Source: Candidatus Hydrogenedens sp. (GTDB lineage: Bacteria; Hydrogenedentota; Hydrogenedentia; Hydrogenedentales; Hydrogenedentaceae). From it: a DNA stretch of 64,000 nt. A program made the position numbers and the translations under genes. The DNA lies in contig JBMFRC010000013.1 in assembly GCA_049968235.1 (NCBI GenBank), positions 1 through 64,000 on the forward strand, read 5' to 3'. The notes below the pieces were generated by a model. It was not told the DNA's origin, did no database searches, and worked only from the letters and a program-made list of their open reading frames with translations. Shown here piece by piece: positions 1-64,000 of the stretch; position 1 is the first letter of the stretch, and the number at the start of each line of letters is the position of its first letter.

Positions 1-171
1 AAAGGTGTGTTAATCCTTTCCTTTCTGGGTCTGTATTTTCTGATGCGGTTTGTGGAGGATTTTGTTCGTGCGGATTATACAAAGATTTATGGTAATTTAG
101 ACCTTATGCAGATACTTGCTATTATTTATTATGCCCCTATCCTTTTTCAGTATCCTCCTCATCTATCGTGA
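1..171 (+). CDS. lgt: Prolipoprotein diacylglyceryl transferase, C-terminal fragment (5' end lies outside the window)
   Basis: Frame 1 reads ...FLMRFVEDFVRADYTKIYGNLDLMQILAIIYYAPILF and ends at TGA 169-171. It resembles the Lgt C-terminal R-F-x-VEFFR ... MGQILS pattern, which places it in the Lgt family. Confidence 0.45.
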   Translation, partial: KGVLILSFLGLYFLMRFVEDFVRADYTKIYGNLDLMQILAIIYYAPILFQYPPHLS

Positions 172-822
172 TAAATGATTCCCGCTTTCTCTCCGACAAA
201 AGAAGTGTAATGGAAAAGTAGGAACAGAAAACGAATAAGATACTATCTGCATATCGTACGTATGAAAATATAATTCAGTTTTAATGTTTATCTGATAATA
301 TTTTTTCTCAGGCAGGAATACCGATGTAGAACACATACAGGAGTGCTTGTGTTTCTACAAGCACAATCGGGATGGTTGTGTTAATATTACGAAGTAGCAC
401 AATTGATACAATTGAACTCGCCTTATGGTGTAAACATTCCTGCCTGTAAATATGTATATAGTGGAGGATAAACACAGCTGAAGCAAACAACATCGGTCCT
501 GTTCCCTGCTTATTCCGCTTGTAGATAGGATACAAACTGTAAGATGAACATAAATACGAATGTCTATGCATCTATAATCACAAGCAGGACGCTTGTTTTA
601 CTCTTCTAATGTGTTAATCAAAAAAGCACAAAAATTTGCAAGTAGTTCCTGGCTATTCTGAGAATGGTATCATTATTTATGGTATGAAGAGTGGATATAT
701 GGTTTCTATGAAACATAAAATAGATAGGGGTTGTCTAAAATCAAAAAATTGGAATAGTAATAAAATTCTGTTTTGTTTTTATAGTTTACGAAGAACAATA
801 TATAAGGAAGGTTTTATCGGTT

Positions 823-1785
823 GTGTTTAAATCATATTTATCAAGTTTTCTGGATGGTGTACAAAGCAGGATTTTATGGCAGAGTTTTTTTACAGCCCTT
901 TTTGTATTATTAGCTGTTCAGTTATTTACCATTGGTGTATTGAGTGAGCGGTTGCCTATTGAGGTATCCCGACCTTATTACCAGGAATTAAAAAGTTTTT
1001 CTTTTGAACCGAGGGAAAAATTTGTAATTGATAATGTAGATGGTACAGTAAATATTATACCGAGTAAAGGTTCGAAGATTATAGTTAATGCAGATGCACG
1101 TGGCTATCCCCATCGATATAAGGATAGAGAAAGGGTTAGCCGATTTTCAAAGAATTTATTTCAGATTATAGAAAGTGACCATAGTGTAAGCATAGAAACA
1201 GAACCTCGTCCACGACCGGAGGGAGTAGAATTTCGTGTAGATTATCAGATAACCGTACCAGAAGGTATTAATTTAGAGGTCAATGTTACGGGGAAAGGTA
1301 GTGTTTACATAACCGCAGGGGCAAAAAATGTTTCTGTTCATGCTAATCAAGGGGATATTACTATTATTCAACCCGAAGGGGAAGTTTTTGCCCAGACGAT
1401 ATTAGGTCGAATTGATGTAAGCCAGATAAAAGTATCTGCAGATGTTCAAACAATTAATGGTGCCATATATGCAACCGTGCTTCAAGGAAAAATTAAATCC
1501 AATTCTGTAAATGGAAATATTCAAGCAACTCTGTTAAGTGAGAATATTGAAACTTGTGATTTAAGTGTTACAAATGGTAACATAACATTAGCAATTCCTG
1601 AATTGTTTTCATCTAAAATTTCAGCGAAAACCTATAGAGGTTATATAACTTCGGAGTTCGCATTAGGAGAAATTGCTCCGGGAACTCAGGTTCGCCAGAT
1701 AGAAAAACAGATAGGTAAAGGGGTTGCGGACTTGAAATTAACATCCATGAATGGGAAAATATTAATATCGCGATTGGTTCAATAG
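823..1785 (+). CDS. DUF4097-type putative adhesin / envelope-stress protein (LiaG/YvlB-like) with an N-terminal TM anchor
   Basis: GTG start. It has a hydrophobic N-terminus followed by repeated short beta-strand units (VNGNIQATL, TNGNITLAI, INGAIYATV) typical of DUF4097. It lies immediately upstream of an ECF sigma factor. Confidence 0.55.
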   Translation: MFKSYLSSFLDGVQSRILWQSFFTALFVLLAVQLFTIGVLSERLPIEVSRPYYQELKSFSFEPREKFVIDNVDGTVNIIPSKGSKIIVNADARGYPHRYKDRERVSRFSKNLFQIIESDHSVSIETEPRPRPEGVEFRVDYQITVPEGINLEVNVTGKGSVYITAGAKNVSVHANQGDITIIQPEGEVFAQTILGRIDVSQIKVSADVQTINGAIYATVLQGKIKSNSVNGNIQATLLSENIETCDLSVTNGNITLAIPELFSSKISAKTYRGYITSEFALGEIAPGTQVRQIEKQIGKGVADLKLTSMNGKILISRLVQ

Positions 1786-1839
1786 AAACCAAAATAAATA
1801 TAAATAAGTCAAACTATCTAAAGAACAGAGGAAAAAAGA

Positions 1840-2472
1840 ATGTTTAAATGGTTAAGTTCTTCTTCGCAGTCAAGCGGAGCGATAGTGGCGTGTCCGGGTG
1901 TTGCGGAGAAGGTCTCAGCAGAAACTTCTGAACTTGAACTGGTACGAAAAAGTCAGAAAGGAGATACGGAGGCATTCGCTGAATTGGTGCGAAAATATCA
2001 ACAAATCGTTTATAACATTTCGTATCGGTTCATGCGTGATACAAACCTTGCAGAAGATATGGCTCAAGAATCTTTCATAAAGGCATTCAAACATATAAAA
2101 GGTTTTCGCGGAGATTGTGCCTTTTCGACATGGTTATACCGCGTAACATGTAGTGTTTGTCTGACAGAATTAAACAGAAGGAAGAAAAGAACCGAAGTTG
2201 AACTACAACCCAATACTCCAGTAGGTAGCGTGGAAACAAAAATTAGTGAATATGAAATTGCTGAAAAAATCCGCAAGTGTGTTACCAATCTTTCGGACCG
2301 ATATGCCACCGTTTTAACTCTCTATTATTTGAACGGTATTTCTTATGAAGAGATTGCTGAAATTATGGATATACCTGTGGGAACATTAAAAACATGGATG
2401 TTCCGCGCCCGTAAACAACTGCGGAAAATTGTAGAAAAGGAGATTTTTCCCAATGGTAGAGATTCCTCGTGA
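1840..2472 (+). CDS. ECF-type RNA polymerase sigma-70 family factor
   Basis: The region 2 / region 4 pattern (LVRKSQKGDTEAFAELVRKYQQIVYNISYRF; C-terminal HTH ISYEEIAEIMDIPVGTLKTWMFRARKQL) matches ECF sigma factors. There is an RBS agagga upstream. Confidence 0.85.
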   Translation: MFKWLSSSSQSSGAIVACPGVAEKVSAETSELELVRKSQKGDTEAFAELVRKYQQIVYNISYRFMRDTNLAEDMAQESFIKAFKHIKGFRGDCAFSTWLYRVTCSVCLTELNRRKKRTEVELQPNTPVGSVETKISEYEIAEKIRKCVTNLSDRYATVLTLYYLNGISYEEIAEIMDIPVGTLKTWMFRARKQLRKIVEKEIFPNGRDSS

Positions 2473-2866
2473 AGATGAATTGGATGCATTTATTGAATCG
2501 GTGTTAAAGGAAGAAAAACTTTTACCAACACCGGTTACTTTACATTCCAATGTAGTAAAAAGATTAAAATTACATGAATTAAAAGAAAGGGAACGAATTC
2601 GTTTCCGTTACCTAATGACAGGTTTTGTTATCACAGTTATGACTATTGTTTTAGGTGTTATTTTTTCCATATATTTTTATAAATGGTCTGTCATGTTCTG
2701 GTACGGTTCCGATGCAGGTTGGGGATATTGGGACTACTGCCGAACCTCTTTACAGACTTTCTGGACGAAATATCAGGGGACTTATTCTTTTTTGCTTACA
2801 TTAGGGGTTGCAATAAGCACTTTGGTTATATTACTTACCCCGTGGGCAAAATCTCATAAATTGTAA
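2453..2866 (+). CDS. Putative membrane anti-sigma factor, translationally coupled to the sigma factor by a 20-nt overlap
   Basis: The start overlaps the sigma-factor stop. There is a cytoplasmic N-terminal segment followed by hydrophobic helices (FVITVMTIVLGVIFSIYF). Position and topology are typical of anti-sigma partners. No domain was recognised. Confidence 0.45.
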   Translation: MVEIPREDELDAFIESVLKEEKLLPTPVTLHSNVVKRLKLHELKERERIRFRYLMTGFVITVMTIVLGVIFSIYFYKWSVMFWYGSDAGWGYWDYCRTSLQTFWTKYQGTYSFLLTLGVAISTLVILLTPWAKSHKL

Positions 2867-3012
2867 AATCCATATTATAACGAGGATAATTGCGGACCTT
2901 TTTCCTGTGTTATTTTGCAAAATAATTATGTCTTGTTTTATCTTAATATAATTGTTTTTCGTTATAATAGGGATTGAAAATTATATATAAACATAAAAGA
3001 TGAGACTTATCT

Positions 3013-6000
3013 ATGAGTAAGAAGGTATTTATTCCCCGTGGAATGATTCAAGCGATATTGGTATTGGTTCTTATTGTAATTATAGGGATAGCGCTTGCAT
3101 TTTTATTTGCACCACAAAAGCCCGAAGCCCCTCCGAGGTCAAATATCACTTATGAGAATAAACCTGCAGAGCAGTCCAATAAAAAACCGATGCAACAACA
3201 TGATGAAACCCTTCCCGATATAACTCCGCTTCCCACAGAGGCACAATCGAAAGTTCCCACTACTCAAGAGCCTTCAGGAATACAAGAAACAGCAATAACA
3301 CCGTCCAAAAGTGAGAGAAAAATCTTCACTATTTTAGTAAAGGTAGTAAATGGTCAAAACAATCAGCCTATAGCAGGTTCTATAGTTATGCTGTCATCAA
3401 CAACCGCAAGGAGATATAGACCTTCATTAGCAAGGTTTTCAGTAACATCCGGGCGAACTACTATTGAACCATACCATATACGGGGACCTTTTCGCACAAA
3501 TAACGAAGGTATAGCAGAAGTCATCGTTTATGATACCGATATAAAACAATTTAAGAAAGAAAATCTTCGTCTTATTGCAAAGTATGGAGATTATACTCAG
3601 GGAGAAGAACCCTTACCGGAACTGCAAGAAGAGAAACCAGTTGAAGTAACAATAACATTATACAAAGGCGGGTCAATTGAAGGGAGAGTTGTTGAGGAAG
3701 GTTCAGGGAAAGGTGCCAGTGGAGTTAAAATTATCATTGATGAAGGATTAAATCCCTTTAAACAACAGGGAAAAACTACGCCTTCAATACCTGTTGTAAG
3801 TGATGAAGAAGGGAATTTTAAGTTAGAAGGACTTATCCCAGGCACTTATGGTCTGTTAATCTCTATAGAGGGAACTCCTTATCTCCCCAACAAAAAAGAA
3901 TTTCCCTATAAAAAAGTTACAATTACATCTCCTCAGGATGTGCAGAAAGGGATAATTTTTAAGGTACTACCTGCGGGAATGATTTGGGGATATGTATTGA
4001 ACATGGCAGGAGAACCTGTTTCCGGTGCGGAAGTTTTATTAACTACCTCCCAAAGTATATTTTCACAAGCAGTAAGTGCCTTACTCACCCAAGAAGCACC
4101 TATCTCTACAGTTTCTGATAGCAATGGTTATTATGAAATGGGTGGTGTTCCATTGAATCAGGAATGGCGTTTATATGTAACTGGAACAAAGGGATATACG
4201 CCCCAATTAAGCGATGTGTTCGCTTTAACCCCATCGTATCGAGTAGTTCGTGTGGATATTAATGTTTTTGATGGGACATCCGTTTCCGGATTTGTTCGAG
4301 ATACCGCAGGGAATCCTGTATCACGAGCCGATATTATATGTATGCCCGAATATAGTGCCATTTTTTCACCACTTGACCAGCCCACAACCTTTCAAAATGC
4401 AACCACACAGGAAGATGGTTCTTATTCCATCTCCGGTTTACCCCAAGGAAATTATCAAATTATAGCATGGAAAGCGGGTTATAAAGTCCCCATTTCAGGG
4501 TATAAATTTGCCAGTGATGGATATTCAAAACTTACAGGTATTAATATTACTTTAGAGCCTGTTGAAGCCGGAGAATTATCTGTATTTGGGAAGGTAACAA
4601 ATCCCCAGGGACAGCCTATAAGTGGTGCTGACGTTCAATTGGAAGGAATAACTACTGCAGGGTTCCAGTCCGTAAATGAGTCAACCAAAACGGATAGTGC
4701 AGGAATGTATAAGATTGACGGAGTAAGTATTGGATATTATGAACTGCGAGTATCCTATCCCGGCTATGTAACCCGAACCCTATACAGTGTTCGCTTCAAC
4801 CAGCCCACTGATGTTATTCTGCAAACCTTTGGTGTAATTCGTGGTCAGGTTTTAGTCAAGGAAACGAACTCCCCTCTGGAACAGCCCTTCACAATTGAAG
4901 CGAAACCAGTACCCTTTGGGGCAGAGGAATCCGGTGACATTGCCTTTTCTCAATACACGACAGAAACCACAGAATCTTCATTTACAAACCCGGAAGGTAG
5001 ATTTGAACTTCAATTAGGTCCCGGAGCCTTTGAATTAACAGCAAGTTCCGATGAATATGTAGATGGTAAGACACAGGTAATGGTCCGCGAAGGGGAAACA
5101 GTAGAAGTAAAGATATATGTATCCAAACAGGGAGCGGTTGTTGCAGGAAAAGTTACTATTCGAGGAGGAGGGAATCCACAGGGAGCCAGAGTATTTTTAA
5201 TTCAATCCGAGTCCGAAACAGAAGCAATGACTCGAGCCCTTTTTGCTGAAGATTCCTCCGGTGGAAAAATGCAGATTGTTGGCGAAGACGGCACTTTCCG
5301 TTTTGAGTCGATATCAGAAGGAAATTATGTAATTATAGCCCAGCATGAGGGTTATGCTGTGGGTAACAGTGGTTTGATTTCTTTAAGTGCAGGACAGCGT
5401 ATGGAGAATGTTACAATAACTTTAGGTTCAGGCGGTGGATTAGAAGGTCATGTATATATAGATGGGCAGTTGGCTCCCAACGCAATGGTAATTATTTTAG
5501 GTCCCGGCGGAACAAAAACCACCAATACTGATGCTAATGGTTATTACTACTTTGAAGGGTTAACCAGTGGTGTATATCAGTTAGTTGCATCACCTGTGGG
5601 TTCCGTAGATACCGAAGATATTAATATGAGTGGCTTGTTTGAGACAAGAGGTGTTCCCGTTGAAATTAAAGAGGGACAGACAACCCGTTTCGACTTTGGT
5701 AAAATGGGTGGTGTGCGAATTGAAGGACGGTGTAACCCATCACCTCCCATTGGAGGTATCGCTTTACTCCGACCTCCGTCCGGGCGTCCTTTTGCCTTTG
5801 GACAGGTAGTAAATATGGACGAACTGGTAGGAAGCATGAGTGCGATGGTAAACCCCTTAGGTGGAAATTTTGTTTTTGAAGATGTTCCGACCGGCGAATG
5901 GCAGTTAGATATTTACTATGTTCAGTTTGGTCGTGGGGTTCGATATGTGTTTAGCACGGTCATTTCTGTGAAAGGAGATGAACCTGTTATGAATATTGAC

Positions 6001-6018
6001 TGTATGGTTCGGTTATAA
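3013..6018 (+). CDS. Large (1001 aa) N-terminally membrane-anchored protein with multiple carboxypeptidase-regulatory-like / prealbumin-fold repeat domains
   Basis: There is a TM anchor after the N-terminal K-rich segment. Repeated about 80-aa units end in motifs such as SDSNGYYEMGGVP, TDSAGMYKIDGVSIGYYEL, TDANGYYYFEGLTSGVYQL and GEDGTFRFESISEGNYVI, as in CarbopepD_reg_2 domains. Confidence 0.6.
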   Translation: MSKKVFIPRGMIQAILVLVLIVIIGIALAFLFAPQKPEAPPRSNITYENKPAEQSNKKPMQQHDETLPDITPLPTEAQSKVPTTQEPSGIQETAITPSKSERKIFTILVKVVNGQNNQPIAGSIVMLSSTTARRYRPSLARFSVTSGRTTIEPYHIRGPFRTNNEGIAEVIVYDTDIKQFKKENLRLIAKYGDYTQGEEPLPELQEEKPVEVTITLYKGGSIEGRVVEEGSGKGASGVKIIIDEGLNPFKQQGKTTPSIPVVSDEEGNFKLEGLIPGTYGLLISIEGTPYLPNKKEFPYKKVTITSPQDVQKGIIFKVLPAGMIWGYVLNMAGEPVSGAEVLLTTSQSIFSQAVSALLTQEAPISTVSDSNGYYEMGGVPLNQEWRLYVTGTKGYTPQLSDVFALTPSYRVVRVDINVFDGTSVSGFVRDTAGNPVSRADIICMPEYSAIFSPLDQPTTFQNATTQEDGSYSISGLPQGNYQIIAWKAGYKVPISGYKFASDGYSKLTGINITLEPVEAGELSVFGKVTNPQGQPISGADVQLEGITTAGFQSVNESTKTDSAGMYKIDGVSIGYYELRVSYPGYVTRTLYSVRFNQPTDVILQTFGVIRGQVLVKETNSPLEQPFTIEAKPVPFGAEESGDIAFSQYTTETTESSFTNPEGRFELQLGPGAFELTASSDEYVDGKTQVMVREGETVEVKIYVSKQGAVVAGKVTIRGGGNPQGARVFLIQSESETEAMTRALFAEDSSGGKMQIVGEDGTFRFESISEGNYVIIAQHEGYAVGNSGLISLSAGQRMENVTITLGSGGGLEGHVYIDGQLAPNAMVIILGPGGTKTTNTDANGYYYFEGLTSGVYQLVASPVGSVDTEDINMSGLFETRGVPVEIKEGQTTRFDFGKMGGVRIEGRCNPSPPIGGIALLRPPSGRPFAFGQVVNMDELVGSMSAMVNPLGGNFVFEDVPTGEWQLDIYYVQFGRGVRYVFSTVISVKGDEPVMNIDCMVRL

Positions 6019-6044
6019 TATGAGAAAAAATGAGGAGTTAAATT

Positions 6045-6968
6045 GTGGCTTTCATAGAGGTTGAAAATCTGACAGTATCCTATGGTGATACGGTTGCAAT
6101 TAACGATATATCCTTCCAATTAGAACCCGGTGTTATTGGACTTATTGGTCCCAATGGAGCAGGAAAAACTACCCTCATACGTACTTTCTTAGGGTTTATC
6201 CGTCCTGTAAAAGGAAAAATTATAATTTCGGGTTTATCACTACCCAAAGAAATATTAAAAGTTCGTGCTATTGTAGGACATATGCCCGAACGGGAAGTAG
6301 TAAGTCCAAAAGTAACAGCGGTTAGTTTTTTAGTTTATTGCGGTAGATTGGTCGGAATGTCTTATGTAGATGCACTGGAACGCTCACACGAAGTATTAAA
6401 TTATGTGGGACTGCAGGAAGCACGATACCGTCCTATGCAAACCTATTCTACCGGTATGTTACAACGAGTAAAATTAGCACAAGCCATTCTACATGACCCC
6501 AGAATTTTAATTTTAGACGAACCTACCAACGGATTAGACCCGGATGGTAGATTGGAAATGCTCCAACTGATAAAAGAGATTTCCGAACAACGAGGTGTTA
6601 CGACAATTTTATCTACGCATTTATTACCGGATGTCCAAAATCTATGTTCACAGATTCTTGTATTAAAAAAGGGAAAACTGGTTTACTGTGGAGACCTTAC
6701 TTCTCTGATTGATAGTCGAGTAAATCATTATGAAATTACTGCTCAACCGCCCATCGAACCTTTCAAAGAGGAATTATTAAAAATAGGAATAAAGTTTCAG
6801 GAATTACCTCAGGAGATTTTATCCCTGCAATTACCAGAAAATATTCAACAACAGGAAATATTTCGCTGTGCCCAGCGAGCAGGGACGATAATTCGTTCCT
6901 TTGTTCCTGCAGGAGGAAGTCTGGCGGAATTATTCCAGTCAAAACTTGAGAAGGAAGAGGTAAGTTAA
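6045..6968 (+). CDS. ABC transporter ATP-binding protein (ABC-2 / DrrA-like)
   Basis: Walker A GPNGAGKTT, signature YSTGMLQRV and Walker B ILILDEP are present. The start is GTG, with an RBS gaggag. Confidence 0.85.
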   Translation: MAFIEVENLTVSYGDTVAINDISFQLEPGVIGLIGPNGAGKTTLIRTFLGFIRPVKGKIIISGLSLPKEILKVRAIVGHMPEREVVSPKVTAVSFLVYCGRLVGMSYVDALERSHEVLNYVGLQEARYRPMQTYSTGMLQRVKLAQAILHDPRILILDEPTNGLDPDGRLEMLQLIKEISEQRGVTTILSTHLLPDVQNLCSQILVLKKGKLVYCGDLTSLIDSRVNHYEITAQPPIEPFKEELLKIGIKFQELPQEILSLQLPENIQQQEIFRCAQRAGTIIRSFVPAGGSLAELFQSKLEKEEVS

Positions 6969-6971
6969 TAT

Positions 6972-7862
6972 ATGCCTGTATATTCATTCACTTACAGACC
7001 CTTTGAGGGGAAATATCTTCGTCATTTCCGCTGGTGGGTTATTTTTCTTGAAGAGGTGCGATTATGGAATCGTTCGCGTATCTTCCACTTATTATTCCTT
7101 CTGGGAATGCTACAACCTCTGGCTCGTTTCCTTCAAATTCTTTCTTACAACTCCGCAATGCAGGACCCCAATCATCCATTAGCACCCCTTATTCGTTCTG
7201 TAACCTGGCTAAAAGTCAATGATGAACTTTATTACAATCTTATCCGGTTACAGGCACCTATTGTTTTGCTTCTTCTGCTATATGTCGGAGCCGGAACCGT
7301 ATGCACCGACAAAAAGAACCGTCTCTGGGATATATATTTTTCTAAACCCATTCACTGGTATGACTATCTTGTAGGGAAGTTATTATCTGTTATATTTTGT
7401 GGAATTTCTCTAACCTTTATACCTGCTGTGATACTTATGTTCGTGGACTATGCGACCAAAAAATCATCCACATGGACCGGACTGTTTTCTTATCTTCCCG
7501 TTATGGGCGATAGTCTTATGTTCTCATTGGTGTTGGTTGTCCCTTCCGCCTTAGCCATCATGTCCGCATCCAGTATCTTCCCCACAGAAAATATCACTGT
7601 AATAAGCGTAATAACTATTCTCATAGCCAATACCACTTTAGCAGGACTTCTATCTAACTTTATGAGGGATGGAAATTATATGCAGATTTCATTTCCCGTA
7701 GCCATATATTTTATGGGACAAAAAATCTTTAATGTAGACCGCAATATTTTTTTCCAAACCTCAGATATAAGTACATTGTCTATGTTCCTATACATATTCA
7801 GTGTATCCATTTTTTGTTTACTGATTTGTATACTTCAAGTTCGGAAAGCGGAAAGGGGTTAG
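6972..7862 (+). CDS. ABC-2 family transporter permease
   Basis: A polytopic hydrophobic protein lying directly between two ABC ATPase genes. Confidence 0.55.
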   Translation: MPVYSFTYRPFEGKYLRHFRWWVIFLEEVRLWNRSRIFHLLFLLGMLQPLARFLQILSYNSAMQDPNHPLAPLIRSVTWLKVNDELYYNLIRLQAPIVLLLLLYVGAGTVCTDKKNRLWDIYFSKPIHWYDYLVGKLLSVIFCGISLTFIPAVILMFVDYATKKSSTWTGLFSYLPVMGDSLMFSLVLVVPSALAIMSASSIFPTENITVISVITILIANTTLAGLLSNFMRDGNYMQISFPVAIYFMGQKIFNVDRNIFFQTSDISTLSMFLYIFSVSIFCLLICILQVRKAERG

Positions 7863-7865
7863 TTC

Positions 7866-8804
7866 ATGGATATACAAATTGAATCTAAAGAATTATCTAA
7901 ATGGTTCGGAGAGGTGGTGGCGTTAAATAATGTCTCGCTTCAAATTTCTACCGGTGTTATCGGTTTATTAGGACCGAATGGTGCCGGTAAATCTACATTT
8001 ATTAAATTATCATTAGGTTTATATCGTCCCAGTCGAGGTGAAATTCGTATTTTGGGTGAAAAACCACGCAATAATTTTCATACACTTCAAAAAGTAGGCT
8101 ATTGTCCGGAGATGGACCACTTTGTAGAAGAAGTAAGCGGTTATGAATTTTTATACTGGTTAGCGCGATATTCAGGTTACAAGCCCAAAGTTGCCCGAAA
8201 ACAGGTGGAGTATGCTGTAGAACGGGTCAGTATGACCGAACGGATGTATGACCCTATTGCCACTTATAGTAAAGGGATGCGTCAGCGTATAAAAATCGCT
8301 CAGGCTCTACTCCATGACCCTGCAATCTTATTCTTAGATGAACCTATGAACGGGCTCGACCCAACCGCTCGTGAAGAACTGTTTGAGTTAGTTATTTCTC
8401 TCGGAAACGAAGGAAAAACCGTTATCTTTTCAAGTCATGTATTGCATGAAGTTGAACGCGTTACGGATACTGTAATTTTGATTTATAACGGAAGAGTGCT
8501 GGCTTTCGGAAAAATTCGTGAGATACGTGACCTCATTAAGAATCACCCCCGCACCATTGTTATCGAAACATTAGAACCAAAGAAGGTTTATCAAATATTA
8601 AGTGTAGATGAAAATATCACTACGGTAAATTTTGATACCCAGTCTTTAACAGTGCATACATTAGACCCTATGCAAACATTTAAACATATCAATGAGATAT
8701 TCCTGGATGGGAAAGTCACTATATATAGTTTCCGTTGTGCGGACGAAGATTTACAGTCCGTGTTCCGATACTTAATTTCAACTCATATCCCACGAGGGTT
8801 ATAA
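7866..8804 (+). CDS. ABC transporter ATP-binding protein (second copy)
   Basis: Walker A GPNGAGKST, signature YSKGMRQRI and Walker B ILFLDEP are present. Confidence 0.85.
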   Translation: MDIQIESKELSKWFGEVVALNNVSLQISTGVIGLLGPNGAGKSTFIKLSLGLYRPSRGEIRILGEKPRNNFHTLQKVGYCPEMDHFVEEVSGYEFLYWLARYSGYKPKVARKQVEYAVERVSMTERMYDPIATYSKGMRQRIKIAQALLHDPAILFLDEPMNGLDPTAREELFELVISLGNEGKTVIFSSHVLHEVERVTDTVILIYNGRVLAFGKIREIRDLIKNHPRTIVIETLEPKKVYQILSVDENITTVNFDTQSLTVHTLDPMQTFKHINEIFLDGKVTIYSFRCADEDLQSVFRYLISTHIPRGL

Positions 8805-8810
8805 AATCAA

Positions 8811-9661
8811 TGAAGATATTGAAAATTAAAAACATAGGTAGTCTTCTTTTTGATATAAAAACATCTTTCCTTCATGCTTTAACAATTACCCTGCGACGCG
8901 ACCGTTTTTTACTGATGTCCGCAATATGTGTTCTTCCTGTGGTAATTCCTATCTTTGTGGCATTATTTTCCCGAGCCATGTTCCGCGAAAGTGGTCTGGA
9001 AATTTTTATCCGCCTATCCGAACAAATATATGTTCACACACTTACTCCATTACTGGCGTTGTTTATCGGTTTGATTGGAATTCGTGAAGAAGTAGATTCT
9101 TTAACAATCGTGTATCTACTTACAAGACCTGTATCGAAATTAGCATGGATACTCGGTCGGTTCCTTGCTTATATGCTTATTTCTACTTTTCTACTAACCA
9201 TAGGGCTTTTCTTAACATTTTTTGCCTGTGTCGTTTTGGGGAGTATCTATGTAGATTTTATTGGTATAGGTATGTTACTGCAATATTTAGGTGTAGGAAT
9301 TATGGGATTGATGGGGTATGGTGCAATCAGTTTTATGTTAGGCTGTGCTACAAATTACCCTATTATTATTGGTGTTATACTATTCTTCGGTTGGGAGAAA
9401 ATCGCAAATGTAATTCCCGGCATAGCAGATTTCTGGACGATACAAAAGTATTTAGACTCTATGTTTCCGGTTCTTGCCTCTCAGCGATACAATCGAGCAG
9501 TAATTACTGTTATTGGTAGTTTCCAGAAAGAACTGTTTTTCGTTAGTCCACAACGGGCTTTTATGACTATCACGATTATGAGTATTTTATTCCTGATGTT
9601 AGCAATCTGGTTTGTCCTCTGGCGTGAATTTACAAAAGACCGTGTTGTCGGCACTCGCTAA
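8811..9661 (+). CDS. ABC-2 family transporter permease (second copy)
   Basis: The ATG at 8811 lies just after the ATPase stop. The ORF-track start at 8735 overlaps the ATPase and is probably an over-extension. The product has multiple TM helices. Confidence 0.55.
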
Positions 9662-9670
9662 AATCTATGT

Positions 9671-10147
9671 TCAGGGAATGCTTGCCAGCACTTCCCGGGC
9701 ATGTCCTTCCGGTTTTACTTTCCTCCAGACTTTAATTATTTTCCCATCAGGACCAATCAAAAATGTGGAACGAATAATCCCATAACTAATCTTACCATAC
9801 ATATTTTTCTCACCCCAGGCACCATATTTTTCAGCAATCTGATGTCCTTCATCAGAAAGCAAATGGAAACTGAGACTATATTTATCGGCAAAGGAACAAT
9901 GAGATTCCAAAGAATCAGGACTAACCCCCAGAACAACTACGTTCCTCTTCTCAAATTCTGATGTGAACTCTTGAAATCCCTTTGCTTCTATTGTACAACC
10001 TGGGGTATCATCCTTCGGATAAAAATACAACACAACATATTTCCCACGGAAATCTGATAACTGAATTTTTTCACCACGATGGCTTTTTAATGAAATTTTT
10101 GGGGCAGAATTTCCTTCTTTTATAGGTTGAATTTTGGGTTTGCTCAT
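9671..10147 (-). CDS. bcp: Thiol peroxidase Bcp (peroxiredoxin, thioredoxin fold)
   Basis: YFYPKDDTPGCTIEAKGF contains the peroxidatic Cys in a TPGCT motif. The 158-aa size matches Bcp. Confidence 0.8.
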   Translation of the reverse strand: MSKPKIQPIKEGNSAPKISLKSHRGEKIQLSDFRGKYVVLYFYPKDDTPGCTIEAKGFQEFTSEFEKRNVVVLGVSPDSLESHCSFADKYSLSFHLLSDEGHQIAEKYGAWGEKNMYGKISYGIIRSTFLIGPDGKIIKVWRKVKPEGHAREVLASIP

Positions 10148-10283
10148 AGTAATTTCTCCTTACATTCAATTAACATAGATAACAAGGTCTGATAATAATT
10201 CATTCCTGAATTTATTTTCTGCACAGAATTTGGTAATATACATCATATATATTTATATTAAAAAAAATAAAAAGGTGCTCATT

Positions 10284-11135
10284 ATGGCTGAATGGAAACC
10301 GATGCAAATTGTAGAAAAGATTTCTACACTACCTACATTACCAACTACAGTATCCGCAATACTCAAAGAGATGGCAAATCCGGATAGTTCTGCCATCGGG
10401 CTTGCCAAATTAATTAGTTCTGACCAGAGTTTGGCTGGAGGGATTCTTCGTGTGGTTAACTCTGCTTATTATAATTTCCCACGAAAAATAGGTAGTCTAA
10501 CGGATGCTATTGTATTATTAGGTTATAAAGGTGTCCGTAGTATTGTTTTATCTGTAACAGCCTTTCGTTTCTTTTCCAATTCTTTCGACTACCTCGATAG
10601 AAAAAAATTATGGAATCATGCCCTTGCCTGTGCAATTATTTCCGATTTGTTAAATCGGAAATTAAAAGTGGCAGAAAACAATGCTTTTGAAGCAGGTCTG
10701 CTTCATGATATTGGGAAGGTTGTTTTTGATTATCTTGACCCGGAATTGTTTCGGGGTGCAATTAAAGAAGCAAAACGGAAAGAACTCCCGTTAATATCTG
10801 TAGAACCATCTCATTTTGGGACAGACCATTCCGAAGTAGGCTCCTTATTGGCAAATCATTGGAATTTGCCTGAAAACATTGTACAGGCAATTCGTTTTCA
10901 TCATCATCCTGAAAAATCCACTCCGGAATTCTTACCCGTAACATGTTTGGTGGCTTTATCCAATGCAATTACATACGCATTAGAAATGGGTGATTCTGTT
11001 AGTGAAACTATGCCCGAATTACCTCCAATAGTGTTTGAAACTTTAAAAATAGAAGAAACTTTTATAGAAGAGTCCCATGAAGAGGTAAGTCAAAGAGTAG
11101 AAACAGGGCTGGAAGCATTTGCTTCTATTAGTTGA
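10284..11135 (+). CDS. HDOD domain signalling protein
   Basis: LPTLPTTVSAILKEMANPDSSAIGLAKLISSDQSLAGGILRVVNSAYY and downstream HD-like histidines (HDIGKVV, FHHHPE) match HDOD. The likely true start is the ATG at 10284 with an RBS aaaggtg; the track start at 10230 is an AT-rich extension. Confidence 0.7.
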   Translation: MAEWKPMQIVEKISTLPTLPTTVSAILKEMANPDSSAIGLAKLISSDQSLAGGILRVVNSAYYNFPRKIGSLTDAIVLLGYKGVRSIVLSVTAFRFFSNSFDYLDRKKLWNHALACAIISDLLNRKLKVAENNAFEAGLLHDIGKVVFDYLDPELFRGAIKEAKRKELPLISVEPSHFGTDHSEVGSLLANHWNLPENIVQAIRFHHHPEKSTPEFLPVTCLVALSNAITYALEMGDSVSETMPELPPIVFETLKIEETFIEESHEEVSQRVETGLEAFASIS

Positions 11136-11266
11136 TTCATAGCCTGATAGAAAAATATCTCTTCATTTTGATATAATAAAAACATCATATAAAAAAATTC
11201 TTCAATTGGGAATATTTAGATAAGATAGGATGTTTTGTTTTAAAATCGAATAAAGGAGTTCAAAAC

Positions 11267-11446
11267 ATGCCAGCAATAGTTGACCCGGAAAAATGCACCG
11301 GTTGTGGAAGTTGTGTAGATGTATGCCCTACAGAGGCTATTCATTTAAATGATGACGGTAAAGCAGTCGTTGACCCCGATAAATGTGGCGATTGCGGTGC
11401 CTGTGTAGATGAATGCCCTTCTGAAGCCATTACATTACCTGAATAA
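11267..11446 (+). CDS. 2[4Fe-4S] ferredoxin (59 aa, below the ORF-track length cutoff)
   Basis: I translated this by hand: MPAIVDPEKCTGCGSCVDVCPTEAIHLNDDGKAVVDPDKCGDCGACVDECPSEAITLPE. It has two CxxCxxCxxxCP motifs and an RBS aaaggag upstream. Confidence 0.8.
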   Translation: MPAIVDPEKCTGCGSCVDVCPTEAIHLNDDGKAVVDPDKCGDCGACVDECPSEAITLPE

Positions 11447-11493
11447 TAATTCTTTTCTATTTATAAATTACTTGTAACTAAAAAGAAAAACAA

Positions 11494-12423
11494 ATGAATC
11501 ATGTCTTCGGACCTGTCTATTCCCGAAGATTAAGTAAATCGTTGGGAATAGACTTGGTTCCATTTAAAACTTGCACTCAAGACTGTGTATATTGCCAGTT
11601 AGGTCCAACGACCTGTAAATTGTTGGAACGGGCCTCTTTTTATAATGTTGGAGAAGTAATCAGCGAATTAAGATTGAAACTGGAAACGGTTTCTCCCAAT
11701 TTTATAACTATAGCAGGTTCAGGTGAGCCTACTTTATGTAAGGAATTAGGAACGGTAATTTCAGAAATAAAAAAAATTACTCCTATTCCTTTGGCTGTCC
11801 TCACAAATGGTTCATTGCTATATCAATCGGATGTTCGAAAAGATTTAATTCAAGCAGATATTGTTTGCCCTTCGTTAGATGCAGGGGATGACTATACTTT
11901 CCAGAAAGTCAACCGACCTATTCCTACCATTGATTTTGAAACTTTTTTGAATGGATTAATTCAATTTCGTAGTGAATATTCAGGAAAGATATGGCTGGAA
12001 GTATTATTAGTAAGAGGGATTACGGATACACAGGAAGAGGTTATTAAAATTGCTCAGTGCTCTACCCAGATAAATCCTGACCGCATCCATTTAAATACAG
12101 TAACCCGTCCTCCCGCGGATGCTTCTATAACAGGTTTAACCCCTTCCGAACTGGATAAGTTTGCATCGTTATTTACTCCAACGGCAGAAGTAATAGCAGA
12201 ATATCCAACGGTTGCCGAAGTTATATCTTCACTAAAAAACATACAGCAGGAAGATATTTTAAATGTAATCCAGAGACATCCTTGTTCTTTACCAGAATTA
12301 TCCTTTGCCCTGGATGCTTCAGAGGAAATGATAAAACCGGTATTAAAAGATTTAATACAACAAGGAAAGGTAGAAGTTTTTAATATTCGGGGGAGAGAAT
12401 TATTTCGTTATAGAAACAAATAA
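11494..12423 (+). CDS. Radical SAM protein with a C-terminal winged-helix-like tail; function unknown
   Basis: The N-terminal CTQDCVYCQ is a CxxxCxxC radical-SAM cluster motif. GSGEPTL is a SAM-binding-like motif. It lies adjacent to the ferredoxin. Confidence 0.7.
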   Translation: MNHVFGPVYSRRLSKSLGIDLVPFKTCTQDCVYCQLGPTTCKLLERASFYNVGEVISELRLKLETVSPNFITIAGSGEPTLCKELGTVISEIKKITPIPLAVLTNGSLLYQSDVRKDLIQADIVCPSLDAGDDYTFQKVNRPIPTIDFETFLNGLIQFRSEYSGKIWLEVLLVRGITDTQEEVIKIAQCSTQINPDRIHLNTVTRPPADASITGLTPSELDKFASLFTPTAEVIAEYPTVAEVISSLKNIQQEDILNVIQRHPCSLPELSFALDASEEMIKPVLKDLIQQGKVEVFNIRGRELFRYRNK

Positions 12424-12479
12424 ACTAACCCACTAAAGTGACGGTTTATATGTATTTCAAGAATTATTTTTACCGTGGA

Positions 12480-13424
12480 TTACTCTACCACAAAAATATA
12501 GGGTCCCCAACTATTGGCTTCATCTGCTTTGGGTAATTTATTTGTTGCGTGAATCTTTACACCCGGTCTCACTTCTACATCGTATTCAAGACCCGCTTCA
12601 CCTTTACGCCTCGCTTCAAAATGGAAATCCAATTGCCCATTATCATTCAAATCACGCGTGGCTAAGAAATAAGTCCGTAGCGCAAGAATGTGATATACAT
12701 TCCTCGGAGGTTCTGTCCCTAAGGGTTCCGGAACAACACCTGCGGTTGAGCCTCCTGGTCCTACACTAATAAGGACATACGCATCGTAAACCGAAGCAGG
12801 AAAGGTAATATCGCTTATCATCGGATGCGTCGGGTCCCAGGACTCTGCATAAAAGAAGCCATTCTCAATCCAATAACGGCGGGCTTTTTGAAATTGCCGT
12901 TTGTTCACAGGAGCATATACAAATGGCCGATTTTCCATATCTCTTAAGCGAGTTAACTCTCCGCCGGGATTGTTGTTCCCACGATACAATTCATCCGGAA
13001 AAGTATAAACACCAGTCGCCTGACTTTTTATCCCTATAGGTAAAAATTCCATAAGACCAATTCGACCATCACGATTGGTATCAAAACCATCGGAGAACTC
13101 ATCCAGATACTTACGGTCCCCATGAACTTTCACGAGAGCGGTATAAGGTCGTAGCATAAATAATTGTTCATCAGATATTTGCCCTACCTGATAATCTTTT
13201 GAGTCCCATTTCACAAAACCATAGCCCGGGGGATAAGTATTGTTGTCTGTAAAGTAAGATGTCATTGCTGTGCGAAATTGTAAAAATGTATTATCCATCC
13301 GCCGTAATTTAGCTCTTTCCCGAACCCGGGGCAAAATTGCAAAAGTAAATCCTGCGAGAATCGCAATTATTGCTATTACCGTGAGTAATTCAATAAGTGT
13401 AAAACCTTTTATCCTCTTTTTCAT
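12480..13424 (-). CDS. Prepilin-type N-terminal cleavage/methylation domain protein with a DUF1559-like body
   Basis: The N-terminus MKKRIKGFTLIELLTVIAIIAILAG is a class III signal / N-methylation motif (G-FTLIELL). The following domain resembles DUF1559 of the PVC superphylum. Confidence 0.7.
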   Translation of the reverse strand: MKKRIKGFTLIELLTVIAIIAILAGFTFAILPRVRERAKLRRMDNTFLQFRTAMTSYFTDNNTYPPGYGFVKWDSKDYQVGQISDEQLFMLRPYTALVKVHGDRKYLDEFSDGFDTNRDGRIGLMEFLPIGIKSQATGVYTFPDELYRGNNNPGGELTRLRDMENRPFVYAPVNKRQFQKARRYWIENGFFYAESWDPTHPMISDITFPASVYDAYVLISVGPGGSTAGVVPEPLGTEPPRNVYHILALRTYFLATRDLNDNGQLDFHFEARRKGEAGLEYDVEVRPGVKIHATNKLPKADEANSWGPYIFVVE

Positions 13425-13610
13425 AAATTAGTCCTTTTTCTTTCGGGCGTGCGGATTGCTTTAATATTTTCCTATTACATAATAACATAAAAAGGGAATA
13501 ATTGGGCAACTTGTTTCGTTCTATTCAGAAAATTTTTTATATAATCAAATAAATGATATAATATAATTCACACATATTTATAAATTAAACTTTAACATAA
13601 GGAGTAAATC

Positions 13611-13892
13611 ATGGGAGCAAAATACTCTGTTGAACACATTTTTGAACAGGCGGCAAAATTTGTCGTAAAACAAAAAGGTGAATGGGAACATAATGACTGG
13701 GAAAATTTCTTAGGAAAGGTTTCCGAATACCAGATTGAATTACATGATGAATTAATTGTAAAGTTGGGTACTCTTTTAGAATTGGGCAAATATTTTTATT
13801 TCAATTTACCCGAAAGTGTAGAGAAAAAACAAAAAAAAACAAAAAAAAGCACGACAAAGAAAATAAAAGAAGAAACAGTGATTGAAGAGTAA
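13611..13892 (+). CDS. Hypothetical small protein with a Lys-rich C-terminal tail
   Basis: A good RBS aaggag lies 7 nt upstream. There is no recognisable domain. The KKQKKTKKSTTKKIKEE tail is encoded by A9 and A8 homopolymer tracts. Confidence 0.4.
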   Translation: MGAKYSVEHIFEQAAKFVVKQKGEWEHNDWENFLGKVSEYQIELHDELIVKLGTLLELGKYFYFNLPESVEKKQKKTKKSTTKKIKEETVIEE

Positions 13893-14040
13893 AATCTTAA
13901 TTTCATCAAACACACTTAAAAATTTCTTTTGTAGATGTTGCTCTATAAAAGGGTATTTGTTTCAAGTTTTAATTTTATATCCGGATGTATTTTTTTTCAT
14001 ATATTCTATTCATCTCCTTTATTTGAGATGGATAACTGTT

Positions 14041-15477
14041 TTATTCTTCTACCACAGTTATCTGTATTCTACCGACGAGGGGTATTAATTTTATTTGTTC
14101 GATAATATCACCCTCTCCAATTTTGATATGAGTTACATCTACCTGTGGTTGATTGAATGTTGGGTCAACATCAATCCACTTGCCTATCCATACTTTTGCC
14201 CATTGATGGAAATAAAAACCGGGCTTGGGTGAATCGACATAAATTAAACCAGCCACTTCGCGTGCAGGAATCCCTAAGGCACGGGTCAGACCCACAAAAA
14301 GTAGACTGTGTTCTGTGCAATCCCCTTCGCGATGTTTCAGGACATCCAGAGCATTGGTCAATTGTGCGGAATAAGAGGTCTTCATATTCTCTTTGACCCA
14401 AACACATATTTTTTGAACTGCTTCCCATGTATCCGTCGTATCCCCGATAATTTCCTTTGCAGTTTTTATCATATCCGGATGGTCACTTTGCACAAAACTA
14501 CTCGGTTCTGCCCAACGTTTTACCTCATCATCCTTTATGGGAAATGTCAGTTTGGGTATGGATTCTATGTTTAATTTCGTAGCGGTAAAGATAAATTTTT
14601 CTCCTTCGGCAGTTATTTGTTGTCGTTCATCGCAAAACAAGTGATTTTCTTTTAAGGGACCGTTCAATATTAATTTCAAGTGTTCGCGTTCACGGGGATT
14701 TTTGATAGGTTTGTCCACTATTGCAGCATTGGAGACCAGCACATCATTACTATAATTGATATCCTGTGCCACTTCTTTAGGTTCTAACCGCATAGTAAAA
14801 ATTTCACCTGCGATATCTTCCAATACCAGACCCTCTTCCGTAACATACGATGTCTGTTCCAGATTCAAAATATTTACTTTTGTCTGGATTTTGTATAATT
14901 TCGTTGTTACACCATTAAATAGCCGTTCTTCGGTTCCTATAATCGTGGAAATACAGGTAAGTTCCTGTTCATACAACGGCTCAAAAAGGAAAGAAACCAA
15001 TTCATCCCCTACTTTCGGTTTTTGAGCCATCCATAACTGGAATTTCAAAGTATCCTTCAATTTTTCTTGAGGTATGGGGAAATAGCGTTCTATGCTTTGT
15101 CCTGCCATCTTTTTTACTAATTTCAATTGATTGTCCTGCACTTGAGCATGAAATTCAGTCGTCGAAAGCAAGTCCACCAATGTATAGTCAATAGAAATGA
15201 GTTCTCCTGTATGTGTGTATGTTCGAACCGAACTCACTTTCATTTCCTGTTTCACTCCGCTCATATTCATACGGAAAGTCCCCTCTTCTGTGAAATAAAC
15301 ATGCCCCCCTTCACCTAAGGATAGTACCTGTTGCATAAATCCTACCTTCCCTTTATTCAGATACAATCCAAACCATCTTTCTCCTACAAATCGTGATGGG
15401 TCTATATTGTCCTGTGCCATAGCACCTGCACATAATAAAATCAATACAGTTTGCAATATTGATAATCTTGTATCCAT
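14041..15477 (-). CDS. Secreted transglutaminase-like cysteine protease domain protein
   Basis: There is a signal peptide. The C-terminal region GDCTEHSLLFVGLTRALGIPAREVAG ... YFHQWAKVW matches the transglutaminase-like core Cys/His pattern. Confidence 0.65.
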   Translation of the reverse strand: MDTRLSILQTVLILLCAGAMAQDNIDPSRFVGERWFGLYLNKGKVGFMQQVLSLGEGGHVYFTEEGTFRMNMSGVKQEMKVSSVRTYTHTGELISIDYTLVDLLSTTEFHAQVQDNQLKLVKKMAGQSIERYFPIPQEKLKDTLKFQLWMAQKPKVGDELVSFLFEPLYEQELTCISTIIGTEERLFNGVTTKLYKIQTKVNILNLEQTSYVTEEGLVLEDIAGEIFTMRLEPKEVAQDINYSNDVLVSNAAIVDKPIKNPREREHLKLILNGPLKENHLFCDERQQITAEGEKFIFTATKLNIESIPKLTFPIKDDEVKRWAEPSSFVQSDHPDMIKTAKEIIGDTTDTWEAVQKICVWVKENMKTSYSAQLTNALDVLKHREGDCTEHSLLFVGLTRALGIPAREVAGLIYVDSPKPGFYFHQWAKVWIGKWIDVDPTFNQPQVDVTHIKIGEGDIIEQIKLIPLVGRIQITVVEE

Positions 15478-15504
15478 GGGTTTCCTTTTCTTTTTTGAGT
15501 TTGC

Positions 15505-16977
15505 CTATTTATTTAGACCGGTGATTTTCATTAAACGGACAAATAAATATTCAAAGGGAATGAGTTTAAAATAATAGGATATTATAAATAAAACGAGAAT
15601 GAACGCGAAATTGATAGCAAGCGAACTCGGGTAAAAAACATATAACAAAAGATAGCACAGAAAAAAGCACTGAGGGAGTAATACTTTTCCCCAATCAAAT
15701 AGAATACAGGTTTTCCTTACCCAGATGGTTTGCATCAGATATGAGAAAAAGAAACTCACCAGCGAAGCCCATCCTGCCCCGACCATACCTATATAAGGTA
15801 TTAATAAGAAATTCAGCCCTAAGTTAATACCTACGGTCCCTATATTCGTTATTGTAACTACATAGGGACGGTTCGTGGCGATAAGTGTTTGCCCAGAGAT
15901 ACCAGATAACACCGCAAACACAATCCCTGCTAATAATGGGACCAATATGGTGGTGATGTCCATATACTCTTTAGAAAATAAAAACAAGATAATGTATTTT
16001 TGAATAAAAGGTAAGAATAAAATACCTAAGAAACTTAATATAGCAATAACATTTTGCGATTGGATAAAAAACTTTACTGCCTCTTTTTCTTGTTTCGTAG
16101 CAAACAATTCTGAAATATGTGGGAGATAGGGCAAAAGCAGTGAATTTAACATACGCGAAGCAATATGACAGAGCCTTTTTGCCATTTCATAAACCGCAAC
16201 TTGAACAGGACTGCCCGTTAAAAATAATAGGACTACTGTATCAAAACGTTGAACCAGATAATTAAGAATCGTATTCACCCATAGCACCCAGCTAAATTTT
16301 ATTGCAGATGTAATTTGGGCTATATCCAATCGGAATGAGCGTCCTGATGGTAGAGACCACCATAATAAGATAACCGTCAAAAGATAACTTATAATATATG
16401 CAAAGGATAGTGGGACAATTTTCCCCTTTAAAACAATCAGAACAATAACTGAAAAAATAACCTGTAATACGGACGCAATCGCAACGCCTATTGCTCTTTT
16501 CCCAAAAACCTGAAAACCGGAGAGGTTTGCAAGTAGAACATCCCTTAACAAGCCTGCAATAAATAGGAATGGCACTATCCAGAAATAAGCGAGCATAAGA
16601 GATGTGTGGGAAAAACCCTCCTGAAAGGAAGTAATTCCGTAGAATATTCCCCAGAGAATAAGTGTAATCAAGGATATTACGATGGAATTTAATAAGGAAA
16701 AAGTAAACAATGAAGACGATAAATTCCCCTTTAATTCATCGGAGGCTCCACCAATAAGTTTCGGGATAGATACCTGCAAACCATAACCGAAAAATAAGAC
16801 AAATCCGTCGGACCAGACCAGTAGTAACGAAAAAACCGCTACCTCTTCTTTGTTCAGGGAAATTGCAAACAGTTTGCCAACAATTAACAGGGCTATGAGA
16901 TTAATAACTGTACTTAACCATGACCAGAATGCCCCCTCTAATACACCTGATTTCTTTGTCTGTAAAGTATTGTTCAT
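15505..16977 (-). CDS. Polysaccharide biosynthesis flippase (Wzx / MOP superfamily)
   Basis: 490 aa with about 12-14 TM helices and the typical Wzx-like organisation. It lies adjacent to a PCP gene. Confidence 0.65.
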   Translation of the reverse strand: MNNTLQTKKSGVLEGAFWSWLSTVINLIALLIVGKLFAISLNKEEVAVFSLLLVWSDGFVLFFGYGLQVSIPKLIGGASDELKGNLSSSLFTFSLLNSIVISLITLILWGIFYGITSFQEGFSHTSLMLAYFWIVPFLFIAGLLRDVLLANLSGFQVFGKRAIGVAIASVLQVIFSVIVLIVLKGKIVPLSFAYIISYLLTVILLWWSLPSGRSFRLDIAQITSAIKFSWVLWVNTILNYLVQRFDTVVLLFLTGSPVQVAVYEMAKRLCHIASRMLNSLLLPYLPHISELFATKQEKEAVKFFIQSQNVIAILSFLGILFLPFIQKYIILFLFSKEYMDITTILVPLLAGIVFAVLSGISGQTLIATNRPYVVTITNIGTVGINLGLNFLLIPYIGMVGAGWASLVSFFFSYLMQTIWVRKTCILFDWGKVLLPQCFFLCYLLLYVFYPSSLAINFAFILVLFIISYYFKLIPFEYLFVRLMKITGLNK

Positions 16978-17005
16978 GAACCCAAATTCATTGGTTAATT
17001 TTCAT

Positions 17006-18226
17006 CTACTCCATTTTCGATTCGGTTTCAGAAAGGTAATGTAAGTCCCTTTCAAACTTATTAAGATAATAATTGGCTACAAGAAGTCCAATATATATTG
17101 TTGGCACTGCAACAAATGTTAGAATCATAACAGATAAAATATAAAGAGTCCGGGGGGGACCTGCCTTTTGACGCGGGGTTAATGCTTTGGAGGCAATTCG
17201 TAATTCACTCTGGGATTTCTCAAGATTTGCCAATGAATTCTGGTAAGTTATTTTAAGATTTTCAACGATTTGCCTTAATTGTATCTGTTCATCTTCTAAT
17301 GTTTGTTTTTCACGCTTTTTCTCTGCATAAACTTGTCTCAGATGTGTAATATCCTGTTCTAAATCTGCAATCTGTTTTTGCAGGGCTTCTTTTTGACTGG
17401 TTTTTAAGATTTGTTCCTTTTTATATTGTTCTATGTCCGTAGTAGGAGTATTTTCTGTTCCAGGTATGGGGGTTCTATCGGTGTTCCCTTTTACATTTAA
17501 TTCTATCTCTTTGGCTAATTGCTCAATTTCCAAATTCAAGTTTGTCTGCTGTATCTTGAATGATGTAATTTGATTCTCCAATTCCTGAATTCGCATTTCC
17601 ATTCCGGGTAAATAATATCCTGCTTCTAATTGTTCCAACGCTTTTCTACAATTCGCAAGTTCAGATTTTTTCTCGTTTAGTGTTTTTTCAAGATAGGCAA
17701 TACCATCTTTTAATGGTTCCTGACGGAGGCTTTCAATCTTTGACATTCCCAAATCAGCCCAATAATTACAGACATCTGCGGATAGTTCTGGGTTCTTAGA
17801 GGTAAATTGCAATTGGATTATCCGTTGATATTGAATCTGGTTCGTCCCTTGAAAAAAGATTTTTGATTTTATGGACATAGATTTCCGCAATTTGGTCCTA
17901 CTTAACTTTACATCTTTATATTCTTCCTTTTGTAAAAGATAAAGAAGAACCTGTTCAATGATTTCATCCGAGTTGTATATCTGTTCATAATCCGGCATAG
18001 GAAAAGTAGGAATATCATTTAAAGTAAGGAAACTTACACGGTAAGGAGTATCTTCCCTACCATCTAAAATACTGGGAATGTAATCGCGTACATTCAATGG
18101 TACAGGCGTCATCACCAGCAGTGTAATCGCAGTATAGTAGTCGTCCATCATAAATGTAAATCCTGCAGCGAAAATTCCAACAATCAATGTAGCACCAATA
18201 GTAATTAAAATAATTTTTCGTATCAT
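17006..18226 (-). CDS. Polysaccharide co-polymerase (Wzz/GumC-like chain-length determinant)
   Basis: An N-terminal TM and a C-terminal TM flank a long coiled-coil periplasmic region. It is in a cluster context with the flippase. Confidence 0.5.
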   Translation of the reverse strand: MIRKIILITIGATLIVGIFAAGFTFMMDDYYTAITLLVMTPVPLNVRDYIPSILDGREDTPYRVSFLTLNDIPTFPMPDYEQIYNSDEIIEQVLLYLLQKEEYKDVKLSRTKLRKSMSIKSKIFFQGTNQIQYQRIIQLQFTSKNPELSADVCNYWADLGMSKIESLRQEPLKDGIAYLEKTLNEKKSELANCRKALEQLEAGYYLPGMEMRIQELENQITSFKIQQTNLNLEIEQLAKEIELNVKGNTDRTPIPGTENTPTTDIEQYKKEQILKTSQKEALQKQIADLEQDITHLRQVYAEKKREKQTLEDEQIQLRQIVENLKITYQNSLANLEKSQSELRIASKALTPRQKAGPPRTLYILSVMILTFVAVPTIYIGLLVANYYLNKFERDLHYLSETESKME

Positions 18227-18565
18227 GGCTTTCCCTTAAAAATAAATTGTAAATTTAAAAATACACAGGTAGAATTATAAGTTAAACTGCATAAAATTAC
18301 AAAATAAATGACTTCAGATAAAATCCGAGTATATCTCTTTCACTGAAGTTGTAAAATAGGAAACTCCCCATATGTTGTGTATTATAGATACTTCTGCTTC
18401 ATGAACATAAAATAAATGTGCAATATCCTCACAAATACCGATATTAATAAATTTAGGAGGGGAAATTAATATTTTTATACCTACATATATTTTTATTATA
18501 ATATTACCTGTGAATGTATCTTCATAAAAGTTTTTTCCATTGATGTAATTAGAGGCTGGATATAT

Positions 18566-19069
18566 ATGACATTTACAGAATTTTACAATCTTATTTACGG
18601 TCATTTTGAGGATAATTGGAAAATCTATGCTATTATCCTTGCCTTTATGATACCAACTATCATTATTACTCGAAAATGGTCTCTTCCTGTAATTTTCTAT
18701 ACGATAGAGACCACAATTTACCTTGTTTTTATGCATATCATCGTCCATGTATTTGTTATTGTGGTTGTCTGGTTTAAAGTTAACACCAGTATGAGAGCCC
18801 TCCGTGAAGATGGTACCCCTGCTGAAGTCCCTGATTGGGCAACCCCCCTTTATGATTTCTGGAATTTAGAAGCATATATCCCCAAGTGGATTTCCTATGT
18901 GGAAATTGCCTTTGCAGTAACTATTATTTTGCTTGTTATCTGGTTACGTCCACCTGTCCTAGGTCCCGTCAGGTCAAAAAGAGCAAAAAGAAGGATGAAA
19001 GAACAATCCGCTGTCCGCGAAGAAATGGAAAAGAAGAAAGCCCGTTATATGGATGACATTATGCCATAA
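18566..19069 (+). CDS. Hypothetical membrane protein
   Basis: It has three predicted TM helices and a basic C-terminus. I prefer it over the overlapping antisense ORF 18314..18748, which has low-complexity composition and no RBS. Confidence 0.35.
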   Translation: MTFTEFYNLIYGHFEDNWKIYAIILAFMIPTIIITRKWSLPVIFYTIETTIYLVFMHIIVHVFVIVVVWFKVNTSMRALREDGTPAEVPDWATPLYDFWNLEAYIPKWISYVEIAFAVTIILLVIWLRPPVLGPVRSKRAKRRMKEQSAVREEMEKKKARYMDDIMP

Positions 19070-19215
19070 CCAGACAAACCAACCTTTGTAGCATTATTCG
19101 CATATTACCTTATCGCTTTATTTCTCTGTTATTGATTTTTGCTGGTGGACAAATTTATAATTAAGATATCACCATAAATAAAAACGAAGTTGAAGGGTTC
19201 TTTTTAAATTAAGAT

Positions 19216-19692
19216 ATGAATTCAGAAATTAAGAAAATTGAAGATAAAATATGGTCTTTAATAAACGAAAGTCATTCGGAAAAGGTATCCAAAACGGTTA
19301 TTCGGCGGAAATTGAGCCGGCAGGGATATAAACTTTCGGATATTGAAAGTGCTATAAACCGAGTTTGGGAAAAACGGAAGGGAGCAAAAGTAAAAAGGAT
19401 AAGTAACATGAATTTACCCAGATTAGTTCCAACGACCTTTTATCTCCCCGATAATGACCAATTAAAGTTAACGGATGAAGCATACTGTGCATTACAGAGG
19501 TTGCACTATTACCAGATGCTATCACCGATAGATAGAATTATACTTCTTGAGCAGATAGATAATGTTCGTGGAAGAATAGATTTAGAAAAATTGGTAGAGA
19601 TTATCGAAACAGTCCTTGCTGAACGCTATCCTGTTGAAAATTTGAAAATTATAATTGCTGTGGCGGTTGGAGATAATTCCATTTTCATGTAA
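19216..19692 (+). CDS. Hypothetical protein
   Basis: A clean 158-aa ORF with no recognised domain. Confidence 0.4.
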   Translation: MNSEIKKIEDKIWSLINESHSEKVSKTVIRRKLSRQGYKLSDIESAINRVWEKRKGAKVKRISNMNLPRLVPTTFYLPDNDQLKLTDEAYCALQRLHYYQMLSPIDRIILLEQIDNVRGRIDLEKLVEIIETVLAERYPVENLKIIIAVAVGDNSIFM

Positions 19693-20012
19693 TTTTAACC
19701 TCTTTATCAAATCATTTGACCCCCTCTATATTCTCCCATCTGTTTAAATAAATAATGAAATATCTGAACAATTCGTGTAAGAGGTTAGGTTATAAGTTAA
19801 CATGTTTTTACGAGATAAAATCCCGATGAGAAATCAAAATACAAAGGTCTGTATCTTTACTTGTATCCATTTTATTTTTTATTTTCTGTCAGTTCTTCTA
19901 TCTTTTTATTACCTATGCATAGTTCCCCTCTTACTCCCTTAATCCCCCATACATCCGTTTCAAATTATATGCAGTCATTAGCAAGAAATGATATACTCCT
20001 CTCTCTATGCAC

Positions 20013-20090
20013 CTCCGTGCCCTCCGTGGTGAAAAAAAATAAAAATATCTCCGTGCCTCTCCGTGGTGAGAAAAAAATACTTCACCACAG
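20013..20090. repeat. Two tandem copies of a roughly 36-bp unit CTCCGTGCC(C/T)CTCCGTGGTGA(G)A7-8, followed by an inverted partner TCACCACAG
   Basis: Read directly from the sequence: ctccgtgccctccgtggtgaaaaaaaa ... ctccgtgcctctccgtggtgagaaaaaaatacttcaccacag. It lies in a 560-bp gap between convergent genes. Confidence 0.5.
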
Positions 20091-20254
20091 CGAACACAGA
20101 GATACCCGGAGAAGAAAGGAAAGGATTTTTTCAATGCACAAAACACAAACTTCACCTTTACAACCCCCTATCTCAAATATGATTTTATCCTTGTAATGTG
20201 GCAGAAATTTTTTTAGGATAGGAAAGGGATTGTTTTAATTGCTTACCCGGGGGA

Positions 20255-21748
20255 TTATTTCTCTTCTCTGTTTTTGAAAAGATAGTCTGTCATAGATTGT
20301 TTATGTTGAAATAAGACTATAGGTCTATAGGCTACTCTTTTCCCACCGGAATAAGGGCTTTTATCTTCCTGAAAAGCGTCAGATGAATAGAATTTAAAAA
20401 GCAGGTCTATATCTAAGGGAGTATATAAAGATAAACATATCCCATGGTTGGATGATGGTTGTTCAAGCCATTGATTGGTAAAATCAGAAATGTTTATTTT
20501 TATCCATCCTGTCCGAAATGGTAATTCCCAGATATTGAGAGGGTCATCCGAAGTATGAATTGGGGTATTCCAATTTGTTTCTAAAGAAGGAATACCATCA
20601 ATACCTTCAAACTCATCCGAAAGCCCATCTCCTTCTTCCCATACATCATTTATCTTTTGAACTTTTATACGAACAGGCTCAGACCCAATTCTTTTTATCT
20701 CTGCCAGATATAACCAGATAATGGCTTCTTTCAAATCTTCCTTTTTCCATTCTTTCGGCAAATCAAATTGAATTAGAATTTCTCGTCTTTGATTTTGTTC
20801 TATCCCGAGTGTTAGGTAAGGTTCTTTACCTGCATTATTTTCTGGTTTTCCTTGTATGATGGTGGTATCGCGAATGGACTGGATAGGAATAAAATCATTA
20901 TTCTTCCGGACATAAGGTGCATATTCCAGACTATTCTGGATAAAATAATCTCCCACAATTTTTGCGAAATAAAATTTCATAAATGTACTTACCGCAGATG
21001 CATTATGGTCAATACCCCCGTAATAATAATCTTTGTAATGCTGATATACCCAGTTATGTTTTTGTTTCATTATGTAAAATTGGGTCATGGCAACAAGTGG
21101 TCCGGAGGCAAGATAGCCCTGTTCACGGGTACAGCCTGCTTTTAATTGTTCTAAAGTTACCTGTTTATTTATTTTCTGGAAGCATGACAATATCGTTTCA
21201 AAGGGCCAGAATAGTTGTAAGGGTATGGGAGGAACAATTTCCTTTTCTGCGAACAGAAAAATATCCGTAGAGAATTCTGCTTCTCCATGAGAAGTTCCTC
21301 CTTCTTCTCGTGCAGAGGTTAAGAAGGAACGATGCTTTGCTTCATCGAAGTGCCAGGGAATATCGGAAATATCATGCACAATCATCCCGAGAAAAAATGC
21401 CAACTCTTTCCGTGCTTCTGCAGGGGGTAATTGGGGAAGTTTTTGTTGCAATACTTCCACGTATGCGGTTATAAAAGGGTTCCAGTGGGAAGTTTCTGCA
21501 CAATCGGGATTTATTTCTCCATAGCCCCAATCAGGGAAGGAACAACCTGCATAGAAAGCGGGATATACTTCTTTATCTTTGAACAACTCTGCTAATTCAA
21601 GATACTGTTTTTCCCATTCCATAATATATTTCTGAATAGCCTCCATGCCTATCTCTATATGAGCCCGAACACCAATGGCATCAGTCCTGATACATAGAAA
21701 TAAACAGAGGAGAATGAATAAGTATATATTTCTGTTTTTCATTCGCAT
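20255..21748 (-). CDS. Secreted protein with an N-terminal zinc-dependent phospholipase C / P1-nuclease-like domain and a C-terminal DNRLRE-like domain
   Basis: There is a signal peptide. Motifs CSFPDWGY, SHWNPF and GMIVHDISDIPWHFDE parallel the STYPDYD / HFWDPD / HYFGDIDTPYH metal-ligand motifs of Zn-PLC. The C-terminal NQRREILIQFDLP resembles the DNRLRE motif. Confidence 0.45.
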   Translation of the reverse strand: MRMKNRNIYLFILLCLFLCIRTDAIGVRAHIEIGMEAIQKYIMEWEKQYLELAELFKDKEVYPAFYAGCSFPDWGYGEINPDCAETSHWNPFITAYVEVLQQKLPQLPPAEARKELAFFLGMIVHDISDIPWHFDEAKHRSFLTSAREEGGTSHGEAEFSTDIFLFAEKEIVPPIPLQLFWPFETILSCFQKINKQVTLEQLKAGCTREQGYLASGPLVAMTQFYIMKQKHNWVYQHYKDYYYGGIDHNASAVSTFMKFYFAKIVGDYFIQNSLEYAPYVRKNNDFIPIQSIRDTTIIQGKPENNAGKEPYLTLGIEQNQRREILIQFDLPKEWKKEDLKEAIIWLYLAEIKRIGSEPVRIKVQKINDVWEEGDGLSDEFEGIDGIPSLETNWNTPIHTSDDPLNIWELPFRTGWIKINISDFTNQWLEQPSSNHGICLSLYTPLDIDLLFKFYSSDAFQEDKSPYSGGKRVAYRPIVLFQHKQSMTDYLFKNREEK

Positions 21749-21930
21749 ATTTTATTTCTACATAAAATAATTTTGTATATAAGACTACCTGTTTACCTTT
21801 TTAGTTTCCTTTTTGTTAAAAAAGAATAGGTAAAACGGATGACAACAGATAAAAAACATCTCCATATAAACGATACTTCATAGTTACAAATAGGCAATAT
21901 TTTGCAAGGTAAATAATGATTAAAGAGTAT

Positions 21931-23091
21931 TTATGGAGGGGTAATTTTTCCTAAAACTACTGGATGAGATGCTCCTGTAACCTGTGGTATATTGGCAGGT
22001 GTTCCACATATGGTTTCATTCCCGAGGATAGCAAAAGAAAGTGCCTCACGCGAAGAGTTTGGTATTCCATATTGGTCACTTGTAAATACCGGAATGGGTG
22101 CCAGACTTTTTGATAGCCACTTATGTATGGTTCTATTTTTCGCACCACCACCACCAATAATAATATGGTCGATTGTATATTGAGTTTTCACAAATCTTTC
22201 ATAAGCATCAACAATGGTTCGAACTACCATAGTTGTTACCGTAGCGACAAGGTCTTCTACTGGATATTCCTTACGACTGGCTAAAGCATCTCTTAAATAA
22301 TTTTCTTCACTGAAATCGTCTCTACTGGCTGTTTTAGGCGGAACTTTAACAAAAAAGGGATGGTCTAATAAATATTCAAGAAATTCATCAATAACCTTTC
22401 CATGTCTTGCCATACGACCATCACGGTCCATATTTTCCGCTCCGCGTGTAAGAAGACGGACTGTTGCATCGATAGCCATATTTCCCGGACCTGTATCGAA
22501 GGCGAAGATTTTTTGGAAATCCGGGTCTATCACCGCCATATTAGATATACCCCCAATATTTATACAAAGAATAGTGCGGTTAGACCTGCGGAAAAGTATC
22601 CAATCCGCATAGGGCATTAAAGGAGCTCCCTGTCCACCAGCTGCCATGTCGCGGGCTCGAAAATCTGAAACCACAGGCAGACCTGTTCGTTCCGCAATTA
22701 CCGCAGGTTCTCCAATTTGAAGGATACCCGTTTTTGAGAAGGTTGGTGGAGCAAGGTGTGCAATGGTATGCCCGTGAGAAGATATTAAATCCACTTCAAT
22801 ATTCTGCTCTTTGGCTATCTTCATCATTTCCAGCGCCGCCTGTGCCAATAACTCTCCCAGTTGAAAATTTAATTGGCAAATTTCTCGGTCCGTTTTATGT
22901 TCTGACAACAAAGCCAACCGAAAATCTTCGTCATAGGGAAATGTATTCGAAGCAAGTAATCTCATTGCCATTTCCGGACCGGAACCTTTCAGACGGACTA
23001 ACACCGCATCAATACCATCACAAGAAGTACCGGAAGAAAGACCTATTATATAACGCGGTATTTTTTGCTGAAGTGCTCGCAAATCAAACAT
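21931..23091 (-). CDS. anmK: Anhydro-N-acetylmuramic acid kinase
   Basis: The N-terminus YIIGLSSGTSCDGIDAVLVRL matches the AnmK GLMSGTSLDGID motif. Length is 386 aa. Confidence 0.85.
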   Translation of the reverse strand: MFDLRALQQKIPRYIIGLSSGTSCDGIDAVLVRLKGSGPEMAMRLLASNTFPYDEDFRLALLSEHKTDREICQLNFQLGELLAQAALEMMKIAKEQNIEVDLISSHGHTIAHLAPPTFSKTGILQIGEPAVIAERTGLPVVSDFRARDMAAGGQGAPLMPYADWILFRRSNRTILCINIGGISNMAVIDPDFQKIFAFDTGPGNMAIDATVRLLTRGAENMDRDGRMARHGKVIDEFLEYLLDHPFFVKVPPKTASRDDFSEENYLRDALASRKEYPVEDLVATVTTMVVRTIVDAYERFVKTQYTIDHIIIGGGGAKNRTIHKWLSKSLAPIPVFTSDQYGIPNSSREALSFAILGNETICGTPANIPQVTGASHPVVLGKITPP

Positions 23092-23224
23092 AAATCACTT
23101 TACCTTATGTATAGATTCAATTTATTTACATACTTATTATATAATTTATTGACACCATTGTCAATAATAAATATTCTCTAAAAAACATTTATTTAAGATA
23201 ATATATTAATAATAATGCTCTTTT

Positions 23225-24214
23225 ATGATTTATAGTTCCTTTTCATCAAAAAAGAATGCCTATTTTATAACTTCTCTCTGTTTATCCATTCTAAAAAAAA
23301 CAAAGCAATCATGGAAAACAGTTCATTCACTACTTTCTATGGATGAAGAAAAAATACTCGATATTTTTAACAATCTGGAAAACATTAAACAACTCGATTA
23401 TCAAAACATTCACATTTCAAATATTATTTTTCAAGAAATATCCACAATTACCCCGAAAGATATAAAAGAAGCAGAACAATTATTAATTAAGGTGCAAACA
23501 GAAGGTTGGAATATCTCTTTTTATAATGCAAAATATTATCCCCAACAATGGCAATATTTACAGGGACAACCACCTCCATTGATATTTTTTAAAGGAACAC
23601 TCGAATTAAATAACAACAACACAGGTATTGCCGTAGTAGGAACTACACAACCTACTGTAAGATGTGTAGAAAAAGTTAAAGAATTAGTTAAGTTCATTAT
23701 CGATACTGGTGCTTATCATATTTCAGGGGGTGCTTTGGGTGTTGACCGAACAGGACATGACACAGCCCTTCTGCTGGGTGGCACAAGTCAGGCAATTCTT
23801 CCCTGTGGTATTTTTCATTACACCATTCCTTATTATTGGGAAGAGGCGATTAAACACGATAAAATGCAAGTCATTAGCCCATGGCTCCCTACTGCAAAAT
23901 GGGAATCGCAACAAGCAGTCCGAAGAAATCTGTTCATTGCAGTTCTTGCTAAAATAGGATGTATTTTACAACCAACCCATGAAGGGGGAAGTCTGCGCGT
24001 TGCTCAAGATATATTGTCGCGTAATTTACCTGTGTTTATATACGAACCTCAGTATTACGCAAAAGTATTAAGACATCTCCCCCAGGTATTACCGCTTGTA
24101 AACGATGAAGGAACAATAAACTTTACTTTGGTGGAACAAGCCATAATAAAAGTCAGAGATATAATAGAGGAATCACCGGGAAATTTATTTGATTTGTCGA
24201 ACAGGTCAGGTTAA
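23225..24214 (+). CDS. DprA/Smf-like DNA-processing protein (Rossmann-fold DprA domain)
   Basis: GIAVVGTTQPT ... HISGGALGVDRTGHDTALLLGGTSQAILPCG fits the DprA core. The start is uncertain; the ATG at 23339 is an alternative. Confidence 0.55.
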   Translation: MIYSSFSSKKNAYFITSLCLSILKKTKQSWKTVHSLLSMDEEKILDIFNNLENIKQLDYQNIHISNIIFQEISTITPKDIKEAEQLLIKVQTEGWNISFYNAKYYPQQWQYLQGQPPPLIFFKGTLELNNNNTGIAVVGTTQPTVRCVEKVKELVKFIIDTGAYHISGGALGVDRTGHDTALLLGGTSQAILPCGIFHYTIPYYWEEAIKHDKMQVISPWLPTAKWESQQAVRRNLFIAVLAKIGCILQPTHEGGSLRVAQDILSRNLPVFIYEPQYYAKVLRHLPQVLPLVNDEGTINFTLVEQAIIKVRDIIEESPGNLFDLSNRSG

Positions 24215-24239
24215 ATTAACCCTTCCAAATTTATTTAAC

Positions 24240-24986
24240 TTAAATACCTAATCTCTGTTTTAATAATTGTTCTGTCTTCTGGAATACTTCATCGGGTGTC
24301 CCATCTGCAGTAATCGTTAGCAACAATCCCTCTTTTTCATAATAATCCGCTAATGGGGCTGTGCTTTCTTCATAAGTTTTCAATCGCACCCGTATGGCTT
24401 CAGGTTGGTCATCTTCCCGCTGGAACAATTCACCACCACATTTATCGCAAACACCTTCTACCTTTGGAGGATTAAAGATAATATGAGCGGTGCCTTTACA
24501 CTGTTTACAGGTCCTACGACCACTCAAACGTTTTACGACTTCCTCGGTATCCAATACATAGTTCAAAACAACATCTAATTGGATATTTAATTCTGCTAAT
24601 AATTCCTTTAATGCTTCTGCTTGATGTACTGTTCGGGGAAAACCATCCAGTAAAAAACCATATCCACTGCTCAAACAATTTTTTCGTTCCCGAACAAGGT
24701 TAATAACGGTATCATCGGATACAAGTTTACCTGCTTTCATTGCAACCATTGCTTCTCGCATAGCAGGACTTAAGGATTCTTCAGGTGTATTTTTTGCTGC
24801 ACGAAAAACATCACCTGTGGATAATTGAACCGCTCCATATTTTTTGCTAAGATACTCCGCCTGCGTCCCCTTACCAATTCCCGGCGCCCCTAAAAGGACA
24901 ATGTGCAAAGGGCGAGCAGGTTTGGGAAGTTCACTTTTACATTCTGTTCCATAAAGCCATGCGTTTATGACACCTTCATTTGCCAT
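24240..24986 (-). CDS. adk: Adenylate kinase with a zinc-binding lid and an unusual roughly 27-aa N-terminal extension
   Basis: It has a P-loop LLGAPGIGKGTQ and a Cys4 lid CKQCKGTAH ... CDKCGG. A strong RBS aggaggg supports the upstream start. Confidence 0.9.
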   Translation of the reverse strand: MANEGVINAWLYGTECKSELPKPARPLHIVLLGAPGIGKGTQAEYLSKKYGAVQLSTGDVFRAAKNTPEESLSPAMREAMVAMKAGKLVSDDTVINLVRERKNCLSSGYGFLLDGFPRTVHQAEALKELLAELNIQLDVVLNYVLDTEEVVKRLSGRRTCKQCKGTAHIIFNPPKVEGVCDKCGGELFQREDDQPEAIRVRLKTYEESTAPLADYYEKEGLLLTITADGTPDEVFQKTEQLLKQRLGI

Positions 24987-25156
24987 AAGGATACCCTCCT
25001 GATTATTTAAGGTTTTATCTTTTATTAATTAATGGAATGTGTATTAGTATAACAAAAAAGAAACTTTCTTTCATTTTTAAAGTCTTTTTCTTGAATACTC
25101 ATATAAGATTAAATATACTCATAACAGGGGTAAACAAAACTATTATAAGGAGTGAA

Positions 25157-27826
25157 ATGATGAAAACAACAAAAAATTTATTAGGAACTTTACTCATTTG
25201 TGTAATTCTCATTCCATGGTATAGTTTTGCAGAGATACTACCTCTGGAACAGAACTGGCAGGTCCAGACATCCCGAGGATTGAATCTCGAAGGGAATGTA
25301 TTATCAACTACCAATTGTGTTACAGATAGTTGGTATAAAACAAAAGTGCCCAATACGATTCTTGCGGTGCTTGAAGATAGTAACGTTTATCCCAATTTAT
25401 ATTATGGAACAAATTTGAAGAAAGTACCGGGCTATCAAGATGACCTCTGGTTAATTATGCCGGAGAATAGTCCTTTCCGTGACCCGTGGTGGTATCGAAC
25501 AGAGTTTTCTGTCCCTGCAGAATGGAACGGGATGGAATGCACACTTCATTTTGAAGGTATCAATTATGAGGCGGAAATTTGGTTGAATGGACAAAAGATA
25601 GCGGACCGCTCTGAAGTGCGTGGTATGTTTCGTCGGTTTGAATTTTCTGTCTCCCAAAATCTGAAATATGGCGAAAAAAACGCATTGGCAGTGAAAATTT
25701 ATCCGCCGGGTCTTTTACCGTATAAAGATTATGATACAAAACAGATAGAAGCAACTACGGGTTGGGATGACCATAATCCACAACCACCGGATTTGAATAT
25801 GGGAATATGGCAACCTGTGTATATAAAAACACAGGGAAGCATTGCGTTACGACACCCGTATGTTGAAACTCAATTGAACCTTCCTTCATTGGATTCTGCA
25901 GATTTGACTGTATCTGCATGGATAACAAATATGAAGGGGCAAGAAGTAGAAGTTACTGTGAGAGGGACTATCGAAGACCGTGTTTTTGAACAGAATGTTA
26001 AATTAAATCCCGGGGAGAAACGGGAAATTATTTTCAAGCCAGAGGAATATCCTGTCCTGCACGTTCGATCTCCTCGTATCTGGTGGCCCGCACCGTTAGG
26101 GGAACAGAATTTATATATTCTTTCTATGGAAGCAATTACTCAGGGGAAAGTTTCTGATACGGCACAAACCCGTTTTGGAATTCGGGACATTCGTACCGAA
26201 CTGAACGAAGAAGATTGGCGTGTTTATTATGTCAACGGGGAAAAAATACTTATTCGGGGTGGAGCATGGATGACTTCTGATATGCTCCTCCGTCTTACTC
26301 GAACCCGATATGAAGCATTAATTCGCTATGCAAAAGAAGCCGGACTGAATATGCTCCGTTCGGAAGGTTTCTCTATACGTGAAACAAATATATTCTATGA
26401 CCTCTGTGATGAATATGGGGTTATGGTAACACAGCAAATTTTCGGTAGAACAATATTAGAAGAGGACCTGGCAATTCAATGTGTTGAAGATATGATGCTT
26501 CGTATTCGCAATCATCCAAGTCTGGTTCATTTCTTAGGACATGACGAAACCTTTCCATCTGAAAAATTAGATACTGCATATCAGGAACTGATTGCCCGAC
26601 ATCGTATCCACCGAACCTATCAGCCCCATTCCGGAACATTTGTAACAACAACGCGTCGCTCCACAGGAGGAACACGCACAGGCACACGAGAACTATGGAC
26701 CTACGCAGGACCTTCTCATTATTACCTGAGAACTCACGATGGAGCATGGGGATTCGCACAATCCGGAGGGATTGGCGGGATTATTGCAAGTCCTACCAGT
26801 TTAAGAGAGATGCTTCCTGCAGACCAACTCTGGCCTGCATTAGACACCGAAGCATGGTCATTCCACACAGTCATTCAAGGTGGAAGTTACTTCTACGCTT
26901 TGCGGGAGGCAATGAACAGTTGTTATGGTTCTGCAAAAGATTTCAATGACTTTTCAAGGAAAATAGAAGCCATGAACTTTAACAGTGCAAGAGGAATGTT
27001 TGAAGCATATGCAAGGAATAAATATAAAGCCACAGGAATTACAACATGGAAATATAACACCGCCTGGCCCGCGAGTATAACCTGGCAATATGTGGACTGG
27101 TATCTTCGTCCAACATCCGCATATTACGGCGCTAAGAAAGCGTGTGAGCCAATTCATGTTTTATATGCCTATGATGATGAGTGTGTATGGGTGGTAAATA
27201 GTTATCGAAAAGAAATAGCAAATTTGCGACTATCCGCAGAAGCGTTTCATCTTAACGGAGGAACCTTCTGGTCTCAAACAAAAGATAACATTACAGTAAG
27301 CCCGGACGGGAAAACAAAGATTTGTGAAGTAAATATCCCCGAAGAACAGCGGAGACCCATGTTTTTCCTTCGTCTCCAACTATTTGATGAAACGAATCAC
27401 CTCATCTCCACAAATACCTATTGGCTTTCAGCGACCCCGGATATTCCCGGTGTTAGCGGGCATAATCTTAAAGGAATTTTTTATACTCGACCCAAATCCA
27501 AAGCGGATTTTACAAAATTAAACGAATTGGAGAAAACAAAAATACATATCCGAGGGGAAGAAATTTTAAAAACAGAGAAAGAGCGTATTTTTAAAGTTCA
27601 TGTAAAGAATACGGGTAGTAATATTGCATTTATGCTCATCCCTGAATTATATGCCCCTGATAAACCCGGTTATGAACTTCCACGAGTTTATTGGTCAGAA
27701 GGAGGGATTATCCTGCGTCCATCTGAAGAAATTACGATACAGGCAAAAGTCCCACTGGATACCTTACCCGAAAAGATATCGCCTTTGTTCAACGTTCGTG
27801 GTTGGAATGTAGAACAAATACAATAA
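25157..27826 (+). CDS. Glycoside hydrolase family 2 protein (beta-mannosidase / exo-beta-glucosaminidase-like), secreted
   Basis: A signal peptide follows the ATG at 25157, with an RBS aaggag. GH2 sugar-binding and TIM-barrel signatures (WWYRTEF ... NGQKI ..., NMLRSEG) are present. The track start at 25037 is probably an over-extension. Confidence 0.7.
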   Translation: MMKTTKNLLGTLLICVILIPWYSFAEILPLEQNWQVQTSRGLNLEGNVLSTTNCVTDSWYKTKVPNTILAVLEDSNVYPNLYYGTNLKKVPGYQDDLWLIMPENSPFRDPWWYRTEFSVPAEWNGMECTLHFEGINYEAEIWLNGQKIADRSEVRGMFRRFEFSVSQNLKYGEKNALAVKIYPPGLLPYKDYDTKQIEATTGWDDHNPQPPDLNMGIWQPVYIKTQGSIALRHPYVETQLNLPSLDSADLTVSAWITNMKGQEVEVTVRGTIEDRVFEQNVKLNPGEKREIIFKPEEYPVLHVRSPRIWWPAPLGEQNLYILSMEAITQGKVSDTAQTRFGIRDIRTELNEEDWRVYYVNGEKILIRGGAWMTSDMLLRLTRTRYEALIRYAKEAGLNMLRSEGFSIRETNIFYDLCDEYGVMVTQQIFGRTILEEDLAIQCVEDMMLRIRNHPSLVHFLGHDETFPSEKLDTAYQELIARHRIHRTYQPHSGTFVTTTRRSTGGTRTGTRELWTYAGPSHYYLRTHDGAWGFAQSGGIGGIIASPTSLREMLPADQLWPALDTEAWSFHTVIQGGSYFYALREAMNSCYGSAKDFNDFSRKIEAMNFNSARGMFEAYARNKYKATGITTWKYNTAWPASITWQYVDWYLRPTSAYYGAKKACEPIHVLYAYDDECVWVVNSYRKEIANLRLSAEAFHLNGGTFWSQTKDNITVSPDGKTKICEVNIPEEQRRPMFFLRLQLFDETNHLISTNTYWLSATPDIPGVSGHNLKGIFYTRPKSKADFTKLNELEKTKIHIRGEEILKTEKERIFKVHVKNTGSNIAFMLIPELYAPDKPGYELPRVYWSEGGIILRPSEEITIQAKVPLDTLPEKISPLFNVRGWNVEQIQ

Positions 27827-27954
27827 TAAAATCCGCAATCATTATCCCTGATAAGCCATAGAACAAATAAGAGTGATGAGATAGATAAAAAAGAATTTAA
27901 ATCATTATCCATACATTACGAAGCATTTATATTACTTATCCAAAAGAGTTTCGT

Positions 27955-29466
27955 TTAGTACACTTCTATTTCTACCACTTGAAATAAGGATTGATGTGTG
28001 GAATTGTATGTAGGAACAATACGCAAATAACGAGCAATCTGTGGTGAAATTATATCTATTTGCCAACCCCGATTTTCTCCCTCGGTTTTATCTACAACCG
28101 TTTTCCAGTTATGACCATCTTCAGAAAGGTCTATATGATATTGGTAATAACGCTCATCCAGATTGAAAAGTAATAACTGTATCCGATGAACCATTATATC
28201 TTTTGAGAAGTCCAGAATAATTTCTCCGGGAATACCACAACAGCCAAACCCTGCTGTTCCTGAATAGTTCGTTATATCCCCATCAATCATCCATTCCGGA
28301 TTTAAGGATGAACAAAAACCCACATCCGGTTTTATTATTTTCGTGCCATTATCCCGGTAAGCATAGTTATTACCATTGCGGTCAGGAATTTTGTATTCAA
28401 CCATCGGTGGTAAATAGGAAGGCGGTTGATATGTTCCATGAATGAAATATGCAATGTCACGATAAATACTCTTCAATCTATCATCTTCACTATGAGCCAA
28501 TTTATAAATGGTATCATTTGCCTGATACCAGGCTATAGGCTTCTTTCCCCATTGAAAATATATCCCAGCCTGCAAATATTGTTGAAAGCGTAATTGATGC
28601 GTTTCGGATGTAAGAATCCTATCATCCAGTTCCATTTCTACACTACATTGAAACTGTTGAATACGATAGCCTGCCAGAACAAGTCGTTTTTCACCTCCGT
28701 CTCCCTCAAAAAAATAATTGGGTTGAAGAAACATAAAATCAAAGTTGAGGTCTTTCCATAACCAAACATTGTTCCCTGTAAAATAGGGTATCCAGAAGAA
28801 TTTTAATTTGTTGTTGTGAATTATTTCCGCTACAGACTTTATTAGATTTTCCCTGCCTGATGGAATAGACTCTGCAAGGTAGTAAAATCCCATGAAGTTC
28901 AAATGCTCATAATTTTCATTATGAATTTGGTAGCAGACATCATCGATATACCATTGTAATGCCTTTAAGGCATCTTCCGTTTTCCGAAAATTTAGTGGGA
29001 CTTCAGAACCCGGTAATGTCCCAAAATTTATGCAGTTTATATCCGGTTCCGGAATTGTAATGATGATATTTATTTTGTTTTGTATTTTCCCTTCGTTTTT
29101 TATTTTGCCGACGCATTGATTGATAACATTAAGACATGATGTCCATCTAGTGATAAGCCATTTCCACTGCTCAATTGTTGTAATTTCCTGTTCCTTGTCG
29201 CCACCCCAGAAAAATTTCCCATCCGAAGAACGATACTCAATCAAAAGAAAAGTATCAAACAAAGGAAAAGACTTTCCTGTTACGTTATCCATATAAATAA
29301 GATATGGTTCAAAATCTTCTGACTGCCAATTCCTTCGTTGGTCTGAACCATAATAAATTAAACAAATATTCTTTATATTTTCCTCTCCATACAAATGATT
29401 ACACAAAAAGAGAATTACGATATTTGTTATCAGGACAAATTTTATAATGATAACTTTTTCTTTCAC
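27955..29466 (-). CDS. Secreted protein with a C-terminal F5/8 type C (discoidin) domain; the N-terminal region may be glycoside-hydrolase-like (DUF4855-like)
   Basis: The C-terminal WMIDGDITNYSG ... GWQIDI ... YLRI pattern is typical of discoidin domains. The N-terminal assignment is tentative. Confidence 0.45.
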   Translation of the reverse strand: MKEKVIIIKFVLITNIVILFLCNHLYGEENIKNICLIYYGSDQRRNWQSEDFEPYLIYMDNVTGKSFPLFDTFLLIEYRSSDGKFFWGGDKEQEITTIEQWKWLITRWTSCLNVINQCVGKIKNEGKIQNKINIIITIPEPDINCINFGTLPGSEVPLNFRKTEDALKALQWYIDDVCYQIHNENYEHLNFMGFYYLAESIPSGRENLIKSVAEIIHNNKLKFFWIPYFTGNNVWLWKDLNFDFMFLQPNYFFEGDGGEKRLVLAGYRIQQFQCSVEMELDDRILTSETHQLRFQQYLQAGIYFQWGKKPIAWYQANDTIYKLAHSEDDRLKSIYRDIAYFIHGTYQPPSYLPPMVEYKIPDRNGNNYAYRDNGTKIIKPDVGFCSSLNPEWMIDGDITNYSGTAGFGCCGIPGEIILDFSKDIMVHRIQLLLFNLDERYYQYHIDLSEDGHNWKTVVDKTEGENRGWQIDIISPQIARYLRIVPTYNSTHQSLFQVVEIEVY

Positions 29467-29738
29467 AGGTAAGGTCCCTTTATAAGAAAAAACAAAACAA
29501 AAAATATGTTTATACTTTGCAGTTATTATACTTACTTGATGCTTCTTTTATAAATCTTTGTTATTAATCCCGGAATAACATTAAAATATATAAAAATATT
29601 ATTTACATCTTGACTTTTACAATATATTGTGGTATTGTAATAATTTGCACTCTATATAATGTGATTTTTGCTATAATATTAAAAGTTTGAATATAGGAAG
29701 ATAAATATTGAAAAGTAGAACATCATAAGGTTTAGGTT

Positions 29739-30011
29739 ATGTCACCTGATATTCTTGTTGAAGTGGGAAGAAAAGCTATCTGGATAACGCTAATGGTTTC
29801 TGCTCCAATGTTGCTTACAGGAATGTTGGTTGGGCTTCTTATCAGCATTCTGCAATCCGTAACGCAAATCCAGGAAATTACCCTAACATTTGTGCCAAAG
29901 ATATTAGCAGTTTTTATTGTCTTCTTAATTGCAATACCGTGGATTTCAAGTGTACTGATTATTTTTACACAAGACCTATTTAATCAAATTCTCGAATTTT
30001 CTCGACTATGA
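29739..30011 (+). CDS. fliQ: Flagellar / type III export gate protein FliQ
   Basis: 90 aa with two TM helices. VGLLISILQSVTQIQEITLTFVPKI is the canonical FliQ/SctS motif. Confidence 0.85.
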   Translation: MSPDILVEVGRKAIWITLMVSAPMLLTGMLVGLLISILQSVTQIQEITLTFVPKILAVFIVFLIAIPWISSVLIIFTQDLFNQILEFSRL

Positions 30012-30025
30012 AGGGTTAATTATGG

Positions 30026-30820
30026 ATGGATGAATTTTTACCGACACAAATATTTGAAGTAGATGTTTTTTTGTTCTTCATCCTTGTATTGATGCGGGTA
30101 TCGGGTCTTTTTGTTTCTATGCCGATTTTAGGGTCGCAGAATGTTCCCATGATGGTTAAGGCAGGATTAGCAGGTTTAATAGCAATTATCCTTGTTTCAA
30201 CAATGTCTCCCTTACCCCAGGGGATTCCTCGTAGTTTTGGGGCATTTCTGGTTGTAGGTGCTTATGAATTTCTTATCGGTGTCGGGATAGGTTTCATTGT
30301 TACTCTGATGTTTTCGGCTGTCCAAATTGCCGGTGAAATCATGGACTTACAGAGTGGCTTTGGAATGATGAACATTTTCAATCCTGCTATGGAAACGCAG
30401 TTCCCTATTTTTGGTTTTTATCTATTTATTCTCTGGGCAATGTTTTTCTTATGGATAAATGGTCATCTGGTTGTATTACAAATATTAGGGGATAGTTATA
30501 AAACGCTTCCTATAGGCTTGATGGGGCGAATGGATAATAACTTCGGATGGGAAATAACCAAATGGGGACAAATAATGTTTATGTACGGTGTCCGTCTTGC
30601 TGGACCTATCATTGTAACAATGATATTGGCATATGCAGTTATGGGAATATTAGGTAGGGCTATTCCTCAGATACATCTTTTAGTTATTGGCTTTCCCATT
30701 ACCATTGGTTTGGGAATGATTGTTATAGGAATTTCTTTAGGTGTTTATATAGGTGTTTTCGAGGATATGGCACAGGAAATGGTTCGTGAAGTTCAACTAT
30801 TTATACGAGGTTTAGGATAG
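30026..30820 (+). CDS. fliR: Flagellar export gate protein FliR
   Basis: 264 aa and polytopic. It sits in the fliQ-fliR-flhB order. Confidence 0.8.
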   Translation: MDEFLPTQIFEVDVFLFFILVLMRVSGLFVSMPILGSQNVPMMVKAGLAGLIAIILVSTMSPLPQGIPRSFGAFLVVGAYEFLIGVGIGFIVTLMFSAVQIAGEIMDLQSGFGMMNIFNPAMETQFPIFGFYLFILWAMFFLWINGHLVVLQILGDSYKTLPIGLMGRMDNNFGWEITKWGQIMFMYGVRLAGPIIVTMILAYAVMGILGRAIPQIHLLVIGFPITIGLGMIVIGISLGVYIGVFEDMAQEMVREVQLFIRGLG

Positions 30821-30826
30821 TATCTT

Positions 30827-31945
30827 ATGCCAGAAGATGTCGGAGGTGAAAAAGTATTTCCGCCTACTCCACGAAAAAAGGAGCGGGCTCGGGAAGAAGG
30901 TAATGTAACACGAAGTCAAGAATTGACGTCTGCTATCGGCTTAAGTTCTGCTATGGTGGCATTATGGTTTATTGCACCTTTGACTTTTCAACATTTATTA
31001 AATGTAACAAAACATTACTTTGAGGAACCCTGGCAATCTATTTCTGATGCTTCTGAACTTCAATCTTTGATGCTGGAAGTTGGAATTTATATTGGGATAG
31101 GTGCTTTGCCTTATATCTTAATTATGATGTCTGCAGGTCTGGCTATTGCTTACGCACAGGTGGGCTTACTCTGGACAGGAAAACCTCTTATTCCAAAATT
31201 AAATCGAATAAATCCTATTTCCGGGTTTAATCGGTTTTTTTCTCTACGGGCTTTATACGAGTTGGGGAAAAACATTGCGAAACTGGCTCTTTTATTGGTT
31301 ATGGTTTATTATGCCCTTCGCAATCGCTGGACAGAACTCATCCTTCTTCCGAATTACTCTATCGTTGATATTTTATATGTTAGCGGTGAACTATTTCTTG
31401 CGGTATGGTGGCGTATAACTCTTGTTATGTTGGTTCTGGGTATAGCGGATTACGGATTTCAATGGTGGCAACGTGAACAGGATTTGCGTATGACAGTTCG
31501 TGAGATGCGGGAAGAAATGAAAGAGATGGAAGGAGACCCGGCAATAAAAAGACGTGTTCGTCAGATGCAACGGCAAATTGCTTATCAACGAATGTTACGA
31601 GAAGTACCCAAAGCAGATGTTATCATAACGAACCCAACAGAATTTGCTGTTGCCTTACAATACGATATGAATACAATGCCTGCACCCATCGTGATAGCGA
31701 AAGGTGCGAGACTTATAGCCGACCGAATCCGCGAAATTGCAGTTCGGCACCAGGTCCCGATTGTGCAGAAACCAGAACTTGCACGGACCTTGTATAAAAC
31801 GGTTGAGGTCGGTCAAACCGTCCCTGAAAATTTATTCCGTGCAGTGGCGGAAGTATTAGCCTTCGTATATCGCATCGACCGCAGAGAGGAAAAGCAAAAA
31901 GAGCGTCAAGAATTTTTATTAAAAGAAAACCGTAAAACAGCATAG
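30827..31945 (+). CDS. flhB: Flagellar export switch protein FlhB (autocleavage site variant NPTE)
   Basis: The N-terminus EKVFPPTPRKKERAREEGNV has four TM helices. The C-terminal domain has NPTEFAVAL at the position of the NPTH autocleavage motif. Confidence 0.85.
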   Translation: MPEDVGGEKVFPPTPRKKERAREEGNVTRSQELTSAIGLSSAMVALWFIAPLTFQHLLNVTKHYFEEPWQSISDASELQSLMLEVGIYIGIGALPYILIMMSAGLAIAYAQVGLLWTGKPLIPKLNRINPISGFNRFFSLRALYELGKNIAKLALLLVMVYYALRNRWTELILLPNYSIVDILYVSGELFLAVWWRITLVMLVLGIADYGFQWWQREQDLRMTVREMREEMKEMEGDPAIKRRVRQMQRQIAYQRMLREVPKADVIITNPTEFAVALQYDMNTMPAPIVIAKGARLIADRIREIAVRHQVPIVQKPELARTLYKTVEVGQTVPENLFRAVAEVLAFVYRIDRREEKQKERQEFLLKENRKTA

Positions 31946-31953
31946 GATAGGAT

Positions 31954-34050
31954 ATGGCGGTAGCACCGGCAACACGCGTTCAACCGACAAATCTCTGGAA
32001 TCTGGCACGCAGTCCAGACATCGCACTGGCTATCTGCGTTGTCGGAGTACTGGTAGTGCTTATTATTCCTATTCCAAAAGTACTGATGGATTTACTATTA
32101 ACATTAAATATTTCTCTTTCTGTGGTAGTGCTTTTGTCTTCCATGTATCTGCAAAGGGCAGTTGATTTTTCAATTTTCCCGTCATTATTGCTCATTCTTA
32201 CGCTATTCCGACTAAGTCTAAATGTGGCTTCAACTCGATTAATTCTAGCTCAGGCAGATGCGGGTTCGGTCATTCGTGCTTTCGGAACTTTCGTTACTTA
32301 TGGGAATATCTTTGTTGGTATTGTAATTTTTATTATACTCGTTGTTATTCAGTTTGTTGTAATTACTCGAGGAGCAACGCGTATTTCGGAAGTTGCAGCA
32401 CGGTTTACCTTAGATGCAATGCCCGGTAAACAGATGGGTGTTGACTCCGATTTAAATGCAGGACTCATAACAGAAGAACAGGCGAGACAACGGCGACATG
32501 ACATTGAGAGGGAAGCAGACTTTTATGGAGCTATGGATGGTGCTACAAAATTTGTTCGTGGCGATGCTATAGCAGGGCTTATTATTACCATCATTAATAT
32601 CTCCGTAGGGCTTGTCATTGGCGTGTTAATGAACGGTATGTCTTTAGCCGATGCGGCTCGGATATATACACAACTCACTATTGGTGATGGTCTGGTTTCG
32701 CAAATTCCTGCGTTGATGATTTCTACCGCAGCAGGTCTGGTTGTTACACGCACCGTGTCAGAAGAAACCAGTTTAGGTGCAGATTTTACTATTCAATTCA
32801 GTCGTTATCCACGAGCATTAGCCGTCTCTGCAGGTTTATTAGCACTTTTCGGTATCGTACCCGGTATGCCTTTTGGTCCGTTTATTATAGTTGCATTTGT
32901 GCTTGGATTTATTGCATATATGTCCGTTCAGGTCCAAAGAGAAAAAGAAGCAAAAGCAAAACAAGAAGAGGAACTTACTAAAAAGGCAAAAGAGAAACCA
33001 GAAAGTCCCACAGAACGAGCGGAAGCATTATTAACTATCGACCCCATTAAGGTTGAATTGGGTTTTGCTCTTATAAAATTAGCAGACCGCTCTCAAGGAG
33101 GAGATTTGCTATCTCGCGTTCAAAAAATTCGTGAGCAGATGGCATTGCAAATGGGCTTTGTTGTTCCTGTTGTTCGCATTGTAGACAATCTTCTATTGAA
33201 GCCCAATCAATATAGTATTAAAATTCGTGAAGCAACGGTAGGTTCCTATGAATTACTTCCCGACCATTACCTCGCTATGAATCCCGGAATTGTTGATAAG
33301 AATATACAGGGGATTGAGACAACGGAACCGGCTTTTGGGCTTCCGGCACTATGGGTCCCTGCAAGTCAGAAAGAACAGGCAGAAAGTGCGGGATATACCG
33401 TGGTAGAACCGTCTGCGGTGCTGGCAACACACCTTTCTGAAATTCTTTCTACCCATGCCGGGGAATTGTTAACCCGTGAAGAAGTGCAACGATTGTTAAA
33501 ACTATTAAAACAGACTTCCCCCACTGTGGTCGATGAACTTATACCGAACATTCTCTCATATGGTGAAGTTCAGAAGGTATTGCAAAATTTACTTCGTGAA
33601 CGAGTGTCTATTCGTAATCTCGAAGTTATATGTGAGGTTTTGTGTGATTATGGTCCGAGGACCAAAGATACCGATGTATTAACGGAGTATGTTCGTCATG
33701 CACTGGCGAGAACCATTTGTGCACCGCTTGTAGATGAAAACAATACACTGCGAATTGTTACGCTTTCTCCTGCATTGGAGCAGGAAATATTAGATGCTGT
33801 AAAAAGAAGTGAAGGAGGTGAATATGTCCCTGTTTCGCCTCAGCGTTCACAACAGATTTGTGAAAATACAGCTAAAACTATTCAGCGTCTTGTGTTGGAA
33901 GGGTACGAACCTATCGTAGTTTGCACGGCTAATGTGCGCCGGTTTCTATACCGAATTTTAGAACGAAAATTACCTAAAGTTCGTGTTCTTTCGTATAATG
34001 AGATAGATAGCTCAGTTAAAGTCGAGATTGAAGGACAAATCGAAGTCTAA
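31954..34050 (+). CDS. flhA: Flagellar export apparatus protein FlhA (FHIPEP family)
   Basis: 698 aa with an N-terminal TM region and a large cytoplasmic domain. The FHIPEP signature region RGDAIAGLIITIINI is present. Confidence 0.9.
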   Translation: MAVAPATRVQPTNLWNLARSPDIALAICVVGVLVVLIIPIPKVLMDLLLTLNISLSVVVLLSSMYLQRAVDFSIFPSLLLILTLFRLSLNVASTRLILAQADAGSVIRAFGTFVTYGNIFVGIVIFIILVVIQFVVITRGATRISEVAARFTLDAMPGKQMGVDSDLNAGLITEEQARQRRHDIEREADFYGAMDGATKFVRGDAIAGLIITIINISVGLVIGVLMNGMSLADAARIYTQLTIGDGLVSQIPALMISTAAGLVVTRTVSEETSLGADFTIQFSRYPRALAVSAGLLALFGIVPGMPFGPFIIVAFVLGFIAYMSVQVQREKEAKAKQEEELTKKAKEKPESPTERAEALLTIDPIKVELGFALIKLADRSQGGDLLSRVQKIREQMALQMGFVVPVVRIVDNLLLKPNQYSIKIREATVGSYELLPDHYLAMNPGIVDKNIQGIETTEPAFGLPALWVPASQKEQAESAGYTVVEPSAVLATHLSEILSTHAGELLTREEVQRLLKLLKQTSPTVVDELIPNILSYGEVQKVLQNLLRERVSIRNLEVICEVLCDYGPRTKDTDVLTEYVRHALARTICAPLVDENNTLRIVTLSPALEQEILDAVKRSEGGEYVPVSPQRSQQICENTAKTIQRLVLEGYEPIVVCTANVRRFLYRILERKLPKVRVLSYNEIDSSVKVEIEGQIEV

Positions 34051-35363
34051 TGGGAAATAAATTTTTAAAAATACGATGCAAACATTTAAGTGAGGTAGCC
34101 AACAAGATACATGAATTGTTCGGTCCACACGCCATCGTTGTTGGAACACAGGAAGTATATGAAAAAGGGATACGAGGCTGGTTCGGACAAAAAACTTATG
34201 AGGTAACTGTTTCCATACCGGAAACAAATGCGACAGAGGAACGAAAAAAATCTGTTATTGAAAAGAAATATCTCGAACATTCCGCTTCACCTGTTGTAGA
34301 GGATGAAACAAAGAAGAAAAAAATTGAAGAATTTGAGCGTATCATTCGTGAGACACAACAGCGATTGAAACAAAAACCTATCACGGAAGGGGAAAGCATA
34401 ATTCCCCAGAAAGCAAAGGTTTCCGGCGAAACAGAAACACCTGTGCTTCCTTTCCCTAAAGAAAAATTACGAGAAGCACCTCCTCGAGAAGATATTGTAA
34501 AAGCATTACGAGAGATTAGGGAACTCTTACAGGTTATGTCCGTAGAAACTGCACCAACAGGAATACCTAATGAAACAATTCCCTTTTATAAAGACCTTGT
34601 CCAGCAGGGAATGTCTAAACGGTTATCTGCCGATTTGATACATACTGTCCTACAAAATATGAGTCCGGAACATGCACGCGACCCAAAAATATTTATTGAA
34701 CGCCTGGCTCTGGAATTAAGAAAACGAATTGTTACCACCAACGGTATTCCGGTTTGTAGCGGTGTCCCACGATGGATTGTCTTTTGTGGTCCTACAGGCG
34801 TCGGGAAAACCACATCCCTTGCAAAAATATCCGCTCACTTTGCCATTCATGAAAAAGTGCGTGTAGCCCTTGCCTCCACAGATACCTATCGTGTTGGGGC
34901 AACCGAACAACTTAAAATTTACGCACAAATAATTGGTGTCCCTCTAAAAATTATTGATGACAAGAAAACCGCATGGGAAACAATGCAGGAATACTCAAAA
35001 TATGACCTGATATTTTTAGACACCGCCGGCAATAGTCCTTTCAATACACGACAAGTAAAGGAACTTCGCGAGATATTACAGATAATAAAACCCTATGAGA
35101 CGATTCTTGTCCTGGGAGCACATACACCCTTAGAAGATTTGAGATACAGTGTTGCCGGTTTTTCTTCTCTCAATCCGACAAGTCTCGTTTTTACAAAACT
35201 GGATGAAACACGCCGTTTCGGCTCTATGTTAAGTTTAATTTTAGAAACAGGCTTGCCTGTGAGTTACCTTACACATGGACAAAATGTTCCGGATGATTTT
35301 ACTCTGGCAACTCCGGGCGGAATTGTTGAATTACTAATAGAAGGGAAAAGAAATCGTGGCTGA
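34050..35363 (+). CDS. flhF: Flagellar biosynthesis GTPase FlhF (SRP-like)
   Basis: The C-terminal NG domain has G1 CGPTGVGKTT, G3 DTAG and a TKLDE motif. The start overlaps the flhA stop by 1 nt. Confidence 0.8.
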   Translation: MGNKFLKIRCKHLSEVANKIHELFGPHAIVVGTQEVYEKGIRGWFGQKTYEVTVSIPETNATEERKKSVIEKKYLEHSASPVVEDETKKKKIEEFERIIRETQQRLKQKPITEGESIIPQKAKVSGETETPVLPFPKEKLREAPPREDIVKALREIRELLQVMSVETAPTGIPNETIPFYKDLVQQGMSKRLSADLIHTVLQNMSPEHARDPKIFIERLALELRKRIVTTNGIPVCSGVPRWIVFCGPTGVGKTTSLAKISAHFAIHEKVRVALASTDTYRVGATEQLKIYAQIIGVPLKIIDDKKTAWETMQEYSKYDLIFLDTAGNSPFNTRQVKELREILQIIKPYETILVLGAHTPLEDLRYSVAGFSSLNPTSLVFTKLDETRRFGSMLSLILETGLPVSYLTHGQNVPDDFTLATPGGIVELLIEGKRNRG

Positions 35364-36228
35364 CCAGGCAGAAAAATTAAGGAAATTAGCAGGACAAACA
35401 AAAAAACAATGTCGTGTCATTGCCATTACCAGCGGTAAAGGCGGTGTTGGGAAAACCAGTGTCAGTGTGAATCTGGCTCTGGCTCTGGCAACACAGGGAG
35501 CCCGTGTCGTTCTTGTGGATACCGATTTGGGGTTGGGCAATGTCGAGGTTTTAATGGGTCTGCACTCGTTTTACAATCTGGCTCATGTAATTGAAGGGAC
35601 AAAAACCTTAGAAGAAGTAGTCATAAAAGCACCCTTAGGGCTGGAAGTAGTACCAGGTTCGTCGGGACTATCCCGCATTGCAGACCTTGTGGACCGTGAC
35701 CGTGAACGATTAGTCGAAGCACTAATGTCCCTTTGTGAACGAAGTGATTTCTTGCTTTTAGACACCATGGCAGGAATTGGGAAAAATACCGTTTCATTTT
35801 GCACCTCTGCTGATGAGGTGCTGTTAGTAACCACACCCGAACCCTCTTCGATTGTAGACGCTTACGCTATGCTAAAAACTATCCATTATCAGAGAAGCGA
35901 TGCCGTTATAAAGTTGATTGTAAATATGGTACTGAACTCTGCACAGGCACAAGCAGTAGCAACTAAATTAACAAATGTGGCACAACAATATTTAGGGCGT
36001 GGTTTAATCTATCTCGGACATATTGTTCGTGATACTCATGTCAACCAATCCATTATGCAAAGTCAGCCCTTCTTTATTGCCTATCCAAATGCCTCTGCAA
36101 GTCGTTGTGTTGAAGCAGTATCACAACGACTATTCTATCAAGCACCTGCTATAGAACCTAAAAAGAAATTGGGGTTCATGAAACGATTAGCACAGAACTT
36201 CGGCTGGGTTGTAGGTGGCGAAATATAG
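35356..36228 (+). CDS. flhG: Flagellar number regulator FlhG/FleN (MinD-like ATPase)
   Basis: A deviant Walker A SGKGGVGKTS is present. The N-terminal MADQAEKLRKL matches the DQAxxLR FlhF-activating helix. GTG start. Confidence 0.8.
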   Translation: MADQAEKLRKLAGQTKKQCRVIAITSGKGGVGKTSVSVNLALALATQGARVVLVDTDLGLGNVEVLMGLHSFYNLAHVIEGTKTLEEVVIKAPLGLEVVPGSSGLSRIADLVDRDRERLVEALMSLCERSDFLLLDTMAGIGKNTVSFCTSADEVLLVTTPEPSSIVDAYAMLKTIHYQRSDAVIKLIVNMVLNSAQAQAVATKLTNVAQQYLGRGLIYLGHIVRDTHVNQSIMQSQPFFIAYPNASASRCVEAVSQRLFYQAPAIEPKKKLGFMKRLAQNFGWVVGGEI

Positions 36229-36279
36229 AAGATCTGCTATCATAAAAAATCATGCACATAACAGGAAAGGATAGTTTTA

Positions 36280-37764
36280 ATGAAACGGTATTTTATTCGG
36301 CTCATTCAGATAACTTTAATTTTTATATTGATATTGGTTTTTATTATTCTCTTTAAAACAGAACAGGCACGATGGAAAAGAGCCATTCCTGTCCGTGAAA
36401 AAGAACCTCTTTCTTTAGCCCATAAACAGGAATATGCCTATCGTCTGGCTAAGGCACTTACATTTAAAACAATTTCATATCAGGAGGAACAGAATAATAA
36501 TTGGGATGAATATAAAAATTTTATCCATTACCTCGAAGAAACATTTCCACAGGTCCATTCAACCTTAAAAAAGGACATCGTTAACAAATATAGCCTATTA
36601 TTTACCTGGGAGGGAAAAAAACCATCACTTCCACCTGCATTGTTTTTAGCCCATTATGATGTGGTCCCCGTAGAAGAAGGAACAGAAAATCAATGGAAAT
36701 ATCCTCCTTTCGGTGGCATAGTTGCTGAGGAATATATCTGGGGACGAGGGGCAATTGATATGAAGTGTAATGTTATCGCTTTATTGGAAAGTGTGAATTA
36801 CTGGATTCAACAGGGCTATCAACCCGAAAGGACATTATTGTTCGCCTTCGGACATGATGAAGAAGTAGGAGGAAGAAACGGTGCCCAAAAAATAGCCGAA
36901 TTCCTGAAAGAACGAGGCATATCGCCGGAATTTAGTTTGGATGAAGGCATGGCAATTAATGAAGGAATTATTCCAGGAATAAACGGACCTGTCGCTCTTA
37001 TTGGCATTGCAGAAAAAGGGTATCTATCTCTGCAACTATCTGTGTCCACACAGGGGGGACATTCCTCTGCTCCATCGGCTGAAAGTTCTATAGGGATTCT
37101 TGCCTCCGCTATATGTAAGATAGAACAAAACCGTATGCCTGCAAAATTAGTAGGACCTATTCGCTGGATGTTTGAAGACCTTTCCCCTTATATGAATTTC
37201 CCTATGCGTATGGTATGTTCCAATCTATGGTTATTTGATAGATTAATGACGCATGTCTTTGCAAGAATTCCCAGCGCCAATTCCGCAATTCGAACCACTT
37301 TCGCACCCACACTTTTCCACGCCGGTGAAAAAGAAAATGTTCTCCCCACGAATGCCTATGCTGTCGTCAATATTCGTATGCTCCCCGGTGATACCACCGA
37401 AAAAGTAACCGATTATACTCGTAAAGTGGTAAACGATAAGAGAATAGAAATAAAACAATTTTCACCTGAAAAAACCGATGAAGCCAGTCCTATATCCGAC
37501 AGAAATGCAGAAGGATATAAAACCATTGTAAAAACCATTCATGAAGTATGGGGAGATATCCCTGTTGCTAGTGCTTTAACCTTAGCAGGAACTGATTCTG
37601 TAAATTATGTTGGCGTGGTAAAAAATCTATATCGATTCCAGCCATTTAAGTTTACAAAAGAAGATATAAAACTTATTCATGCAACCAATGAACGCCTTCA
37701 TATAGATAATTATATGAACGGAATAGAATTTTTTATCCGTCTCTTAAAAAATGTCGGTAAGTAA
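36280..37764 (+). CDS. M20/M28-family metallopeptidase (carboxypeptidase / desuccinylase-like), N-terminally membrane-anchored
   Basis: AHYDVVP ... FAFGHDEEVGGRNGA and later GHSS match the M20 metal-binding motifs. Confidence 0.7.
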   Translation: MKRYFIRLIQITLIFILILVFIILFKTEQARWKRAIPVREKEPLSLAHKQEYAYRLAKALTFKTISYQEEQNNNWDEYKNFIHYLEETFPQVHSTLKKDIVNKYSLLFTWEGKKPSLPPALFLAHYDVVPVEEGTENQWKYPPFGGIVAEEYIWGRGAIDMKCNVIALLESVNYWIQQGYQPERTLLFAFGHDEEVGGRNGAQKIAEFLKERGISPEFSLDEGMAINEGIIPGINGPVALIGIAEKGYLSLQLSVSTQGGHSSAPSAESSIGILASAICKIEQNRMPAKLVGPIRWMFEDLSPYMNFPMRMVCSNLWLFDRLMTHVFARIPSANSAIRTTFAPTLFHAGEKENVLPTNAYAVVNIRMLPGDTTEKVTDYTRKVVNDKRIEIKQFSPEKTDEASPISDRNAEGYKTIVKTIHEVWGDIPVASALTLAGTDSVNYVGVVKNLYRFQPFKFTKEDIKLIHATNERLHIDNYMNGIEFFIRLLKNVGK

Positions 37765-37881
37765 TTTTATACATTTCTACAAATTGAATTATTCAATGGG
37801 TTACTTTCATATTTGCATAGTCCACCACCATTCAGTAAAATGTTAAATCGAAAAGAAATAAACACAATAAGGAGAAATGTT

Positions 37882-39372
37882 ATGAAATATTTCTTGAACA
37901 AACAAAACCCGATGTTATTTTCTATTTCTTTGTTTTGTATTACAGTTCTGACACTAACTGCTTCCGCGAAGAATCTCGCAGAAGGTCTTGCTGATGTTAA
38001 GAATCATACCGCACACCGCATATCCAGTTATGACCGCACAGGTGGCAATGCGGATGGAATGCAGGAAAAACCCATTGCAATAGGTGAAACAAGAACATTA
38101 GCAAAAATTGAAGGGGCGGGAGCCATTACTCATATCTGGGTTACCATTTCAAGTAAGGATAAATACCACTTAAAAAATTTGGTATTGCGTATGTATTGGG
38201 ATGATGAGACAACGCCTTCTGTGGAATCGCCTATTGGCGACTTCTTCGGACTTGGACACGGGCAATACTATACATTTAGCAGTTTTCCTATTCAGATTGG
38301 AACATCTAACGCACTCAATTGCTTCTGGTATATGCCCTTCGCAAAAGGAGCTCTTATTACTATCACCAATGAGGGGACCGATGTATGCGGTGCTTTTTAT
38401 TATTACATTGATTACAATGAATACGAATCTATTGATACACCTCTTCGTTTCCACGCACATTACAGACAGGAATATCCCTGCACGGAAGGTAAAAATTATA
38501 CTTTCCTCGAAGCACAAGGGATGGGACATTATGTTGGTGTGAGTTTATCCATTCACAATCGTGCCGATGGTTGGTGGGGGGAAGGCGATGATATGTTTTT
38601 TGTTGATGGTGAAAAAGAGCCCTCCTTGCATGGAACAGGTTCGGAGGATTATTTCTGCGGAGCATGGTGTTATGGTCCTGCTTTCAGTTATCTGTTCTTT
38701 GGCTGCCCTCTTCGTGGGGAACATAAAAAAGGCGAGAAATGGAATGTGTATCGTTTCCATATACTCGACCCTATTCCTTTCAAAAAGTCCATCGTCGTAA
38801 ATATAGAACATGGACATGCCAATGACCGCTCTGATGATTTCAGTTCAGTAGCCTACTGGTATCAAACGGAACCGCATGTTCCCTTTGAACCGTTACCTCC
38901 TGCAGAAAAAAGGCTTCCGGAAAAAGTGGCTTCTCAGGCAATACATTTTGAGCCCGGTGCTTTTGAGTTAGAAGGGGGATTGGTCGCTTTCCAGAATGCC
39001 GATAATACAGTTGTAGAACAGGATTTAAGCGGTTTTGGAAATGAATGGAGCAATAACAAACAATTATGGTTTACACCGGAAGGTCCTAAAAATTACTCTA
39101 CAACGGTAGATGTCCCTTCGGACATGGCAGGAGAGAAGAAAGTAACACTCTGGTACACCAAAGCACCGGATTACGGACAAGTTCAATTGTGGGTTAACCA
39201 GCAAAAAGTGGCAGAATGGGATGGTTATAATGAAGGGAAAGTAGTTCGTGCATCTATTCAGTTTCCCGTAAAATTAGTAGAAGGTCCAAATATCCTTGAA
39301 TTGAGAATCGTTGGTAAGAACGAAAAATCTACCAATTATATGGCAGGTTTGGATTGCATTAAAGTTGAATAA
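37882..39372 (+). CDS. DUF2961 / glycoside hydrolase family 172 protein, secreted
   Basis: A signal peptide follows the ATG at 37882, with an RBS aaggag. The hallmark HGTGSEDYF motif is present. There is a C-terminal beta-sandwich-like tail. Confidence 0.65.
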   Translation: MKYFLNKQNPMLFSISLFCITVLTLTASAKNLAEGLADVKNHTAHRISSYDRTGGNADGMQEKPIAIGETRTLAKIEGAGAITHIWVTISSKDKYHLKNLVLRMYWDDETTPSVESPIGDFFGLGHGQYYTFSSFPIQIGTSNALNCFWYMPFAKGALITITNEGTDVCGAFYYYIDYNEYESIDTPLRFHAHYRQEYPCTEGKNYTFLEAQGMGHYVGVSLSIHNRADGWWGEGDDMFFVDGEKEPSLHGTGSEDYFCGAWCYGPAFSYLFFGCPLRGEHKKGEKWNVYRFHILDPIPFKKSIVVNIEHGHANDRSDDFSSVAYWYQTEPHVPFEPLPPAEKRLPEKVASQAIHFEPGAFELEGGLVAFQNADNTVVEQDLSGFGNEWSNNKQLWFTPEGPKNYSTTVDVPSDMAGEKKVTLWYTKAPDYGQVQLWVNQQKVAEWDGYNEGKVVRASIQFPVKLVEGPNILELRIVGKNEKSTNYMAGLDCIKVE

Positions 39373-39460
39373 TTTAAATTAAAAAGGTATTTTTTCATTC
39401 TTTTAGGGAAGATGCCCACTTCCTTTTACATGAATAATATGCTCTAATGAGGTTATTTCC

Positions 39461-39922
39461 ATGAGTAAAAAAAGGATAGTTGTTGCTGGTGGTGTAGTTG
39501 TTGATACACAAAATAGGGTACTTCTATTAGAGCGTAATGTAGTTAGAAATAATAAATATATAAATGAGATACGTTTACCTAAAGGACATGTAGATAAGGG
39601 AGAAACACATGAAAAATGTGCCTGTAGAGAAGTAGGCGAAGAAAGCGGGTATTGGGAAACCGAGATTATTGCCGATTTAGGATACGACCTGAGTAAATTT
39701 AAATATCAAGGTAAAAATATTATACGAATTGAGCATTATTTTCTTATGAAAACAGAACCTGACAATAAAGGAAATCCCTCACCTATGGGGGACGAGGAAG
39801 CCCTTTTCCATACTATCTGGGTCCCCTTAGATACAGCAGAAGCGATGATGACTTACCCATCGGAAAGACACTTCATCCGTCGTGCCAAAGAATGGCTAAA
39901 AAGTCAGACCAGAAAAGTCTGA
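39461..39922 (+). CDS. NUDIX hydrolase
   Basis: The Nudix box GHVDKGETHEKCACREVGEESGY matches GX5EX7REUXEEXGU. Confidence 0.8.
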   Translation: MSKKRIVVAGGVVVDTQNRVLLLERNVVRNNKYINEIRLPKGHVDKGETHEKCACREVGEESGYWETEIIADLGYDLSKFKYQGKNIIRIEHYFLMKTEPDNKGNPSPMGDEEALFHTIWVPLDTAEAMMTYPSERHFIRRAKEWLKSQTRKV

Positions 39923-39944
39923 ACTGTCCTATCTGTTCGAACCA

Positions 39945-40835
39945 CTAAATTAAAACGCCATCTTCCCAGCCTAATTTAACCAGTTCTATACGGTTATCAT
40001 CGGCATTTCCCAGATGATATTTGTCCTGTGCCACCTGTATGTGATGAGGAGAAACAGCGAAAGGTTGTTCATTACCAAAATATTGTAATCGTTTTGCTTT
40101 TAATATTCGTAATCCTGTGGCATCACAAGCAACTGGATCCGTGCCAATAACCAACCCCTGATAGTTCCATGTATACTCCTTATTATAGTGATGCGGTCCT
40201 TTCCCATGAAACAACGGGGTAATCATAACAAGAATATTAAGTCGTGTTTTCCCTTTAACAATCGGCAGATCCCATAATCCTGCCAAATTTGCGCACGAAT
40301 CCGCATGCCAGGTTGGAGGTTTTTCAGAAAACATAATGTAATTTTTCAACAGACTGCCAACACCTGCCCAATGATGTGTCCGCATGGGACGAACATTAAT
40401 TAATGCAGTACTATTCTGGAAAATAGGATTTCGTAACACTCCACGGTCATCAACGGAAACTTTATCCGATGGCACCCCTGCCGATAGCACTCTGGTTTTT
40501 AAAATATCTTCCAGTTCGACAGGAGTACGAGGTGGCCCCGATACATTGCTTTTAATACCTACAATATCTTCAGGCTTAATTACCTTCTTCCAGGCTTCTT
40601 CAGGGGTAGTTGTTTGAAATAGATTTTTCACACCTTCATCAACCATTTTTTCCAGAACGGTTTTATTGATATTTCCATCTGCGTCCAGCAAATCCTTATC
40701 CCGTATAAGAACAACACGGGATTTTTCTCCTGCTTGCGGAGATTGTGACTCGGAACTATAATGTGGTATGCCAAACAAGAATGCCGTGCCTAAGGCTCCT
40801 GTCTGTAAAAACTTTCTGCGACTCGTTTTAATCAT
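39945..40835 (-). CDS. Tat-exported protein, DUF362-like
   Basis: There is a twin-arginine signal, SRRKFLQTGALGTAF. The body loosely matches the DUF362 pattern (RVVLIR ... IKSN ... TDPVACD). Confidence 0.4.
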   Translation of the reverse strand: MIKTSRRKFLQTGALGTAFLFGIPHYSSESQSPQAGEKSRVVLIRDKDLLDADGNINKTVLEKMVDEGVKNLFQTTTPEEAWKKVIKPEDIVGIKSNVSGPPRTPVELEDILKTRVLSAGVPSDKVSVDDRGVLRNPIFQNSTALINVRPMRTHHWAGVGSLLKNYIMFSEKPPTWHADSCANLAGLWDLPIVKGKTRLNILVMITPLFHGKGPHHYNKEYTWNYQGLVIGTDPVACDATGLRILKAKRLQYFGNEQPFAVSPHHIQVAQDKYHLGNADDNRIELVKLGWEDGVLI

Positions 40836-40846
40836 AATTCTGGCTC

Positions 40847-41788
40847 CTATCGTTTTATCCTTGTTTCTATATCTTTAACATATAAGTCTGCAGTCTCTCT
40901 TTTCTTCCAATCGATAATCAATATAAGATATTTATCACGGGAATGTATAAGTATCGAATTAAAGCCAAATTTCTTACTTCTTTCCTCTTTGCCCATTTCC
41001 TTTTCAGATTTATCAATAAAATTTTTAAAATTTTGACCGACAAGCAAAGCCTTTTTCTTATCCTTATAACGAACAAGGATTATTTGAAACCGTTCATCCT
41101 GTTCAGGTAGAAAATAGCGAACTAAAATTCCTTCTGTATCCTTGCCCAACTGCAATATATTTTCATCTGTGATGAAAAAGTGCACCTTTAAAAGGTCATA
41201 ATCCTTAAAATAATGCACATGACTTTTAACCTGTCCTTTTTCAGGGAGCAGATGTATAATTTCAGGTGGATTTCCTTTTTTGGGTATTTGATGGTCAATT
41301 ATTTTGCCTAACTCCATTACTGTCTGATTTATCTCCGGAGAATCGCCCATTCCTACAATGGATATGAAATAACGGTCCTTCCAGAAAGCAAGTGAATTAT
41401 TCATTCCTTCCGACTCAACCCCTAAACCCACATCTTTCTGGTCACGAATGTCATGATGATAGGCACCATACGCTAATGCGGAATTGCCCATATCAAAAAT
41501 ATCCATAAAAATCTCTACTTGCTGAGGATTAGACCAGCGATAAGCCAACACCTCTCTTACACCTAAGGAACGATAAACTTCTGCATTCCCATCGATATAA
41601 TCGTATAACGTTTCCGAATCATAACGGTCCGGATTTGTCTTTTCTAATTTCCATTGATTTACATTTTCCGGAAAAGAAAATACTATTGTTTCTTGTGTAT
41701 TTTTATTTGTTGAATTCATAGTGGCACATGAAATACCTAAACATAGACATAAACAAACCATACATATTTCTATCTTTATTATATGCAT
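40847..41788 (-). CDS. Hypothetical secreted protein / lipoprotein
   Basis: There is a signal peptide with a Cys-rich lipobox-like region. No domain was recognised. Confidence 0.4.
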   Translation of the reverse strand: MHIIKIEICMVCLCLCLGISCATMNSTNKNTQETIVFSFPENVNQWKLEKTNPDRYDSETLYDYIDGNAEVYRSLGVREVLAYRWSNPQQVEIFMDIFDMGNSALAYGAYHHDIRDQKDVGLGVESEGMNNSLAFWKDRYFISIVGMGDSPEINQTVMELGKIIDHQIPKKGNPPEIIHLLPEKGQVKSHVHYFKDYDLLKVHFFITDENILQLGKDTEGILVRYFLPEQDERFQIILVRYKDKKKALLVGQNFKNFIDKSEKEMGKEERSKKFGFNSILIHSRDKYLILIIDWKKRETADLYVKDIETRIKR

Positions 41789-42093
41789 TCACACAAACTT
41801 CCTAAAAAATTTATCTTGTGTCATTATACATCAATTCTTTAATTTTATAAAAGGAATCTGTTTCCCTAAAATTAAAATGAACATTATTTAATAACAATTT
41901 TTTATTGCATGAAGAATAAATAAGAAATAGAAAGAAGGGAAAGAATTCTTATTAACACACATTACGATTGAGCGAATTTGTGGTTTATCATATAAAGTAT
42001 TATTTAACTACCGTTCGGTACTTTTTTAATAATACCTTATATTTCATTACAAATAAAATGGTAAACTTTCAACGAATTACCTGGAAATACAAA

Positions 42094-42471
42094 TTATTTA
42101 GCAAACTGCATATCTGAATATGTATTATCATATAGATTGTTTCGGAACTTGGTCCCATATTCCTGTTCATACCAGGAATTAAACACATGGGCATACTTGA
42201 TTATCCAGTCGTATGTAGCTTCAGTTCTAACATTTCTCCCCTGCTTTTCAGATTCAATCCATATATGTTTTTCTATCTCCTGTTTCTGGAGAATATTTTT
42301 GTGCAAGACCTTGATGTGATTCGGTGAAAATTCACATAAGTACCTTATCATTTCATCAATTATGTAGTTTTCAAGGGGGAAATTAAAAAACTGGCGAAGA
42401 TTACATAAGAATAGTTCACGATTACAACCTACGGATAAGAATGCTCTACCGTAACAACATTCACTATCCAT
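42094..42471 (-). CDS. Hypothetical small protein inside an AT-rich island
   Basis: A 125-aa ORF with AT-rich flanks and no recognised domain. Confidence 0.3.
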   Translation of the reverse strand: MDSECCYGRAFLSVGCNRELFLCNLRQFFNFPLENYIIDEMIRYLCEFSPNHIKVLHKNILQKQEIEKHIWIESEKQGRNVRTEATYDWIIKYAHVFNSWYEQEYGTKFRNNLYDNTYSDMQFAK

Positions 42472-42644
42472 AAAACATACTCCTTTATAAAAAATAACAT
42501 TATGAAAACATATATATAATCTATCAAAATTTTATACTAAATTCAACATTATTTGTCAACAATTATCAATAAATTTTTCCCATACTTTTGGTTAATTTTG
42601 TATTATTTCTATAAGTCGTTGATATACCGCATATTATAACATTT

Positions 42645-44219
42645 CTATTGATGTGTCGTTTTTATAATTTTACTGTCGAGTTCTGCTATCCCTGCAATTT
42701 TTAACCGCCCTTTGTTAAGACTTATTGTGATTTTGATTTTTTTGAATAACTTAATTTTATTGAATAAATCATTTATTTTTTCCGGGTTTTGAAATTGTAA
42801 TACATTTGATTCCATTAGAACTGCGACTGCATTGTTAATTTCTGTAATAAGTTTTTCCGGTTTCACCTGTAGAATCAATGAATAATTACCTTCAGATAAG
42901 GTGTTCTTATTTTTTATATGTTCTATTATCTGATTTTGTAATTCTCGGTTATTCGCAAATAGCAAAGAATCTTCTGCACACTGGATATGTAAATCTGTCT
43001 GAGAACTACCAATAAGAGGGACAATATATTCATTGGAATTGGGAGAAGAAAGAGCCTTATTTTTCTCTCCAAGAACAATGATGGTAGGGTCGATAATTGC
43101 TTGAACAATATCTTCGCACATATTGGGGTTTGTTTTTGCAATAACACAATATCTGGGTATAAAGGGAATAATTTCATCTGTATAAAAAGAATCTACCGCA
43201 ATATAAAACTCATTATTAACAAAAGGAGAAAAAGATTTTAACCAGTCTGCAAAGGGAATTTCTGTTGGATTGGTAAAGGGTTGTATAAGACTGGCTTTTG
43301 GTATGGTTTCAAAAGCACGGAGCCATGTTTTAATCGGTACACCTGTGTTAATAGAACAAGAAAAAAGTGTATCTACAGGTTCCTGTAAGGGGGATGAGAC
43401 AACTTCCGAAAGTAAAATTGTCCACGGTGTTTCCATATCCGGAGTTATTTGTGTTTCACATTTAAGTCCCAATTGGTCTCTTGTTAAGGCAAGATAGAAA
43501 TAAATTTGAGAAAAGAGTCCCTGAAAATCCTCATGTTGAGGTGTGAAAGTTCCCCATGCTAAATGCCTTTCCTGATTCCTCATGAGTTCAGCAGTGATGA
43601 CTGTCTCTGTTTTTTTGTCTCCCTTTTGTGTTATGGATTGCACCAGTGTTTCGCGATTGGGTGATAAGAGCAGGACCCTTCCCTTACGTGCATAATATAA
43701 TTTCTGTTCCGGTAGGTACCGCAGATTTAGACCACCTGCCCAATCTACTTCTATAGGCTGTGTCCATGAATAAAGTTTTTCAATAACACAACCAATGCAT
43801 GATAGCCGAACAATTAACAGGGCATCTTCAAATGTTTTCAGGTCGTTCACAGAAAAATAGAAAAAGTCATAAATAAGATGTTTTATTACCCATAAAGGTA
43901 TTCGTTGTTGGTCAGATAACAATTTCTTTACTTCAAGTATCATTGAAGAAGGTTCTGCCAATTCCCAGAGAGGAGAGGCTATAAGGGTCTGGTAATTCTG
44001 CATAATTTGTGGACTGAAAACTTGAAAGGCAGGTGCATTAGGAATAAATCGTTCCACAGGATATATATCTCTTGTTGACCATGTGAACCAGACGAAGAAA
44101 AGGAAAATAATCAGGGTAAATAACTTCAATAAAAACTTTAAAAAACTTTTTTTAGGTCTTCGCCTTCGCATACCAGATACACGATATACACGCATAGTTT
44201 CACTCATAAAAATAATCAA
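42645..44219 (-). CDS. Hypothetical N-terminally membrane-anchored protein
   Basis: It overlaps the upstream gene by 4 nt, which suggests an operon. An RRRRPKK segment is followed by a TM helix. No domain was recognised. Confidence 0.45.
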   Translation of the reverse strand: MIIFMSETMRVYRVSGMRRRRPKKSFLKFLLKLFTLIIFLFFVWFTWSTRDIYPVERFIPNAPAFQVFSPQIMQNYQTLIASPLWELAEPSSMILEVKKLLSDQQRIPLWVIKHLIYDFFYFSVNDLKTFEDALLIVRLSCIGCVIEKLYSWTQPIEVDWAGGLNLRYLPEQKLYYARKGRVLLLSPNRETLVQSITQKGDKKTETVITAELMRNQERHLAWGTFTPQHEDFQGLFSQIYFYLALTRDQLGLKCETQITPDMETPWTILLSEVVSSPLQEPVDTLFSCSINTGVPIKTWLRAFETIPKASLIQPFTNPTEIPFADWLKSFSPFVNNEFYIAVDSFYTDEIIPFIPRYCVIAKTNPNMCEDIVQAIIDPTIIVLGEKNKALSSPNSNEYIVPLIGSSQTDLHIQCAEDSLLFANNRELQNQIIEHIKNKNTLSEGNYSLILQVKPEKLITEINNAVAVLMESNVLQFQNPEKINDLFNKIKLFKKIKITISLNKGRLKIAGIAELDSKIIKTTHQ

Positions 44220-46588
44220 ATCCCTGATTCTATGGATATAAATTCTGAAGGCTTTCCTTCATTATCTCTGACTGATAGCCAGACTTTATTTTCCGTCGGT
44301 TCAAAGATTACACTTAAACGACTATTCCCATTCCATATTTGGGAAGGAGAACTATCTTGATTATCGGAAGATGTCATAATCGTTTTGAGTTCTTCCGGAC
44401 TAATAATCCGTTCATCTTCTATTTTTTTTATGAGATTTGAATATCTTTTTACAGTAGATTCCGAGGCAGTTGCAATGGAACCACAACCCAATAAGATACC
44501 CTGTTTAGAAAGGTCCTGAGCAATAGTATCTTCCGGTTTGAGCGAAGGGAATAGTAATGCAGACCATTTCCCTTTATTATCCTTCCCTGCAAGGAGTACA
44601 TGGTATGCTTGTGGGATAATTATTTTAGATATTTCTTCCACTGCCGACTCGAGGGTATTACATGTAGATAAAATATGTTTCATTGTAAATTCAGGACCCG
44701 GCGTATCCTCCGATAGATTTGTTTTTATAGAGGCATCCCGAGTTATAGACAAAACGATACCAGATTGATTCATCCCACATAGGGTTCCATCAAACCATGG
44801 AAAACCAATCTCAATAAAATTTACTCCATGGACAGGTTTATGTCGGAATATAACCGGCAATTCATTTATTGCCCAATCAACCGTATGAGCAATAAGAATA
44901 TCCTTTGCTCCTGCTCGTTCTCCCAAAATAGCAACAGCGGTGCATAAGGGCGTATCAAATAGCGGATTATAAGATTGAGCATTCTGTATATTTATAGCAT
45001 TTTGAAGAAGCCAGATTTTATCGAACGGCATTTCCGCACCATCAGATATGCCTATGAGTTCATCTACTATTTCTGGATGCAATTTCTTTGCCCATGGTCG
45101 GATGCTAATTGCCATAGCAGGCAAGATTAAAGAACTAATATTTATCCATGATGATGGGATGAAGGAAAAGAAACCCTGTTCTGGCAGGTATCGTCCCTCC
45201 AGTATAGGTCTTTGTATTAATTCATCAAATCGCTTCTGAATCTGCTCCTTTGAAAATTGTCCCCTTGCCGAACCTCTTTCGTAAGAAGTCCCCGATAGAT
45301 TTATAATGGAAATGGAACCTATCTTATCGATTTGAGGAATATCCACGGGAGTAATCTGTAATTCCGGCTTTTCTATTCCTATTAAAGATAAACATGTATT
45401 CAAGACCCACTTTTCTGCCTGAGGCCCAAAAAAATGAGCTCCTGCCTCGTATGTTTTATCAAAAAGGAGATGTTTCGGTACAAAATACACCAGATAATCA
45501 TTTGCCAGACCCACTGTGAAATGTGCTTTAAATCCTGCCTCTAACGCATGTTCACGAAGTTGGAGTGCGTATTCCACACACACTTCTCCGGGGAAAAAGG
45601 AAATAGCCAAACCATTTACCTGGAGTGAATGGAACAGTACCTTTTCCGGGAAAAAGGTCGCTATACTTATGGGTAGAGGTATTTCTTTTGCTGTTAATTT
45701 TAATTTTGCATCGGAAAGAGGAACACTTTTCTGTGCTTCATAAACACGCCGTGCCAAAATCCTCCCTACTTTTTCAGTTCGAGCCCAGCCGGAACTTTGT
45801 TCGGGGGCTTGAATAGTCTGGTTCCCTTCTGCACCGTTCAGAAAGAATGGGACACAACCCGGTGAAGATAACTGTTCTATTTCAAGATAGTAATATCCCG
45901 GATAATCGGAAGAGAAGGAATAAAAATCCTCATCCCCAATGGATGTGGGATGCCCTGCCATATTGGCAATTATTGCAATCTCATTCCCGTTTGCATCTTC
46001 AATCACAATAAAACCAATTTGCGGGTCCATCGGACCTACCGGATAACGGCGATTGCAGGTTAAATCGTTTTGCTGAATACTCCCATACCCCAATACAGCA
46101 TTTTGTGCTTTCTCTTTTGCATCGCGAAGTGCCTGACTGATAATACGTGCTGTGCGTTCTACAAGTTCGGGGATATATCTGCCAGAGACAAAGCGGATAG
46201 GATAATTTTTGCACATTCCCCCAAAACCATTGTGGGTATGGGTCGCAGTCATAATAATATTTTGTGACGGGAAATTTTCAGGTGCCATAATAATAACTTT
46301 TTCTCGCAGTTCTCGGTCAATAACACACAAATCCAAACTAACGAGAAATAGTTCTGTTTCATCATCTGCAAGATAAAGGACATGCGCCCACAAGGGGTCA
46401 TGAACTGCTCTCGCTCCTTTTCCTAATCTCGCACCATAACCATTCAGAGGAACACCTAAATCCGGGGTAATTTCAACTTTAACCGCTCCTGCTTTAAGAG
46501 CCTCCGTACAAAATGGATAAAATAACAGCAAAGAAAATATAAAACAGATAATAAAGACTTTATTTAAAAAGATACTCTGCTTTTTCAT
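44216..46588 (-). CDS. Fusion protein: N-terminal neutral/alkaline ceramidase domain plus C-terminal Ntn-hydrolase (peptidase C45 / acyl-CoA:6-APA acyltransferase-like) domain
   Basis: After the signal peptide, AGAVKVEITPDLGVPLNGYG ... LVSLDL ... MTATHTHNGFGGM parallels the neutral ceramidase GAGKADITGP ... SATHTHSGPGGY motifs. The C-terminal PLCTAVAIL ... GMNQSGIVLS fits the Cys-nucleophile and GxNExGL pattern of C45 Ntn hydrolases. Confidence 0.55.
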   Translation of the reverse strand: MKKQSIFLNKVFIICFIFSLLLFYPFCTEALKAGAVKVEITPDLGVPLNGYGARLGKGARAVHDPLWAHVLYLADDETELFLVSLDLCVIDRELREKVIIMAPENFPSQNIIMTATHTHNGFGGMCKNYPIRFVSGRYIPELVERTARIISQALRDAKEKAQNAVLGYGSIQQNDLTCNRRYPVGPMDPQIGFIVIEDANGNEIAIIANMAGHPTSIGDEDFYSFSSDYPGYYYLEIEQLSSPGCVPFFLNGAEGNQTIQAPEQSSGWARTEKVGRILARRVYEAQKSVPLSDAKLKLTAKEIPLPISIATFFPEKVLFHSLQVNGLAISFFPGEVCVEYALQLREHALEAGFKAHFTVGLANDYLVYFVPKHLLFDKTYEAGAHFFGPQAEKWVLNTCLSLIGIEKPELQITPVDIPQIDKIGSISIINLSGTSYERGSARGQFSKEQIQKRFDELIQRPILEGRYLPEQGFFSFIPSSWINISSLILPAMAISIRPWAKKLHPEIVDELIGISDGAEMPFDKIWLLQNAINIQNAQSYNPLFDTPLCTAVAILGERAGAKDILIAHTVDWAINELPVIFRHKPVHGVNFIEIGFPWFDGTLCGMNQSGIVLSITRDASIKTNLSEDTPGPEFTMKHILSTCNTLESAVEEISKIIIPQAYHVLLAGKDNKGKWSALLFPSLKPEDTIAQDLSKQGILLGCGSIATASESTVKRYSNLIKKIEDERIISPEELKTIMTSSDNQDSSPSQIWNGNSRLSVIFEPTENKVWLSVRDNEGKPSEFISIESGI

Positions 46589-46718
46589 AATAATTTCTCA
46601 TATCTATAATCTCTTATTGTATCACTGATGATAAGCAATAAGCGACTATATTACAGATGAAACAAATTCGCGAGAAAGATGCCCAACCGTCAACAGATTA
46701 TCTTTTTATTAGCCTACA

Positions 46719-47126
46719 TTAATGATGATGATTACATGTCAAACCCTCTTCATGCTTCAAAGAACCTTGAAGAAAAAGAGTAAGGGCTGTTTTTATATCT
46801 TTTTCTGATGTGATTATCGTTCTTATATTAGCAGACTCGAATCTGCTTTTCATCCCGTATCCCATTCCACCCGCAATTACCACATCAATATTCGCAAATC
46901 TTTGTGCTACTTGTTCGTGCGTATCTATAGAATGATTATGCTCATGGGAATGCGGTTGTGAATGTTCTGAATCATGAGAATGTTGGGCATGCCCGGTAAT
47001 TGTATTCGGGATATACTCTTCATTTACGATATTACCGTTCTCAATCTCGACAATTAAAAAACCTTTCGTTCGCCCAAAATGTGCTGAAATTGTTTTTTTA
47101 TTATTTGTTGGAATAACAACTTTCAT
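46719..47126 (-). CDS. NifB/NifX-family dinitrogenase FeMo-cofactor-binding-like domain protein with a His-rich insert
   Basis: MKVVIPTNNKKTISAHFGRTKGFLIV ... VVIAGGMGYGM is the typical NifX/NafY-like fold signature. It has a His-rich loop HAQHSHDSEHSQPHSHEHNHS. Confidence 0.7.
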   Translation of the reverse strand: MKVVIPTNNKKTISAHFGRTKGFLIVEIENGNIVNEEYIPNTITGHAQHSHDSEHSQPHSHEHNHSIDTHEQVAQRFANIDVVIAGGMGYGMKSRFESANIRTIITSEKDIKTALTLFLQGSLKHEEGLTCNHHH

Positions 47127-47159
47127 AATAGTTCCTCTCGAATTTCAGATTAGTAATTT

Positions 47160-47486
47160 TTACAGTTCTATGTTTTTCACCTTTGAAGCATGCAGGATGT
47201 TCCCTCTGGAACTGCGATAAAATGCATGGGGTCCTCTACCACAGCGACATGGACCGATATAAGTCCATTCGGAAGATTCTGTTGTTTCGTTCGACAAATT
47301 GCTTTCCGGTGGGTTATCTGCTGGATTGTTCGGAGACATCCATCTCCAACCTTGACGATAATAACCCGGTGAAGATAATCCGGGGGTCGGACTGTTAGTA
47401 GACATCCATCTCCGACCTTGACCACCACCGAAACGGAATTGTCCACGATTATTAAATGAATTAGCAAAATTTCTTTGGGTTCTCAT
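47160..47486 (-). CDS. Gly/Arg/Trp-rich small protein with an internal 22-aa tandem repeat (possibly DUF5320-like)
   Basis: A strong RBS aaggag lies 7 nt upstream. The composition and the position between the DUF134 and NifX-like genes match the DUF134 / DUF5320 / NifX neighbourhood of anaerobes. Homology is not certain. Confidence 0.4.
   Translation of the reverse strand: MRTQRNFANSFNNRGQFRFGGGQGRRWMSTNSPTPGLSSPGYYRQGWRWMSPNNPADNPPESNLSNETTESSEWTYIGPCRCGRGPHAFYRSSRGNILHASKVKNIEL
47325..47456. repeat. 66-bp tandem direct repeat inside CDS 47160..47486
   Basis: ggattgttcggagacatccatctccaaccttgac recurs 66 bp later as ggactgttagtagacatccatctccgaccttgac. It encodes the GRRWMSTNSP / GWRWMSPNNP repeat. 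Confidence 0.5.
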
Positions 47487-47510
47487 TGTTAATCTCCTTA
47501 TTATTAAAGT

Positions 47511-47906
47511 TCATTGTTTACTTTCATTTTTATTCCGGTCTGATTCTAAAAAATAAGCCTTCTGTTTACAATGCCTATGGCAATGTCTACCACCACCACG
47601 CTCCTTCTGTCTGCAAACAAAATTGACAGGTCCCCCCATTATCCGAATGGGCTTCCCCTCTACAATAGCACCAACAATCTTCCTGCGTGCCTGCTCAATG
47701 ATTCGTGAAAATGTGGGGCGTGAGACTCCCATTTCTTGCCCCGCTTCTTCATGATACATTCCCAAATAATCAGCGAGACGGAGTGCTTCAAACTCATCCA
47801 GAGAAAGCACTACTGGCTCTCTTTCCATTCCTCCCTGTTCACAAGGAATGAATTCCTTAACGGGCGGGCATGCATTCAATCTTCGGGAACAATAGGGTCT
47901 TGCCAT
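47511..47906 (-). CDS. DUF134 (UPF0251) putative DNA-binding protein
   Basis: The N-terminus MARPYCSRRLNACPPVKEFIPCEQG matches the DUF134 M-P-R-P-x-K-x-R-R-V ... F-K-P signature. The central region has a sigma-70 region 4-like HTH. The C-terminus is Cys/His-rich. Confidence 0.7.
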   Translation of the reverse strand: MARPYCSRRLNACPPVKEFIPCEQGGMEREPVVLSLDEFEALRLADYLGMYHEEAGQEMGVSRPTFSRIIEQARRKIVGAIVEGKPIRIMGGPVNFVCRQKERGGGRHCHRHCKQKAYFLESDRNKNESKQ

Positions 47907-47935
47907 TATAATTCCTTTTTAATTTTCACGATTCA

Positions 47936-47955
47936 TTATGAACATATGTTCATAA
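47936..47955. promoter_or_regulatory. 20-bp perfect palindrome TTATGAACATATGTTCATAA, a candidate operator
   Basis: Read directly from the sequence. It lies about 30 bp upstream of the DUF134 start codon, in the divergent region shared with the aceE operon. Confidence 0.4.
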
Positions 47956-48115
47956 TTATAACGCAGTTTCGTAGCAAAAGTAAACAAAAATAACTAATTT
48001 TTTAGAAAGATACTCAAAAAAAAAAAAATAAATTAATCAATTAATTTGTTAGTATAATTGGATAATTAACATGGAATATTTAGTAAAATAAAAAAAAACA
48101 GAGGGGACGCTATTT

Positions 48116-50809
48116 ATGAGTAGTTCTGATTATAAAAATGAGATGCAAGAACAAATCAGTGCAATGACTTTTCCGGATGAAGAATGGATTGATGCATTAA
48201 AAGCCTATCTGGAAGAACGAGGTCCTCAGGCAACAGCAAAGTTGATTCGAAGACTTCAGGATTATACTTACCTTTTAGGTATTCGCAAGCCCTGCCCCGC
48301 AACTACGCCGTATGTTAATTCCATTCCTGTATCGGAACAGCCGGAATATCCAGGTAATCGTGAATTAGAACGAATTATTAAATCATATATCCGCTGGAAT
48401 GCAATGGCAATGGTAGTTCGTGCAAACCGCGAAGCAGATGGTATTGGGGGGCATATATCTACTTATGCTTCTGTAGCCACCCTATATGAAGTAGGATTTA
48501 ACCATTTTTTCAAGGCACGAACTGAAGACTACGGTGGTGATTTAATTTATTTTCAGGGACATGCTTCACCGGGAATATATGCACGAGCTTACTTAGAGGG
48601 ACGGCTTTCCGAGAATGACCTAAAAAACTTTCGACGCGAATTAAATAAAGGAGGAGGCTTGCCGTCATATCCACATCCACGACTTATGCCGGGATTCTGG
48701 CAATTCCCAACCGTTTCTATGGGACTGGGTCCTATTATGGCAATATATCAGGCACGGTTTAACAAATATTTAGAGAATCGGGGTTTGAAGCCTAAAAATG
48801 GTGGATATGTTTGGGCATTTTTGGGAGATGGCGAGACCGATGAGCCGGAAACATTAGGTGCTATTGGTTTAGCCAGTCGCGAGAAATTAGATAACCTAAT
48901 TTTCGTCATCAACTGTAACTTACAACGTTTAGATGGTCCTGTTCGTGGCAATGGAAAAATTATACAGGAGTTGGAAGCCATATTCCGCGGAGCAGGCTGG
49001 AATGTAATTAAAGTGGTTTGGGGTAGTGATTGGGACCCGCTATTTGAGAAGGATGAACATGGTTTATTGGTAAACGCATTAGGGGATATTGTTGATGGTG
49101 AGTATCAGAAATTTTCTGTTTCATCCGGGGAATATATTCGCAAAAAAATGATAGAACATGAACCGCGTCTGGCTCCGTATCTCGAACAGGTTTCAGATAT
49201 TCAATTACGCCAATTGCGTAGGGGTGGACATGACCCGGTAAAGGTATATTCTGCGTATTATCATGCGTTACAAACACAAGGGACTCCTACGGTAATATTG
49301 GCAAAGACAATCAAAGGATATGGACTTGGTGAAAGTGGCGAAGGGAAGAATATAACCCATCAACAAAAGAAACTCAATGAAGATGAACTACGCGAATTTC
49401 GGGCTCGCTTCGGGATTCCTGTCTCCGATGATGAGATTGCCTTCGCCCCGTTTTGTAAACCACCGGAAGACCATCCCGCTATGATATACCTCCAGGAACG
49501 ACGCAAGGCATTAGGCGGGTATTTGCCCCATCGCGATGTATTGGCACCGCCTTTACCTGCACCTGAAAACGAGCTGTTTGATGAGTTTTATAAAGGGACA
49601 CCTCGTCCCGTCTCCACAACGATGGCATTTGTTTCTATTTTACGAAAATTATTACAACATGAACGGATTGGCAAATTAATCGTTCCTATTGTGCCAGACG
49701 AAGCACGCACTTTCGGTATGGAAGGATTATTCCGTCAAATAGGAATTTATTCTTCGCAAGGACAAAAATACGAACCTGTAGATTCCGAATCGGTTCTGTA
49801 TTACAAAGAAACAACAGATGGGCAAATCCTTGAAGAAGGGATTTCAGAAGCAGGTTCAATGGCTTCTTTTATTTCTGCAGGAACCGCTTATGCCAGTCAT
49901 GGAATTAATACCATTCCTTTTTTCATCTTCTATTCTATGTTCGGATTTCAGCGGATTGGTGATTTAATCTGGGCATCTGCAGATATGAAAGTACGTGGAT
50001 TTCTCGTAGGTGGCACTGCGGGCAGAACAACCCTTGCCGGGGAAGGTCTGCAACATCAGGATGGACACAGTCACCTCCTCGCTATGTCTGTTCCCTGCCT
50101 TCGTGCATATGACCCCGCGTACGCCTACGAAATAGCCATTATTGTGCAGGAAGGCATTCGTAGCATGTATGAAAAGCAGGAACCGGTATTTTATTATTTA
50201 ACTGTGGGCAATGAAAACTACACCATGCCACCTATCCCGGCGGGGAAAAAAATACGCGATGGGATTATTAAAGGTTTATATCTACTTCGACCTTCTTCCT
50301 TAAAAAAATCAAAAATGAAAGTAAATTTATTAGGCAGTGGTTCATTACTTAATGAAGCACTAAAAGCACAGTTCGTTCTCGAAGAGGAATTTAATATCTC
50401 TGCAGATGTATGGAGTGCCACGAGTTATAAAATGCTCCGTGAAAATGCCCTGGAAACAGAACGCTGGAATCAGCTACATCCAATATCTACCAAAAAAATT
50501 CCGTATGTAACCGAATGCCTGAACAACAATGCACATGCAACCATTGCCGTTTCCGATTATGTAAAACTTGTTCCGGACAGTATATCCCGATGGGTTCCGC
50601 AAAGGTTTATATCCTTAGGAACAGATGGTTTTGGGCGTTCCGATACACGAGAAGCCCTGCGACATTACTTTGAGGTAGATAGCCGGTATATCATACTATC
50701 TGCCCTGTCTGCACTGGCTCAAGATAAGAAAATAGATACAAATATCGTAAAAAAATACATGCGGTCCGCAGATATACCTGCAAATAAAAAGTCTCCTATG
50801 GACTTATAA
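48116..50809 (+). CDS. aceE: Pyruvate dehydrogenase E1 component, homodimeric type
   Basis: 897 aa. A ThDP-binding GDGETDEPE region and overall E1p architecture are present. It is followed by E2 and E3. Confidence 0.9.
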   Translation: MSSSDYKNEMQEQISAMTFPDEEWIDALKAYLEERGPQATAKLIRRLQDYTYLLGIRKPCPATTPYVNSIPVSEQPEYPGNRELERIIKSYIRWNAMAMVVRANREADGIGGHISTYASVATLYEVGFNHFFKARTEDYGGDLIYFQGHASPGIYARAYLEGRLSENDLKNFRRELNKGGGLPSYPHPRLMPGFWQFPTVSMGLGPIMAIYQARFNKYLENRGLKPKNGGYVWAFLGDGETDEPETLGAIGLASREKLDNLIFVINCNLQRLDGPVRGNGKIIQELEAIFRGAGWNVIKVVWGSDWDPLFEKDEHGLLVNALGDIVDGEYQKFSVSSGEYIRKKMIEHEPRLAPYLEQVSDIQLRQLRRGGHDPVKVYSAYYHALQTQGTPTVILAKTIKGYGLGESGEGKNITHQQKKLNEDELREFRARFGIPVSDDEIAFAPFCKPPEDHPAMIYLQERRKALGGYLPHRDVLAPPLPAPENELFDEFYKGTPRPVSTTMAFVSILRKLLQHERIGKLIVPIVPDEARTFGMEGLFRQIGIYSSQGQKYEPVDSESVLYYKETTDGQILEEGISEAGSMASFISAGTAYASHGINTIPFFIFYSMFGFQRIGDLIWASADMKVRGFLVGGTAGRTTLAGEGLQHQDGHSHLLAMSVPCLRAYDPAYAYEIAIIVQEGIRSMYEKQEPVFYYLTVGNENYTMPPIPAGKKIRDGIIKGLYLLRPSSLKKSKMKVNLLGSGSLLNEALKAQFVLEEEFNISADVWSATSYKMLRENALETERWNQLHPISTKKIPYVTECLNNNAHATIAVSDYVKLVPDSISRWVPQRFISLGTDGFGRSDTREALRHYFEVDSRYIILSALSALAQDKKIDTNIVKKYMRSADIPANKKSPMDL

Positions 50810-50834
50810 CACATAATTAAAGAAGGAATAGACC

Positions 50835-52160
50835 ATGCCAAAGGAATTCCGATTACCCTCGCTGGGGGAAAATGTTGCAGAAGCAACTATTGGTAAGATT
50901 TTAGTAAAGGTTGGAGATATTATCCGTAAAGGACAGACTGTCTTGGAAATTGAAACGGATAAAGCGGTGGCAGAAATACCCTCTTCGCAGGAGGGTAAAA
51001 TACTAGAAATCCATGTGAAGGAAGGGCAAAAAGTAAAGCCCGGCATCTTAATTTTTACTATAGAGGAGATAACAGGGACGAGCACACCACCTCCTGAGCC
51101 TGTTTCTACACCTGAAGGGGGAAAAGTATCTCCACCAAAACAAGAAAGGCTTGTTTCTCCTCTTGTCGAAAAACCTGTGCCATTACGACCTTCTTCAGTT
51201 TCGGTAGTCGCAAGTCAAAAAGCAACATCGAATATTCCCATTTTGGCTTCCCCATCGGTTCGTAGATTGGCACGCGAATTAGGAGTTTCACTTGAAGAAG
51301 TCCCTGCATCGGACACGTCCGGAAAAATCTCTACGGAAGATGTTATTGCGTATCATAAGAGAAAGACAGAAAATATAGCGATAGTGGAAACGGAGATAAG
51401 CCATGATATGCCCACATCTGAATCTGCAGAAGAGATAGATATATCATCTTCCAAAGATTCCTGGGGACCTGTGGTTATTGAACCGATGAGTACCATTCGC
51501 AAAAAAACCGCGGAACAAATGATGCGTAGTTGGTCTGCTCCACACGTAACCCATTTTGATAAAGCGAATATAACGCAATTGGAAGAACTCCGTGAGGCAT
51601 GGTCAAAGAAAATTCAATCCGCCGGCGGTAGATTAAGCGTACTCATTTTTACATTGAAAGTCGTTGCCGAAGCATTAAAAAAATTCCCAAAGTTTAATAC
51701 CAGCATTGACCTCGAAAAAGAACAAATTATCTATAAAAAATATTATCATATCGGTGTTGCGGTTGATACAGAATACGGACTTCTGGTTCCTGTCCTGCGA
51801 AATGTGGATAAGAAGTCAATTAAAGAACTTTCTATTGAACTCCCAAAATTAGCGGAGAAAGCCCGACAACGGAAATTAACTTTAGAAGAATTGCAGGGTG
51901 CCACATTCACTATAAGTAATTTAGGCGGTTTAGGGGGTACTGGCTTTACACCGATTATAAATGCGCCACAGGTGGCTATTTTGGGGATGTCCCGTTCCAG
52001 TATGGAACCTATATACCAAAATGGTAGTTTTATTCCACAACTCATGCTACCTTTAAGTTTGTCGTATGACCATCGTGTTATCGATGGAGCAGAGTCCGCT
52101 CGTTTTGTTCGCTGGATTTGTAATGCTCTTGAAAATCCATGGAATATATTTCTTGAATAA
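50835..52160 (+). CDS. aceF: Dihydrolipoamide acetyltransferase E2 (single lipoyl domain)
   Basis: A lipoyl-lysine motif EIETDKAV, a peripheral subunit-binding domain (SPSVRRLAREL), and the catalytic C-terminal DHRVIDGA are present. Confidence 0.85.
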   Translation: MPKEFRLPSLGENVAEATIGKILVKVGDIIRKGQTVLEIETDKAVAEIPSSQEGKILEIHVKEGQKVKPGILIFTIEEITGTSTPPPEPVSTPEGGKVSPPKQERLVSPLVEKPVPLRPSSVSVVASQKATSNIPILASPSVRRLARELGVSLEEVPASDTSGKISTEDVIAYHKRKTENIAIVETEISHDMPTSESAEEIDISSSKDSWGPVVIEPMSTIRKKTAEQMMRSWSAPHVTHFDKANITQLEELREAWSKKIQSAGGRLSVLIFTLKVVAEALKKFPKFNTSIDLEKEQIIYKKYYHIGVAVDTEYGLLVPVLRNVDKKSIKELSIELPKLAEKARQRKLTLEELQGATFTISNLGGLGGTGFTPIINAPQVAILGMSRSSMEPIYQNGSFIPQLMLPLSLSYDHRVIDGAESARFVRWICNALENPWNIFLE

Positions 52161-52188
52161 TTAAGAATTACAAACAGAAGGAGGTCTT

Positions 52189-53616
52189 ATGCCCGAAGTA
52201 ATTCAAACACAGGTTGCAGTCATTGGTGCAGGTCCGGGTGGTTATGGATGCGCCTTTATGTGTGCCGATTTAGGACTACAAACGGTTCTTATCGATGTAG
52301 AAAAGAATCCAGGCGGGACATGCCTCTATCGAGGTTGTATCCCAACAAAATCTTTACTCCACATATCTCATGTAATTTCCAATGCGTTAGAGGCAAAAAA
52401 ATTTGGCGTTCACTTCCAGAAACCAAAATTAGATATTAATGAAATACGAAAAAATGTGCAGGGTGTCGTCGAACACTTAACCGGTGGTTTGGGTCAACTA
52501 ACGAAGTTACGAAATATTAATTATGTTCAGGGACGAGCCAGTTTCCTGGATTCAAACACATTAGAAGTTTTCTTGATGGATGGTCGAGAATTACGTATCC
52601 ATGCAGAATATACTGTCATTTCTGCTGGTTCGAGACCCGCCTTATTTGGACAACCTATTGATTCGCCAGATATTATGAATTCCAATACTGCTATCAACAT
52701 AGAGGATATACCCGAACGATTACTGGTTATTGGTGGTGGATATATCGGGCTGGAATTAGGTACTGTTTATGCCACTTTAGGCTCTGAAGTAACACTCGTG
52801 GAGGTTACTGATGGACTACTCCCCGGTGTTGACCGTGATTTAGTGCGTCCTTTAGAAAAACATTTAGAAAATGTTATATATCAAATCCATTTAAAAACAC
52901 TGGTCAAACAATTAAAACCGCAAAAGAAAGGTATTTCTGTTGAACTGGAAGGTGCGGAAATAAAAAAAACACAACAGATTTTTGATAAGGTTCTTGTATC
53001 AGTTGGCAGAAAACCCAATAGTAGCGGTTTAGGTTTAAAAAATACAAATGTGTCTGTGGACGAAAAAGGATTTATCCGTGTTGACGAACAAAGACACACA
53101 ACTGACCCCTATATCTTTGCCATTGGCGATGTTGCAGGAGGACCTATGTTAGCCCATAAAGCAACACATGAGGGACGAGTTGTTGCAGAGGTCATCTCCG
53201 GCAAGAATGTCGCCTTTGAACCGCAAGCTATCCCTGCTGTTGTTTTCACTGACCCTGAAATTGCGTGGTGTGGACTTACCGAAGAACAAGCACGCTCAAA
53301 AAATATACCCGTTCAAGTATCAAGATTCCCATGGTCTGCTTCTGGCAGAGCCATGACAATGTTCCGTGGGGAGGGATTGACAAAACTCATAACCCATGCA
53401 GAAACACAACAAATTCTCGGTTTCGGTATCGTCGGAGCCAATGCTGGTGAACTTATCGGTGAAGCTACATTGGCTATTGAGATGGGTGCGACGCTCGAAG
53501 ACCTCGACTTAACCATACACCCGCATCCTACTCTCAGTGAAACCATCATGGAATCTGCAGGTGCTTTACTCGGTAAAAGTACCCATGTTTACCGCAAACC
53601 CCAACGAAAAGAATAA
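52189..53616 (+). CDS. lpd: Dihydrolipoyl dehydrogenase E3
   Basis: FAD-binding VIGAGPGGY, a redox-active disulfide GGTCLYRGCIPTK, and a C-terminal HPHPTLSE are present. Confidence 0.9.
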   Translation: MPEVIQTQVAVIGAGPGGYGCAFMCADLGLQTVLIDVEKNPGGTCLYRGCIPTKSLLHISHVISNALEAKKFGVHFQKPKLDINEIRKNVQGVVEHLTGGLGQLTKLRNINYVQGRASFLDSNTLEVFLMDGRELRIHAEYTVISAGSRPALFGQPIDSPDIMNSNTAINIEDIPERLLVIGGGYIGLELGTVYATLGSEVTLVEVTDGLLPGVDRDLVRPLEKHLENVIYQIHLKTLVKQLKPQKKGISVELEGAEIKKTQQIFDKVLVSVGRKPNSSGLGLKNTNVSVDEKGFIRVDEQRHTTDPYIFAIGDVAGGPMLAHKATHEGRVVAEVISGKNVAFEPQAIPAVVFTDPEIAWCGLTEEQARSKNIPVQVSRFPWSASGRAMTMFRGEGLTKLITHAETQQILGFGIVGANAGELIGEATLAIEMGATLEDLDLTIHPHPTLSETIMESAGALLGKSTHVYRKPQRKE

Positions 53617-53632
53617 ACTCCGGACAAATTGA

Positions 53633-54154
53633 CTATCCTTCATTATCGTTCATCTTATCTTCCTCATCAGGTCTTTTTATATACGTATCAATCCCATATT
53701 TATCATAAACATTAAAAATCTCCTCGCAAAACTGTATAATCCGCATATCACTTTTCTCTTTTGCTTCATTATAAAGCCTTATTATAAACCGTTTCCCAAA
53801 CTCCGTTTGAGAATAATTCTTCTTTAAATAATTATTCACCGAACATAATGTTTGTCCATTTTCAACAGAATTTGTCCCTCCTTTATCCAGCGGAATCCTA
53901 TGGTCCACATGTATCTCCACACCATCTTCCCTACCCCTTACACAAACCACACAACGATAATTGTCCCTCTCAAATATTTCTTCCTTCACTGAATCAGTAA
54001 ATTCAAATAACTCCCTTTTCTGAACCAAATCGGGGTCATATTTATAGACCCCTTTTTTTTCCTTTATTAGCCACCCACTTTGATGTAATTTTCGAATCCC
54101 CCACCAGGGATCTCTCGGTTTTCTCCCATACAACTTTTTATATTGTTCTTCCAC
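53633..54154 (-). CDS. HNH endonuclease
   Basis: The HNH motif is CVVCVRGREDGVEIHVDHRIPLDKGGTNSVENGQTLCSVNN. GTG start. It lies 100 bp downstream of the methyltransferase pseudogene on the same strand. Confidence 0.7.
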   Translation of the reverse strand: MEEQYKKLYGRKPRDPWWGIRKLHQSGWLIKEKKGVYKYDPDLVQKRELFEFTDSVKEEIFERDNYRCVVCVRGREDGVEIHVDHRIPLDKGGTNSVENGQTLCSVNNYLKKNYSQTEFGKRFIIRLYNEAKEKSDMRIIQFCEEIFNVYDKYGIDTYIKRPDEEDKMNDNEG

Positions 54155-54255
54155 CTAATCTACAACGGGTCCATGAGATAATTATTTTTTCGGATGAGAA
54201 ATAAAATATTCCATTATCAGGTCTTCAATACTAATATACTTCGACTCTTCCACTT

Positions 54256-55058
54256 CTATTCAGCCTTCCTTACCATATCGAACCTTAACTGGTCAATCTC
54301 TACCTCTTTTAACAACCGTTGTTTTGCTATTTTGCAATAGTTTTCATCTATTTCAATACCAATTCCTTTCCTATTCGTTGTGGCACATGCAAGAAGAGTT
54401 GTCCCGCTTCCTAAAAAGGGGTCTAATACCGTATCCCCGACAAAAGTAAACAATTTAATACATCGTCTTGGCAATTCAAGTGGAAACGGTGCCGGATGAC
54501 CAATTCTCGTTTTGCTTTCTCCCATAAAAGTCCAAAACCCATTGGTCCACTGGACAAATTCATCTTTTGTTATGTCTGACTCTCCACTTCCACTTGTTTT
54601 TTTCCAATTATTTTTATACAGCACTGCTATCATTTCCACAGGAGCAATTACATACGGTGCCGAAGCAGATAACCATGAACCCCATGCGGTTCTTCAGGAA
54701 ATATTTTGTTCATTCCAAACAATTGCAGAATGGTATTTATAACCTATCTTTTTTGCGATAGTTATTACATCCGCAAATACACTTTGCTGTCCACCTTTGT
54801 TCTTATCCAATGGAATATTTAAACAAAACCTTCCGTCTCCTTTTAATACTCTATACGCTTTATCAAGCCAATTTGCCGTAAATGCCAGATATTCTTTATA
54901 CGAAACTGTATCGTTATATGAATTATAACTAATATCTACATTATACGGAGGGGAAGTTATAATCAAATCGATAGAATTCTCTTCAACACAATCCGTTACC
55001 AGGAAATCTGCATTGTAAATCTGCAGATTATTTCTTTCAAAATAAGTTTTTCTTTCAT
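54256..55058 (-). pseudogene. Disrupted beta-class DNA methyltransferase (SPPY motif IV followed by motif I DPFLGSGTT; probably N4-cytosine type)
   Basis: Hand translation shows NEQNIS-TGA-RTAWGSW, with the TGA in the same frame between ORFs 54694..54966 and 54256..54639. The expected N-terminal strand IYNADFLVTDCVEENSIDLIITSPPY is out of frame with the only upstream ATG (MKEKLILKEIICRF ...), which indicates an additional frameshift near an A-run. Confidence 0.6.
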
Positions 55059-55197
55059 GCTAAACACACCTCAAATCATTATTAACACAATCATACCATT
55101 ATAATACCCCTTTTAACTTGCCTATACAAAATATTTACCTACCCGATGTATTGCTTCCTATTTACTATCATCTCATTTTCTTGTATCCCATTTTACT

Positions 55198-56952
55198 TTA
55201 TTTATTTTCTGCAATCCTTTTTACTTTATCCGGCAATTTTTCTCTGTATTTGTCGGTGTATAGTCCGATTTGAGCAAAGGGGATGGGGTCGAAATTAAAT
55301 CCTGATGTGATTAATATATCTTTATTTATCTCAAAATTTCCCTGTGTGAATTGAGGAAATAAGGCGTCGTCGTTATTAACTAGATTATCCTCGAAAATAA
55401 TTTGGGATGCTTCCATTTTTCTCATGACTTCGTTGCATTTCCAGAATATATTTCTTCTCACGGTATTCTTATTTCTGTCCTCATAAATGTTTACTATTTC
55501 CGGATATTTTTGAACATACAAGTTGTAATCTATATCGGGCTTATTAAGGGCATCATTCACAATGTTTCTCCATTCTTCTTCGGTGCAGGTCTGAAAAGTA
55601 ACGCCAATAAAACAATCCGCAAAGATATTATTTTCTATCAGGTTATCCTTACCTCCATTTACCTGAACGCCACCGAAAATGCCCTCCTTAGCACATGCTT
55701 TATAAAACACATTCCCGTAAATCTTCACACCTGAGATAGGAAAATCCAGCCGAACTCCTCCCTGTAAAGGCAGACCAGGCTTGTCCCAATTCCCGATATG
55801 ATGCCAGTAGTTGTAGCGATATATCATACCGCGATAAGTGGGATTCCCATAACTATCCAAGCCACCCTGGTCATCTGATTCCTGAACCACATCGCAAACC
55901 TCATTATATTCAACAAGAATATCATTTCCATCCATACGGAAAGCACTGCTCGGATTCTTATGCACAAAATTATGGGAAATCACATGTCCTACACCTTCTC
56001 CATACACCGCTGGTTTGTAAGTATGGTCAACACGGGCTAAATCATAAAAATAGCAGTTATCTACTTTGAACCCACTTGAGGTTAACGTTTTACGGTTACC
56101 CCCTTTCAAAAATACACCCCCTTTCCCTAAAGTCTCGAAGTCACAAGATTGGACACAATGGTTTTTTCCTCCATCTACGGCAACCCCATAGCCTCCACTC
56201 TGGCTAAAAGAACAACCCAATATTCGGATATCCTCTCCCTCAAAAATCTCTATTAGATTTCCAGAACTCAGTTTAAAATGTAATCCTTCTACATAGATAT
56301 GGCTCGCATCTTCAAATGTAAACATGGGTCCCTCAAACCATGAAAACTCAATAACTGCTCCATCCATATTTGCGGGCGGATAAAAATATAGGAGCATATT
56401 TTCCCTATCCAGATACCATTCACCGGGCTGGTCCAATTCACACAATAGGTTAAGAGCATAAAATCTTGCCCCTTCCTTATACCCATAAGCCGAAGCAGAT
56501 TGAGCCAATTTTATTTCCCTTTTATCCAGGTCAATCGAACCTATATATTCATAAGAATCCGACCAATCGTAATGCCAATATCCATGCAATAGAACATTAG
56601 GCTCATTTACCCAATTTTGAAGTGGGCAGTTCTCTACTTTGATTTTTACATTTGTCATTGTAGAAAATCCCGGTAATCGTTCAACAGTCTCTCCTTCTAC
56701 TCCCGCAACATGAAGGAAACCCTCATTGGGATACCTTGCTAATGTCATAGCCTGCCCATTGAAAAATATCTCTACATATGGGAAAGCGGTATATCCTTTA
56801 TAACCGCGGTCCTTCTGACGTAATTCCAGATTTCCAAATCCACCTAACTTCAACGGAGGGAGAGATTTTAATCCATACTCTTTCATATCTGCCACATAAA
56901 GTTTCTCCCATATTTCCTTTTTAATCCTACCTGAGGCATCTACTTCTCTCAT
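55198..56952 (-). CDS. Right-handed parallel beta-helix repeat protein (pectate-lyase-fold, probable glycan-active enzyme)
   Basis: 584 aa with repeated beta-helix coil motifs (NCYFYD, HNFVHKN, GNVFYK, NNIFAD). Confidence 0.6.
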   Translation of the reverse strand: MREVDASGRIKKEIWEKLYVADMKEYGLKSLPPLKLGGFGNLELRQKDRGYKGYTAFPYVEIFFNGQAMTLARYPNEGFLHVAGVEGETVERLPGFSTMTNVKIKVENCPLQNWVNEPNVLLHGYWHYDWSDSYEYIGSIDLDKREIKLAQSASAYGYKEGARFYALNLLCELDQPGEWYLDRENMLLYFYPPANMDGAVIEFSWFEGPMFTFEDASHIYVEGLHFKLSSGNLIEIFEGEDIRILGCSFSQSGGYGVAVDGGKNHCVQSCDFETLGKGGVFLKGGNRKTLTSSGFKVDNCYFYDLARVDHTYKPAVYGEGVGHVISHNFVHKNPSSAFRMDGNDILVEYNEVCDVVQESDDQGGLDSYGNPTYRGMIYRYNYWHHIGNWDKPGLPLQGGVRLDFPISGVKIYGNVFYKACAKEGIFGGVQVNGGKDNLIENNIFADCFIGVTFQTCTEEEWRNIVNDALNKPDIDYNLYVQKYPEIVNIYEDRNKNTVRRNIFWKCNEVMRKMEASQIIFEDNLVNNDDALFPQFTQGNFEINKDILITSGFNFDPIPFAQIGLYTDKYREKLPDKVKRIAENK

Positions 56953-56970
56953 CTTCTTAAAATTCTTTAT

Positions 56971-57345
56971 CTAAATTCCACCGCTGATTATGTTTTCTGA
57001 TTTATCTTCTGTGGTAATAATAATCGGTTTCCCTTCTTCTCCACTATGCTCTTTTGTAAAAACTACTCTATCGGTTATTTTATATTCCCCTTTTTGCAGG
57101 ACAATTTTTACCCCTTTTTCTGGGAATTTACCATTCTTTTTCAGTCCACCTATATAATTCAGGACTTCTTGAAATGTATTAAAAGATACCCCTTTATCAA
57201 ATGCTTCCTTGTTATCATTTACAGGCAAAACGCGGATTCTTTTTTGATAGGATAGTTCAGAGGCATACAGGAAATATCCATTTCCCATAAGAAAAAGTGC
57301 ACAAACCCAGAGCACACCAAAACGAAAAATATCCTTCGGCTTCAT
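56971..57345 (-). CDS. Hypothetical secreted / membrane-anchored small protein
   Basis: It has a hydrophobic N-terminus and lies 18 bp upstream of the beta-helix gene on the same strand. Confidence 0.4.
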   Translation of the reverse strand: MKPKDIFRFGVLWVCALFLMGNGYFLYASELSYQKRIRVLPVNDNKEAFDKGVSFNTFQEVLNYIGGLKKNGKFPEKGVKIVLQKGEYKITDRVVFTKEHSGEEGKPIIITTEDKSENIISGGI

Positions 57346-57443
57346 AATCCATCCTTTACAAATTGCTTATTATAAATTTATGGTATCCATAACAAATCAT
57401 CCTCTTTCATTATTTTCCCATGTCGCAAATAACTGAGAACTTG

Positions 57444-58367
57444 CTATCTCTTACCTTTTATAAATTCTACCGTTTGGGTCAAACCTGTTTTAAGGTCAGT
57501 TTTGGGTTGCCAGCCTAAAATTTGATATGCTTTCTCACCTGTAATAAAGATAGTTTGCACTTCACCGGGACGTAACGGTGCTAATTCCGGTTCTTCGTTA
57601 TACCCTACAACCTTGGCAATAATATCAAAGATTTCGCGGACTGTCGTCCCTTTTGCCGAACCTAAATTCACTGTTTCATTTACTCCCTTTTCCAGCCCTA
57701 ATAAAAACGCTCGTGCTATATCCTTCACAAAGACATAGTCGCGTTTGGGTGTGCCATAACCATACAAAACGGGTTTTTTCCCTTTCAACATAAGACCGGT
57801 AAGTATGGAACAAACACCGGCTTCCCCTTCGGGGCTCTGCCTCGGTCCATATACATTCGGTAATCGCAAAATAAGATAGTTCAGACCATGAAGTCGTTGA
57901 TACAAACCTAAATAATGTTCAAAGGATAACTTACTTGTCCCATAGGGGGACATCGGTTTGGGGAAATAAGTTTCTGGCACAGGTAAAAGTTCCGATTCAC
58001 CATATATAGCCCCACCTGTAGACGAAAAAATAAATTTACTTACACCATATTTCACAGCATTATTTAACAGATTAATCCCACCTAATATGTTTACTTTTGC
58101 GTCAAATATCGGGTCTGTTACACTTTTTCGAACATCAATTTGAGCTGCTAAATGTGCCACAAAATCTGGACGAAATTCGTTAAATACCATATCCATTTGC
58201 TCTGAACATACATCCATTTCGATAAACTTCGCTTTCGTATTTAAATTTTCAAGTTTCCCTGAACTTAAGTTATCAACAACAAGTACCTCGTGTTGATTTT
58301 CGAGCAATATATCTACCACATGCGAGCCAATAAACCCTGCTCCACCTGTAACTATTACTTTTGACAT
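57444..58367 (-). CDS. NAD-dependent epimerase/dehydratase (UDP-sugar 4-epimerase-like SDR)
   Basis: The N-terminus VIVTGGAGFIGSHVV is a Rossmann motif. The YxxxK catalytic pair is in YGTSK. Confidence 0.8.
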   Translation of the reverse strand: MSKVIVTGGAGFIGSHVVDILLENQHEVLVVDNLSSGKLENLNTKAKFIEMDVCSEQMDMVFNEFRPDFVAHLAAQIDVRKSVTDPIFDAKVNILGGINLLNNAVKYGVSKFIFSSTGGAIYGESELLPVPETYFPKPMSPYGTSKLSFEHYLGLYQRLHGLNYLILRLPNVYGPRQSPEGEAGVCSILTGLMLKGKKPVLYGYGTPKRDYVFVKDIARAFLLGLEKGVNETVNLGSAKGTTVREIFDIIAKVVGYNEEPELAPLRPGEVQTIFITGEKAYQILGWQPKTDLKTGLTQTVEFIKGKR

Positions 58368-58733
58368 AAGTAAACCTTTCTTTTTACAAAATTGCTGGAT
58401 AAAATGAAATTAGATAATACCAAAAATATCTATTTATTTTCACAGAACATACTAAATACTCCACCCACAATAGATATTTTTTATATAGGTAATTTACCCA
58501 TGATACTAATAAAACACAAATTGTGGAAATATGAATAAAGAGCAAATTATAAAAAGATAATGCTAAAATCGTTGGGTTTCCTTAACAATATAAATAATTG
58601 GGTTAAAAATCAGTAGCCAAGGGAAGTGATGTTTGTAATAAGGTATATGGATTGAGAAAAATGCGTGTTTTGGTCGTATAGGTATCTATAACATCTTTTT
58701 CATTATTGTGTTATTGGGGAAATATATCTCTAC

Positions 58734-59876
58734 TTATTTCTCGATGGAGTCGATGGTCCCGGCACCTAATACGATATCGTTATCATAGAAAACTGCGGTT
58801 TGTCCCGGGGTAATTGCGGATTGGGGTTCATCGAAAATAACATGGACGATTTTTCCATAGTCATCAACTTTTTCTAATTGTGCGGATGCAGGTTCATGGC
58901 GTAATCGTATCTTGCAGTGAATTTTCATAGGTGTTTCGGGCACATCAGGAATGGAAACCCAATTGCAATCTATAACTTTCATGGTTTGTTTTAATAGAGC
59001 AGATTTACGACCTACAATAACACGGTTGTGAATGGGGTCCAATCCGACAACATAATACGGTTCACCGGCTCCCCCTATTCCCAGACCTTTGCGTTGACCA
59101 ATGGTGTAATGGATAATTCCGTGATGTTTTCCTAAAACATGTCCCTGCTCATCCATAATATCTCCTTCTTTCACTTCATCTTCTTGAAATAGCACATCGT
59201 ATTTATTGCTCTCTAAAAAATCCTGACTTTCACTTTGTTCGGCAAGTTCTGGGAAGCCCGCGTTTCGTGCTAAAATTCGGATTTGTGTCTTGGTCAAATT
59301 GCCTAATGGGAAAACAATCTTTTTCAATTGTTCTTGTTGTAACATAGCCAGGAAATAACTCTGGTCTTTTTCTAAATCTACACCACGGAGCAATAAATAT
59401 CGATTTTGCACAGGGTCAAAATGGACACGGGCATAATGTCCCGTTGCAAAATAGTCAAAGGGGATACCCGCTTTTTGTGCTCGTTCTATCAGAAATCCGA
59501 ATTTTATTGTGCGATTACAACGAACGCACGGATTGGGTGTTCTACCGGAGAGATATTCCTGACGAAAATATTCTAATACTGCTTTATTGTATTCATCTGC
59601 GAGTCGGATAACATAAAAGGGAATTTCTAATCGTTTTGCGACGGATTGTGCCATTGCAATTTCCTGTTCTTCACCGGGACCGAAACATCCTTTTACACCA
59701 GTATCCTGCAATGGGAACCGATTATCCCATAGAGACATAGTCAAACCGATAACTTCGCATCCCCGCCGTTTCAATAGCCAGACCGCCATAGAAGAATCCA
59801 CTCCACCACTCATCCCTACCGCTACTTTTGCTCCTGGCGAAGGTAGTAAGTCTAATATTTGCTCCGCAAATTCCAC
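58734..59876 (-). CDS. mnmA: tRNA 2-thiouridine(34) synthase
   Basis: A PP-loop VAVGMSGGVDSS and a conserved Cys (NPCVRCN) are present. Length is 380 aa. Confidence 0.9.
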   Translation of the reverse strand: MEFAEQILDLLPSPGAKVAVGMSGGVDSSMAVWLLKRRGCEVIGLTMSLWDNRFPLQDTGVKGCFGPGEEQEIAMAQSVAKRLEIPFYVIRLADEYNKAVLEYFRQEYLSGRTPNPCVRCNRTIKFGFLIERAQKAGIPFDYFATGHYARVHFDPVQNRYLLLRGVDLEKDQSYFLAMLQQEQLKKIVFPLGNLTKTQIRILARNAGFPELAEQSESQDFLESNKYDVLFQEDEVKEGDIMDEQGHVLGKHHGIIHYTIGQRKGLGIGGAGEPYYVVGLDPIHNRVIVGRKSALLKQTMKVIDCNWVSIPDVPETPMKIHCKIRLRHEPASAQLEKVDDYGKIVHVIFDEPQSAITPGQTAVFYDNDIVLGAGTIDSIEK

Positions 59877-60106
59877 TATTTCATTGCCCTTATAATTTTT
59901 TATTCAACGGATGAAATATTATAAAAGGATATTTCTGAAAACACTAATTCTTCTTTTAAAAGTTTTTGCATACTCTAACCTTAATATAAAATAGGAACCC
60001 ATAACCTCCGCTTTTACTACTTAAAGAACAAATAAATCTTATAAACATTCGCACATAATGTTTTTGGGGACATAAAAAATCTACTATTGTGGGGATTGTA
60101 AAAAAA

Positions 60107-60183
60107 TGGTGGGCGGTGCAGGACTCGAACCTGCGACCCCCTGCGTGTAAAGCAGATGCTCTAACCAGCTGAGCTAACCGCCC
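60107..60183 (-). tRNA. tRNA-Val (anticodon UAC), 77 nt with encoded CCA
   Basis: I folded this by hand into a cloverleaf: acceptor GGGCGGT/ACCGCCC, D-arm GCTC-AGCTGGTTA-GAGC, anticodon stem TCTGC/GCAGG with loop TTTACAC, T-arm GCAGG-TTCGAGT-CCTGC, discriminator A, then CCA. Confidence 0.85.
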
Positions 60184-60301
60184 CTATTTACCCTAATAGG
60201 GACTAATATATTATCAAAATAAAAATACTGTTATCAATTTTCATAATTGTATTATTTCATTTTCCAGATTGAAAATAGCATATAGATAGAAGTTATCAAT
60301 G

Positions 60302-61693
60302 TTACTCAGAAGGAGAAATCATTTTGTAGGGGTTAACAATCTGGTCAAATTCTTGTTCCGTGATTAAGCCTGTTTTTAGTGCTTCTTCTTTGAGGGTAGT
60401 ACCGTTTTTATGTGCATTACGGGCGATTTGAGCGGAAACTTCATAGCCAAGTTTTCTATTTAGTGCAGTTACTAACATTAATGAATTTTGAAGGTAGTAT
60501 GCTAATTTTTTGCGGTTAGGCTGGAGACCGTTCAAGCAATTTTGAGTAAAGGACTGGCATGCATCGGATAGAAGATGTATAGATTGAAGGATATTATAGA
60601 TAATCACAGGTTTGTAAACATTGAGTTCAAATTGTCCTGATGAACCAGCAATGTTAATAGCTACATCATTTCCTATTACTTGAGCACATACCATTGTCAT
60701 CATTTCGCATTGAGTTGGATTAACTTTACCGGGCATAATGGAGGAGCCGGGTTCGTTCTCTGGGAGGAACAATTCTGCAAGGCCACAACGAGGACCGCTT
60801 CCCATCAGTCGAATATCATTGGCAATTTTCATGCAGGAACAAGCGATTGTTTTTAATATACCGGAAAGCATAACCAGGGCATCATGTCCTGCTAATGCTT
60901 CAAATTTATTTTCTGCGGGTCGGAAAGGTTGTTGGGTTAATTCTGCAATATAAGCAACTGCTTTTTCTGCGAAACCTACGGGGGCATTTAATCCTGTCCC
61001 GACAGCAGTTCCACCCAATGCCAATTCATACAGGTCTTTTAAGGATAATTGTATACGATTCATATCTTGTTCGATTTGTCGTGCATAACCGGAGAATTCC
61101 TGTCCTAAGGTAATTGGTGTTGCATCCATCATGTGTGTTCTGCCTGTTTTCACTAAATCTTTGTATTCTTCGGATTTGCGGGCAAGTGATTTATAAAATT
61201 CGTCCAGTGCAGGAAGCAAACGGTTACTCAATTCCAGAACTGTTGCTACATGCATTGCTGTTGGGAACACATCATTTGAGGATTGAGACATATTTACATG
61301 GTCATTGGGATGAATCGGTTTTTTTGTGCTATGAGGTGAACCTAAAATTTCATTAGCACGTGTTGATATAACTTCATTCACATTCATATTTGTTTGCGTT
61401 CCACTTCCTGTCTGCCAGACATGCAGAGGAAACTGGTCGTCCCATTTTCCTGTGAGGATTTCATCAACCACAGTAGTGATAATTTCGCAATATTCCGATT
61501 TAAGTAAACCGAGGTCATGATTCGCCTTTGCACAGGCTTTCTTTATAAGTGCCAATGCATATACAACCTCCATAGGCATTTTTTCTTTGCCCACAGAAAA
61601 AAATTGAAGTGAACGAACCGTCTGACTACCGTAGTAGGCATCAAGAGGCACTTGAACTTCACCCAATGCATCTTTCTCTATACGAAATTCCAT
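60302..61693 (-). CDS. fumC: Class II fumarate hydratase
   Basis: The signature GSSIMPGKVNPTQCE is present. QTGSGTQTNMNVNEV favours FumC over aspartase. Confidence 0.8.
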   Translation of the reverse strand: MEFRIEKDALGEVQVPLDAYYGSQTVRSLQFFSVGKEKMPMEVVYALALIKKACAKANHDLGLLKSEYCEIITTVVDEILTGKWDDQFPLHVWQTGSGTQTNMNVNEVISTRANEILGSPHSTKKPIHPNDHVNMSQSSNDVFPTAMHVATVLELSNRLLPALDEFYKSLARKSEEYKDLVKTGRTHMMDATPITLGQEFSGYARQIEQDMNRIQLSLKDLYELALGGTAVGTGLNAPVGFAEKAVAYIAELTQQPFRPAENKFEALAGHDALVMLSGILKTIACSCMKIANDIRLMGSGPRCGLAELFLPENEPGSSIMPGKVNPTQCEMMTMVCAQVIGNDVAINIAGSSGQFELNVYKPVIIYNILQSIHLLSDACQSFTQNCLNGLQPNRKKLAYYLQNSLMLVTALNRKLGYEVSAQIARNAHKNGTTLKEEALKTGLITEQEFDQIVNPYKMISPSE

Positions 61694-61838
61694 CCTTTTA
61701 TCCCTTTATTTGATTGAATAATTTATACTTCTTATCTATTTTACTTCAATGCTGTATGACGAATAAATCTTTTTGTAGAACTTATAGAGGAGGTGTCTAT
61801 GCTTTTTTGTAAAAGAGAAGTTTTAATTGAATGTGTAT

Positions 61839-61879
61839 AAATAAAGTAAAGGCACGGGGAAGTTTCGTTTCCCTGTGCC
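61839..61879 (-). terminator. Rho-independent terminator after the Hsp20 cluster
   Basis: Hairpin ggcacgggga-agtttcgttt-ccctgtgcc (9/10 bp stem). On the minus strand it is followed by TTTACTTTATTT. Confidence 0.5.
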
Positions 61880-61929
61880 CTTGTCCATGTTGTAATGCGG
61901 TGTAGTATTAATACGAACCTGTGTAGATA

Positions 61930-62421
61930 TTATCCGACTTTAATCTGGATACGGTGTGCTTTTGCAGATTCGCTCTTGGGCAGACGAATCTGTAAGACAC
62001 CGTTTTTGTAATTTGCCTCGGCTTTCTCAGCGATAATCTCACAAGGCAAAGGAATAACGCGGGAGAAAGAACCATATTGACATTCCGCATAATAGTATGA
62101 ACGGTCTTTCTTTTCCTGCTGGAATTTCTTTTCACCCCGCAGGATAAGTCTCTGCCCTTGAAGCTCAACCTTAAAATCGTTTTCAGATAAGCCGGGCATT
62201 TCTGCGTTAATAATAACTTCGTCATTGTTTTCTTCGACATCCACCGCAGGGAATGTAGTGGTATTAAACCAGTCGAAGAAAACAGGTTCATGCGTGAGCC
62301 AATTCCCCGAGTCCTTACGGGTTGTTAAGAAACGGTCAAACCAATTGTTGAGGGTTTGACGCAAATCATTTATCTTTTCTTTTATCTGGATAGGGACTAA
62401 TGTGTTACGCATAAACCTCAC
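61930..62421 (-). CDS. Hsp20 / alpha-crystallin family small heat-shock protein
   Basis: Alpha-crystallin domain motifs are VDVEENNDEVIINAEMPGLSENDFKVEL ... GVLQIRLPK. RBS aaggaggtg. Confidence 0.85.
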   Translation of the reverse strand: MRFMRNTLVPIQIKEKINDLRQTLNNWFDRFLTTRKDSGNWLTHEPVFFDWFNTTTFPAVDVEENNDEVIINAEMPGLSENDFKVELQGQRLILRGEKKFQQEKKDRSYYYAECQYGSFSRVIPLPCEIIAEKAEANYKNGVLQIRLPKSESAKAHRIQIKVG

Positions 62422-62440
62422 CTCCTTTTATTGTTCAAGT

Positions 62441-62469
62441 GGGCAGATTCGTTGTATGCGAACCTGCCC
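62441..62469 (-). promoter_or_regulatory. Stable hairpin in the 5' leader between Hsp20 genes 2 and 1
   Basis: gggcagattcg-ttgtatg-cgaacctgccc (10/11 bp stem). On the minus strand it is immediately followed by the RBS aaggaggtg and the ATG. There is no T-run after it on the minus strand, so I do not read it as a simple terminator. Confidence 0.35.
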
Positions 62470-62477
62470 TTTTATTA

Positions 62478-62867
62478 TTAACTAACGGTAATCGGTATTT
62501 GTTTGGGTTTGGCTTCTTCTTTCTTGGGTAAGTGGATAATTAATACACCATTTTTCATTTCAGCCTTGATTTTCTCCTGGTCCGTCTTATCGCTTAACTG
62601 GAACTGACGGAAGTAAGGATATAGGTCAAATTCCTGATAAGTCAGGTCGACATTCAAATTACTTTTTGCACCTGCTTTAATAGTCAGAATGTCGTTCTCC
62701 ACCTGAATCTGGACATCCTCTTTCTGGACACCGGGCAAATCTGCGATGACAGTTAAGCCCTCGGCGGTTTCAAAGATGTCCACAGGTGGTCGGAGTGTCT
62801 TTGAACTGTCCCGTGTATCGGGAACATGTTTGGATTGTGTCTTGACGGGAATTGTTGTTTCTTTCAT
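62478..62867 (-). CDS. Hsp20 / alpha-crystallin family small heat-shock protein
   Basis: Alpha-crystallin domain motifs are VDIFETAEGLTVIADLPGVQKEDVQIQV ... GVLIIHLPK. The ATG at 62867 has an RBS aggaggtg; the track start at 62876 is GTG. Confidence 0.85.
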   Translation of the reverse strand: MKETTIPVKTQSKHVPDTRDSSKTLRPPVDIFETAEGLTVIADLPGVQKEDVQIQVENDILTIKAGAKSNLNVDLTYQEFDLYPYFRQFQLSDKTDQEKIKAEMKNGVLIIHLPKKEEAKPKQIPITVS

Positions 62868-62896
62868 AGCCAACACCTCCTTTTTGTTATGGGTTA

Positions 62897-63361
62897 TTAT
62901 TTTACACTTATTGATATTTGTTTGGGTTTTGCGGATTCGGCTTTAGGTAGAGTTAACAGAAGAATACCGTTCTTATACTCTGCTTTTACTTTGTCAGCAT
63001 CTACTTCGACAGGAAGTGATAATGTGCGGATAAATTTACCAGCACCACGCTCATTGCGATGGAATGCCTCCGGTTTTACATCCTTTATTGCAGGTTTCTC
63101 TCCTGCAATACGCACGGTATTATTCAGCACGGAGACTTCCAACGACTCAGGGTCAATACCCGGAGCCAATGCCTCCACATAAACATTATCCTTATCCTCT
63201 GCAAGATTGACAAGAGGATAAGAGCGAGTGGAGACACCCGGCAAGAACGAGAAACGGAATGACGGGATGTCCCAGACATCCTCATTGAAAATACGGAACA
63301 AATCATCCATCTCGCGTCTGAGTTGCTCTAACTCTTGAATTGGGTCCCACCATCTTCTCAT
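62897..63361 (-). CDS. Hsp20 / alpha-crystallin family small heat-shock protein
   Basis: Alpha-crystallin domain motifs are VNLAEDKDNVYVEALAPGIDPESLEVSV ... GILLLTLPK. RBS aaaggaggt with 7-nt spacing. Confidence 0.85.
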   Translation of the reverse strand: MRRWWDPIQELEQLRREMDDLFRIFNEDVWDIPSFRFSFLPGVSTRSYPLVNLAEDKDNVYVEALAPGIDPESLEVSVLNNTVRIAGEKPAIKDVKPEAFHRNERGAGKFIRTLSLPVEVDADKVKAEYKNGILLLTLPKAESAKPKQISISVK

Positions 63362-63404
63362 AGGTCATACCTCCTTTGGTTAAGGTTTACTTTTTTTCTA
63401 TGTT

Positions 63405-63424
63405 ATTCAATTTTCATATTGAAT
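63405..63424. promoter_or_regulatory. Perfect 7-6-7 inverted repeat ATTCAAT-TTTCAT-ATTGAAT in the Hsp20 operon leader
   Basis: Read directly from the sequence, about 45 bp upstream of the first Hsp20 start codon. It is a candidate repressor operator. Confidence 0.4.
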
Positions 63425-63711
63425 TTAGCAAACAGCATGCCAGGTCGTAATGAACAAAAATCAATTGAAAATATGAAGGTTTATGCAGACCGTTCCTAAG
63501 ACAAAAACGCTCCTGTTTCATTTCTTTGCTGAAAAATGAAACATTCGTTTCACTATGCTACGAAAAACCATGCCCAACCCTGGCTGATTTGTCCGACCTG
63601 TATGACCCTAAACTTAACTACAAGATTTTAAATACAATGCAAAATATGTTATCATATGTATAATCCCTCTAAATTTATCCCATTCAGCAATATAAATCAG
63701 GTGTTTTTTTT

Positions 63712-64000
63712 ATGTGGTATCGTTCTATTCCAATTATTTTGTTGATATTATCCAATCTGTTCATGACTTACGCATGGTATGGACACTTAAAAGATTTAAA
63801 AAACAAACCTTTGTTTATGGCAATTGTATTCAGTTGGTGTGTGGCATTTTTTGAGTATTGTCTGCAAGTTCCTGCCAACCGTATCGGATTTCAGTTCCTA
63901 AATTTAAGTCAGTTAAAAGTTCTTCAAGAAGTAATTACAATGATTGTGTTTGCTATATTTTCTGTCGTATATATGAAAGAGCAAATCCGCATGGATTTTG
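63712..64000 (+). CDS. DMT-superfamily small membrane protein (DUF486-like), 5' partial; it continues beyond the window
   Basis: I translated this by hand: MWYRSIPIILLILSNLFMTYAWYGHLKDLKNKPLFMAIVFSWCVAFFEYCLQVPANRIGF ... It has hydrophobic helices and no stop before the window end. Confidence 0.5.
   Translation, partial: MWYRSIPIILLILSNLFMTYAWYGHLKDLKNKPLFMAIVFSWCVAFFEYCLQVPANRIGFQFLNLSQLKVLQEVITMIVFAIFSVVYMKEQIRMDF

What the first reader, a model, noticed from the sequence alone, without database searches (positions are those of the whole stretch)
823..9661. Same-strand ECF sigma module: DUF4097, ECF sigma, anti-sigma, a 1001-aa surface repeat protein, and two tandem ABC-2 exporters
Nine consecutive + strand genes are separated by very short gaps or overlaps. 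They are a DUF4097 protein, an ECF sigma factor, a translationally coupled membrane anti-sigma, a 1001-aa membrane-anchored protein made of repeated carboxypeptidase-regulatory-like beta-sandwich domains, then two ATPase/permease pairs. DUF4097 proteins such as LiaG/YvlB are established members of envelope-stress regulons, and ECF sigma plus anti-sigma pairs autoregulate adjacent operons. The pairing of a giant surface repeat protein with two dedicated exporters looks like a sigma-controlled envelope or surface-structure export and maintenance module, not a nutrient importer. There are no solute-binding proteins and the permeases are ABC-2 type.
Basis: partly seen in the sequence, partly recalled or inferred. 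Interest (0 to 1): 0.55.

Follow-up and report, generated by a model that had tools for sequence, protein, structure and literature searches.

The report
ECF sigma unit beside ABC-rod operon
In an uncultured Hydrogenedens bacterium, a self-regulating stress sigma factor operon sits next to an operon for a long periplasmic repeat protein and two ABC pumps; the pairing is kept across the phylum, but there is no sign that the sigma factor directly drives the pumps.

Summary
The genes are real, but there are eight, not nine. They are a Toastrack/DUF4097 membrane protein, an RpoE/SigW-like ECF sigma, a 137-aa two-TM protein, a 1001-aa membrane-anchored protein with nine transthyretin-like repeats, and two ATPase/permease pairs of the ABC-2 (type V) kind.

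The organism is Candidatus Hydrogenedens. The same collinear block occurs in about 22 non-redundant Hydrogenedentota loci with unrelated flanks.

New findings:
- An ECF-type promoter motif, TGAAAC-N17-19-GTC, lies upstream of the DUF4097 gene in 19 of 20 loci. In this genus it also lies upstream of the sigma gene. It never lies upstream of the 1001-aa gene in these loci.
- The 1001-aa gene has its own conserved TATAAT region. In 6 of 22 relatives a terminator-like hairpin precedes it.
- At least 14 related loci carry the rod-plus-ABC genes without the sigma trio.
- Two outgroup loci have the four ABC genes followed directly by a DUF4097 gene.
- The 137-aa "anti-sigma" has no detectable anti-sigma homology.

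Verdict: these are two coupled but separable units. A single sigma-driven export operon is not shown. I propose the Toastrack protein as the link between them. This is a new variant of known kinds and of moderate interest.

The parts
710..738 (+). ECF-type promoter motif P1 (GAAAC-N18-GTCTAA), about 85 nt upstream of the DUF4097 start codon
   Evidence: Only 2 matches to GAAACN{17,19}GTCWAA occur in the 64-kb window. The motif GAAAC-N17-19-GTC lies within 250 nt upstream of DUF4097 in 19 of 20 non-redundant loci, against a background of 0.06 per kb. The synteny breakpoint against L006 and L008 falls at 697-710.
823..1785 (+). Toastrack/DUF4097 membrane protein: 320 aa, GTG start, one N-terminal TM at residues 22-40
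   Evidence: Pfam DUF4097 scores 39.4 bits against a cut-off of 22.9. LiaX and LiaG models hit far below their cut-offs. Orthologues share 33-91% identity.
1785..1813 (+). Second ECF-type promoter motif P2 (GAAAC-N18-GTCAAA), overlapping the DUF4097 stop codon and 27 nt upstream of the sigma ATG
   Evidence: It is conserved at the same place in L003, L006, L008 and L011. Distant lineages lack it because their DUF4097 and sigma genes overlap by 4 nt.
1840..2472 (+). ECF sigma factor, 210 aa, RpoE/SigW/AlgU-like
   Evidence: Sigma70_r2 and Sigma70_r4_2 hit. TIGR02937 is above its cut-off; SigW and RpoE equivalog models are below theirs. The nearest solved chains are AlgU, SigW and RpoE. It shares 59-97% identity with many Hydrogenedentota proteins.
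2453..2866 (+). 137-aa two-TM protein, putative anti-sigma of a new family; overlaps the sigma gene by 20 nt
   Evidence: It has no family hit. Only 41 representatives exist among 1.84 billion proteins, all 97-158 aa (most 132-158). Conserved motifs are LDxxIExAL..EP.RP.P..LH.RV..ER.RFR, then a TM, then G.PGG.G..DY, then a TM. The AF2 model has pLDDT 80.6 with an N-terminal helix and a long helix running into TM1.
2933..2969 (+). Conserved promoter-like block upstream of the 1001-aa gene: GTTTTATCTT at 2935-2944 and TTCGTTATAAT, with TATAAT at 2963-2968
   Evidence: An alignment of seven congeneric loci shows the block conserved inside an otherwise variable 146-nt spacer. No ECF motif is present and no terminator was found in this genus.
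3013..6018 (+). 1001-aa protein: N-terminal signal-anchor (residues 14-32), conserved juxtamembrane motif FAPxKPxxPPxSxIxYE, Pro-rich linker, then nine transthyretin-like (CarboxypepD_reg) repeats
   Evidence: Pfam result. Repeat starts fall near residues 106, 221, 323, 423, 523, 627, 709, 810 and 919. It is conserved over its full length at 35-89% identity. The N-terminal motif is kept in loci with and without the sigma trio.
6045..6968 (+). ABC ATPase 1 (307 aa), with a C-terminal extension
   Evidence: ABC_tran hits. DrrA and GldA subfamily-level hits are below cut-off. It is 38% identical to ATPase 2.
6972..7862 (+). Permease 1 (296 aa), with a NosY-like type V fold
   Evidence: It has no Pfam hit. 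The AF2 model has pLDDT 85 and pTM 0.82. The best Foldseek PDB matches are NosY (7o0z_D and others, TM 0.61-0.69), then PmtD and ABCG. The family is narrow.
7866..8804 (+). ABC ATPase 2 (312 aa)
   Evidence: ABC_tran hits. The nearest solved NBDs are ABCA1/7/4 NBD2 and NosF.
8810..9661 (+). Permease 2 (283 aa from the ATG at 8810), ABC2_membrane_4
   Evidence: Pfam scores 37.5 bits against a cut-off of 27. The start matches the one called in L001 and relatives. It is not detectably similar to permease 1.

Best explanation
The region holds two adjacent units that are functionally coupled but separable.

**Unit 1 (710-2866)** is an autoregulated envelope-signalling operon. It encodes a membrane-anchored Toastrack/DUF4097 protein, an RpoE/SigW-like ECF sigma and a 137-aa two-TM protein, all translationally coupled. 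The 137-aa protein most likely holds the sigma at the membrane through its about 50-residue N-terminal helical region. When released, the sigma recognises TGAAAC-N18-GTCxAA promoters in front of the DUF4097 gene and, in this genus, in front of its own gene.

**Unit 2 (about 2933-9661)** has its own housekeeping-type promoter. It encodes an inner-membrane-anchored periplasmic rod of nine transthyretin-like domains and two NosFY/PmtCD-like type V ABC ATPase/permease pairs. Together these would form an ATP-driven envelope machine that extracts or exports a membrane-associated substrate, or does mechanical work on the rod.

**Proposed link.** I propose that the Toastrack protein couples the two units. 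It would dock on the ABC machine and report its state to the sigma/anti-sigma pair, by analogy with LiaF-LiaS or Bce-type transporter-coupled signalling. The sigma would then raise expression of its own operon and, by read-through in this genus, possibly of unit 2.

**Shown:** the genes, domains, folds, conservation, promoter motif and separability. **Inferred:** anti-sigma function, Toastrack bridging, the substrate and the direction of signalling.
For: - **Genes and domains:**
- **Conservation:** all eight genes are collinear in close loci. Seven of seven distant loci found through the sigma gene carry at least DUF4097, sigma, the ~140-aa protein, the rod, ATPase 1 and permease 1. Five of the seven also carry ATPase 2 and permease 2. 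Flanking genes are unrelated between loci, and in this genome an inversion breakpoint falls at 697-710.
- **ECF promoter motif:** it lies upstream of DUF4097 in 19 of 20 loci against a background of 0.06 per kb. It is conserved although the surrounding sequence cannot be aligned and GC content differs.
- **Sigma type:** the sigma is closest to AlgU, SigW and RpoE. Their promoters share the -35 AAC; the -10 most resembles the RpoE/AlgU TCxxA element (established knowledge).
- **Translational coupling:** sigma and the 137-aa gene overlap by 20 nt in the window. In distant loci DUF4097 and sigma overlap by 4 nt.
- **Unit 2 is separate:** no ECF motif lies upstream of the rod gene (0 of 23 loci); there is a conserved TATAAT block; terminator-like sites occur in 6 of 22 loci against 1 of 220 controls; 14 loci have the rod and four ABC genes without the trio and with unrelated upstream genes.
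- **Toastrack-ABC link without a sigma:** L078 and L085 have the four ABC genes followed directly by a DUF4097 gene. Ravi et al. [quoted passage not shown]
- **ABC type:** the permease 1 fold matches NosY and PmtD; the ATPases match NosF and ABCA NBDs.
Against: - There is no experimental or transcript evidence.
- The 137-aa protein has no detectable similarity to any anti-sigma domain. Its model shows two N-terminal helices, not a class I four-helix domain.
- Toastrack topology is unresolved. Flank charges in distant orthologues favour a cytoplasmic domain, while the window protein is ambiguous.
- Nothing shows physical contact between the Toastrack protein and the ABC proteins or the anti-sigma.
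- The direction of information flow (input or output) is not established. In the window's genus no terminator separates the units, so plain co-transcription remains possible.
- Many relatives keep unit 2 without an adjacent unit 1, so the coupling is not obligatory, or it can act in trans.
Confidence: 0.45

Rival explanations
1. First reader's model. One sigma-dependent operon in which the ECF sigma switches on the 1001-aa protein and two dedicated exporters. These would build, export or maintain a surface structure, with the repeat protein as the surface component or the cargo.
For: - All genes are on the same strand and tightly packed.
- No terminator was detected between the 137-aa gene and the 1001-aa gene in the window or its congeners, so read-through from the ECF promoters is possible.
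- Every sigma orthologue examined sits next to the rod and at least one ABC pair.
- One trio-less locus (L067) has the ECF motif upstream of its rod gene.
Against: - No ECF motif lies upstream of the rod gene in 0 of 23 trio-bearing loci and in 17 of 18 trio-less loci.
- There is a conserved TATAAT-type block upstream of it.
- Terminator-like hairpins occur in 6 of 22 relatives.
- Unit 2 exists alone in at least 14 loci.
- The repeat protein has an uncleaved-looking N-terminal signal-anchor with a positively charged N-tail. It would therefore use Sec insertion, not ABC export, and there is no evidence that it reaches the surface.
Confidence: 0.2
2. Detoxification or immunity module. The ABC-2 pairs would expel membrane-active peptides, lipids or antibiotics, like PmtABCD, lantibiotic-immunity ABC-2 systems or SigW-controlled transporters. 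The ECF sigma would be a SigW-like antimicrobial stress regulator, and the repeat protein a periplasmic shield or binding scaffold.
For: - The ATPase-permease-ATPase-permease gene order is the same as in PmtABCD. NCBIfam gives hits to PmtA, PmtC, the lantibiotic-protection ATPase and DrrA.
- PmtD is among the top fold matches.
- Permease 2 belongs to ABC2_membrane_4.
- The sigma's best NCBIfam hit is SigW.
Against: - All these hits are far below the family cut-offs.
- No peptide, bacteriocin or biosynthetic genes are nearby.
- Strict phylum-wide conservation with a 1000-aa periplasmic rod is not typical of accessory resistance cassettes.
- The best fold match is NosY, not PmtD.
Confidence: 0.15
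3. No functional link. A conserved RpoE-like housekeeping stress-sigma operon simply lies beside an unrelated rod-and-ABC operon through inherited gene order.
For: The units are separable. Unit 2 occurs without unit 1 in at least 14 loci. Loci with and without the trio are interleaved in a rough NJ tree. The units have separate promoters, and terminators in some relatives.
Against: - Adjacency persists over divergence down to about 33% identity while every flank differs. This holds in seven of seven distant sigma-anchored loci and across a local inversion whose breakpoint is right at the promoter.
- An independent DUF4097-ABC association occurs in the outgroups L078 and L085.
- Toastrack-ABC operons are described in the literature.
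Confidence: 0.1

Closest known systems
RpoE/AlgU/SigW-type ECF sigma with a membrane anti-sigma (RseA, MucA, RsiW)
   Same: - It has the two-domain sigma (r2 + r4_2).
- These are its nearest solved relatives.
- The promoter has the same architecture as the RpoE/AlgU/SigW type: -35 GAAC/GAAAC and a -10 with the RpoE/AlgU-like TCxxA core (here GTCxAA; SigW uses CGTA).
- It sits in front of its own operon, and a membrane protein is co-translated downstream.
   Different: - It scores below the SigW and RpoE equivalog cut-offs.
- The downstream protein is two-pass, 137 aa, without an ASD or zinc-finger motif, and has only a loop of about 35 residues outside the membrane.
- A Toastrack gene leads the operon.
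- No RseB, RseC or protease genes are present.
Toastrack (DUF4097/DUF2154) envelope-stress partners: LiaG, LiaF, VraT, YvlB, LiaX
   Same: It is a membrane-anchored Toastrack domain co-encoded with a signal-transduction pair. Toastrack-ABC-transcription-factor operons are described by Ravi et al. 2024 (PMC11237479).
   Different: - Here the partner is an ECF sigma, not a two-component system or a PadR/GntR regulator.
- There are no PspA, PspC or LiaI-LiaF-TM genes.
- It scores far below the LiaG and LiaX model cut-offs.
NosFY / NosDFY(L) type V ABC complex
   Same: The best fold match for permease 1 is NosY (TM 0.61-0.69). NosF is among the best bacterial NBD matches. Both are ABC-2 systems co-encoded with a large periplasmic non-SBP partner, which suggests ATP-driven work on a periplasmic protein.
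   Different: There are no NosD, NosL or NosZ genes. The partner is a transthyretin-repeat rod, not a beta-helix. There are two different ATPase/permease pairs. Sequence identity to NosY is only 11-13%.
Staphylococcus PmtABCD (PmtCD structure 6xjh)
   Same: The gene order is ATPase-permease-ATPase-permease. The fold is type V, and PmtD is among the top fold matches.
   Different: NCBIfam PmtA and PmtC scores are about 106 bits against cut-offs of 350 and 375. There is no peptide-toxin context. This is a putatively Gram-negative organism of another phylum, and a large repeat protein is co-encoded.
Bacillus subtilis sigY-yxlCDEFG (an ECF sigma operon that includes the type V ABC YxlFG)
   Same: An ECF sigma, small membrane regulators and an ABC-2/type V transporter lie in one same-strand cluster. 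YxlF2G2 is classed as type V in PMC11466899. The operon content is from my own knowledge.
   Different: The SigY model scores 111.9 bits against a cut-off of 194. That operon has one ABC pair and no Toastrack or repeat protein. Here the ABC genes appear to have their own promoter.
Eukaryotic NOMO / bacterial multi-CarboxypepD_reg rods
   Same: It is a membrane-anchored chain of transthyretin-like beta-sandwiches. Pfam NOMO_3rd, NOMO1-like_2nd and EMC7 models give sub-threshold to moderate hits.
   Different: The anchor is N-terminal rather than C-terminal. Homology is at domain level only. A spacer or ruler role is speculation.

Membership tests
ECF (group 4) sigma-70 family | Only sigma regions 2 and 4 are present, and the protein scores above the family model cut-off | tested here: met
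   Sigma70_r2 scores 56.3 bits and Sigma70_r4_2 scores 64.3 bits. TIGR02937 scores 108.5 bits against a cut-off of 42.9. No region 1 or region 3 hits.
ECF (group 4) sigma-70 family | An ECF-type promoter (-35 AAC, -10 CGT/GTC) in front of its own operon, implying autoregulation | tested here: met
   GAAAC-N17-19-GTC lies upstream of the operon in 19 of 20 loci, against a background of 0.06 per kb. This is motif evidence only; activity was not tested.
RpoE or SigW equivalogs | A score above the NCBIfam equivalog cut-off | tested here: not met
   SigW NF007223 scores 139.7 bits against 209. RpoE TIGR02939 scores 133.9 bits against 236.
Class I anti-sigma factors (ASD / zf-HC2, RsiW/RseA-like) | An N-terminal four-helix anti-sigma domain detectable by profile, often with an HxxxCxxC motif | tested here: not met
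   The protein and 32 family members have no Pfam or NCBIfam hit at E<=1 to any anti-sigma family, apart from one DUF3379 hit at E 0.06. A PDB profile search found no anti-sigma match (E<=10: seven weak, unrelated hits). No HxxxCxxC motif is present. The AF2 model shows two N-terminal helices.
Anti-sigma factor (functional sense) | Binds and inhibits the cognate sigma | not testable with these tools
   Only context is available: the 20-nt overlap with the sigma gene, strict co-occurrence, and a cytoplasmic N-terminal helical region followed by a TM.
Toastrack / DUF4097 | A Pfam PF13349 match above the gathering score | tested here: met
   39.4 bits against 22.9, covering profile positions 3-246 of 247.
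LiaG / LiaX equivalogs | A score above the NCBIfam cut-off | tested here: not met
   LiaG scores 32.6 bits against 285. LiaX scores 45.8 bits against 350.
ABC-2 / type V ABC transporter | An ABC_tran ATPase together with a permease of the ABC-2 family or type V fold, and no solute-binding protein | tested here: met
   ABC_tran hits twice. Permease 2 hits ABC2_membrane_4 at 37.5 bits against 27. The permease 1 fold matches NosY, PmtD and ABCG. No SBP gene lies in the block.
NosDFY(L) N2O-reductase maturation system | NosD beta-helix partner, NosL, and a nosZ context | tested here: not met
   None of these occur in the block or its neighbours. The similarity is at fold and NBD level only.
PmtABCD | A score above the PmtA/PmtC equivalog cut-offs | tested here: not met
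   PmtA scores 106.2 bits against 350. PmtC scores 106 bits against 375. Only the gene order is shared.
GldAFG gliding-motility ABC | A GldA equivalog score, with GldF and GldG partners | tested here: not met
   GldA TIGR03522 scores 183-185 bits against 402.6. No GldG/ABC_transp_aux hit.
Bce-type sensing transporter | An FtsX-type 10-TM permease with a large extracellular domain, plus a two-component system | tested here: not met
   The permeases have about six TMs and are ABC-2 type. There is no kinase or response regulator in the block. This system is cited only as a functional analogy.
Anti-phage defence systems (PADLOC) | System-specific proteins beyond generic ATPase similarity | tested here: not met
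   The ABC ATPases hit only generic AAA/ABC-like models; the sigma has one marginal hit (DRT RTasHel, E 2e-4); the other five proteins have none.

The most novel reading that the evidence does not exclude
The nine-domain periplasmic rod and the type V ABC pairs could form an ATP-driven device that probes or maintains the envelope. Its mechanical or transport state would be read by a Toastrack adaptor and passed to a previously unrecognised class of minimal two-TM anti-sigma factor. That would be a transporter-coupled ECF signalling pathway, serving as the Hydrogenedentota counterpart of the RpoE envelope-stress system.
Probability: 0.15. Interest if true: 0.7.

Novelty: new variant of a known kind. 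Interest (0 to 1): 0.42.

Why it matters
Hydrogenedentota have no cultured, genetically tractable members, and their envelope biology is unknown. This block is one of the few multi-gene arrangements kept across the phylum, with a sigma factor more than 59% identical throughout.

The analysis offers several testable items:
- A concrete promoter motif, TGAAAC-N18-GTCxAA, that could be used to define the regulon in complete genomes.
- A candidate new anti-sigma family of about 140 aa with two TMs.
- A recurrent Toastrack-ABC-2 association that supports the proposal that Toastrack proteins couple membrane machines to transcription.

If the coupling is real, it adds a transporter-linked input route to ECF signalling. 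If it is not, the region is an ordinary stress-sigma operon next to an uncharacterised ABC operon.

Tried and rejected
- **Exact look-up of the 1001-aa protein:** not on record. Neighbours were reached through permease 1 and the sigma instead.
- **Structure prediction of the 1001-aa protein:** Its architecture therefore rests on Pfam and my own repeat HMM.
- **Literature:** no paper holds DUF4097, ECF and anti-sigma together. The Hydrogenedentes plus sigma search gave nothing relevant. The ECF reclassification paper does not mention DUF4097, CarboxypepD or Hydrogenedentes. One search was uninformative.
- **Ninth gene:** the ORF at 636-830 was rejected because it is not conserved.
- **TTG start at 8735 for permease 2:** rejected in favour of the ATG at 8810.
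- **Sigma-54 promoter upstream of the rod gene:** this was prompted by rpoN lying next to it in L057 and L062. No convincing match was found.
- **ECF motif upstream of the rod gene:** absent.
- **Defence system:** rejected.
- **Obligate heterotetramer of both ABC pairs:** not supported as obligatory. L087 and L089 lack the second pair, and PmtCD is solved as its own complex. However, the four-gene order is old: the outgroup L017 has it too.
- **PDB sequence searches:** nothing was found for permease 1, permease 2 or the DUF4097 protein.
- **L013, the most divergent congener:** it lacks an exact match to the ECF motif. A GGAAT variant is possible but unconvincing.

Full report
**1. Observation**

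The window carries consecutive + strand ORFs at 823-1785, 1840-2472, 2453-2866, 3013-6018, 6045-6968, 6972-7862, 7866-8804 and 8735/8810-9661.

- Toastrack/DUF4097 scores 39.4 bits against a cut-off of 22.9.
- The ECF sigma has Sigma70_r2 and Sigma70_r4_2, and TIGR02937 is above its cut-off.
- The 1001-aa protein has CarboxypepD_reg at 217 bits in 7 stretches. My repeat HMM finds nine roughly 100-residue repeats after an N-terminal TM and a Pro-rich linker.
- Both ATPases hit ABC_tran.
- Permease 2 hits ABC2_membrane_4.

Corrections:
- There are eight genes, not nine. The only candidate for a ninth, ORF 636-830, is not conserved.
- Permease 1 has no family hit.
- The 137-aa 'anti-sigma' has no family hit.
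- The spacer at 2866-3013 is 146 nt, which is not short.
- Permease 2 probably starts at 8810.

**2. Source and conservation**

Permease 1 is 100% identical to a protein of a Candidatus Hydrogenedens MAG.

The eight-gene block is collinear in all sufficiently long loci of the genus, at 60-97% identity. Seven distant Hydrogenedentota loci were reached through sigma homologues. There the sigma is 59-67% identical and the other proteins 30-57% (measured for L014-L016). All seven keep the block from DUF4097 through permease 1. Two of them, L087 and L089, lack the second ABC pair. Flanking genes differ in every lineage.

Within the genus, the window differs from L006 and L008 by an inversion. Its breakpoint maps to 697-710, exactly at the start of the promoter motif described below. 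The block together with its promoter therefore behaves as a unit.

**3. Promoters and transcription units**

Footprinting of the intergenic regions revealed TGAAAC-N18-GTCTAA at 710-738, upstream of DUF4097, and GAAAC-N18-GTCAAA at 1785-1813, upstream of the sigma gene. These are the only two matches in the 64-kb window.

The motif GAAAC-N17-19-GTC lies within 250 nt upstream of the DUF4097 gene in 19 of 20 non-redundant loci. This includes high-GC lineages where nothing else aligns. The background rate is 0.06 per kb.

The motif resembles RpoE/AlgU/SigW promoters (established knowledge). It also fits the sigma's nearest relatives. Autoregulation is therefore well supported at motif level.

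The picture upstream of the 1001-aa gene is different:
- No ECF motif is found there in 0 of 23 trio-bearing loci, and in only 1 of 18 trio-less loci.
- The spacer in this genus holds a conserved GTTTTATCTT...TTCGTTATAAT block, with TATAAT at 2963-2968.
- In 6 of 22 relatives a terminator-like hairpin with a T-run follows the 137-aa gene, against 1 of 220 control pieces.
- No such terminator is seen in the window's genus, so read-through there remains possible.

**4. Separability**

A metagenome scan with the permease 1 profile returned 69 loci.

- At least 14 loci have the rod gene and all four ABC genes with 2.5 kb or more of upstream sequence and no sigma trio. Their upstream genes are unrelated: a phosphoesterase, DUF5696, RpoN, a beta-helix protein, a symporter and glycosidases.
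- Four loci have the ABC genes without the rod.
- A rough NJ tree interleaves loci with and without the trio.
- The outgroup L017 also has the ATPase-permease-ATPase-permease order.
- In L078 and L085 the four ABC genes are followed directly by a DUF4097 gene (Pfam 37.4 bits for the L078 protein; the L085 one rests on a 27%-identity tblastn match).

This independent Toastrack-ABC pairing agrees with the Toastrack-ABC-transcription-factor operons noted by Ravi et al. 2024 (PMC11237479). It is the main reason I propose the Toastrack protein as the coupling element.

**5. The parts**

*Sigma.* It is RpoE/SigW/AlgU-like but scores below the equivalog cut-offs.

*137-aa protein.*
- Its family has only 41 representatives among 1.84 billion proteins, all 97-158 aa (most 132-158).
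- It has a conserved N-terminal motif, two TMs and a G.PGG.G..DY outer loop.
- Its AF2 model (pLDDT 80.6) shows a short helix and a long helix that runs into TM1.
- No anti-sigma homology was detected.
- It is a plausible new minimal anti-sigma, but that is an inference from context.

*Toastrack protein.* It has one N-terminal TM. Flank charges in distant orthologues favour a cytoplasmic domain, as Ravi et al. argue, but the window protein is ambiguous.

*Rod.* It has a positively charged N-tail and a signal-anchor, so the repeats are predicted to be periplasmic. A juxtamembrane motif, FAPxKPxxPPxSxIxYE, is conserved with or without the trio.

*ABC pairs.*
- The ATPases are 38% identical to each other, and both keep canonical motifs.
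- Their nearest solved NBDs are ABCA1/7/4 and NosF.
- The permeases are not detectably similar to each other.
- The permease 1 model (pLDDT 85) best matches NosY, then PmtD and ABCG. This is the type V fold.

**6. Mechanism**

The best-supported reading is two coupled but separable units:
- an autoregulated Toastrack-sigma-putative anti-sigma operon;
- a separately promoted operon for a periplasmic transthyretin-repeat rod and two type V ABC pairs.

I propose that the Toastrack protein relays the state of the ABC machine to the sigma/anti-sigma pair. Any sigma control of the ABC operon in this genus would be by read-through at most.

The shown steps are the genes, folds, motif, conservation and separability. 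The inferred steps are anti-sigma activity, the Toastrack bridge, the substrate and the direction of signalling. Each is weighed in its own section.

**7. Comparison and novelty**

The region combines known kinds in an arrangement I did not find described. These kinds are an RpoE-like ECF sigma, a Toastrack partner, NosFY/Pmt-like ABC-2 systems and a CarboxypepD_reg rod. It also includes a candidate new anti-sigma family.

It fails the membership tests for the SigW, RpoE, SigY, LiaG, LiaX, PmtA, PmtC and GldA equivalogs and for NosDFY. It is not a defence system.

I rate it a new variant of a known kind, of moderate interest.

Noticed in passing
L014:8190-8594(-), L015:8525-8947(-), L087:8502-8939(-), L088:8526-8996(-), L089:8508-8945(-), L090:8536-8952(-); also L032, L033, L083: A conserved small membrane protein of 134-156 aa (motif WLDHRVKMALLEKLE.KPELL) is transcribed divergently from the DUF4097 gene in distant Hydrogenedentota loci. 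It shares the promoter region with that gene. It has no Pfam hit, and it is absent from the 64-kb window and its genus. It may be an extra member of the module.
   Followed up: partly
window 697-710 and 20306-23985: Compared with the congeners L006 and L008, the window has an inversion. The DprA-AnmK-Zn_dep_PLPC segment, which lies directly upstream of the block in those genomes, maps inverted to 23985-20306. The breakpoint coincides with the -35 element of the ECF-type promoter.
   Followed up: yes
L087 and L089: Two distant lineages keep DUF4097, sigma, the ~140-aa protein, the rod, ATPase 1 and permease 1 but lack ATPase 2 and permease 2 at the locus. The two ABC pairs can therefore be separated.
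   Followed up: partly
L078:4259-8869 and L085: An outgroup arrangement has ATPase-permease-ATPase-permease followed directly by a DUF4097/Toastrack gene, with no sigma and no rod.
   Followed up: partly
L067:1186-1216: This is the only trio-less locus with a good ECF-type motif (GAAACGCTCGCGCAAAAGATAACGTCTAAAT), about 110 nt upstream of its rod gene. It hints that the sigma may act in trans on the rod-ABC operon in some lineages.
   Followed up: no
window 9671-10147(-), 10230-11135(+), 11494-12423(+), 12480-13424(-): A Bcp/PrxQ peroxiredoxin gene converges on the end of the block in most of the genus. An HDOD-HD protein, a small ferredoxin, a radical SAM protein and a prepilin-type N-methylation-motif protein follow it. 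This order is conserved in L001 and L006, but L003 has PFK instead.
   Followed up: partly
window 3013-6018, residues 343-363 and 443-460 of the 1001-aa protein: Two insertions inside repeats 3 and 4 are invariant or nearly so across the phylum: LLTTSQSIFSQAVSALLTQEAP and CMPEYSAIFSPLDQPTTF. They stand out from the otherwise structural Gly/Pro/Tyr conservation and may be binding sites.
   Followed up: no
L017:9086-9989: In the high-GC outgroup contig, the ATPase 1 homologue is split by an apparent frameshift near 9580. This could be an assembly error or a pseudogene.
   Followed up: no
window 580-596 (+): A terminator-like hairpin (ACAAGCAGGACGCTTGT followed by a T-run) lies about 110 nt upstream of the ECF promoter motif. 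The first 800 nt of the window have no conserved ORF.
   Followed up: no

What the first reader, a model, noticed from the sequence alone, without database searches (positions are those of the whole stretch)
44216..46588. Single polypeptide fusing a neutral/alkaline ceramidase domain to a Cys-nucleophile Ntn-hydrolase (C45 / acid-ceramidase-like) domain
The N-terminal roughly 480 aa track neutral ceramidase motifs closely, including the Zn/His cluster ATHTHNGFGGM. The C-terminal roughly 300 aa begin with a PL-CTAVAIL putative autoproteolytic Cys and carry GMNQSGIVLS, as in peptidase C45 / acyl-CoA:6-APA acyltransferase Ntn hydrolases. Acid ceramidase and NAAA belong to that same structural superfamily. 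Two N-acyl-amide hydrolase folds in one secreted protein suggests sequential or dual processing of sphingolipid-like, N-acyl-amino-acid or acyl-homoserine-lactone substrates. I am not aware of this architecture being described. The gene is translationally coupled by a 4-nt overlap to a 524-aa membrane-anchored protein of unknown function.
Basis: partly seen in the sequence, partly recalled or inferred. Interest (0 to 1): 0.65.

Follow-up and report, generated by a model that had tools for sequence, protein, structure and literature searches.

The report
Ceramidase-like plus C45 amidase fusion
An exported protein of an uncultured Hydrogenedentota bacterium joins two different amide-cutting enzymes in one chain: a zinc ceramidase-like domain and a self-cleaving cysteine hydrolase. 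The same pairing recurs as fused or neighbouring genes in other phyla and probably strips fatty acids off amide-linked lipids, but no member has been tested.

Summary
ORF 44216-46588 (minus strand, 790 aa) is a real two-enzyme fusion, not a frameshift. More than 110 full-length homologues share it.

- **Model:** AF2 is confident (pLDDT 92.7, pTM 0.90).
- **Missing part:** the ceramidase Ig-like tail domain is absent, with the C45 domain in its place.
- **Same pairing elsewhere:** adjacent separate genes in Planctomycetota and Omnitrophota, a reversed-order fusion, and triple fusions with an α/β-hydrolase.
- **Partner:** in Hydrogenedentota a ~500-aa membrane-anchored protein, whose model resembles the proposed lipid carrier TP0453, always follows and is usually translationally coupled.

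Best reading: an exported dual amidase that deacylates amide-linked lipids, assisted by a lipid-handling partner. Substrate and activity are untested, and it is not a neutral ceramidase orthologue. I found no paper describing the architecture. New variant of known kinds, moderate interest.

The parts
46499..46588 (-). Signal peptide (residues 1 to about 30, MKKQSIFLNKVFIICFIFSLLLFYPFCTEA|LKAG)
   Evidence: Two Lys, then a hydrophobic helix 2-23 in AF2. The 11 homologue N-termini inspected have equivalent hydrophobic leaders ending A-x-A-like just before the conserved (L/F)(K/E)AGA motif. No lipobox. Cleavage is inferred, not tested.
45359..46498 (-). Zn-dependent neutral-ceramidase-like catalytic domain (residues 31-410), lacking the canonical Ig-like C-terminal domain
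46232..46240 (-). H117-T-H119 motif: Zn ligand and catalytic His, equivalent to P. aeruginosa nCDase H97 and H99. The other site residues are H213, E335, Y368, Y380 and R180.
   Evidence: Residue mapping from the HMMER alignments to 2zws. The roles of the 2zws residues are from my recollection of Inoue et al. 2009. Conservation across 114 sequences: H117 114, H119 111, H213 110, E335 113, Y368 111, Y380 112, R180 111. Coordinates checked.
44945..45334 (-). C45 proenzyme alpha/pro segment (residues 419-548): a beta-hairpin, then seven helices, ending in the flexible loop 540-546
44942..44944 (-). Cys549 codon: predicted Ntn nucleophile and autoproteolytic site (L548|C549)
   Evidence: Cys in 111 of 114 sequences and Thr550 in 113 of 114. 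The preceding residue is always hydrophobic or nearly so (L/F/I/M/Y). It is the first residue of beta-strand 549-555. It aligns to the Cys of 3gvz.
44219..44944 (-). C45 beta-subunit (residues 549-790) carrying D571, N607 (in GMNQSG) and R715
   Evidence: D571, N607 and R715 are invariant in 114 of 114. The DW and GxN motifs align with 3gvz and the NAAA beta-subunit. Foldseek IAT 2x1d E 4e-14, TM 0.73 on the target.
42645..44219 (-). Conserved partner gene: 520 aa from the ATG at 44207 (or 524 aa from the TTG at 44219). N-terminal basic tail, one TM helix, and a large extracytoplasmic alpha/beta body.
44205..44221 (-). Gene junction: fusion stop TGA at 44218-44216, candidate partner starts TTG 44219 (4-nt overlap) or ATG 44207 (8-nt spacer)
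   Evidence: Read directly from the sequence. In related loci the conserved Met start overlaps the stop by 4 nt in 11 of 24 and by 8 nt in 3 of 24.

Best explanation
The gene encodes an exported (periplasmic or secreted) enzyme with two active sites, both built to hydrolyse carbon-nitrogen amide bonds.

- The N-terminal domain is a zinc amidase with the complete catalytic core of neutral ceramidases.
- The C-terminal domain is a C45-type cysteine Ntn hydrolase made as a proenzyme. It is predicted to cut itself between Leu548 and Cys549.
- The mature enzyme would then be two chains held together: (Zn-amidase + C45 alpha segment) and (C45 beta-subunit with Cys549 as its free N-terminal nucleophile).
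- The two domains act on the same substrate or pathway, most likely amide-linked (N-acyl) lipids, removing acyl chains in sequence or covering two different amide bonds.
- The translationally coupled, membrane-anchored partner, whose model resembles the membrane-inserting proposed lipid carrier TP0453, is proposed to extract or present the lipid substrate.
- Released fatty acids would feed beta-oxidation in these putatively lipolytic bacteria.

Shown: the architecture, the folds, conservation of both catalytic sites, export signals, and the genetic linkage.
Inferred: autoprocessing, the lipid nature of the substrate, the order of the steps, and the partner's role.
For: Folds and active sites:
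- AF2 pLDDT 92.7, pTM 0.90.
- Every Zn or catalytic residue of both halves is kept in 110-114 of 114 sequences.
- The only disordered segment, 540-546, directly precedes Cys549, as expected for an Ntn processing loop.

Functional coupling of the two domains (Rosetta-stone evidence):
- 28 of 84 loci have both domains in one ORF, and 10 have a separate C45 ORF immediately downstream on the same strand, in Planctomycetota, Omnitrophota and unclassified MAGs.
- P0258 has the two domains in reversed order.
- 68 of the top 150 cluster representatives are N-to-C fusions.

Lipid hints:
- Relatives fuse the N-domain to SCP2 lipid-transfer domains (P0208, P0273).
- Others fuse the pair to an alpha/beta-hydrolase (P0207, P0211, P0299, P0292).
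- The nearest solved folds are lipid amidases.
- The partner's best structural match is TP0453, a proposed lipid/glycolipid carrier (PMC5421087).
- A crotonase-type enoyl-CoA hydratase lies directly upstream in 11 of 25 loci.
- The phylum is described as lipolytic (PMC6121073).

Export: signal peptides on the fusions, and on each gene of the split pairs.
Operon: partner present in 24 of 24 testable loci, usually overlapping or within 7 nt of the fusion's stop.
Against: - No member has been assayed, so substrate identity is entirely inferential.
- The N-half is far from true neutral ceramidases (31.7 bits against a 1200-bit equivalog cut-off). It lacks roughly 115 residues that the canonical enzymes insert between the His213 and Glu335 equivalents (alignment spans). 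From recollection, that region lines the hydrophobic pocket in the human enzyme.
- Stand-alone N-domain homologues occur in archaea, where to my knowledge ceramide-type N-acyl lipids have not been reported.
- Characterised C45 enzymes act on non-lipid amides: penicillin precursors, and N-beta-alanyl-dopamine or carcinine for Drosophila Tan (PMC1285064).
- The ECH neighbour is generic, absent from the window, and present in under half of the loci.
- The partner model is only moderate (pLDDT 74.9, 16 sequences), so the TP0453 similarity is a lead, not proof.
- No sphingolipid-synthesis gene was seen among the window ORFs I scanned.
Confidence: 0.55

Rival explanations
1. Housekeeping envelope-lipid remodelling. 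The pair edits the bacterium's own outer-membrane or periplasmic lipids (for example de-N-acylation of a lipid A-like glycolipid, a lipoprotein or an aminolipid) rather than feeding on external lipids, with the partner acting as an envelope lipid carrier.
For: The fusion-plus-partner module is found across Hydrogenedentota from 32% to 87% identity, with otherwise unrelated neighbours in most loci. This looks more like a core envelope function than a catabolic island. The partner is membrane-anchored, and TP0453 was proposed to act in outer-membrane biogenesis (PMC5421087).
Against: An ECH gene lies upstream on the same strand in 11 of 25 loci, which points to fatty-acid catabolism. The phylum is described as lipolytic (PMC6121073). 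I could not measure what fraction of Hydrogenedentota genomes carry the module.
Confidence: 0.2
2. The substrates are non-lipid amides. The two domains process small N-acyl amines, peptides, beta-lactam-like compounds or acyl-homoserine lactones (detoxification, quorum quenching or nutrient scavenging), and the ceramidase resemblance is only a matter of fold.
For: Characterised C45 enzymes use non-lipid substrates (IAT; Tan, PMC1285064). Ntn relatives include AHL and penicillin acylases. The N-half misses the ceramidase equivalog cut-off by a wide margin. Archaeal homologues exist.
Against: SCP2 lipid-transfer fusions in the N-domain family. The TP0453-like membrane-anchored partner. The ECH neighbour. 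The nearest folds to the N-half are lipid amidases only.
Confidence: 0.15
3. The C45 half works as an acyltransferase, as IAT does. The Zn domain removes one acyl chain and the C45 domain puts on another (N-acyl exchange), rather than both hydrolysing.
Against: The protein carries a signal peptide. Acyl-CoA, IAT's donor, is not expected outside the cytoplasm (general knowledge). Nothing in the loci suggests an alternative donor system.
Confidence: 0.07
4. Only one half is an enzyme. The other is a structural or regulatory module, for example the C45 domain merely standing in for the missing Ig-like tail domain.
For: The C45 domain occupies the position of the canonical Ceramidse_alk_C domain. 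A few family members have C549 replaced by G or S, or H119 by M.
Against: Both catalytic constellations are kept in 110-114 of 114 sequences. The two also occur as separate, individually exported genes and in reversed order, which a purely structural role would not explain.
Confidence: 0.03
5. Assembly or frameshift artefact joining two genes.
For: None found. The source is a metagenome-assembled genome.
Against: The same single ORF is present in more than 110 homologues from independent assemblies and sources. AF2 gives a confident interdomain arrangement.
Confidence: 0

Closest known systems
Neutral ceramidase (P. aeruginosa PaCD, PDB 2ZWS/2ZXC; human ASAH2, PDB 4WGK)
Acyl-CoA:isopenicillin-N acyltransferase (MEROPS C45, PDB 2X1C/2X1D)
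   Different: 12-13% identity. IAT is an intracellular fungal acyltransferase that uses acyl-CoA. Here the domain is exported, fused to a metallo-amidase, and the residue before the Cys is hydrophobic, whereas from recollection it is Gly in IAT.
Acid ceramidase (ASAH1) and NAAA (MEROPS C89)
   Different: A different family (CBAH/C89, not C45). They are lysosomal eukaryotic enzymes. The resemblance is at fold level only (13-14% identity).
Adjacent ceramidase-like and C45 gene pairs in Planctomycetota and Omnitrophota (e.g. L031, L040, L049), and the fused L035 (Ca. Taenariivivens)
   Same: The same two families in the same order, each product with its own export signal. These are the nearest non-Hydrogenedentota relatives of both halves.
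   Different: Mostly two separate genes. The C45 protein has a different C-terminal region: it matches only about the first 230 of 313 model positions. No partner gene. 22-31% identity.
Treponema pallidum TP0453 (PDB 3K8G), for the partner protein
   Different: 9% identity. The partner is twice as long and anchored by a TM helix rather than a lipid. The model is only moderately confident. The function of TP0453 is itself only a proposal.

Membership tests
Neutral/alkaline non-lysosomal ceramidase (Pfam PF04734; NCBIfam NF041649 equivalog) | Sequence match to the family model above the curated threshold | tested here: inconclusive
   Pfam PF04734 is met (58.9 bits against 32.1), but only over model positions 4-227 of 509. 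The NCBIfam neutral-ceramidase equivalog is not met (31.7 against 1200 bits). So this is a superfamily member, not an orthologue. Short PF04734 matches of this kind are a known pattern for this model (PMC4443539).
Neutral/alkaline non-lysosomal ceramidase | Catalytic-domain fold | tested here: met
Neutral/alkaline non-lysosomal ceramidase | Zn site and catalytic residues (PaCD H97, H99, H204, E411, Y448, Y460) | tested here: met
   H117, H119, H213, E335, Y368 and Y380 align to them and are kept in 110-114 of 114 sequences.
Neutral/alkaline non-lysosomal ceramidase | C-terminal Ig-like domain (Ceramidse_alk_C) | tested here: not met
Neutral/alkaline non-lysosomal ceramidase | Hydrolysis of ceramide to a sphingoid base and a fatty acid | not testable with these tools
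   Needs an enzyme assay.
C45 autoproteolytic acyltransferase/hydrolase (NCBIfam NF040521; Pfam PF03417 AAT) | Sequence match above the curated threshold | tested here: met
   NF040521 89.7 bits against 85, covering model positions 1-312 of 313. Pfam AAT is just below the gathering score here (21.2 against 23.2) but above it in relatives scanned directly, e.g. P0207 at 58.6 and L035 at 47.4 bits.
C45 autoproteolytic acyltransferase/hydrolase | Ntn alpha-beta-beta-alpha fold with an alpha/pro segment | tested here: met
C45 autoproteolytic acyltransferase/hydrolase | Conserved Cys nucleophile at the start of the first beta-strand, preceded by a flexible linker, with supporting Asp, Asn and Arg | tested here: met
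   C549 in 111 of 114; D571, N607 and R715 in 114 of 114. Loop 540-546 is below pLDDT 50, followed by strand 549-555. The motifs align with 3gvz and NAAA.
C45 autoproteolytic acyltransferase/hydrolase | Autoproteolytic maturation exposing the Cys alpha-amine | not testable with these tools
   Needs expression followed by SDS-PAGE or mass spectrometry of wild type against C549A.
Acid ceramidase / NAAA (C89, Pfam CBAH) | Sequence membership in CBAH/NAAA families | tested here: not met

The most novel reading that the evidence does not exclude
The fusion, its split-gene relatives and the triple fusions with an alpha/beta-hydrolase define an undescribed, multi-phylum extracytoplasmic pathway for complete deacylation of multiply acylated envelope lipids, such as lipid A-type glycolipids with two non-equivalent N-acyl chains, or glycine/ornithine lipids. 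One amidase handles each amide bond. In Hydrogenedentota a dedicated TP0453-like membrane protein extracts the lipid, in the way saposins serve acid ceramidase.
Probability: 0.2. Interest if true: 0.7.

Novelty: new variant of a known kind. Interest (0 to 1): 0.55.

Why it matters
Amide-linked lipids (lipid A, sphingolipids, ornithine and glycine lipids, lipoproteins) make up a large share of bacterial biomass, yet how environmental bacteria break their amide bonds is poorly known. Here two unrelated amidase families are tied together genetically in four different ways: fused, fused in reverse order, adjacent, and fused with a third hydrolase. That is strong comparative evidence that they work in one pathway. 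It gives concrete handles for experiments: predicted catalytic residues, a predicted cleavage site and a candidate helper protein. It also shows that the database name, 'neutral/alkaline ceramidase N-terminal domain-containing protein', hides half of the enzyme, and that a widespread short 'ceramidase-like' family found in many bacterial phyla and some archaea probably has substrates other than ceramide. If the substrate proves ordinary, or one domain proves inactive, this is simply a new domain arrangement of known enzymes.

Tried and rejected
1. **Frameshift or chimera:** rejected.
2. **C-half is the normal ceramidase tail domain:** rejected.
3. **N-domain tree to count fusion events (NJ tree with Fitch parsimony):** uninformative. 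It gave 17 state changes because 'N-only' representatives mix truncated metagenomic fragments with split systems whose neighbours cannot be seen. Not used.
4. **Extending the partner family by searching again with an alignment:** no gain beyond 15-16 sequences, because of the word-index limit. The partner AF2 model therefore rests on a shallow alignment.
5. **Pfam, NCBIfam and PHROGs on the partner:** no hits.
6. **Assigning the upstream ECH to a specific subfamily:** it scores below every equivalog cut-off, so it is only a generic crotonase.
7. **Looking for sphingolipid-synthesis or other lipid genes near the gene in the window:** the 27 ORFs scanned are unrelated to it (flagellar export, PDH complex, DUFs). 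The Zn-phospholipase-C-like and GH2 glucosaminidase-like genes lie 17-24 kb away and are not evidence. Not every window ORF was scanned.
8. **Literature searches for the architecture:** nothing describing it. The library does not include most subscription-journal papers.
9. **Active-site geometry and the relative position of the two sites:** could not be inspected, because model coordinates are not exposed to the scripting tool.


Full report
**1. The observation**

The window has an ATG-initiated ORF of 790 aa at 44216..46588 on the minus strand. The quoted motifs are there: ATHTHNGF (residues 115-122) and DTPL-CTAVA with Cys549. Pfam finds Ceramidase_alk on residues 34-238 (E 4.8e-16) and AAT on 565-772 (E 2.7e-4, just under the gathering score). 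NCBIfam's C45_proenzyme model covers residues 432-768 at 89.7 bits, above its cut-off of 85. By sequence alone the N-half finds the two solved neutral ceramidases in two stretches, 46-247 and 314-392.

The exact protein is GenBank MGC8738893.1 from a Candidatus Hydrogenedens MAG, named only for its N-terminal domain.

**2. Not an artefact: a conserved family**

A search of 5.8 billion proteins returned 147 homologues. More than 110 of them are full length (about 765-843 aa), with identities down to 32%, and many have both Pfam domains precomputed. In the alignment of 114 of them (A1), both halves are conserved. An exhaustive HMMER search of 1.84 billion cluster representatives gave 193 hits at E <= 1e-30. 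Of the top 150, 68 are N-domain-then-C45 fusions.

**3. Structure**

AF2 on A1 gave a very confident model (mean pLDDT 92.7, pTM 0.90). The only segment below pLDDT 50 is 540-546, immediately before Cys549.

- After those come other Ntn hydrolases: CV2077, AHL, cephalosporin and penicillin acylases, phospholipase-B-like proteins, bile-salt hydrolases and proteasome subunits. Foldseek agrees.

So residues about 31-410 are a neutral-ceramidase-type catalytic domain. Residues about 419-790 are a complete C45 proenzyme: a helical alpha/pro segment (419-548), a loop, and a beta-subunit that starts at Cys549. The Ig-like tail domain of canonical neutral ceramidases is absent, and the C45 unit sits in its place. 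The short Pfam match (model positions 4-227 of 509) is a sensitivity effect already documented for PF04734 (PMC4443539), not a truncated domain.

**4. Active sites**

Using the HMMER alignments to 2zws, H117, H119, H213, E335, Y368 and Y380 correspond to PaCD H97, H99, H204, E411, Y448 and Y460. By my recollection of Inoue et al. 2009, these are the Zn ligands and catalytic residues. Across the 114 sequences they are kept in 114, 111, 110, 113, 111 and 112.

In the C-half, C549 is kept in 111 of 114 and T550 in 113, while D571, N607 and R715 are kept in all 114. The residue before the Cys is hydrophobic in nearly every sequence. The family profile aligns the CT, DW and GxN motifs with CV2077 (3gvz, E 9.5e-7) and a NAAA beta-subunit (E 3e-5). 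Both halves therefore look catalytically competent.

**5. Export**

The protein starts with a basic, then hydrophobic, leader ending TEA|LKAG. The 11 homologues whose N-termini I inspected have equivalent leaders just before the conserved (L/F)(K/E)AGA motif. There is no lipobox.

**6. The same pairing in other arrangements**

A scan of one genome per GTDB species gave 80 loci. I analysed them together with four loci fetched by exact protein look-up. A profile search over all ORFs classified the 84 loci:

- 28 loci have both domains in one ORF. These are the Hydrogenedentota loci plus L027, L032 and L035. L035 is from Candidatus Taenariivivens, an Omnitrophota genus.
- 10 loci have a separate C45 ORF immediately downstream on the same strand: L031, L036, L037, L039, L040, L049, L050, L051, L055 and L057. 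By their record titles these are mostly Planctomycetota and Omnitrophota MAGs.
- 46 loci have the N-domain alone, from many bacterial phyla and from archaea (Bathyarchaeia, Hadarchaeota, Thermococci).

Pfam and NCBIfam confirm the split pairs: Ceramidase_alk proteins of 429-460 aa followed by C45_proenzyme proteins of 408-436 aa scoring 154-163 bits. Each has its own signal-like N-terminus, and one has a lipobox-like FSGC.

Among the representatives, P0258 (888 aa) has the order reversed, C45 then ceramidase-like. BLASTP confirms this, and it implies an independent fusion event. P0207, P0211, P0299 and P0292 (about 1100-1140 aa) add an alpha/beta-hydrolase domain after the pair. P0208 and P0273 join the ceramidase-like domain to an SCP2 lipid-transfer domain.

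Fusion, reversed fusion and conserved adjacency together form a classic Rosetta-stone argument that the two enzymes act in one process.

**7. The partner**

The downstream gene (42645..44207 or 44219) has no Pfam, NCBIfam or PHROG hit. A homologue lies directly downstream of the fusion in 24 of 25 Hydrogenedentota-type loci. In the 25th (L018) the contig ends 63 nt after the fusion. None of the other 59 loci has it. BLASTP gives E 1e-47 and 5e-19 to the partners of fusions that are only 39% and 34% identical to the window's.

NCBI's call and the conserved M-S-E N-terminus favour the ATG at 44207, which leaves an 8-nt spacer. In related loci, however, the conserved Met overlaps the fusion's stop codon by 4 nt in 11 of 24 and by 8 nt in 3 of 24. 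Tight translational coupling is therefore a family trait.

**8. Other context**

A 260-aa crotonase-type enoyl-CoA hydratase lies directly upstream on the same strand in 11 of 25 related loci. This includes the 78%-identical L005, but not the window. It falls below every NCBIfam equivalog cut-off, so it is a generic ECH.

In the window the module is flanked by unrelated genes: a Nitro_FeMo-Co/DUF134 pair and a pyruvate dehydrogenase cluster upstream, DUF6599 and DUF362 downstream, and flagellar export genes further on. No serine-palmitoyltransferase-like gene was seen among the 27 ORFs scanned. The phylum has been described from metagenomics as comprising lipolytic glycerol degraders (PMC6121073, citing Nobu et al. 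2015).

**9. Most likely mechanism**

Shown:
- An exported single chain carries two intact amide-hydrolase active sites of unrelated folds.
- The two are genetically locked together across phyla.
- In Hydrogenedentota a conserved, translationally coupled, membrane-anchored partner follows.

Inferred:
- The C45 half self-cleaves at L548|C549. This would give a two-chain enzyme in which the Zn-amidase stays covalently attached to the C45 alpha segment.
- Both sites act on the same N-acylated, probably lipid, substrate or pathway. The support is the SCP2 and alpha/beta-hydrolase fusions, the lipid-amidase nearest folds, the TP0453-like partner, the ECH neighbour and the lipolytic ecology.
- The partner extracts or presents the lipid.

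I put about 0.55 on this package. The architecture and site conservation are near-certain. A lipid substrate is about even odds. Ceramide specifically is well below that: the N-half misses the ceramidase equivalog threshold (31.7 against 1200 bits), it lacks about 115 residues that canonical enzymes carry between the third His and the Glu, and it has archaeal stand-alone relatives. Characterised C45 enzymes also use non-lipid amides (IAT; Drosophila Tan, PMC1285064).

**10. Rivals**

- Envelope-lipid remodelling rather than catabolism (0.2).
- Non-lipid amide substrates (0.15).
- The C45 half acting as an acyltransferase (0.07).
- One half inactive or purely structural (0.03).
- Artefact (refuted).

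**11. Comparison and novelty**

The protein works like a neutral ceramidase in its N-half and like a C45/acid-ceramidase-type Ntn hydrolase in its C-half. It is a superfamily member of the first, but not an orthologue. It is a threshold-passing member of the second. It is not a member of the acid ceramidase/NAAA family.

The family is already in public databases under a name that reflects only its N-terminal domain. I found no paper describing the combination, its split-gene relatives or the partner, though the searchable library is incomplete. I rate it a new variant of known kinds, of moderate interest (0.55). The comparative signal is unusually clean and directly testable, but both enzyme classes are well known and no function is yet demonstrated.

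Noticed in passing
P0207, P0211, P0299, P0292 (representative proteins): Proteins of about 1100-1140 aa with three hydrolase domains in a row: Ceramidase_alk, C45/AAT and an alpha/beta-hydrolase (ABHD18, Peptidase_S9 or DLH hits). P0228 (965 aa) has the ceramidase-like domain, a remnant C45 segment and an alpha/beta-hydrolase. Source organisms are unknown.
   Followed up: partly
P0208 (952 aa) and P0273 (995 aa): The ceramidase-like domain is fused to an SCP2 sterol/lipid-transfer domain (P0273 also has a weak PHP hit below its Pfam cut-off). This hints that the short ceramidase-like family handles hydrophobic substrates.
   Followed up: no
P0247, P0284, P0296, P0304 (688-716 aa): The ceramidase-like domain sits at the C-terminus, behind an N-terminal region of about 330 aa. 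Pfam finds nothing in that region for the two I scanned (P0247, P0296). This is another uncharacterised architecture of the family.
   Followed up: no
L031:4514-5971 and L049:3989-5494: In both a Planctomycetales and an Omnitrophota MAG, a CCA-adding tRNA nucleotidyltransferase-like gene lies directly upstream of the split ceramidase-like/C45 pair and overlaps it by 4 nt. The shared synteny across two phyla is unexplained.
   Followed up: no
L011, L017, L023: MAGs labelled 'uncultured Nitrospirales/Nitrospiraceae' carry the complete Hydrogenedentota-type module (ECH, fusion, partner) at 36-41% identity. This may be taxonomic mislabelling, mis-binning or horizontal transfer.
   Followed up: no
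window 46719-47126 (-) and 47511-47906 (-): Directly upstream of the fusion gene is a small Nitro_FeMo-Co (NifX/NifB-C-like) protein with a His-rich insert (HSHDSEHSQPHSHEHNHS). A DUF134 HTH protein follows, and between them is a 108-aa ORF (47160-47486) containing an internal near-repeat (RRWMSTNSP / WRWMSPNNP). Possibly a metal-related regulatory unit; not linked to the fusion in other loci.
   Followed up: no
window 20255-21748 (-) and 25037-27826 (+): A 497-aa protein with a Zn-dependent phospholipase C domain, and a 929-aa GH2 protein with an exo-beta-D-glucosaminidase Ig-fold domain. Both fit a lifestyle of degrading envelope or lipid material, but they lie 17-24 kb from the fusion and I do not count them as evidence.
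   Followed up: no
Alignment A1: A few family members have substitutions at catalytic positions (C549 to G or S in 3 sequences, H119 to M in 3, H213 to Q or R in 4). These could be inactivated variants or sequencing errors. I did not check whether the changes co-occur in the same proteins.
   Followed up: no
window 42094-42471 (-): A 125-aa ORF with no Pfam hit lies 173 nt downstream of the partner on the same strand. Its conservation in other loci was not examined.
   Followed up: no

What the first reader, a model, noticed from the sequence alone, without database searches (positions are those of the whole stretch)
46719..47955. DUF134 / Gly-Arg-Trp-rich / NifX-like trio headed by a 20-bp perfect palindrome
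Three tightly spaced minus-strand genes reproduce the known but functionally uncharacterised anaerobe neighbourhood DUF134 (putative DNA-binding, sigma-70 r4-like HTH, Cys/His-rich ends) plus a small G/R-rich protein plus a NifX/NafY-like cofactor-binding domain, here with a His-rich insert. About 30 bp upstream of the DUF134 start sits TTATGAACATATGTTCATAA, a 20-bp perfect palindrome. That is a textbook dimeric-regulator operator, plausibly autoregulation by the DUF134 protein. The trio lies directly upstream on the same strand of the ceramidase-fusion block. It faces the pyruvate dehydrogenase operon divergently, so the palindrome could also gate aceE.
Basis: partly seen in the sequence, partly recalled or inferred. 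Interest (0 to 1): 0.6.

Follow-up and report, generated by a model that had tools for sequence, protein, structure and literature searches.

The report
Conserved operator of the DUF134 regulator
The 20-bp palindrome is real and lies inside the promoter of DUF134 genes across many bacterial phyla and in one archaeal contig, so this uncharacterised protein family is very probably a self-regulating repressor with a defined DNA target that can now be tested.

Summary
Three minus-strand genes are present: DUF134 (47511-47906), a small G/R/W-rich protein (47160-47486) and a Nitro_FeMo-Co (NifX-like) protein with a His-rich insert (46719-47126). TTATGAACATATGTTCATAA lies at 47936-47955, 29 nt before the DUF134 start, and is unique in the window.

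Comparative evidence ties the palindrome to DUF134:
- It and its promoter are kept in all Hydrogenedentes orthologues while the flanks diverge.
- A public-genome scan for TTATGAAC-N4-GTTCATAA found 119 loci; 59 have a DUF134 gene starting a median 15 nt downstream, across more than 10 phyla and one archaeal contig.
- Of 79 DUF134 loci retrieved by protein alone, 75 carry the site (4 or fewer mismatches of 16) within 100 nt upstream. Background is 0.55%.
- The site always lies inside the core promoter.
- Arm variation is not compensatory, so it acts as DNA, not as an RNA hairpin.

I conclude that it is the autoregulatory, most likely repressive, operator of DUF134. NifX-like genes are the commonest operon partner, and DUF134–NifX fusions exist. 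Control of aceE is not supported. The small protein itself is not a Pfam DUF5320 member, though some relatives are. I found no literature on this operator. Binding is inferred, not shown.

The parts
47936..47955 (.). 20-bp perfect palindrome TTATGAACATATGTTCATAA, the proposed DUF134 operator. It is identical to the consensus of 73 sites upstream of DUF134 genes.
   Evidence: Unique in the window, with 0 matches in shuffles. Conserved in orthologues. Consensus of the unbiased set. Associated with DUF134 in both search directions.
47979..47984 (-). -35-like hexamer TTTACT of the promoter of the three genes, part of the conserved GTTTACTT box.
   Evidence: Promoter scan gives TTTACT-18-TATAAT, 10 of 12 matches. 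The box is conserved in L002-L008, L010 and L131-L133.
47955..47960 (-). -10 hexamer TATAAT. Its last T is the first base of the palindrome, so the operator would span about -7 to +13.
   Evidence: Conserved in orthologues. No transcription start site has been measured.
47935..47940 (-). Second -10-like hexamer CATAAT, formed by the 3' end of the palindrome plus one T. In most other lineages this is the -10, with TTGACA 15-17 nt upstream.
   Evidence: CATAAT in 29 of 73 sites; spacer of 15-17 nt in 33 of 38 sites that have a TTGACA-like -35. In the window the matching -35 is poor (GTTATA).
47913..47917 (-). Shine-Dalgarno-like AAGGA, 6 nt before the DUF134 ATG.
   Evidence: Read from the sequence. 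AAGGAG is conserved in orthologues.
47511..47906 (-). DUF134/UPF0251 protein, 131 aa. It has a sigma-70 region-4-like helix-turn-helix core (residues ~32-83), an N-terminal M-x-RP...R arm, and Cys/His-rich ends. It is the proposed repressor.
   Evidence: Pfam. AF2 model with pLDDT above 90 for residues 31-90. Foldseek best hits are ECF sigma region 4, rmsd 0.7-1.0 over ~47-50 residues. Conservation.
47160..47486 (-). Small G/R/W-rich protein, 108 aa, with the core Y-I-G-P-C-R-C-G-R-G-P-H-A-F-Y. It is a divergent relative of a DUF5320-fringe family that lacks the coiled coil. It carries a 22-aa internal duplication.
   Evidence: Homologues. Only this frame is open in all 6 orthologues. DNA direct repeat 47323-47356 / 47389-47422.
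46719..47126 (-). Nitro_FeMo-Co (NifX/NifB-C-terminal-like) single-domain protein, 135 aa, with a conserved His-rich loop (residues ~46-70) and a C-terminal CNHHH. It is the commonest operon partner of DUF134.
   Evidence: Pfam and NCBIfam. Alignment A6. Partner statistics. Fusions with DUF134.
48053..48058 (+). Context only: a TATAAT within the block AATTTGTTAGTATAATT, conserved among orthologues. This is the likely aceE -10, 97 nt from the palindrome.
   Evidence: Conserved block seen. Coordinates. The promoter scan did not call it because the -35 is poor.

Best explanation
The palindrome is the operator of the DUF134 protein encoded immediately downstream. A DUF134 dimer binds the two half-sites TTATGAAC / GTTCATAA through its sigma-region-4-like helix-turn-helix (recognition helix SRPTFSRI). 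Because the site lies inside the core promoter, binding blocks RNA polymerase and represses the DUF134 / small protein / NifX-like operon. This is negative autoregulation.

Release is most likely triggered through the Cys/His-rich N- and C-terminal extensions of DUF134, through its NifX-like partner, or both. The signal would be a metal, a metal cluster or redox state.

Shown by computation:
- the site, its conservation and its promoter position;
- its two-way association with DUF134 across phyla;
- the absence of RNA-type covariation;
- the helix-turn-helix fold.

Inferred:
- that DUF134 is the binder;
- that it binds as a dimer;
- that the effect is repression;
- the nature of the signal.
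For: 1. Orthologues. The palindrome and the GTTTACTT...TATAAT promoter are conserved in L002-L008, L010 and L131-L133 while the surrounding intergenic DNA diverges.

2. Motif to gene.
- In 59 of them a DUF134 ORF starts 1-62 nt (median 15) downstream.
- These include Bacteroidales, Acidobacteriota, Omnitrophota, Planctomycetota, Dehalococcoidia, Bacillota, Desulfobacterota, Cloacimonadales, Ignavibacteria and an Aenigmatarchaeota contig.
- Of the 35 occurrences with the ATAT centre, 26 precede DUF134 and 6 more precede NifX-like or DUF5320 genes (L057's second site: ARMT1-like and PALP genes).

3. Gene to motif. 79 DUF134 loci were retrieved only through the peptide Mx[IV]SRPTF[ST]R.
- 75 have a site with 4 or fewer of 16 mismatches within 100 nt upstream, and 48 have 2 or fewer.
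- Elsewhere in the same loci, 17 of 3075 control windows reach that level.

4. Position in three promoter types.
- Sigma-70 type: the site fills the 15-17 nt spacer and supplies the -10 (CATAAT) of TTGACA promoters, in 33 of 38 such sites.
- Bacteroidota-like contigs: it lies between TTTG and TAnnTTTG.
- Archaeal contig L035: it lies between a TTTATAA box and an ATG that overlaps the palindrome.

5. The same site heads operons with unrelated cargo, so it belongs to the regulator. One type is NifX-like / DUF5320 / MinD-Fer4. The other is ArsP permease / thioredoxin / DsbD / ACR3-like / methyltransferase.

6. The AF2 core matches DNA-bound sigma region 4 and the DeoR helix-turn-helix.

7. DUF134–Nitro_FeMo-Co fusion proteins sit behind the same site.
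Against: - There is no binding or expression experiment.
- The DUF134 model is a monomer, so dimerisation is only inferred from the dyad symmetry.
- In the window the best-scoring promoter puts the site at -7..+13, not in the spacer. No transcription start site is known.
- Recognition-helix variants such as SRTTVQR and SRVTFGR sit behind perfect palindromes, so no protein–site covariation supports the pairing.
- The genome scan was truncated, so the full regulon in any one genome is unknown.
- The archaeal case rests on a single MAG contig.
- An activator or dual role cannot be excluded from position alone.
Confidence: 0.8

Rival explanations
1. The palindrome is a LexA (SOS) box of the Gram-positive 'Cheo box' type, GAAC-N4-GTTC, and the three genes are DNA-damage inducible.
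For: The core GAACATATGTTC matches GAAC-N4-GTTC. The similarity to the B. subtilis consensus CGAACATATGTTCG is from my own knowledge. GAAC-N4-GTTC occurs only twice in the window.
Against: - The 20-bp site, with flanks beyond the Cheo core, tracks DUF134 genes in phyla with different LexA motifs and in an archaeal contig.
- 95% of DUF134 genes retrieved by protein carry it.
- None of the non-DUF134 hits in the scan precede a recognisable lexA, recA or uvr gene, judged from the first 40 residues of the flanking ORFs and a few Pfam runs.
- Two GAAC-N4-GTTC matches in the window is at chance level.
Confidence: 0.03
2. The site is an operator of a Rex-type NADH/NAD+ redox repressor (TTGTGAA-N6-TTCACAA), and DUF134 operons belong to the Rex regulon.
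For: - The half-site TTATGAA differs from the Rex half-site TTGTGAA by one base. The Rex consensus is from my own knowledge, and the Rex motifs cited in PMC5886521 are of the same family.
- Some GC-rich DUF134 sites read TTGTGAAC.
- In T. saccharolyticum a transposon insertion in a UPF0251 gene appeared in one adapted delta-rex strain (PMC5886521). This is incidental.
Against: - The right arm in the TTGTG variants is GTCCATAA, not TTCACAA.
- The centre CATATG is conserved, unlike Rex spacers.
- The site's fixed position in front of DUF134 itself, whatever the cargo, and in an archaeal contig, fits a local autoregulator.
The exceptions are an FAD pyridine-nucleotide-disulphide oxidoreductase (L018) and a PALP enzyme (L057).
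Confidence: 0.04
3. The palindrome acts as an RNA hairpin in the 5' leader (stability or translational control), not as a DNA operator.
For: It could fold into a perfect 8-bp stem with a 4-nt loop. It lies 10-40 nt before the start codon in most loci.
Against: - In 59 unique sites, 110 arm pair-cells differ from consensus. Of these, 74 break pairing, 26 give G·U and only 10 are compensatory.
- Sequence is conserved, not just pairing, and so is the loop (CATATG).
- In most lineages the -35 lies just upstream and the -10 is inside the palindrome. In the archaeal contig the ATG overlaps it. The full hairpin would therefore not be transcribed.
- There is no Rfam match.
Confidence: 0.03
4. DUF134 binds the site but works as an activator or a bidirectional regulator that also controls the divergent pyruvate dehydrogenase operon (aceE-aceF-lpd).
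For: The divergent aceE arrangement is kept in several Hydrogenedentes lineages: L001, L002-L005, L006-L008 and L131-L133. The intergenic region is only 209 bp.
Against: - The site is 97 nt from the conserved aceE -10 block and overlaps the core promoter of the three genes instead.
- L010 keeps the three genes, the promoter and the palindrome with a same-strand gene upstream and no aceE.
- In other phyla the upstream neighbour is unrelated.
- The promoter spacers of 15-17 nt are optimal, unlike MerR-type activator promoters.
Confidence: 0.08

Closest known systems
Autoregulated metal/metalloid repressors of the ArsR/SmtB type (what it works like)
   Same: - A small helix-turn-helix protein encoded as the first gene of its operon.
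- A dyad operator overlapping its own promoter.
- Cys (and His) clusters at the protein ends.
- In Omnitrophota the DUF134 gene and its site head ArsP_1 permease / Thioredoxin_3 / DsbD_2 / SBF (ACR3-like) / Cys-rich methyltransferase operons, a gene set usually seen behind ArsR.
   Different: - The fold is a three-helix sigma-region-4-like helix-turn-helix, not the ArsR winged helix.
- There is no sequence similarity.
- No ligand is known.
- The operator sequence is nearly invariant across phyla, which is not typical for ArsR family members.
Orp (orange protein) gene clusters of Desulfovibrio vulgaris Hildenborough
   Same: - Anaerobe-associated clusters of Nitro_FeMo-Co-domain proteins with MinD/Mrp-type Fe-S ATPases. 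DUF134 operons in L016, L035, L065, L106 and L123 have exactly these partners.
- The window's NifX-like protein weakly matches the C-terminal domain of MrpORP.
- orp expression is redox-controlled (PMC8359166).
   Different: - In D. vulgaris control is by sigma-54 plus the Fe-S enhancer-binding protein OrpR (PMC8359166, PMC3897727). Here it is a sigma-70-type promoter with a DUF134 operator.
- The window has no ATPase genes next to the three genes.
- Whether any orp gene encodes a DUF134 protein could not be checked, because the founding paper PMC3133258 is not held.
Sigma-70 region 4 / ECF sigma -35-binding domains
   Same: They are the best structural matches of the DUF134 core: 3vfz_A, 5fgm and 2h27 at rmsd 0.7-1.0 over ~47-50 residues. 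Pfam gives sub-threshold Sigma70_r4 hits.
   Different: DUF134 has no region 2 and is not a sigma factor. It targets a dyad rather than a single -35 element. It has its own conserved N-terminal arm (M-P-R-P-x-x-x-R) and beta strands.
LexA Cheo box and Rex operator (sequence look-alikes)
   Same: The GAAC-N4-GTTC core (LexA). The TT(G/A)TGAA-N6-TTCA(C/T)AA layout (Rex).
   Different: The genomic distribution follows DUF134, not SOS or central-redox genes.
Pfam DUF5320 small proteins
   Same: Same position (between DUF134 and NifX-like genes) and same build: a G/R-rich N-terminus, a short Cys-containing Gly/Pro motif, and usually a C-terminal coiled coil. 15 of 50 relatives of the window protein hit PF17253.
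   Different: - The window protein has no PF17253 hit even at E=10.
- A profile-profile comparison with canonical DUF5320 gives 0.3% probability.
- Its core motif is Y[IV]GPCRCGxGPHA[FY], not GTGPxGxGPMTGRGxGxC.
- It lacks the coiled coil.

Membership tests
Pfam PF02001 DUF134 (UPF0251) | Score above the Pfam gathering threshold over the whole domain | tested here: met
   80.7 bits against a cut-off of 27, E=1.3e-22, profile positions 5-94 of 98. Homologues are named 'DUF134 domain-containing' or 'UPF0251 family'.
Pfam PF02001 DUF134 (UPF0251) | Helix-turn-helix DNA-binding core of sigma-70 region-4 type | tested here: met
   The AF2 model has three helices, 36-47, 52-59 and 63-83, at pLDDT above 90. 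The top Foldseek hits are ECF sigma region 4 domains and the DeoR helix-turn-helix on DNA.
Autoregulated palindrome-binding repressor (functional class) | Dyad-symmetric site overlapping the regulator's own core promoter, conserved with the regulator | tested here: met
Autoregulated palindrome-binding repressor (functional class) | Direct, specific binding of the protein to the site, and repression in vivo | not testable with these tools
   This needs EMSA or footprinting and reporter or knock-out data.
Pfam PF02579 Nitro_FeMo-Co (NifX/NafY/NifB C-terminal domain superfamily) | Score above the gathering threshold | tested here: met
   58.8 bits against 26.3, E=6.9e-16. Weak PDB relatives are 1t3v, 1o13, 2yx6 and 1eo1, single-domain proteins of unknown function.
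NifX proper (NCBIfam TIGR02663) / MrpORP (NF041136) | Equivalog-level score | tested here: not met
   nifX scores 20.1 bits against a cut-off of 112. MrpORP scores 42.7 against 450, and only its C-terminal domain aligns. The protein is NifX-like, not NifX.
Pfam PF17253 DUF5320 (small protein) | Match to the family model | tested here: not met
   No hit at E up to 10 for the window protein and its Hydrogenedentes orthologues. hhalign against a canonical DUF5320 alignment gives probability 0.3%.
Pfam PF17253 DUF5320 (small protein) | Transitive homology through relatives that match the model | tested here: inconclusive
   15 of 50 members of the GPCRCGxGPHA family hit PF17253 (best E 1.2e-7). 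In the two members examined (P0008 and L033_d2) the match runs into or comes through the C-terminal coiled coil, which the window protein lacks.
LexA SOS (Cheo) box | GAAC-N4-GTTC core sequence | tested here: met
   GAACATATGTTC at 47940-47951.
LexA SOS (Cheo) box | Occurrence upstream of SOS genes and dependence on LexA | tested here: not met
   The sites track DUF134, NifX-like and DUF5320 genes across phyla and one archaeal contig. No recognisable lexA, recA or uvr genes lie next to the hits, as far as short N-terminal reads and a few Pfam runs show.
Rex operator | TTGTGAA-N6-TTCACAA dyad | tested here: not met
   The window site has A/T instead of G/C at positions 3 and 18. Variants with G3 have a non-Rex right arm, GTCCATAA.
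Orp system (D. vulgaris type) | Nitro_FeMo-Co protein(s) together with MinD/Mrp-type Fe-S ATPases, under sigma-54/OrpR control | tested here: not met
   The window has only the NifX-like gene: no ATPase and no sigma-54-type control. Other DUF134 operons do carry CbiA/ParA+Fer4 ATPases.

The most novel reading that the evidence does not exclude
DUF134 and the NifX-like protein form a two-part sensor switch conserved in Bacteria and Archaea. The NifX-like protein (here with a His-rich loop) binds a metal or metal-sulfur cofactor. Depending on its loading, it docks onto DUF134, whose conserved Cys pair may share the ligand, and changes occupancy of the near-invariant 20-bp operator. DUF134 would then be the missing general regulator of Orp-type metallocluster genes in anaerobes, and of thiol/arsenic-type detoxification operons in Omnitrophota. 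Its protein–DNA code would have stayed essentially unchanged across domains of life.
Probability: 0.25. Interest if true: 0.8.

Novelty: new member of a known kind. Interest (0 to 1): 0.62.

Why it matters
DUF134/UPF0251 is a widespread family of unknown function.

- **A testable function.** This analysis turns the family into a testable transcription factor. It has a defined consensus operator (TTATGAACATATGTTCATAA), a predicted mode of action (promoter occlusion, autoregulation) and a first regulon sketch: NifX-like, DUF5320, MinD/Fer4 ATPases, ARMT1-like genes and ArsP-type operons.
- **A handle on related genes.** It gives a route into the poorly understood Orp-like and NifX-like genes of anaerobes.
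- **Regulon mapping.** The motif can be used to map regulons in thousands of uncultured genomes.
- **Unusual conservation.** It is rare for an operator to stay nearly identical across more than 10 phyla and three promoter architectures.

Tried and rejected
- **Rfam** on 46600-48200 found nothing relevant.
- **Literature.** Searches for DUF134, PF02001, DUF5320, UPF0251, COG1342 and the 16-20-mer itself gave no characterisation. The founding orp paper PMC3133258 is not held, so I could not check whether an orp gene is a DUF134.
- **PDB sequence search** with DUF134 found no solved relative.
- **A 16-sequence DUF134 alignment** was too diverse for the search for related loci. A 7-sequence one worked.
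- **DUF5320 membership** of the small protein was rejected by hmmscan and hhalign.
- **LexA, Rex and RNA-hairpin readings** were considered and rejected.
- **A second weak site** at 60039-60058 (3 mismatches), upstream of an mnmA-like gene, is at chance level: 0.74 expected.
- **A 15/16 complementarity** between the 5'UTR (47922-47937) and the recognition-helix codons (47697-47712) beats all 200 shuffles but is absent in orthologues. I did not build on it.
- **Protein–operator covariation** is not informative. Recognition-helix variants sit behind perfect sites.
- **The regulon of this particular genome** could not be mapped.
Full report
**1. What is in the window**

The window comes from a Candidatus Hydrogenedens MAG. 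The DUF134 protein is found on GCA_049969095.1 contig JBMFPN010000105, and source names are given.

- 47511-47906 is a DUF134 protein: PF02001, 80.7 bits, E=1.3e-22, with sub-threshold sigma-70 region 4 hits.
- 47160-47486 is a 108-aa G/R/W-rich protein with no Pfam or NCBIfam match.
- 46719-47126 is a Nitro_FeMo-Co domain protein: PF02579, 58.8 bits. It is not NifX or MrpORP at equivalog level.

The palindrome TTATGAACATATGTTCATAA is at 47936-47955. It is unique in the window even with three mismatches allowed, and none of 100 shuffles gave a match. It ends 29 nt before the DUF134 ATG.

The promoter scan finds TTTACT-18-TATAAT at 47984..47955 on the minus strand. The last T of the -10 is the first base of the palindrome. 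A second -10-like hexamer, CATAAT (47940..47935), is formed by the palindrome's 3' end.

**2. Orthologous loci**

The small protein has a handful of homologues. Their contigs show the same three genes: DUF134, small protein, NifX-like.

Upstream, aceE-aceF-lpd is divergent in most of them (L002-L008, and L131-L133). Downstream, the neighbour varies: a convergent TPR gene, a convergent NYN gene, or the ceramidase fusion. The three genes are therefore the conserved unit.

In the aligned intergenic regions, the GTTTACTT box, the TATAAT and the palindrome are conserved while the rest drifts. L006 has centre ATAG, and L008 reads TTATGAGCGTATGTTCATAA.

L010 is 76% identical in DUF134. It has the three genes followed by the ceramidase gene, with a same-strand gene upstream instead of aceE, yet it keeps the promoter and the perfect palindrome. 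The palindrome travels with the three genes, not with aceE.

**3. From the motif to the gene**

I scanned one genome for each of 185,579 species for TTATGAAC-N4-GTTCATAA.
- phmmer on their ORFs shows a DUF134 gene directly downstream of the palindrome in 59 loci. The gap to the M(P)RP... start codon is 1-62 nt, median 15.
- The record titles name Bacteroidales, Acidobacteriota, Thermodesulfobacteriota, Bacillota, Erysipelotrichaceae, Dehalococcoidia, Chloroflexota, Omnitrophota, Planctomycetota and Phycisphaerae, Cloacimonadales, Saccharicenans and an Aenigmatarchaeota archaeon.
- These DUF134 proteins are only about 35-50% identical to the window protein, yet the arms are identical.
- Ten further loci (eleven sites; L057 has two) have the palindrome in front of NifX-like genes (L057, L082, L092, L103), DUF5320 genes (L031, L058, L096, L107), a DUF134 gene 190 nt downstream (L098), or ARMT1-like genes (L013, L057). 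L058 comes from the same MAG as the DUF134 locus L042.
- Of the 35 occurrences with the ATAT centre, 32 are of these kinds. Most of the 50 unassigned occurrences have arbitrary centres, as chance matches would.

**4. From the gene to the motif**

To avoid circularity I retrieved DUF134 loci from metagenome contigs by protein only, using the peptide Mx[IV]SRPTF[ST]R. 590 of 600 candidates were confirmed and 80 were kept.
- 79 have enough upstream DNA. The best match to the 16 specified bases within 100 nt of the start has 0 mismatches in 10 loci, 1 in 24, 2 in 14, 3 in 17, 4 in 10, and 5 or more in 4.
- One of the 75 positives, L188, is unreliable because its gene start is off the contig.
- Among 3075 control windows from the same loci, only 17 (0.55%) reach 4 or fewer mismatches.
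- The consensus of 73 sites is TTATGAACATATGTTCATAA followed by T. The window site is the exact consensus, and the centre CATATG is conserved too.

**5. Position in the promoter**

- In 38 of the 73 sites a TTGACA-like hexamer (5 or more of 6) lies just upstream. In 33 of these the spacer to the hexamer at palindrome positions 16-21 is 15-17 nt. That hexamer is CATAAT in 29 sites. The palindrome therefore fills the spacer and provides the -10 of an ordinary strong sigma-70 promoter.
- In AT-rich contigs with Bacteroidota-like promoter elements, it lies between TTTG and TAnnTTTG. That these are the Bacteroidota -33 and -7 elements is from my own knowledge.
- In the archaeal contig L035, the sequence reads aaaggTTTATAAaca-palindrome-TG. 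A TATA-like box lies 3 nt upstream and the ATG overlaps the last A, which implies a leaderless transcript.
- In the Hydrogenedentes clade the conserved promoter places the site at about -7 to +13.

In every architecture a bound protein would exclude RNA polymerase. The optimal spacers argue against a MerR-like activation mechanism.

**6. DNA or RNA**

In 59 unique sites, 110 arm pair-cells differ from the consensus. Of these, 74 break pairing, 26 give G·U and only 10 are compensatory. In most lineages the hairpin would not be fully transcribed. Rfam has nothing here. The element works as DNA.

**7. Look-alike operators**

The core GAAC-N4-GTTC resembles the Gram-positive LexA box. The layout TTATGAA-N6-TTCATAA differs from the Rex consensus by one base per half-site. 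Both comparisons are from memory.

Neither fits the distribution.
- The site follows DUF134 whatever the phylum or the operon's cargo.
- It occurs in an archaeal contig.
- The most economical binder with the required distribution is the protein encoded next to every site.

**8. What the regulator controls**

Operon chains behind the palindrome fall into two groups.
- **Orp-like.** DUF5320, one or more Nitro_FeMo-Co proteins, and CbiA/ParA ATPases with 4Fe-4S domains.
- **Detoxification-like, mainly in Omnitrophota, with short Cys-rich DUF134 proteins (MRPKKTRWIKC...GGCC).** ArsP_1 permease in 17 loci, followed by Thioredoxin_3, an unknown Cys protein, DsbD_2, an SBF/ACR3-like carrier and a Cys-rich methyltransferase.

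In the unbiased set, a NifX-like gene is in the operon in 31 of 56 loci with called downstream genes. It is the gene immediately after DUF134 in about 22 of them. One search's figure of 27 first-gene members is for a merged cluster that also holds other families.

Single-chain DUF134 + Nitro_FeMo-Co fusions exist behind the same site: L021 and L113, confirmed by Pfam. This argues for a physical or functional partnership.

**9. The three proteins**

*DUF134.*
- The AF2 model (67-sequence alignment, mean pLDDT 72.6) is confident for residues 31-90: a strand, three helices, a strand.
- The best PDB matches are -35-binding region 4 domains of ECF sigma factors and the DeoR helix-turn-helix on its operator.
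- Invariant or near-invariant positions are R3, P4, R8, P14, LDEFE 36-40, R43, L44, S62, R63, T65, and the cysteines C6 and C109.
- In the Hydrogenedentes clade C13, C98, H110, H112 and C113 are also kept.
- Other subfamilies carry a C-terminal zinc ribbon or the NifX-like domain instead. The variable ends look like the sensory part.

*The small protein.*
- It is a real gene. Its frame is the only one open in all six orthologues.
- The core Y-[IV]-G-P-C-R-C-G-R-G-P-H-A-F-Y is invariant.
- A profile search of 1.84 billion representatives finds only 94 relatives.
- Most have a C-terminal coiled coil, and 15 of 50 hit DUF5320.
- The window protein lacks the coiled coil, has no DUF5320 hit, and carries a 22-aa duplication.

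*The NifX-like protein.* It keeps a His-rich loop (TGHxQHxH...HSHEHNHS) and a C-terminal C-x-H-H in all 14 homologues found.

**10. Mechanism and confidence**

- Most likely (0.8), DUF134 binds the palindrome.
- Given that, it most likely represses its own operon by promoter occlusion (about 0.65 overall).
- The signal is unknown. The conserved Cys/His decorations, the NifX-like partner and fusions, and the metal-, thiol- and arsenic-type cargo point to a metal, metal-cluster or redox signal (about 0.3-0.4).
- By analogy, the orp operons of Desulfovibrio are switched by the redox-sensitive Fe-S protein OrpR (PMC8359166).
- Control of aceE by this site is unlikely (about 0.08).

**11. Novelty and limits**

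Searches of the held literature for the family names and for the site itself found no description. The kind of system, an autoregulated helix-turn-helix repressor with a dyad operator, is ordinary. What is new is the assignment of a precise and unusually invariant operator, and a first regulon, to an uncharacterised family.

Limits:
- no experiment and no measured transcription start site;
- the genome scan was truncated, so the regulon of this organism is not mapped;
- the archaeal evidence is a single MAG contig;
- the unbiased set was restricted to DUF134 proteins with the SRPTF[ST]R recognition helix.

Noticed in passing
window 47922-47937 and 47697-47712: The 5'UTR segment just after the operator is 15/16 complementary to the codons of the DUF134 recognition helix (TFSRII). 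None of 200 UTR shuffles reaches this. Orthologues L002, L006 and L008 only reach the chance level of 11/16, so it looks specific to this window and is unexplained.
   Followed up: partly
window 47323-47356 and 47389-47422: A direct DNA repeat (34 nt, 88% identical, 66 nt apart) encodes a 22-aa internal duplication (QGRRWMS.../QGWRWMS...) in the small protein. The 85-87-aa orthologues lack it.
   Followed up: partly
window 48016-48028: An A13 homopolymer (T13 on the minus strand) lies in the aceE/DUF134 intergenic region. The L002 orthologue has no such run. It could be a slippage-prone tract or an assembly artefact.
   Followed up: no
window 60039-60058: A weak operator-like site, TTATAAACATTCGCACATAA (3 mismatches), lies in the intergenic region 163 nt upstream of an mnmA-like tRNA 2-thiouridylase gene (58734-59876, minus). 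It is at chance level, with 0.74 such sites expected.
   Followed up: partly
window 44216-46588 (minus); also L010 2294-2746: A 790-aa fusion of a neutral-ceramidase-like N-terminal domain with a C45 autoproteolytic acyltransferase/hydrolase domain. A 90%-identical copy follows the three genes in L010 but not in the other orthologues.
   Followed up: partly
window 53633-54154 and 54256-54639 (minus): An HNH endonuclease gene lies next to a 127-aa ORF that matches only the C-terminal part (positions 130-221 of 221) of the N6_N4 DNA methylase model. It is possibly a decayed restriction-modification remnant.
   Followed up: no
loci L023, L027, L038, L041, L047, L048, L052, L060, L072, L077, L083, L099, L109, L110, L112, L114, L127: Mainly in Omnitrophota, short Cys-rich DUF134 proteins (MRPKKTRWIKC...GGCC) with the same operator head ArsP_1 permease / Thioredoxin_3 / DsbD_2 / ACR3-like / methyltransferase operons. 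ArsR would be expected in that position.
   Followed up: partly
L013 ~7523; L057 490 and 2193: ARMT1-like (DUF89, PF01937) genes lie next to the operator in two unrelated phyla. In L057 a second operator copy lies between an ARMT1-like gene and a PALP (cysteine-synthase-like) gene. These are possible extra regulon members.
   Followed up: partly
loci L182, L183 and five others of L131-L210: A 165-aa gene recurs in seven DUF134 operons of the unbiased set. From its N-terminal sequence I guess it is TrmO/YaeB-like. I did not run Pfam on it.
   Followed up: no
L195, about 30 nt upstream of its operator: A second, tandem operator-like copy (TTATGAACATATGTGTGTAA) lies just upstream of the main site (TAATAAACATATGTTCATAA). 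Some lineages may therefore have double operators.
   Followed up: no
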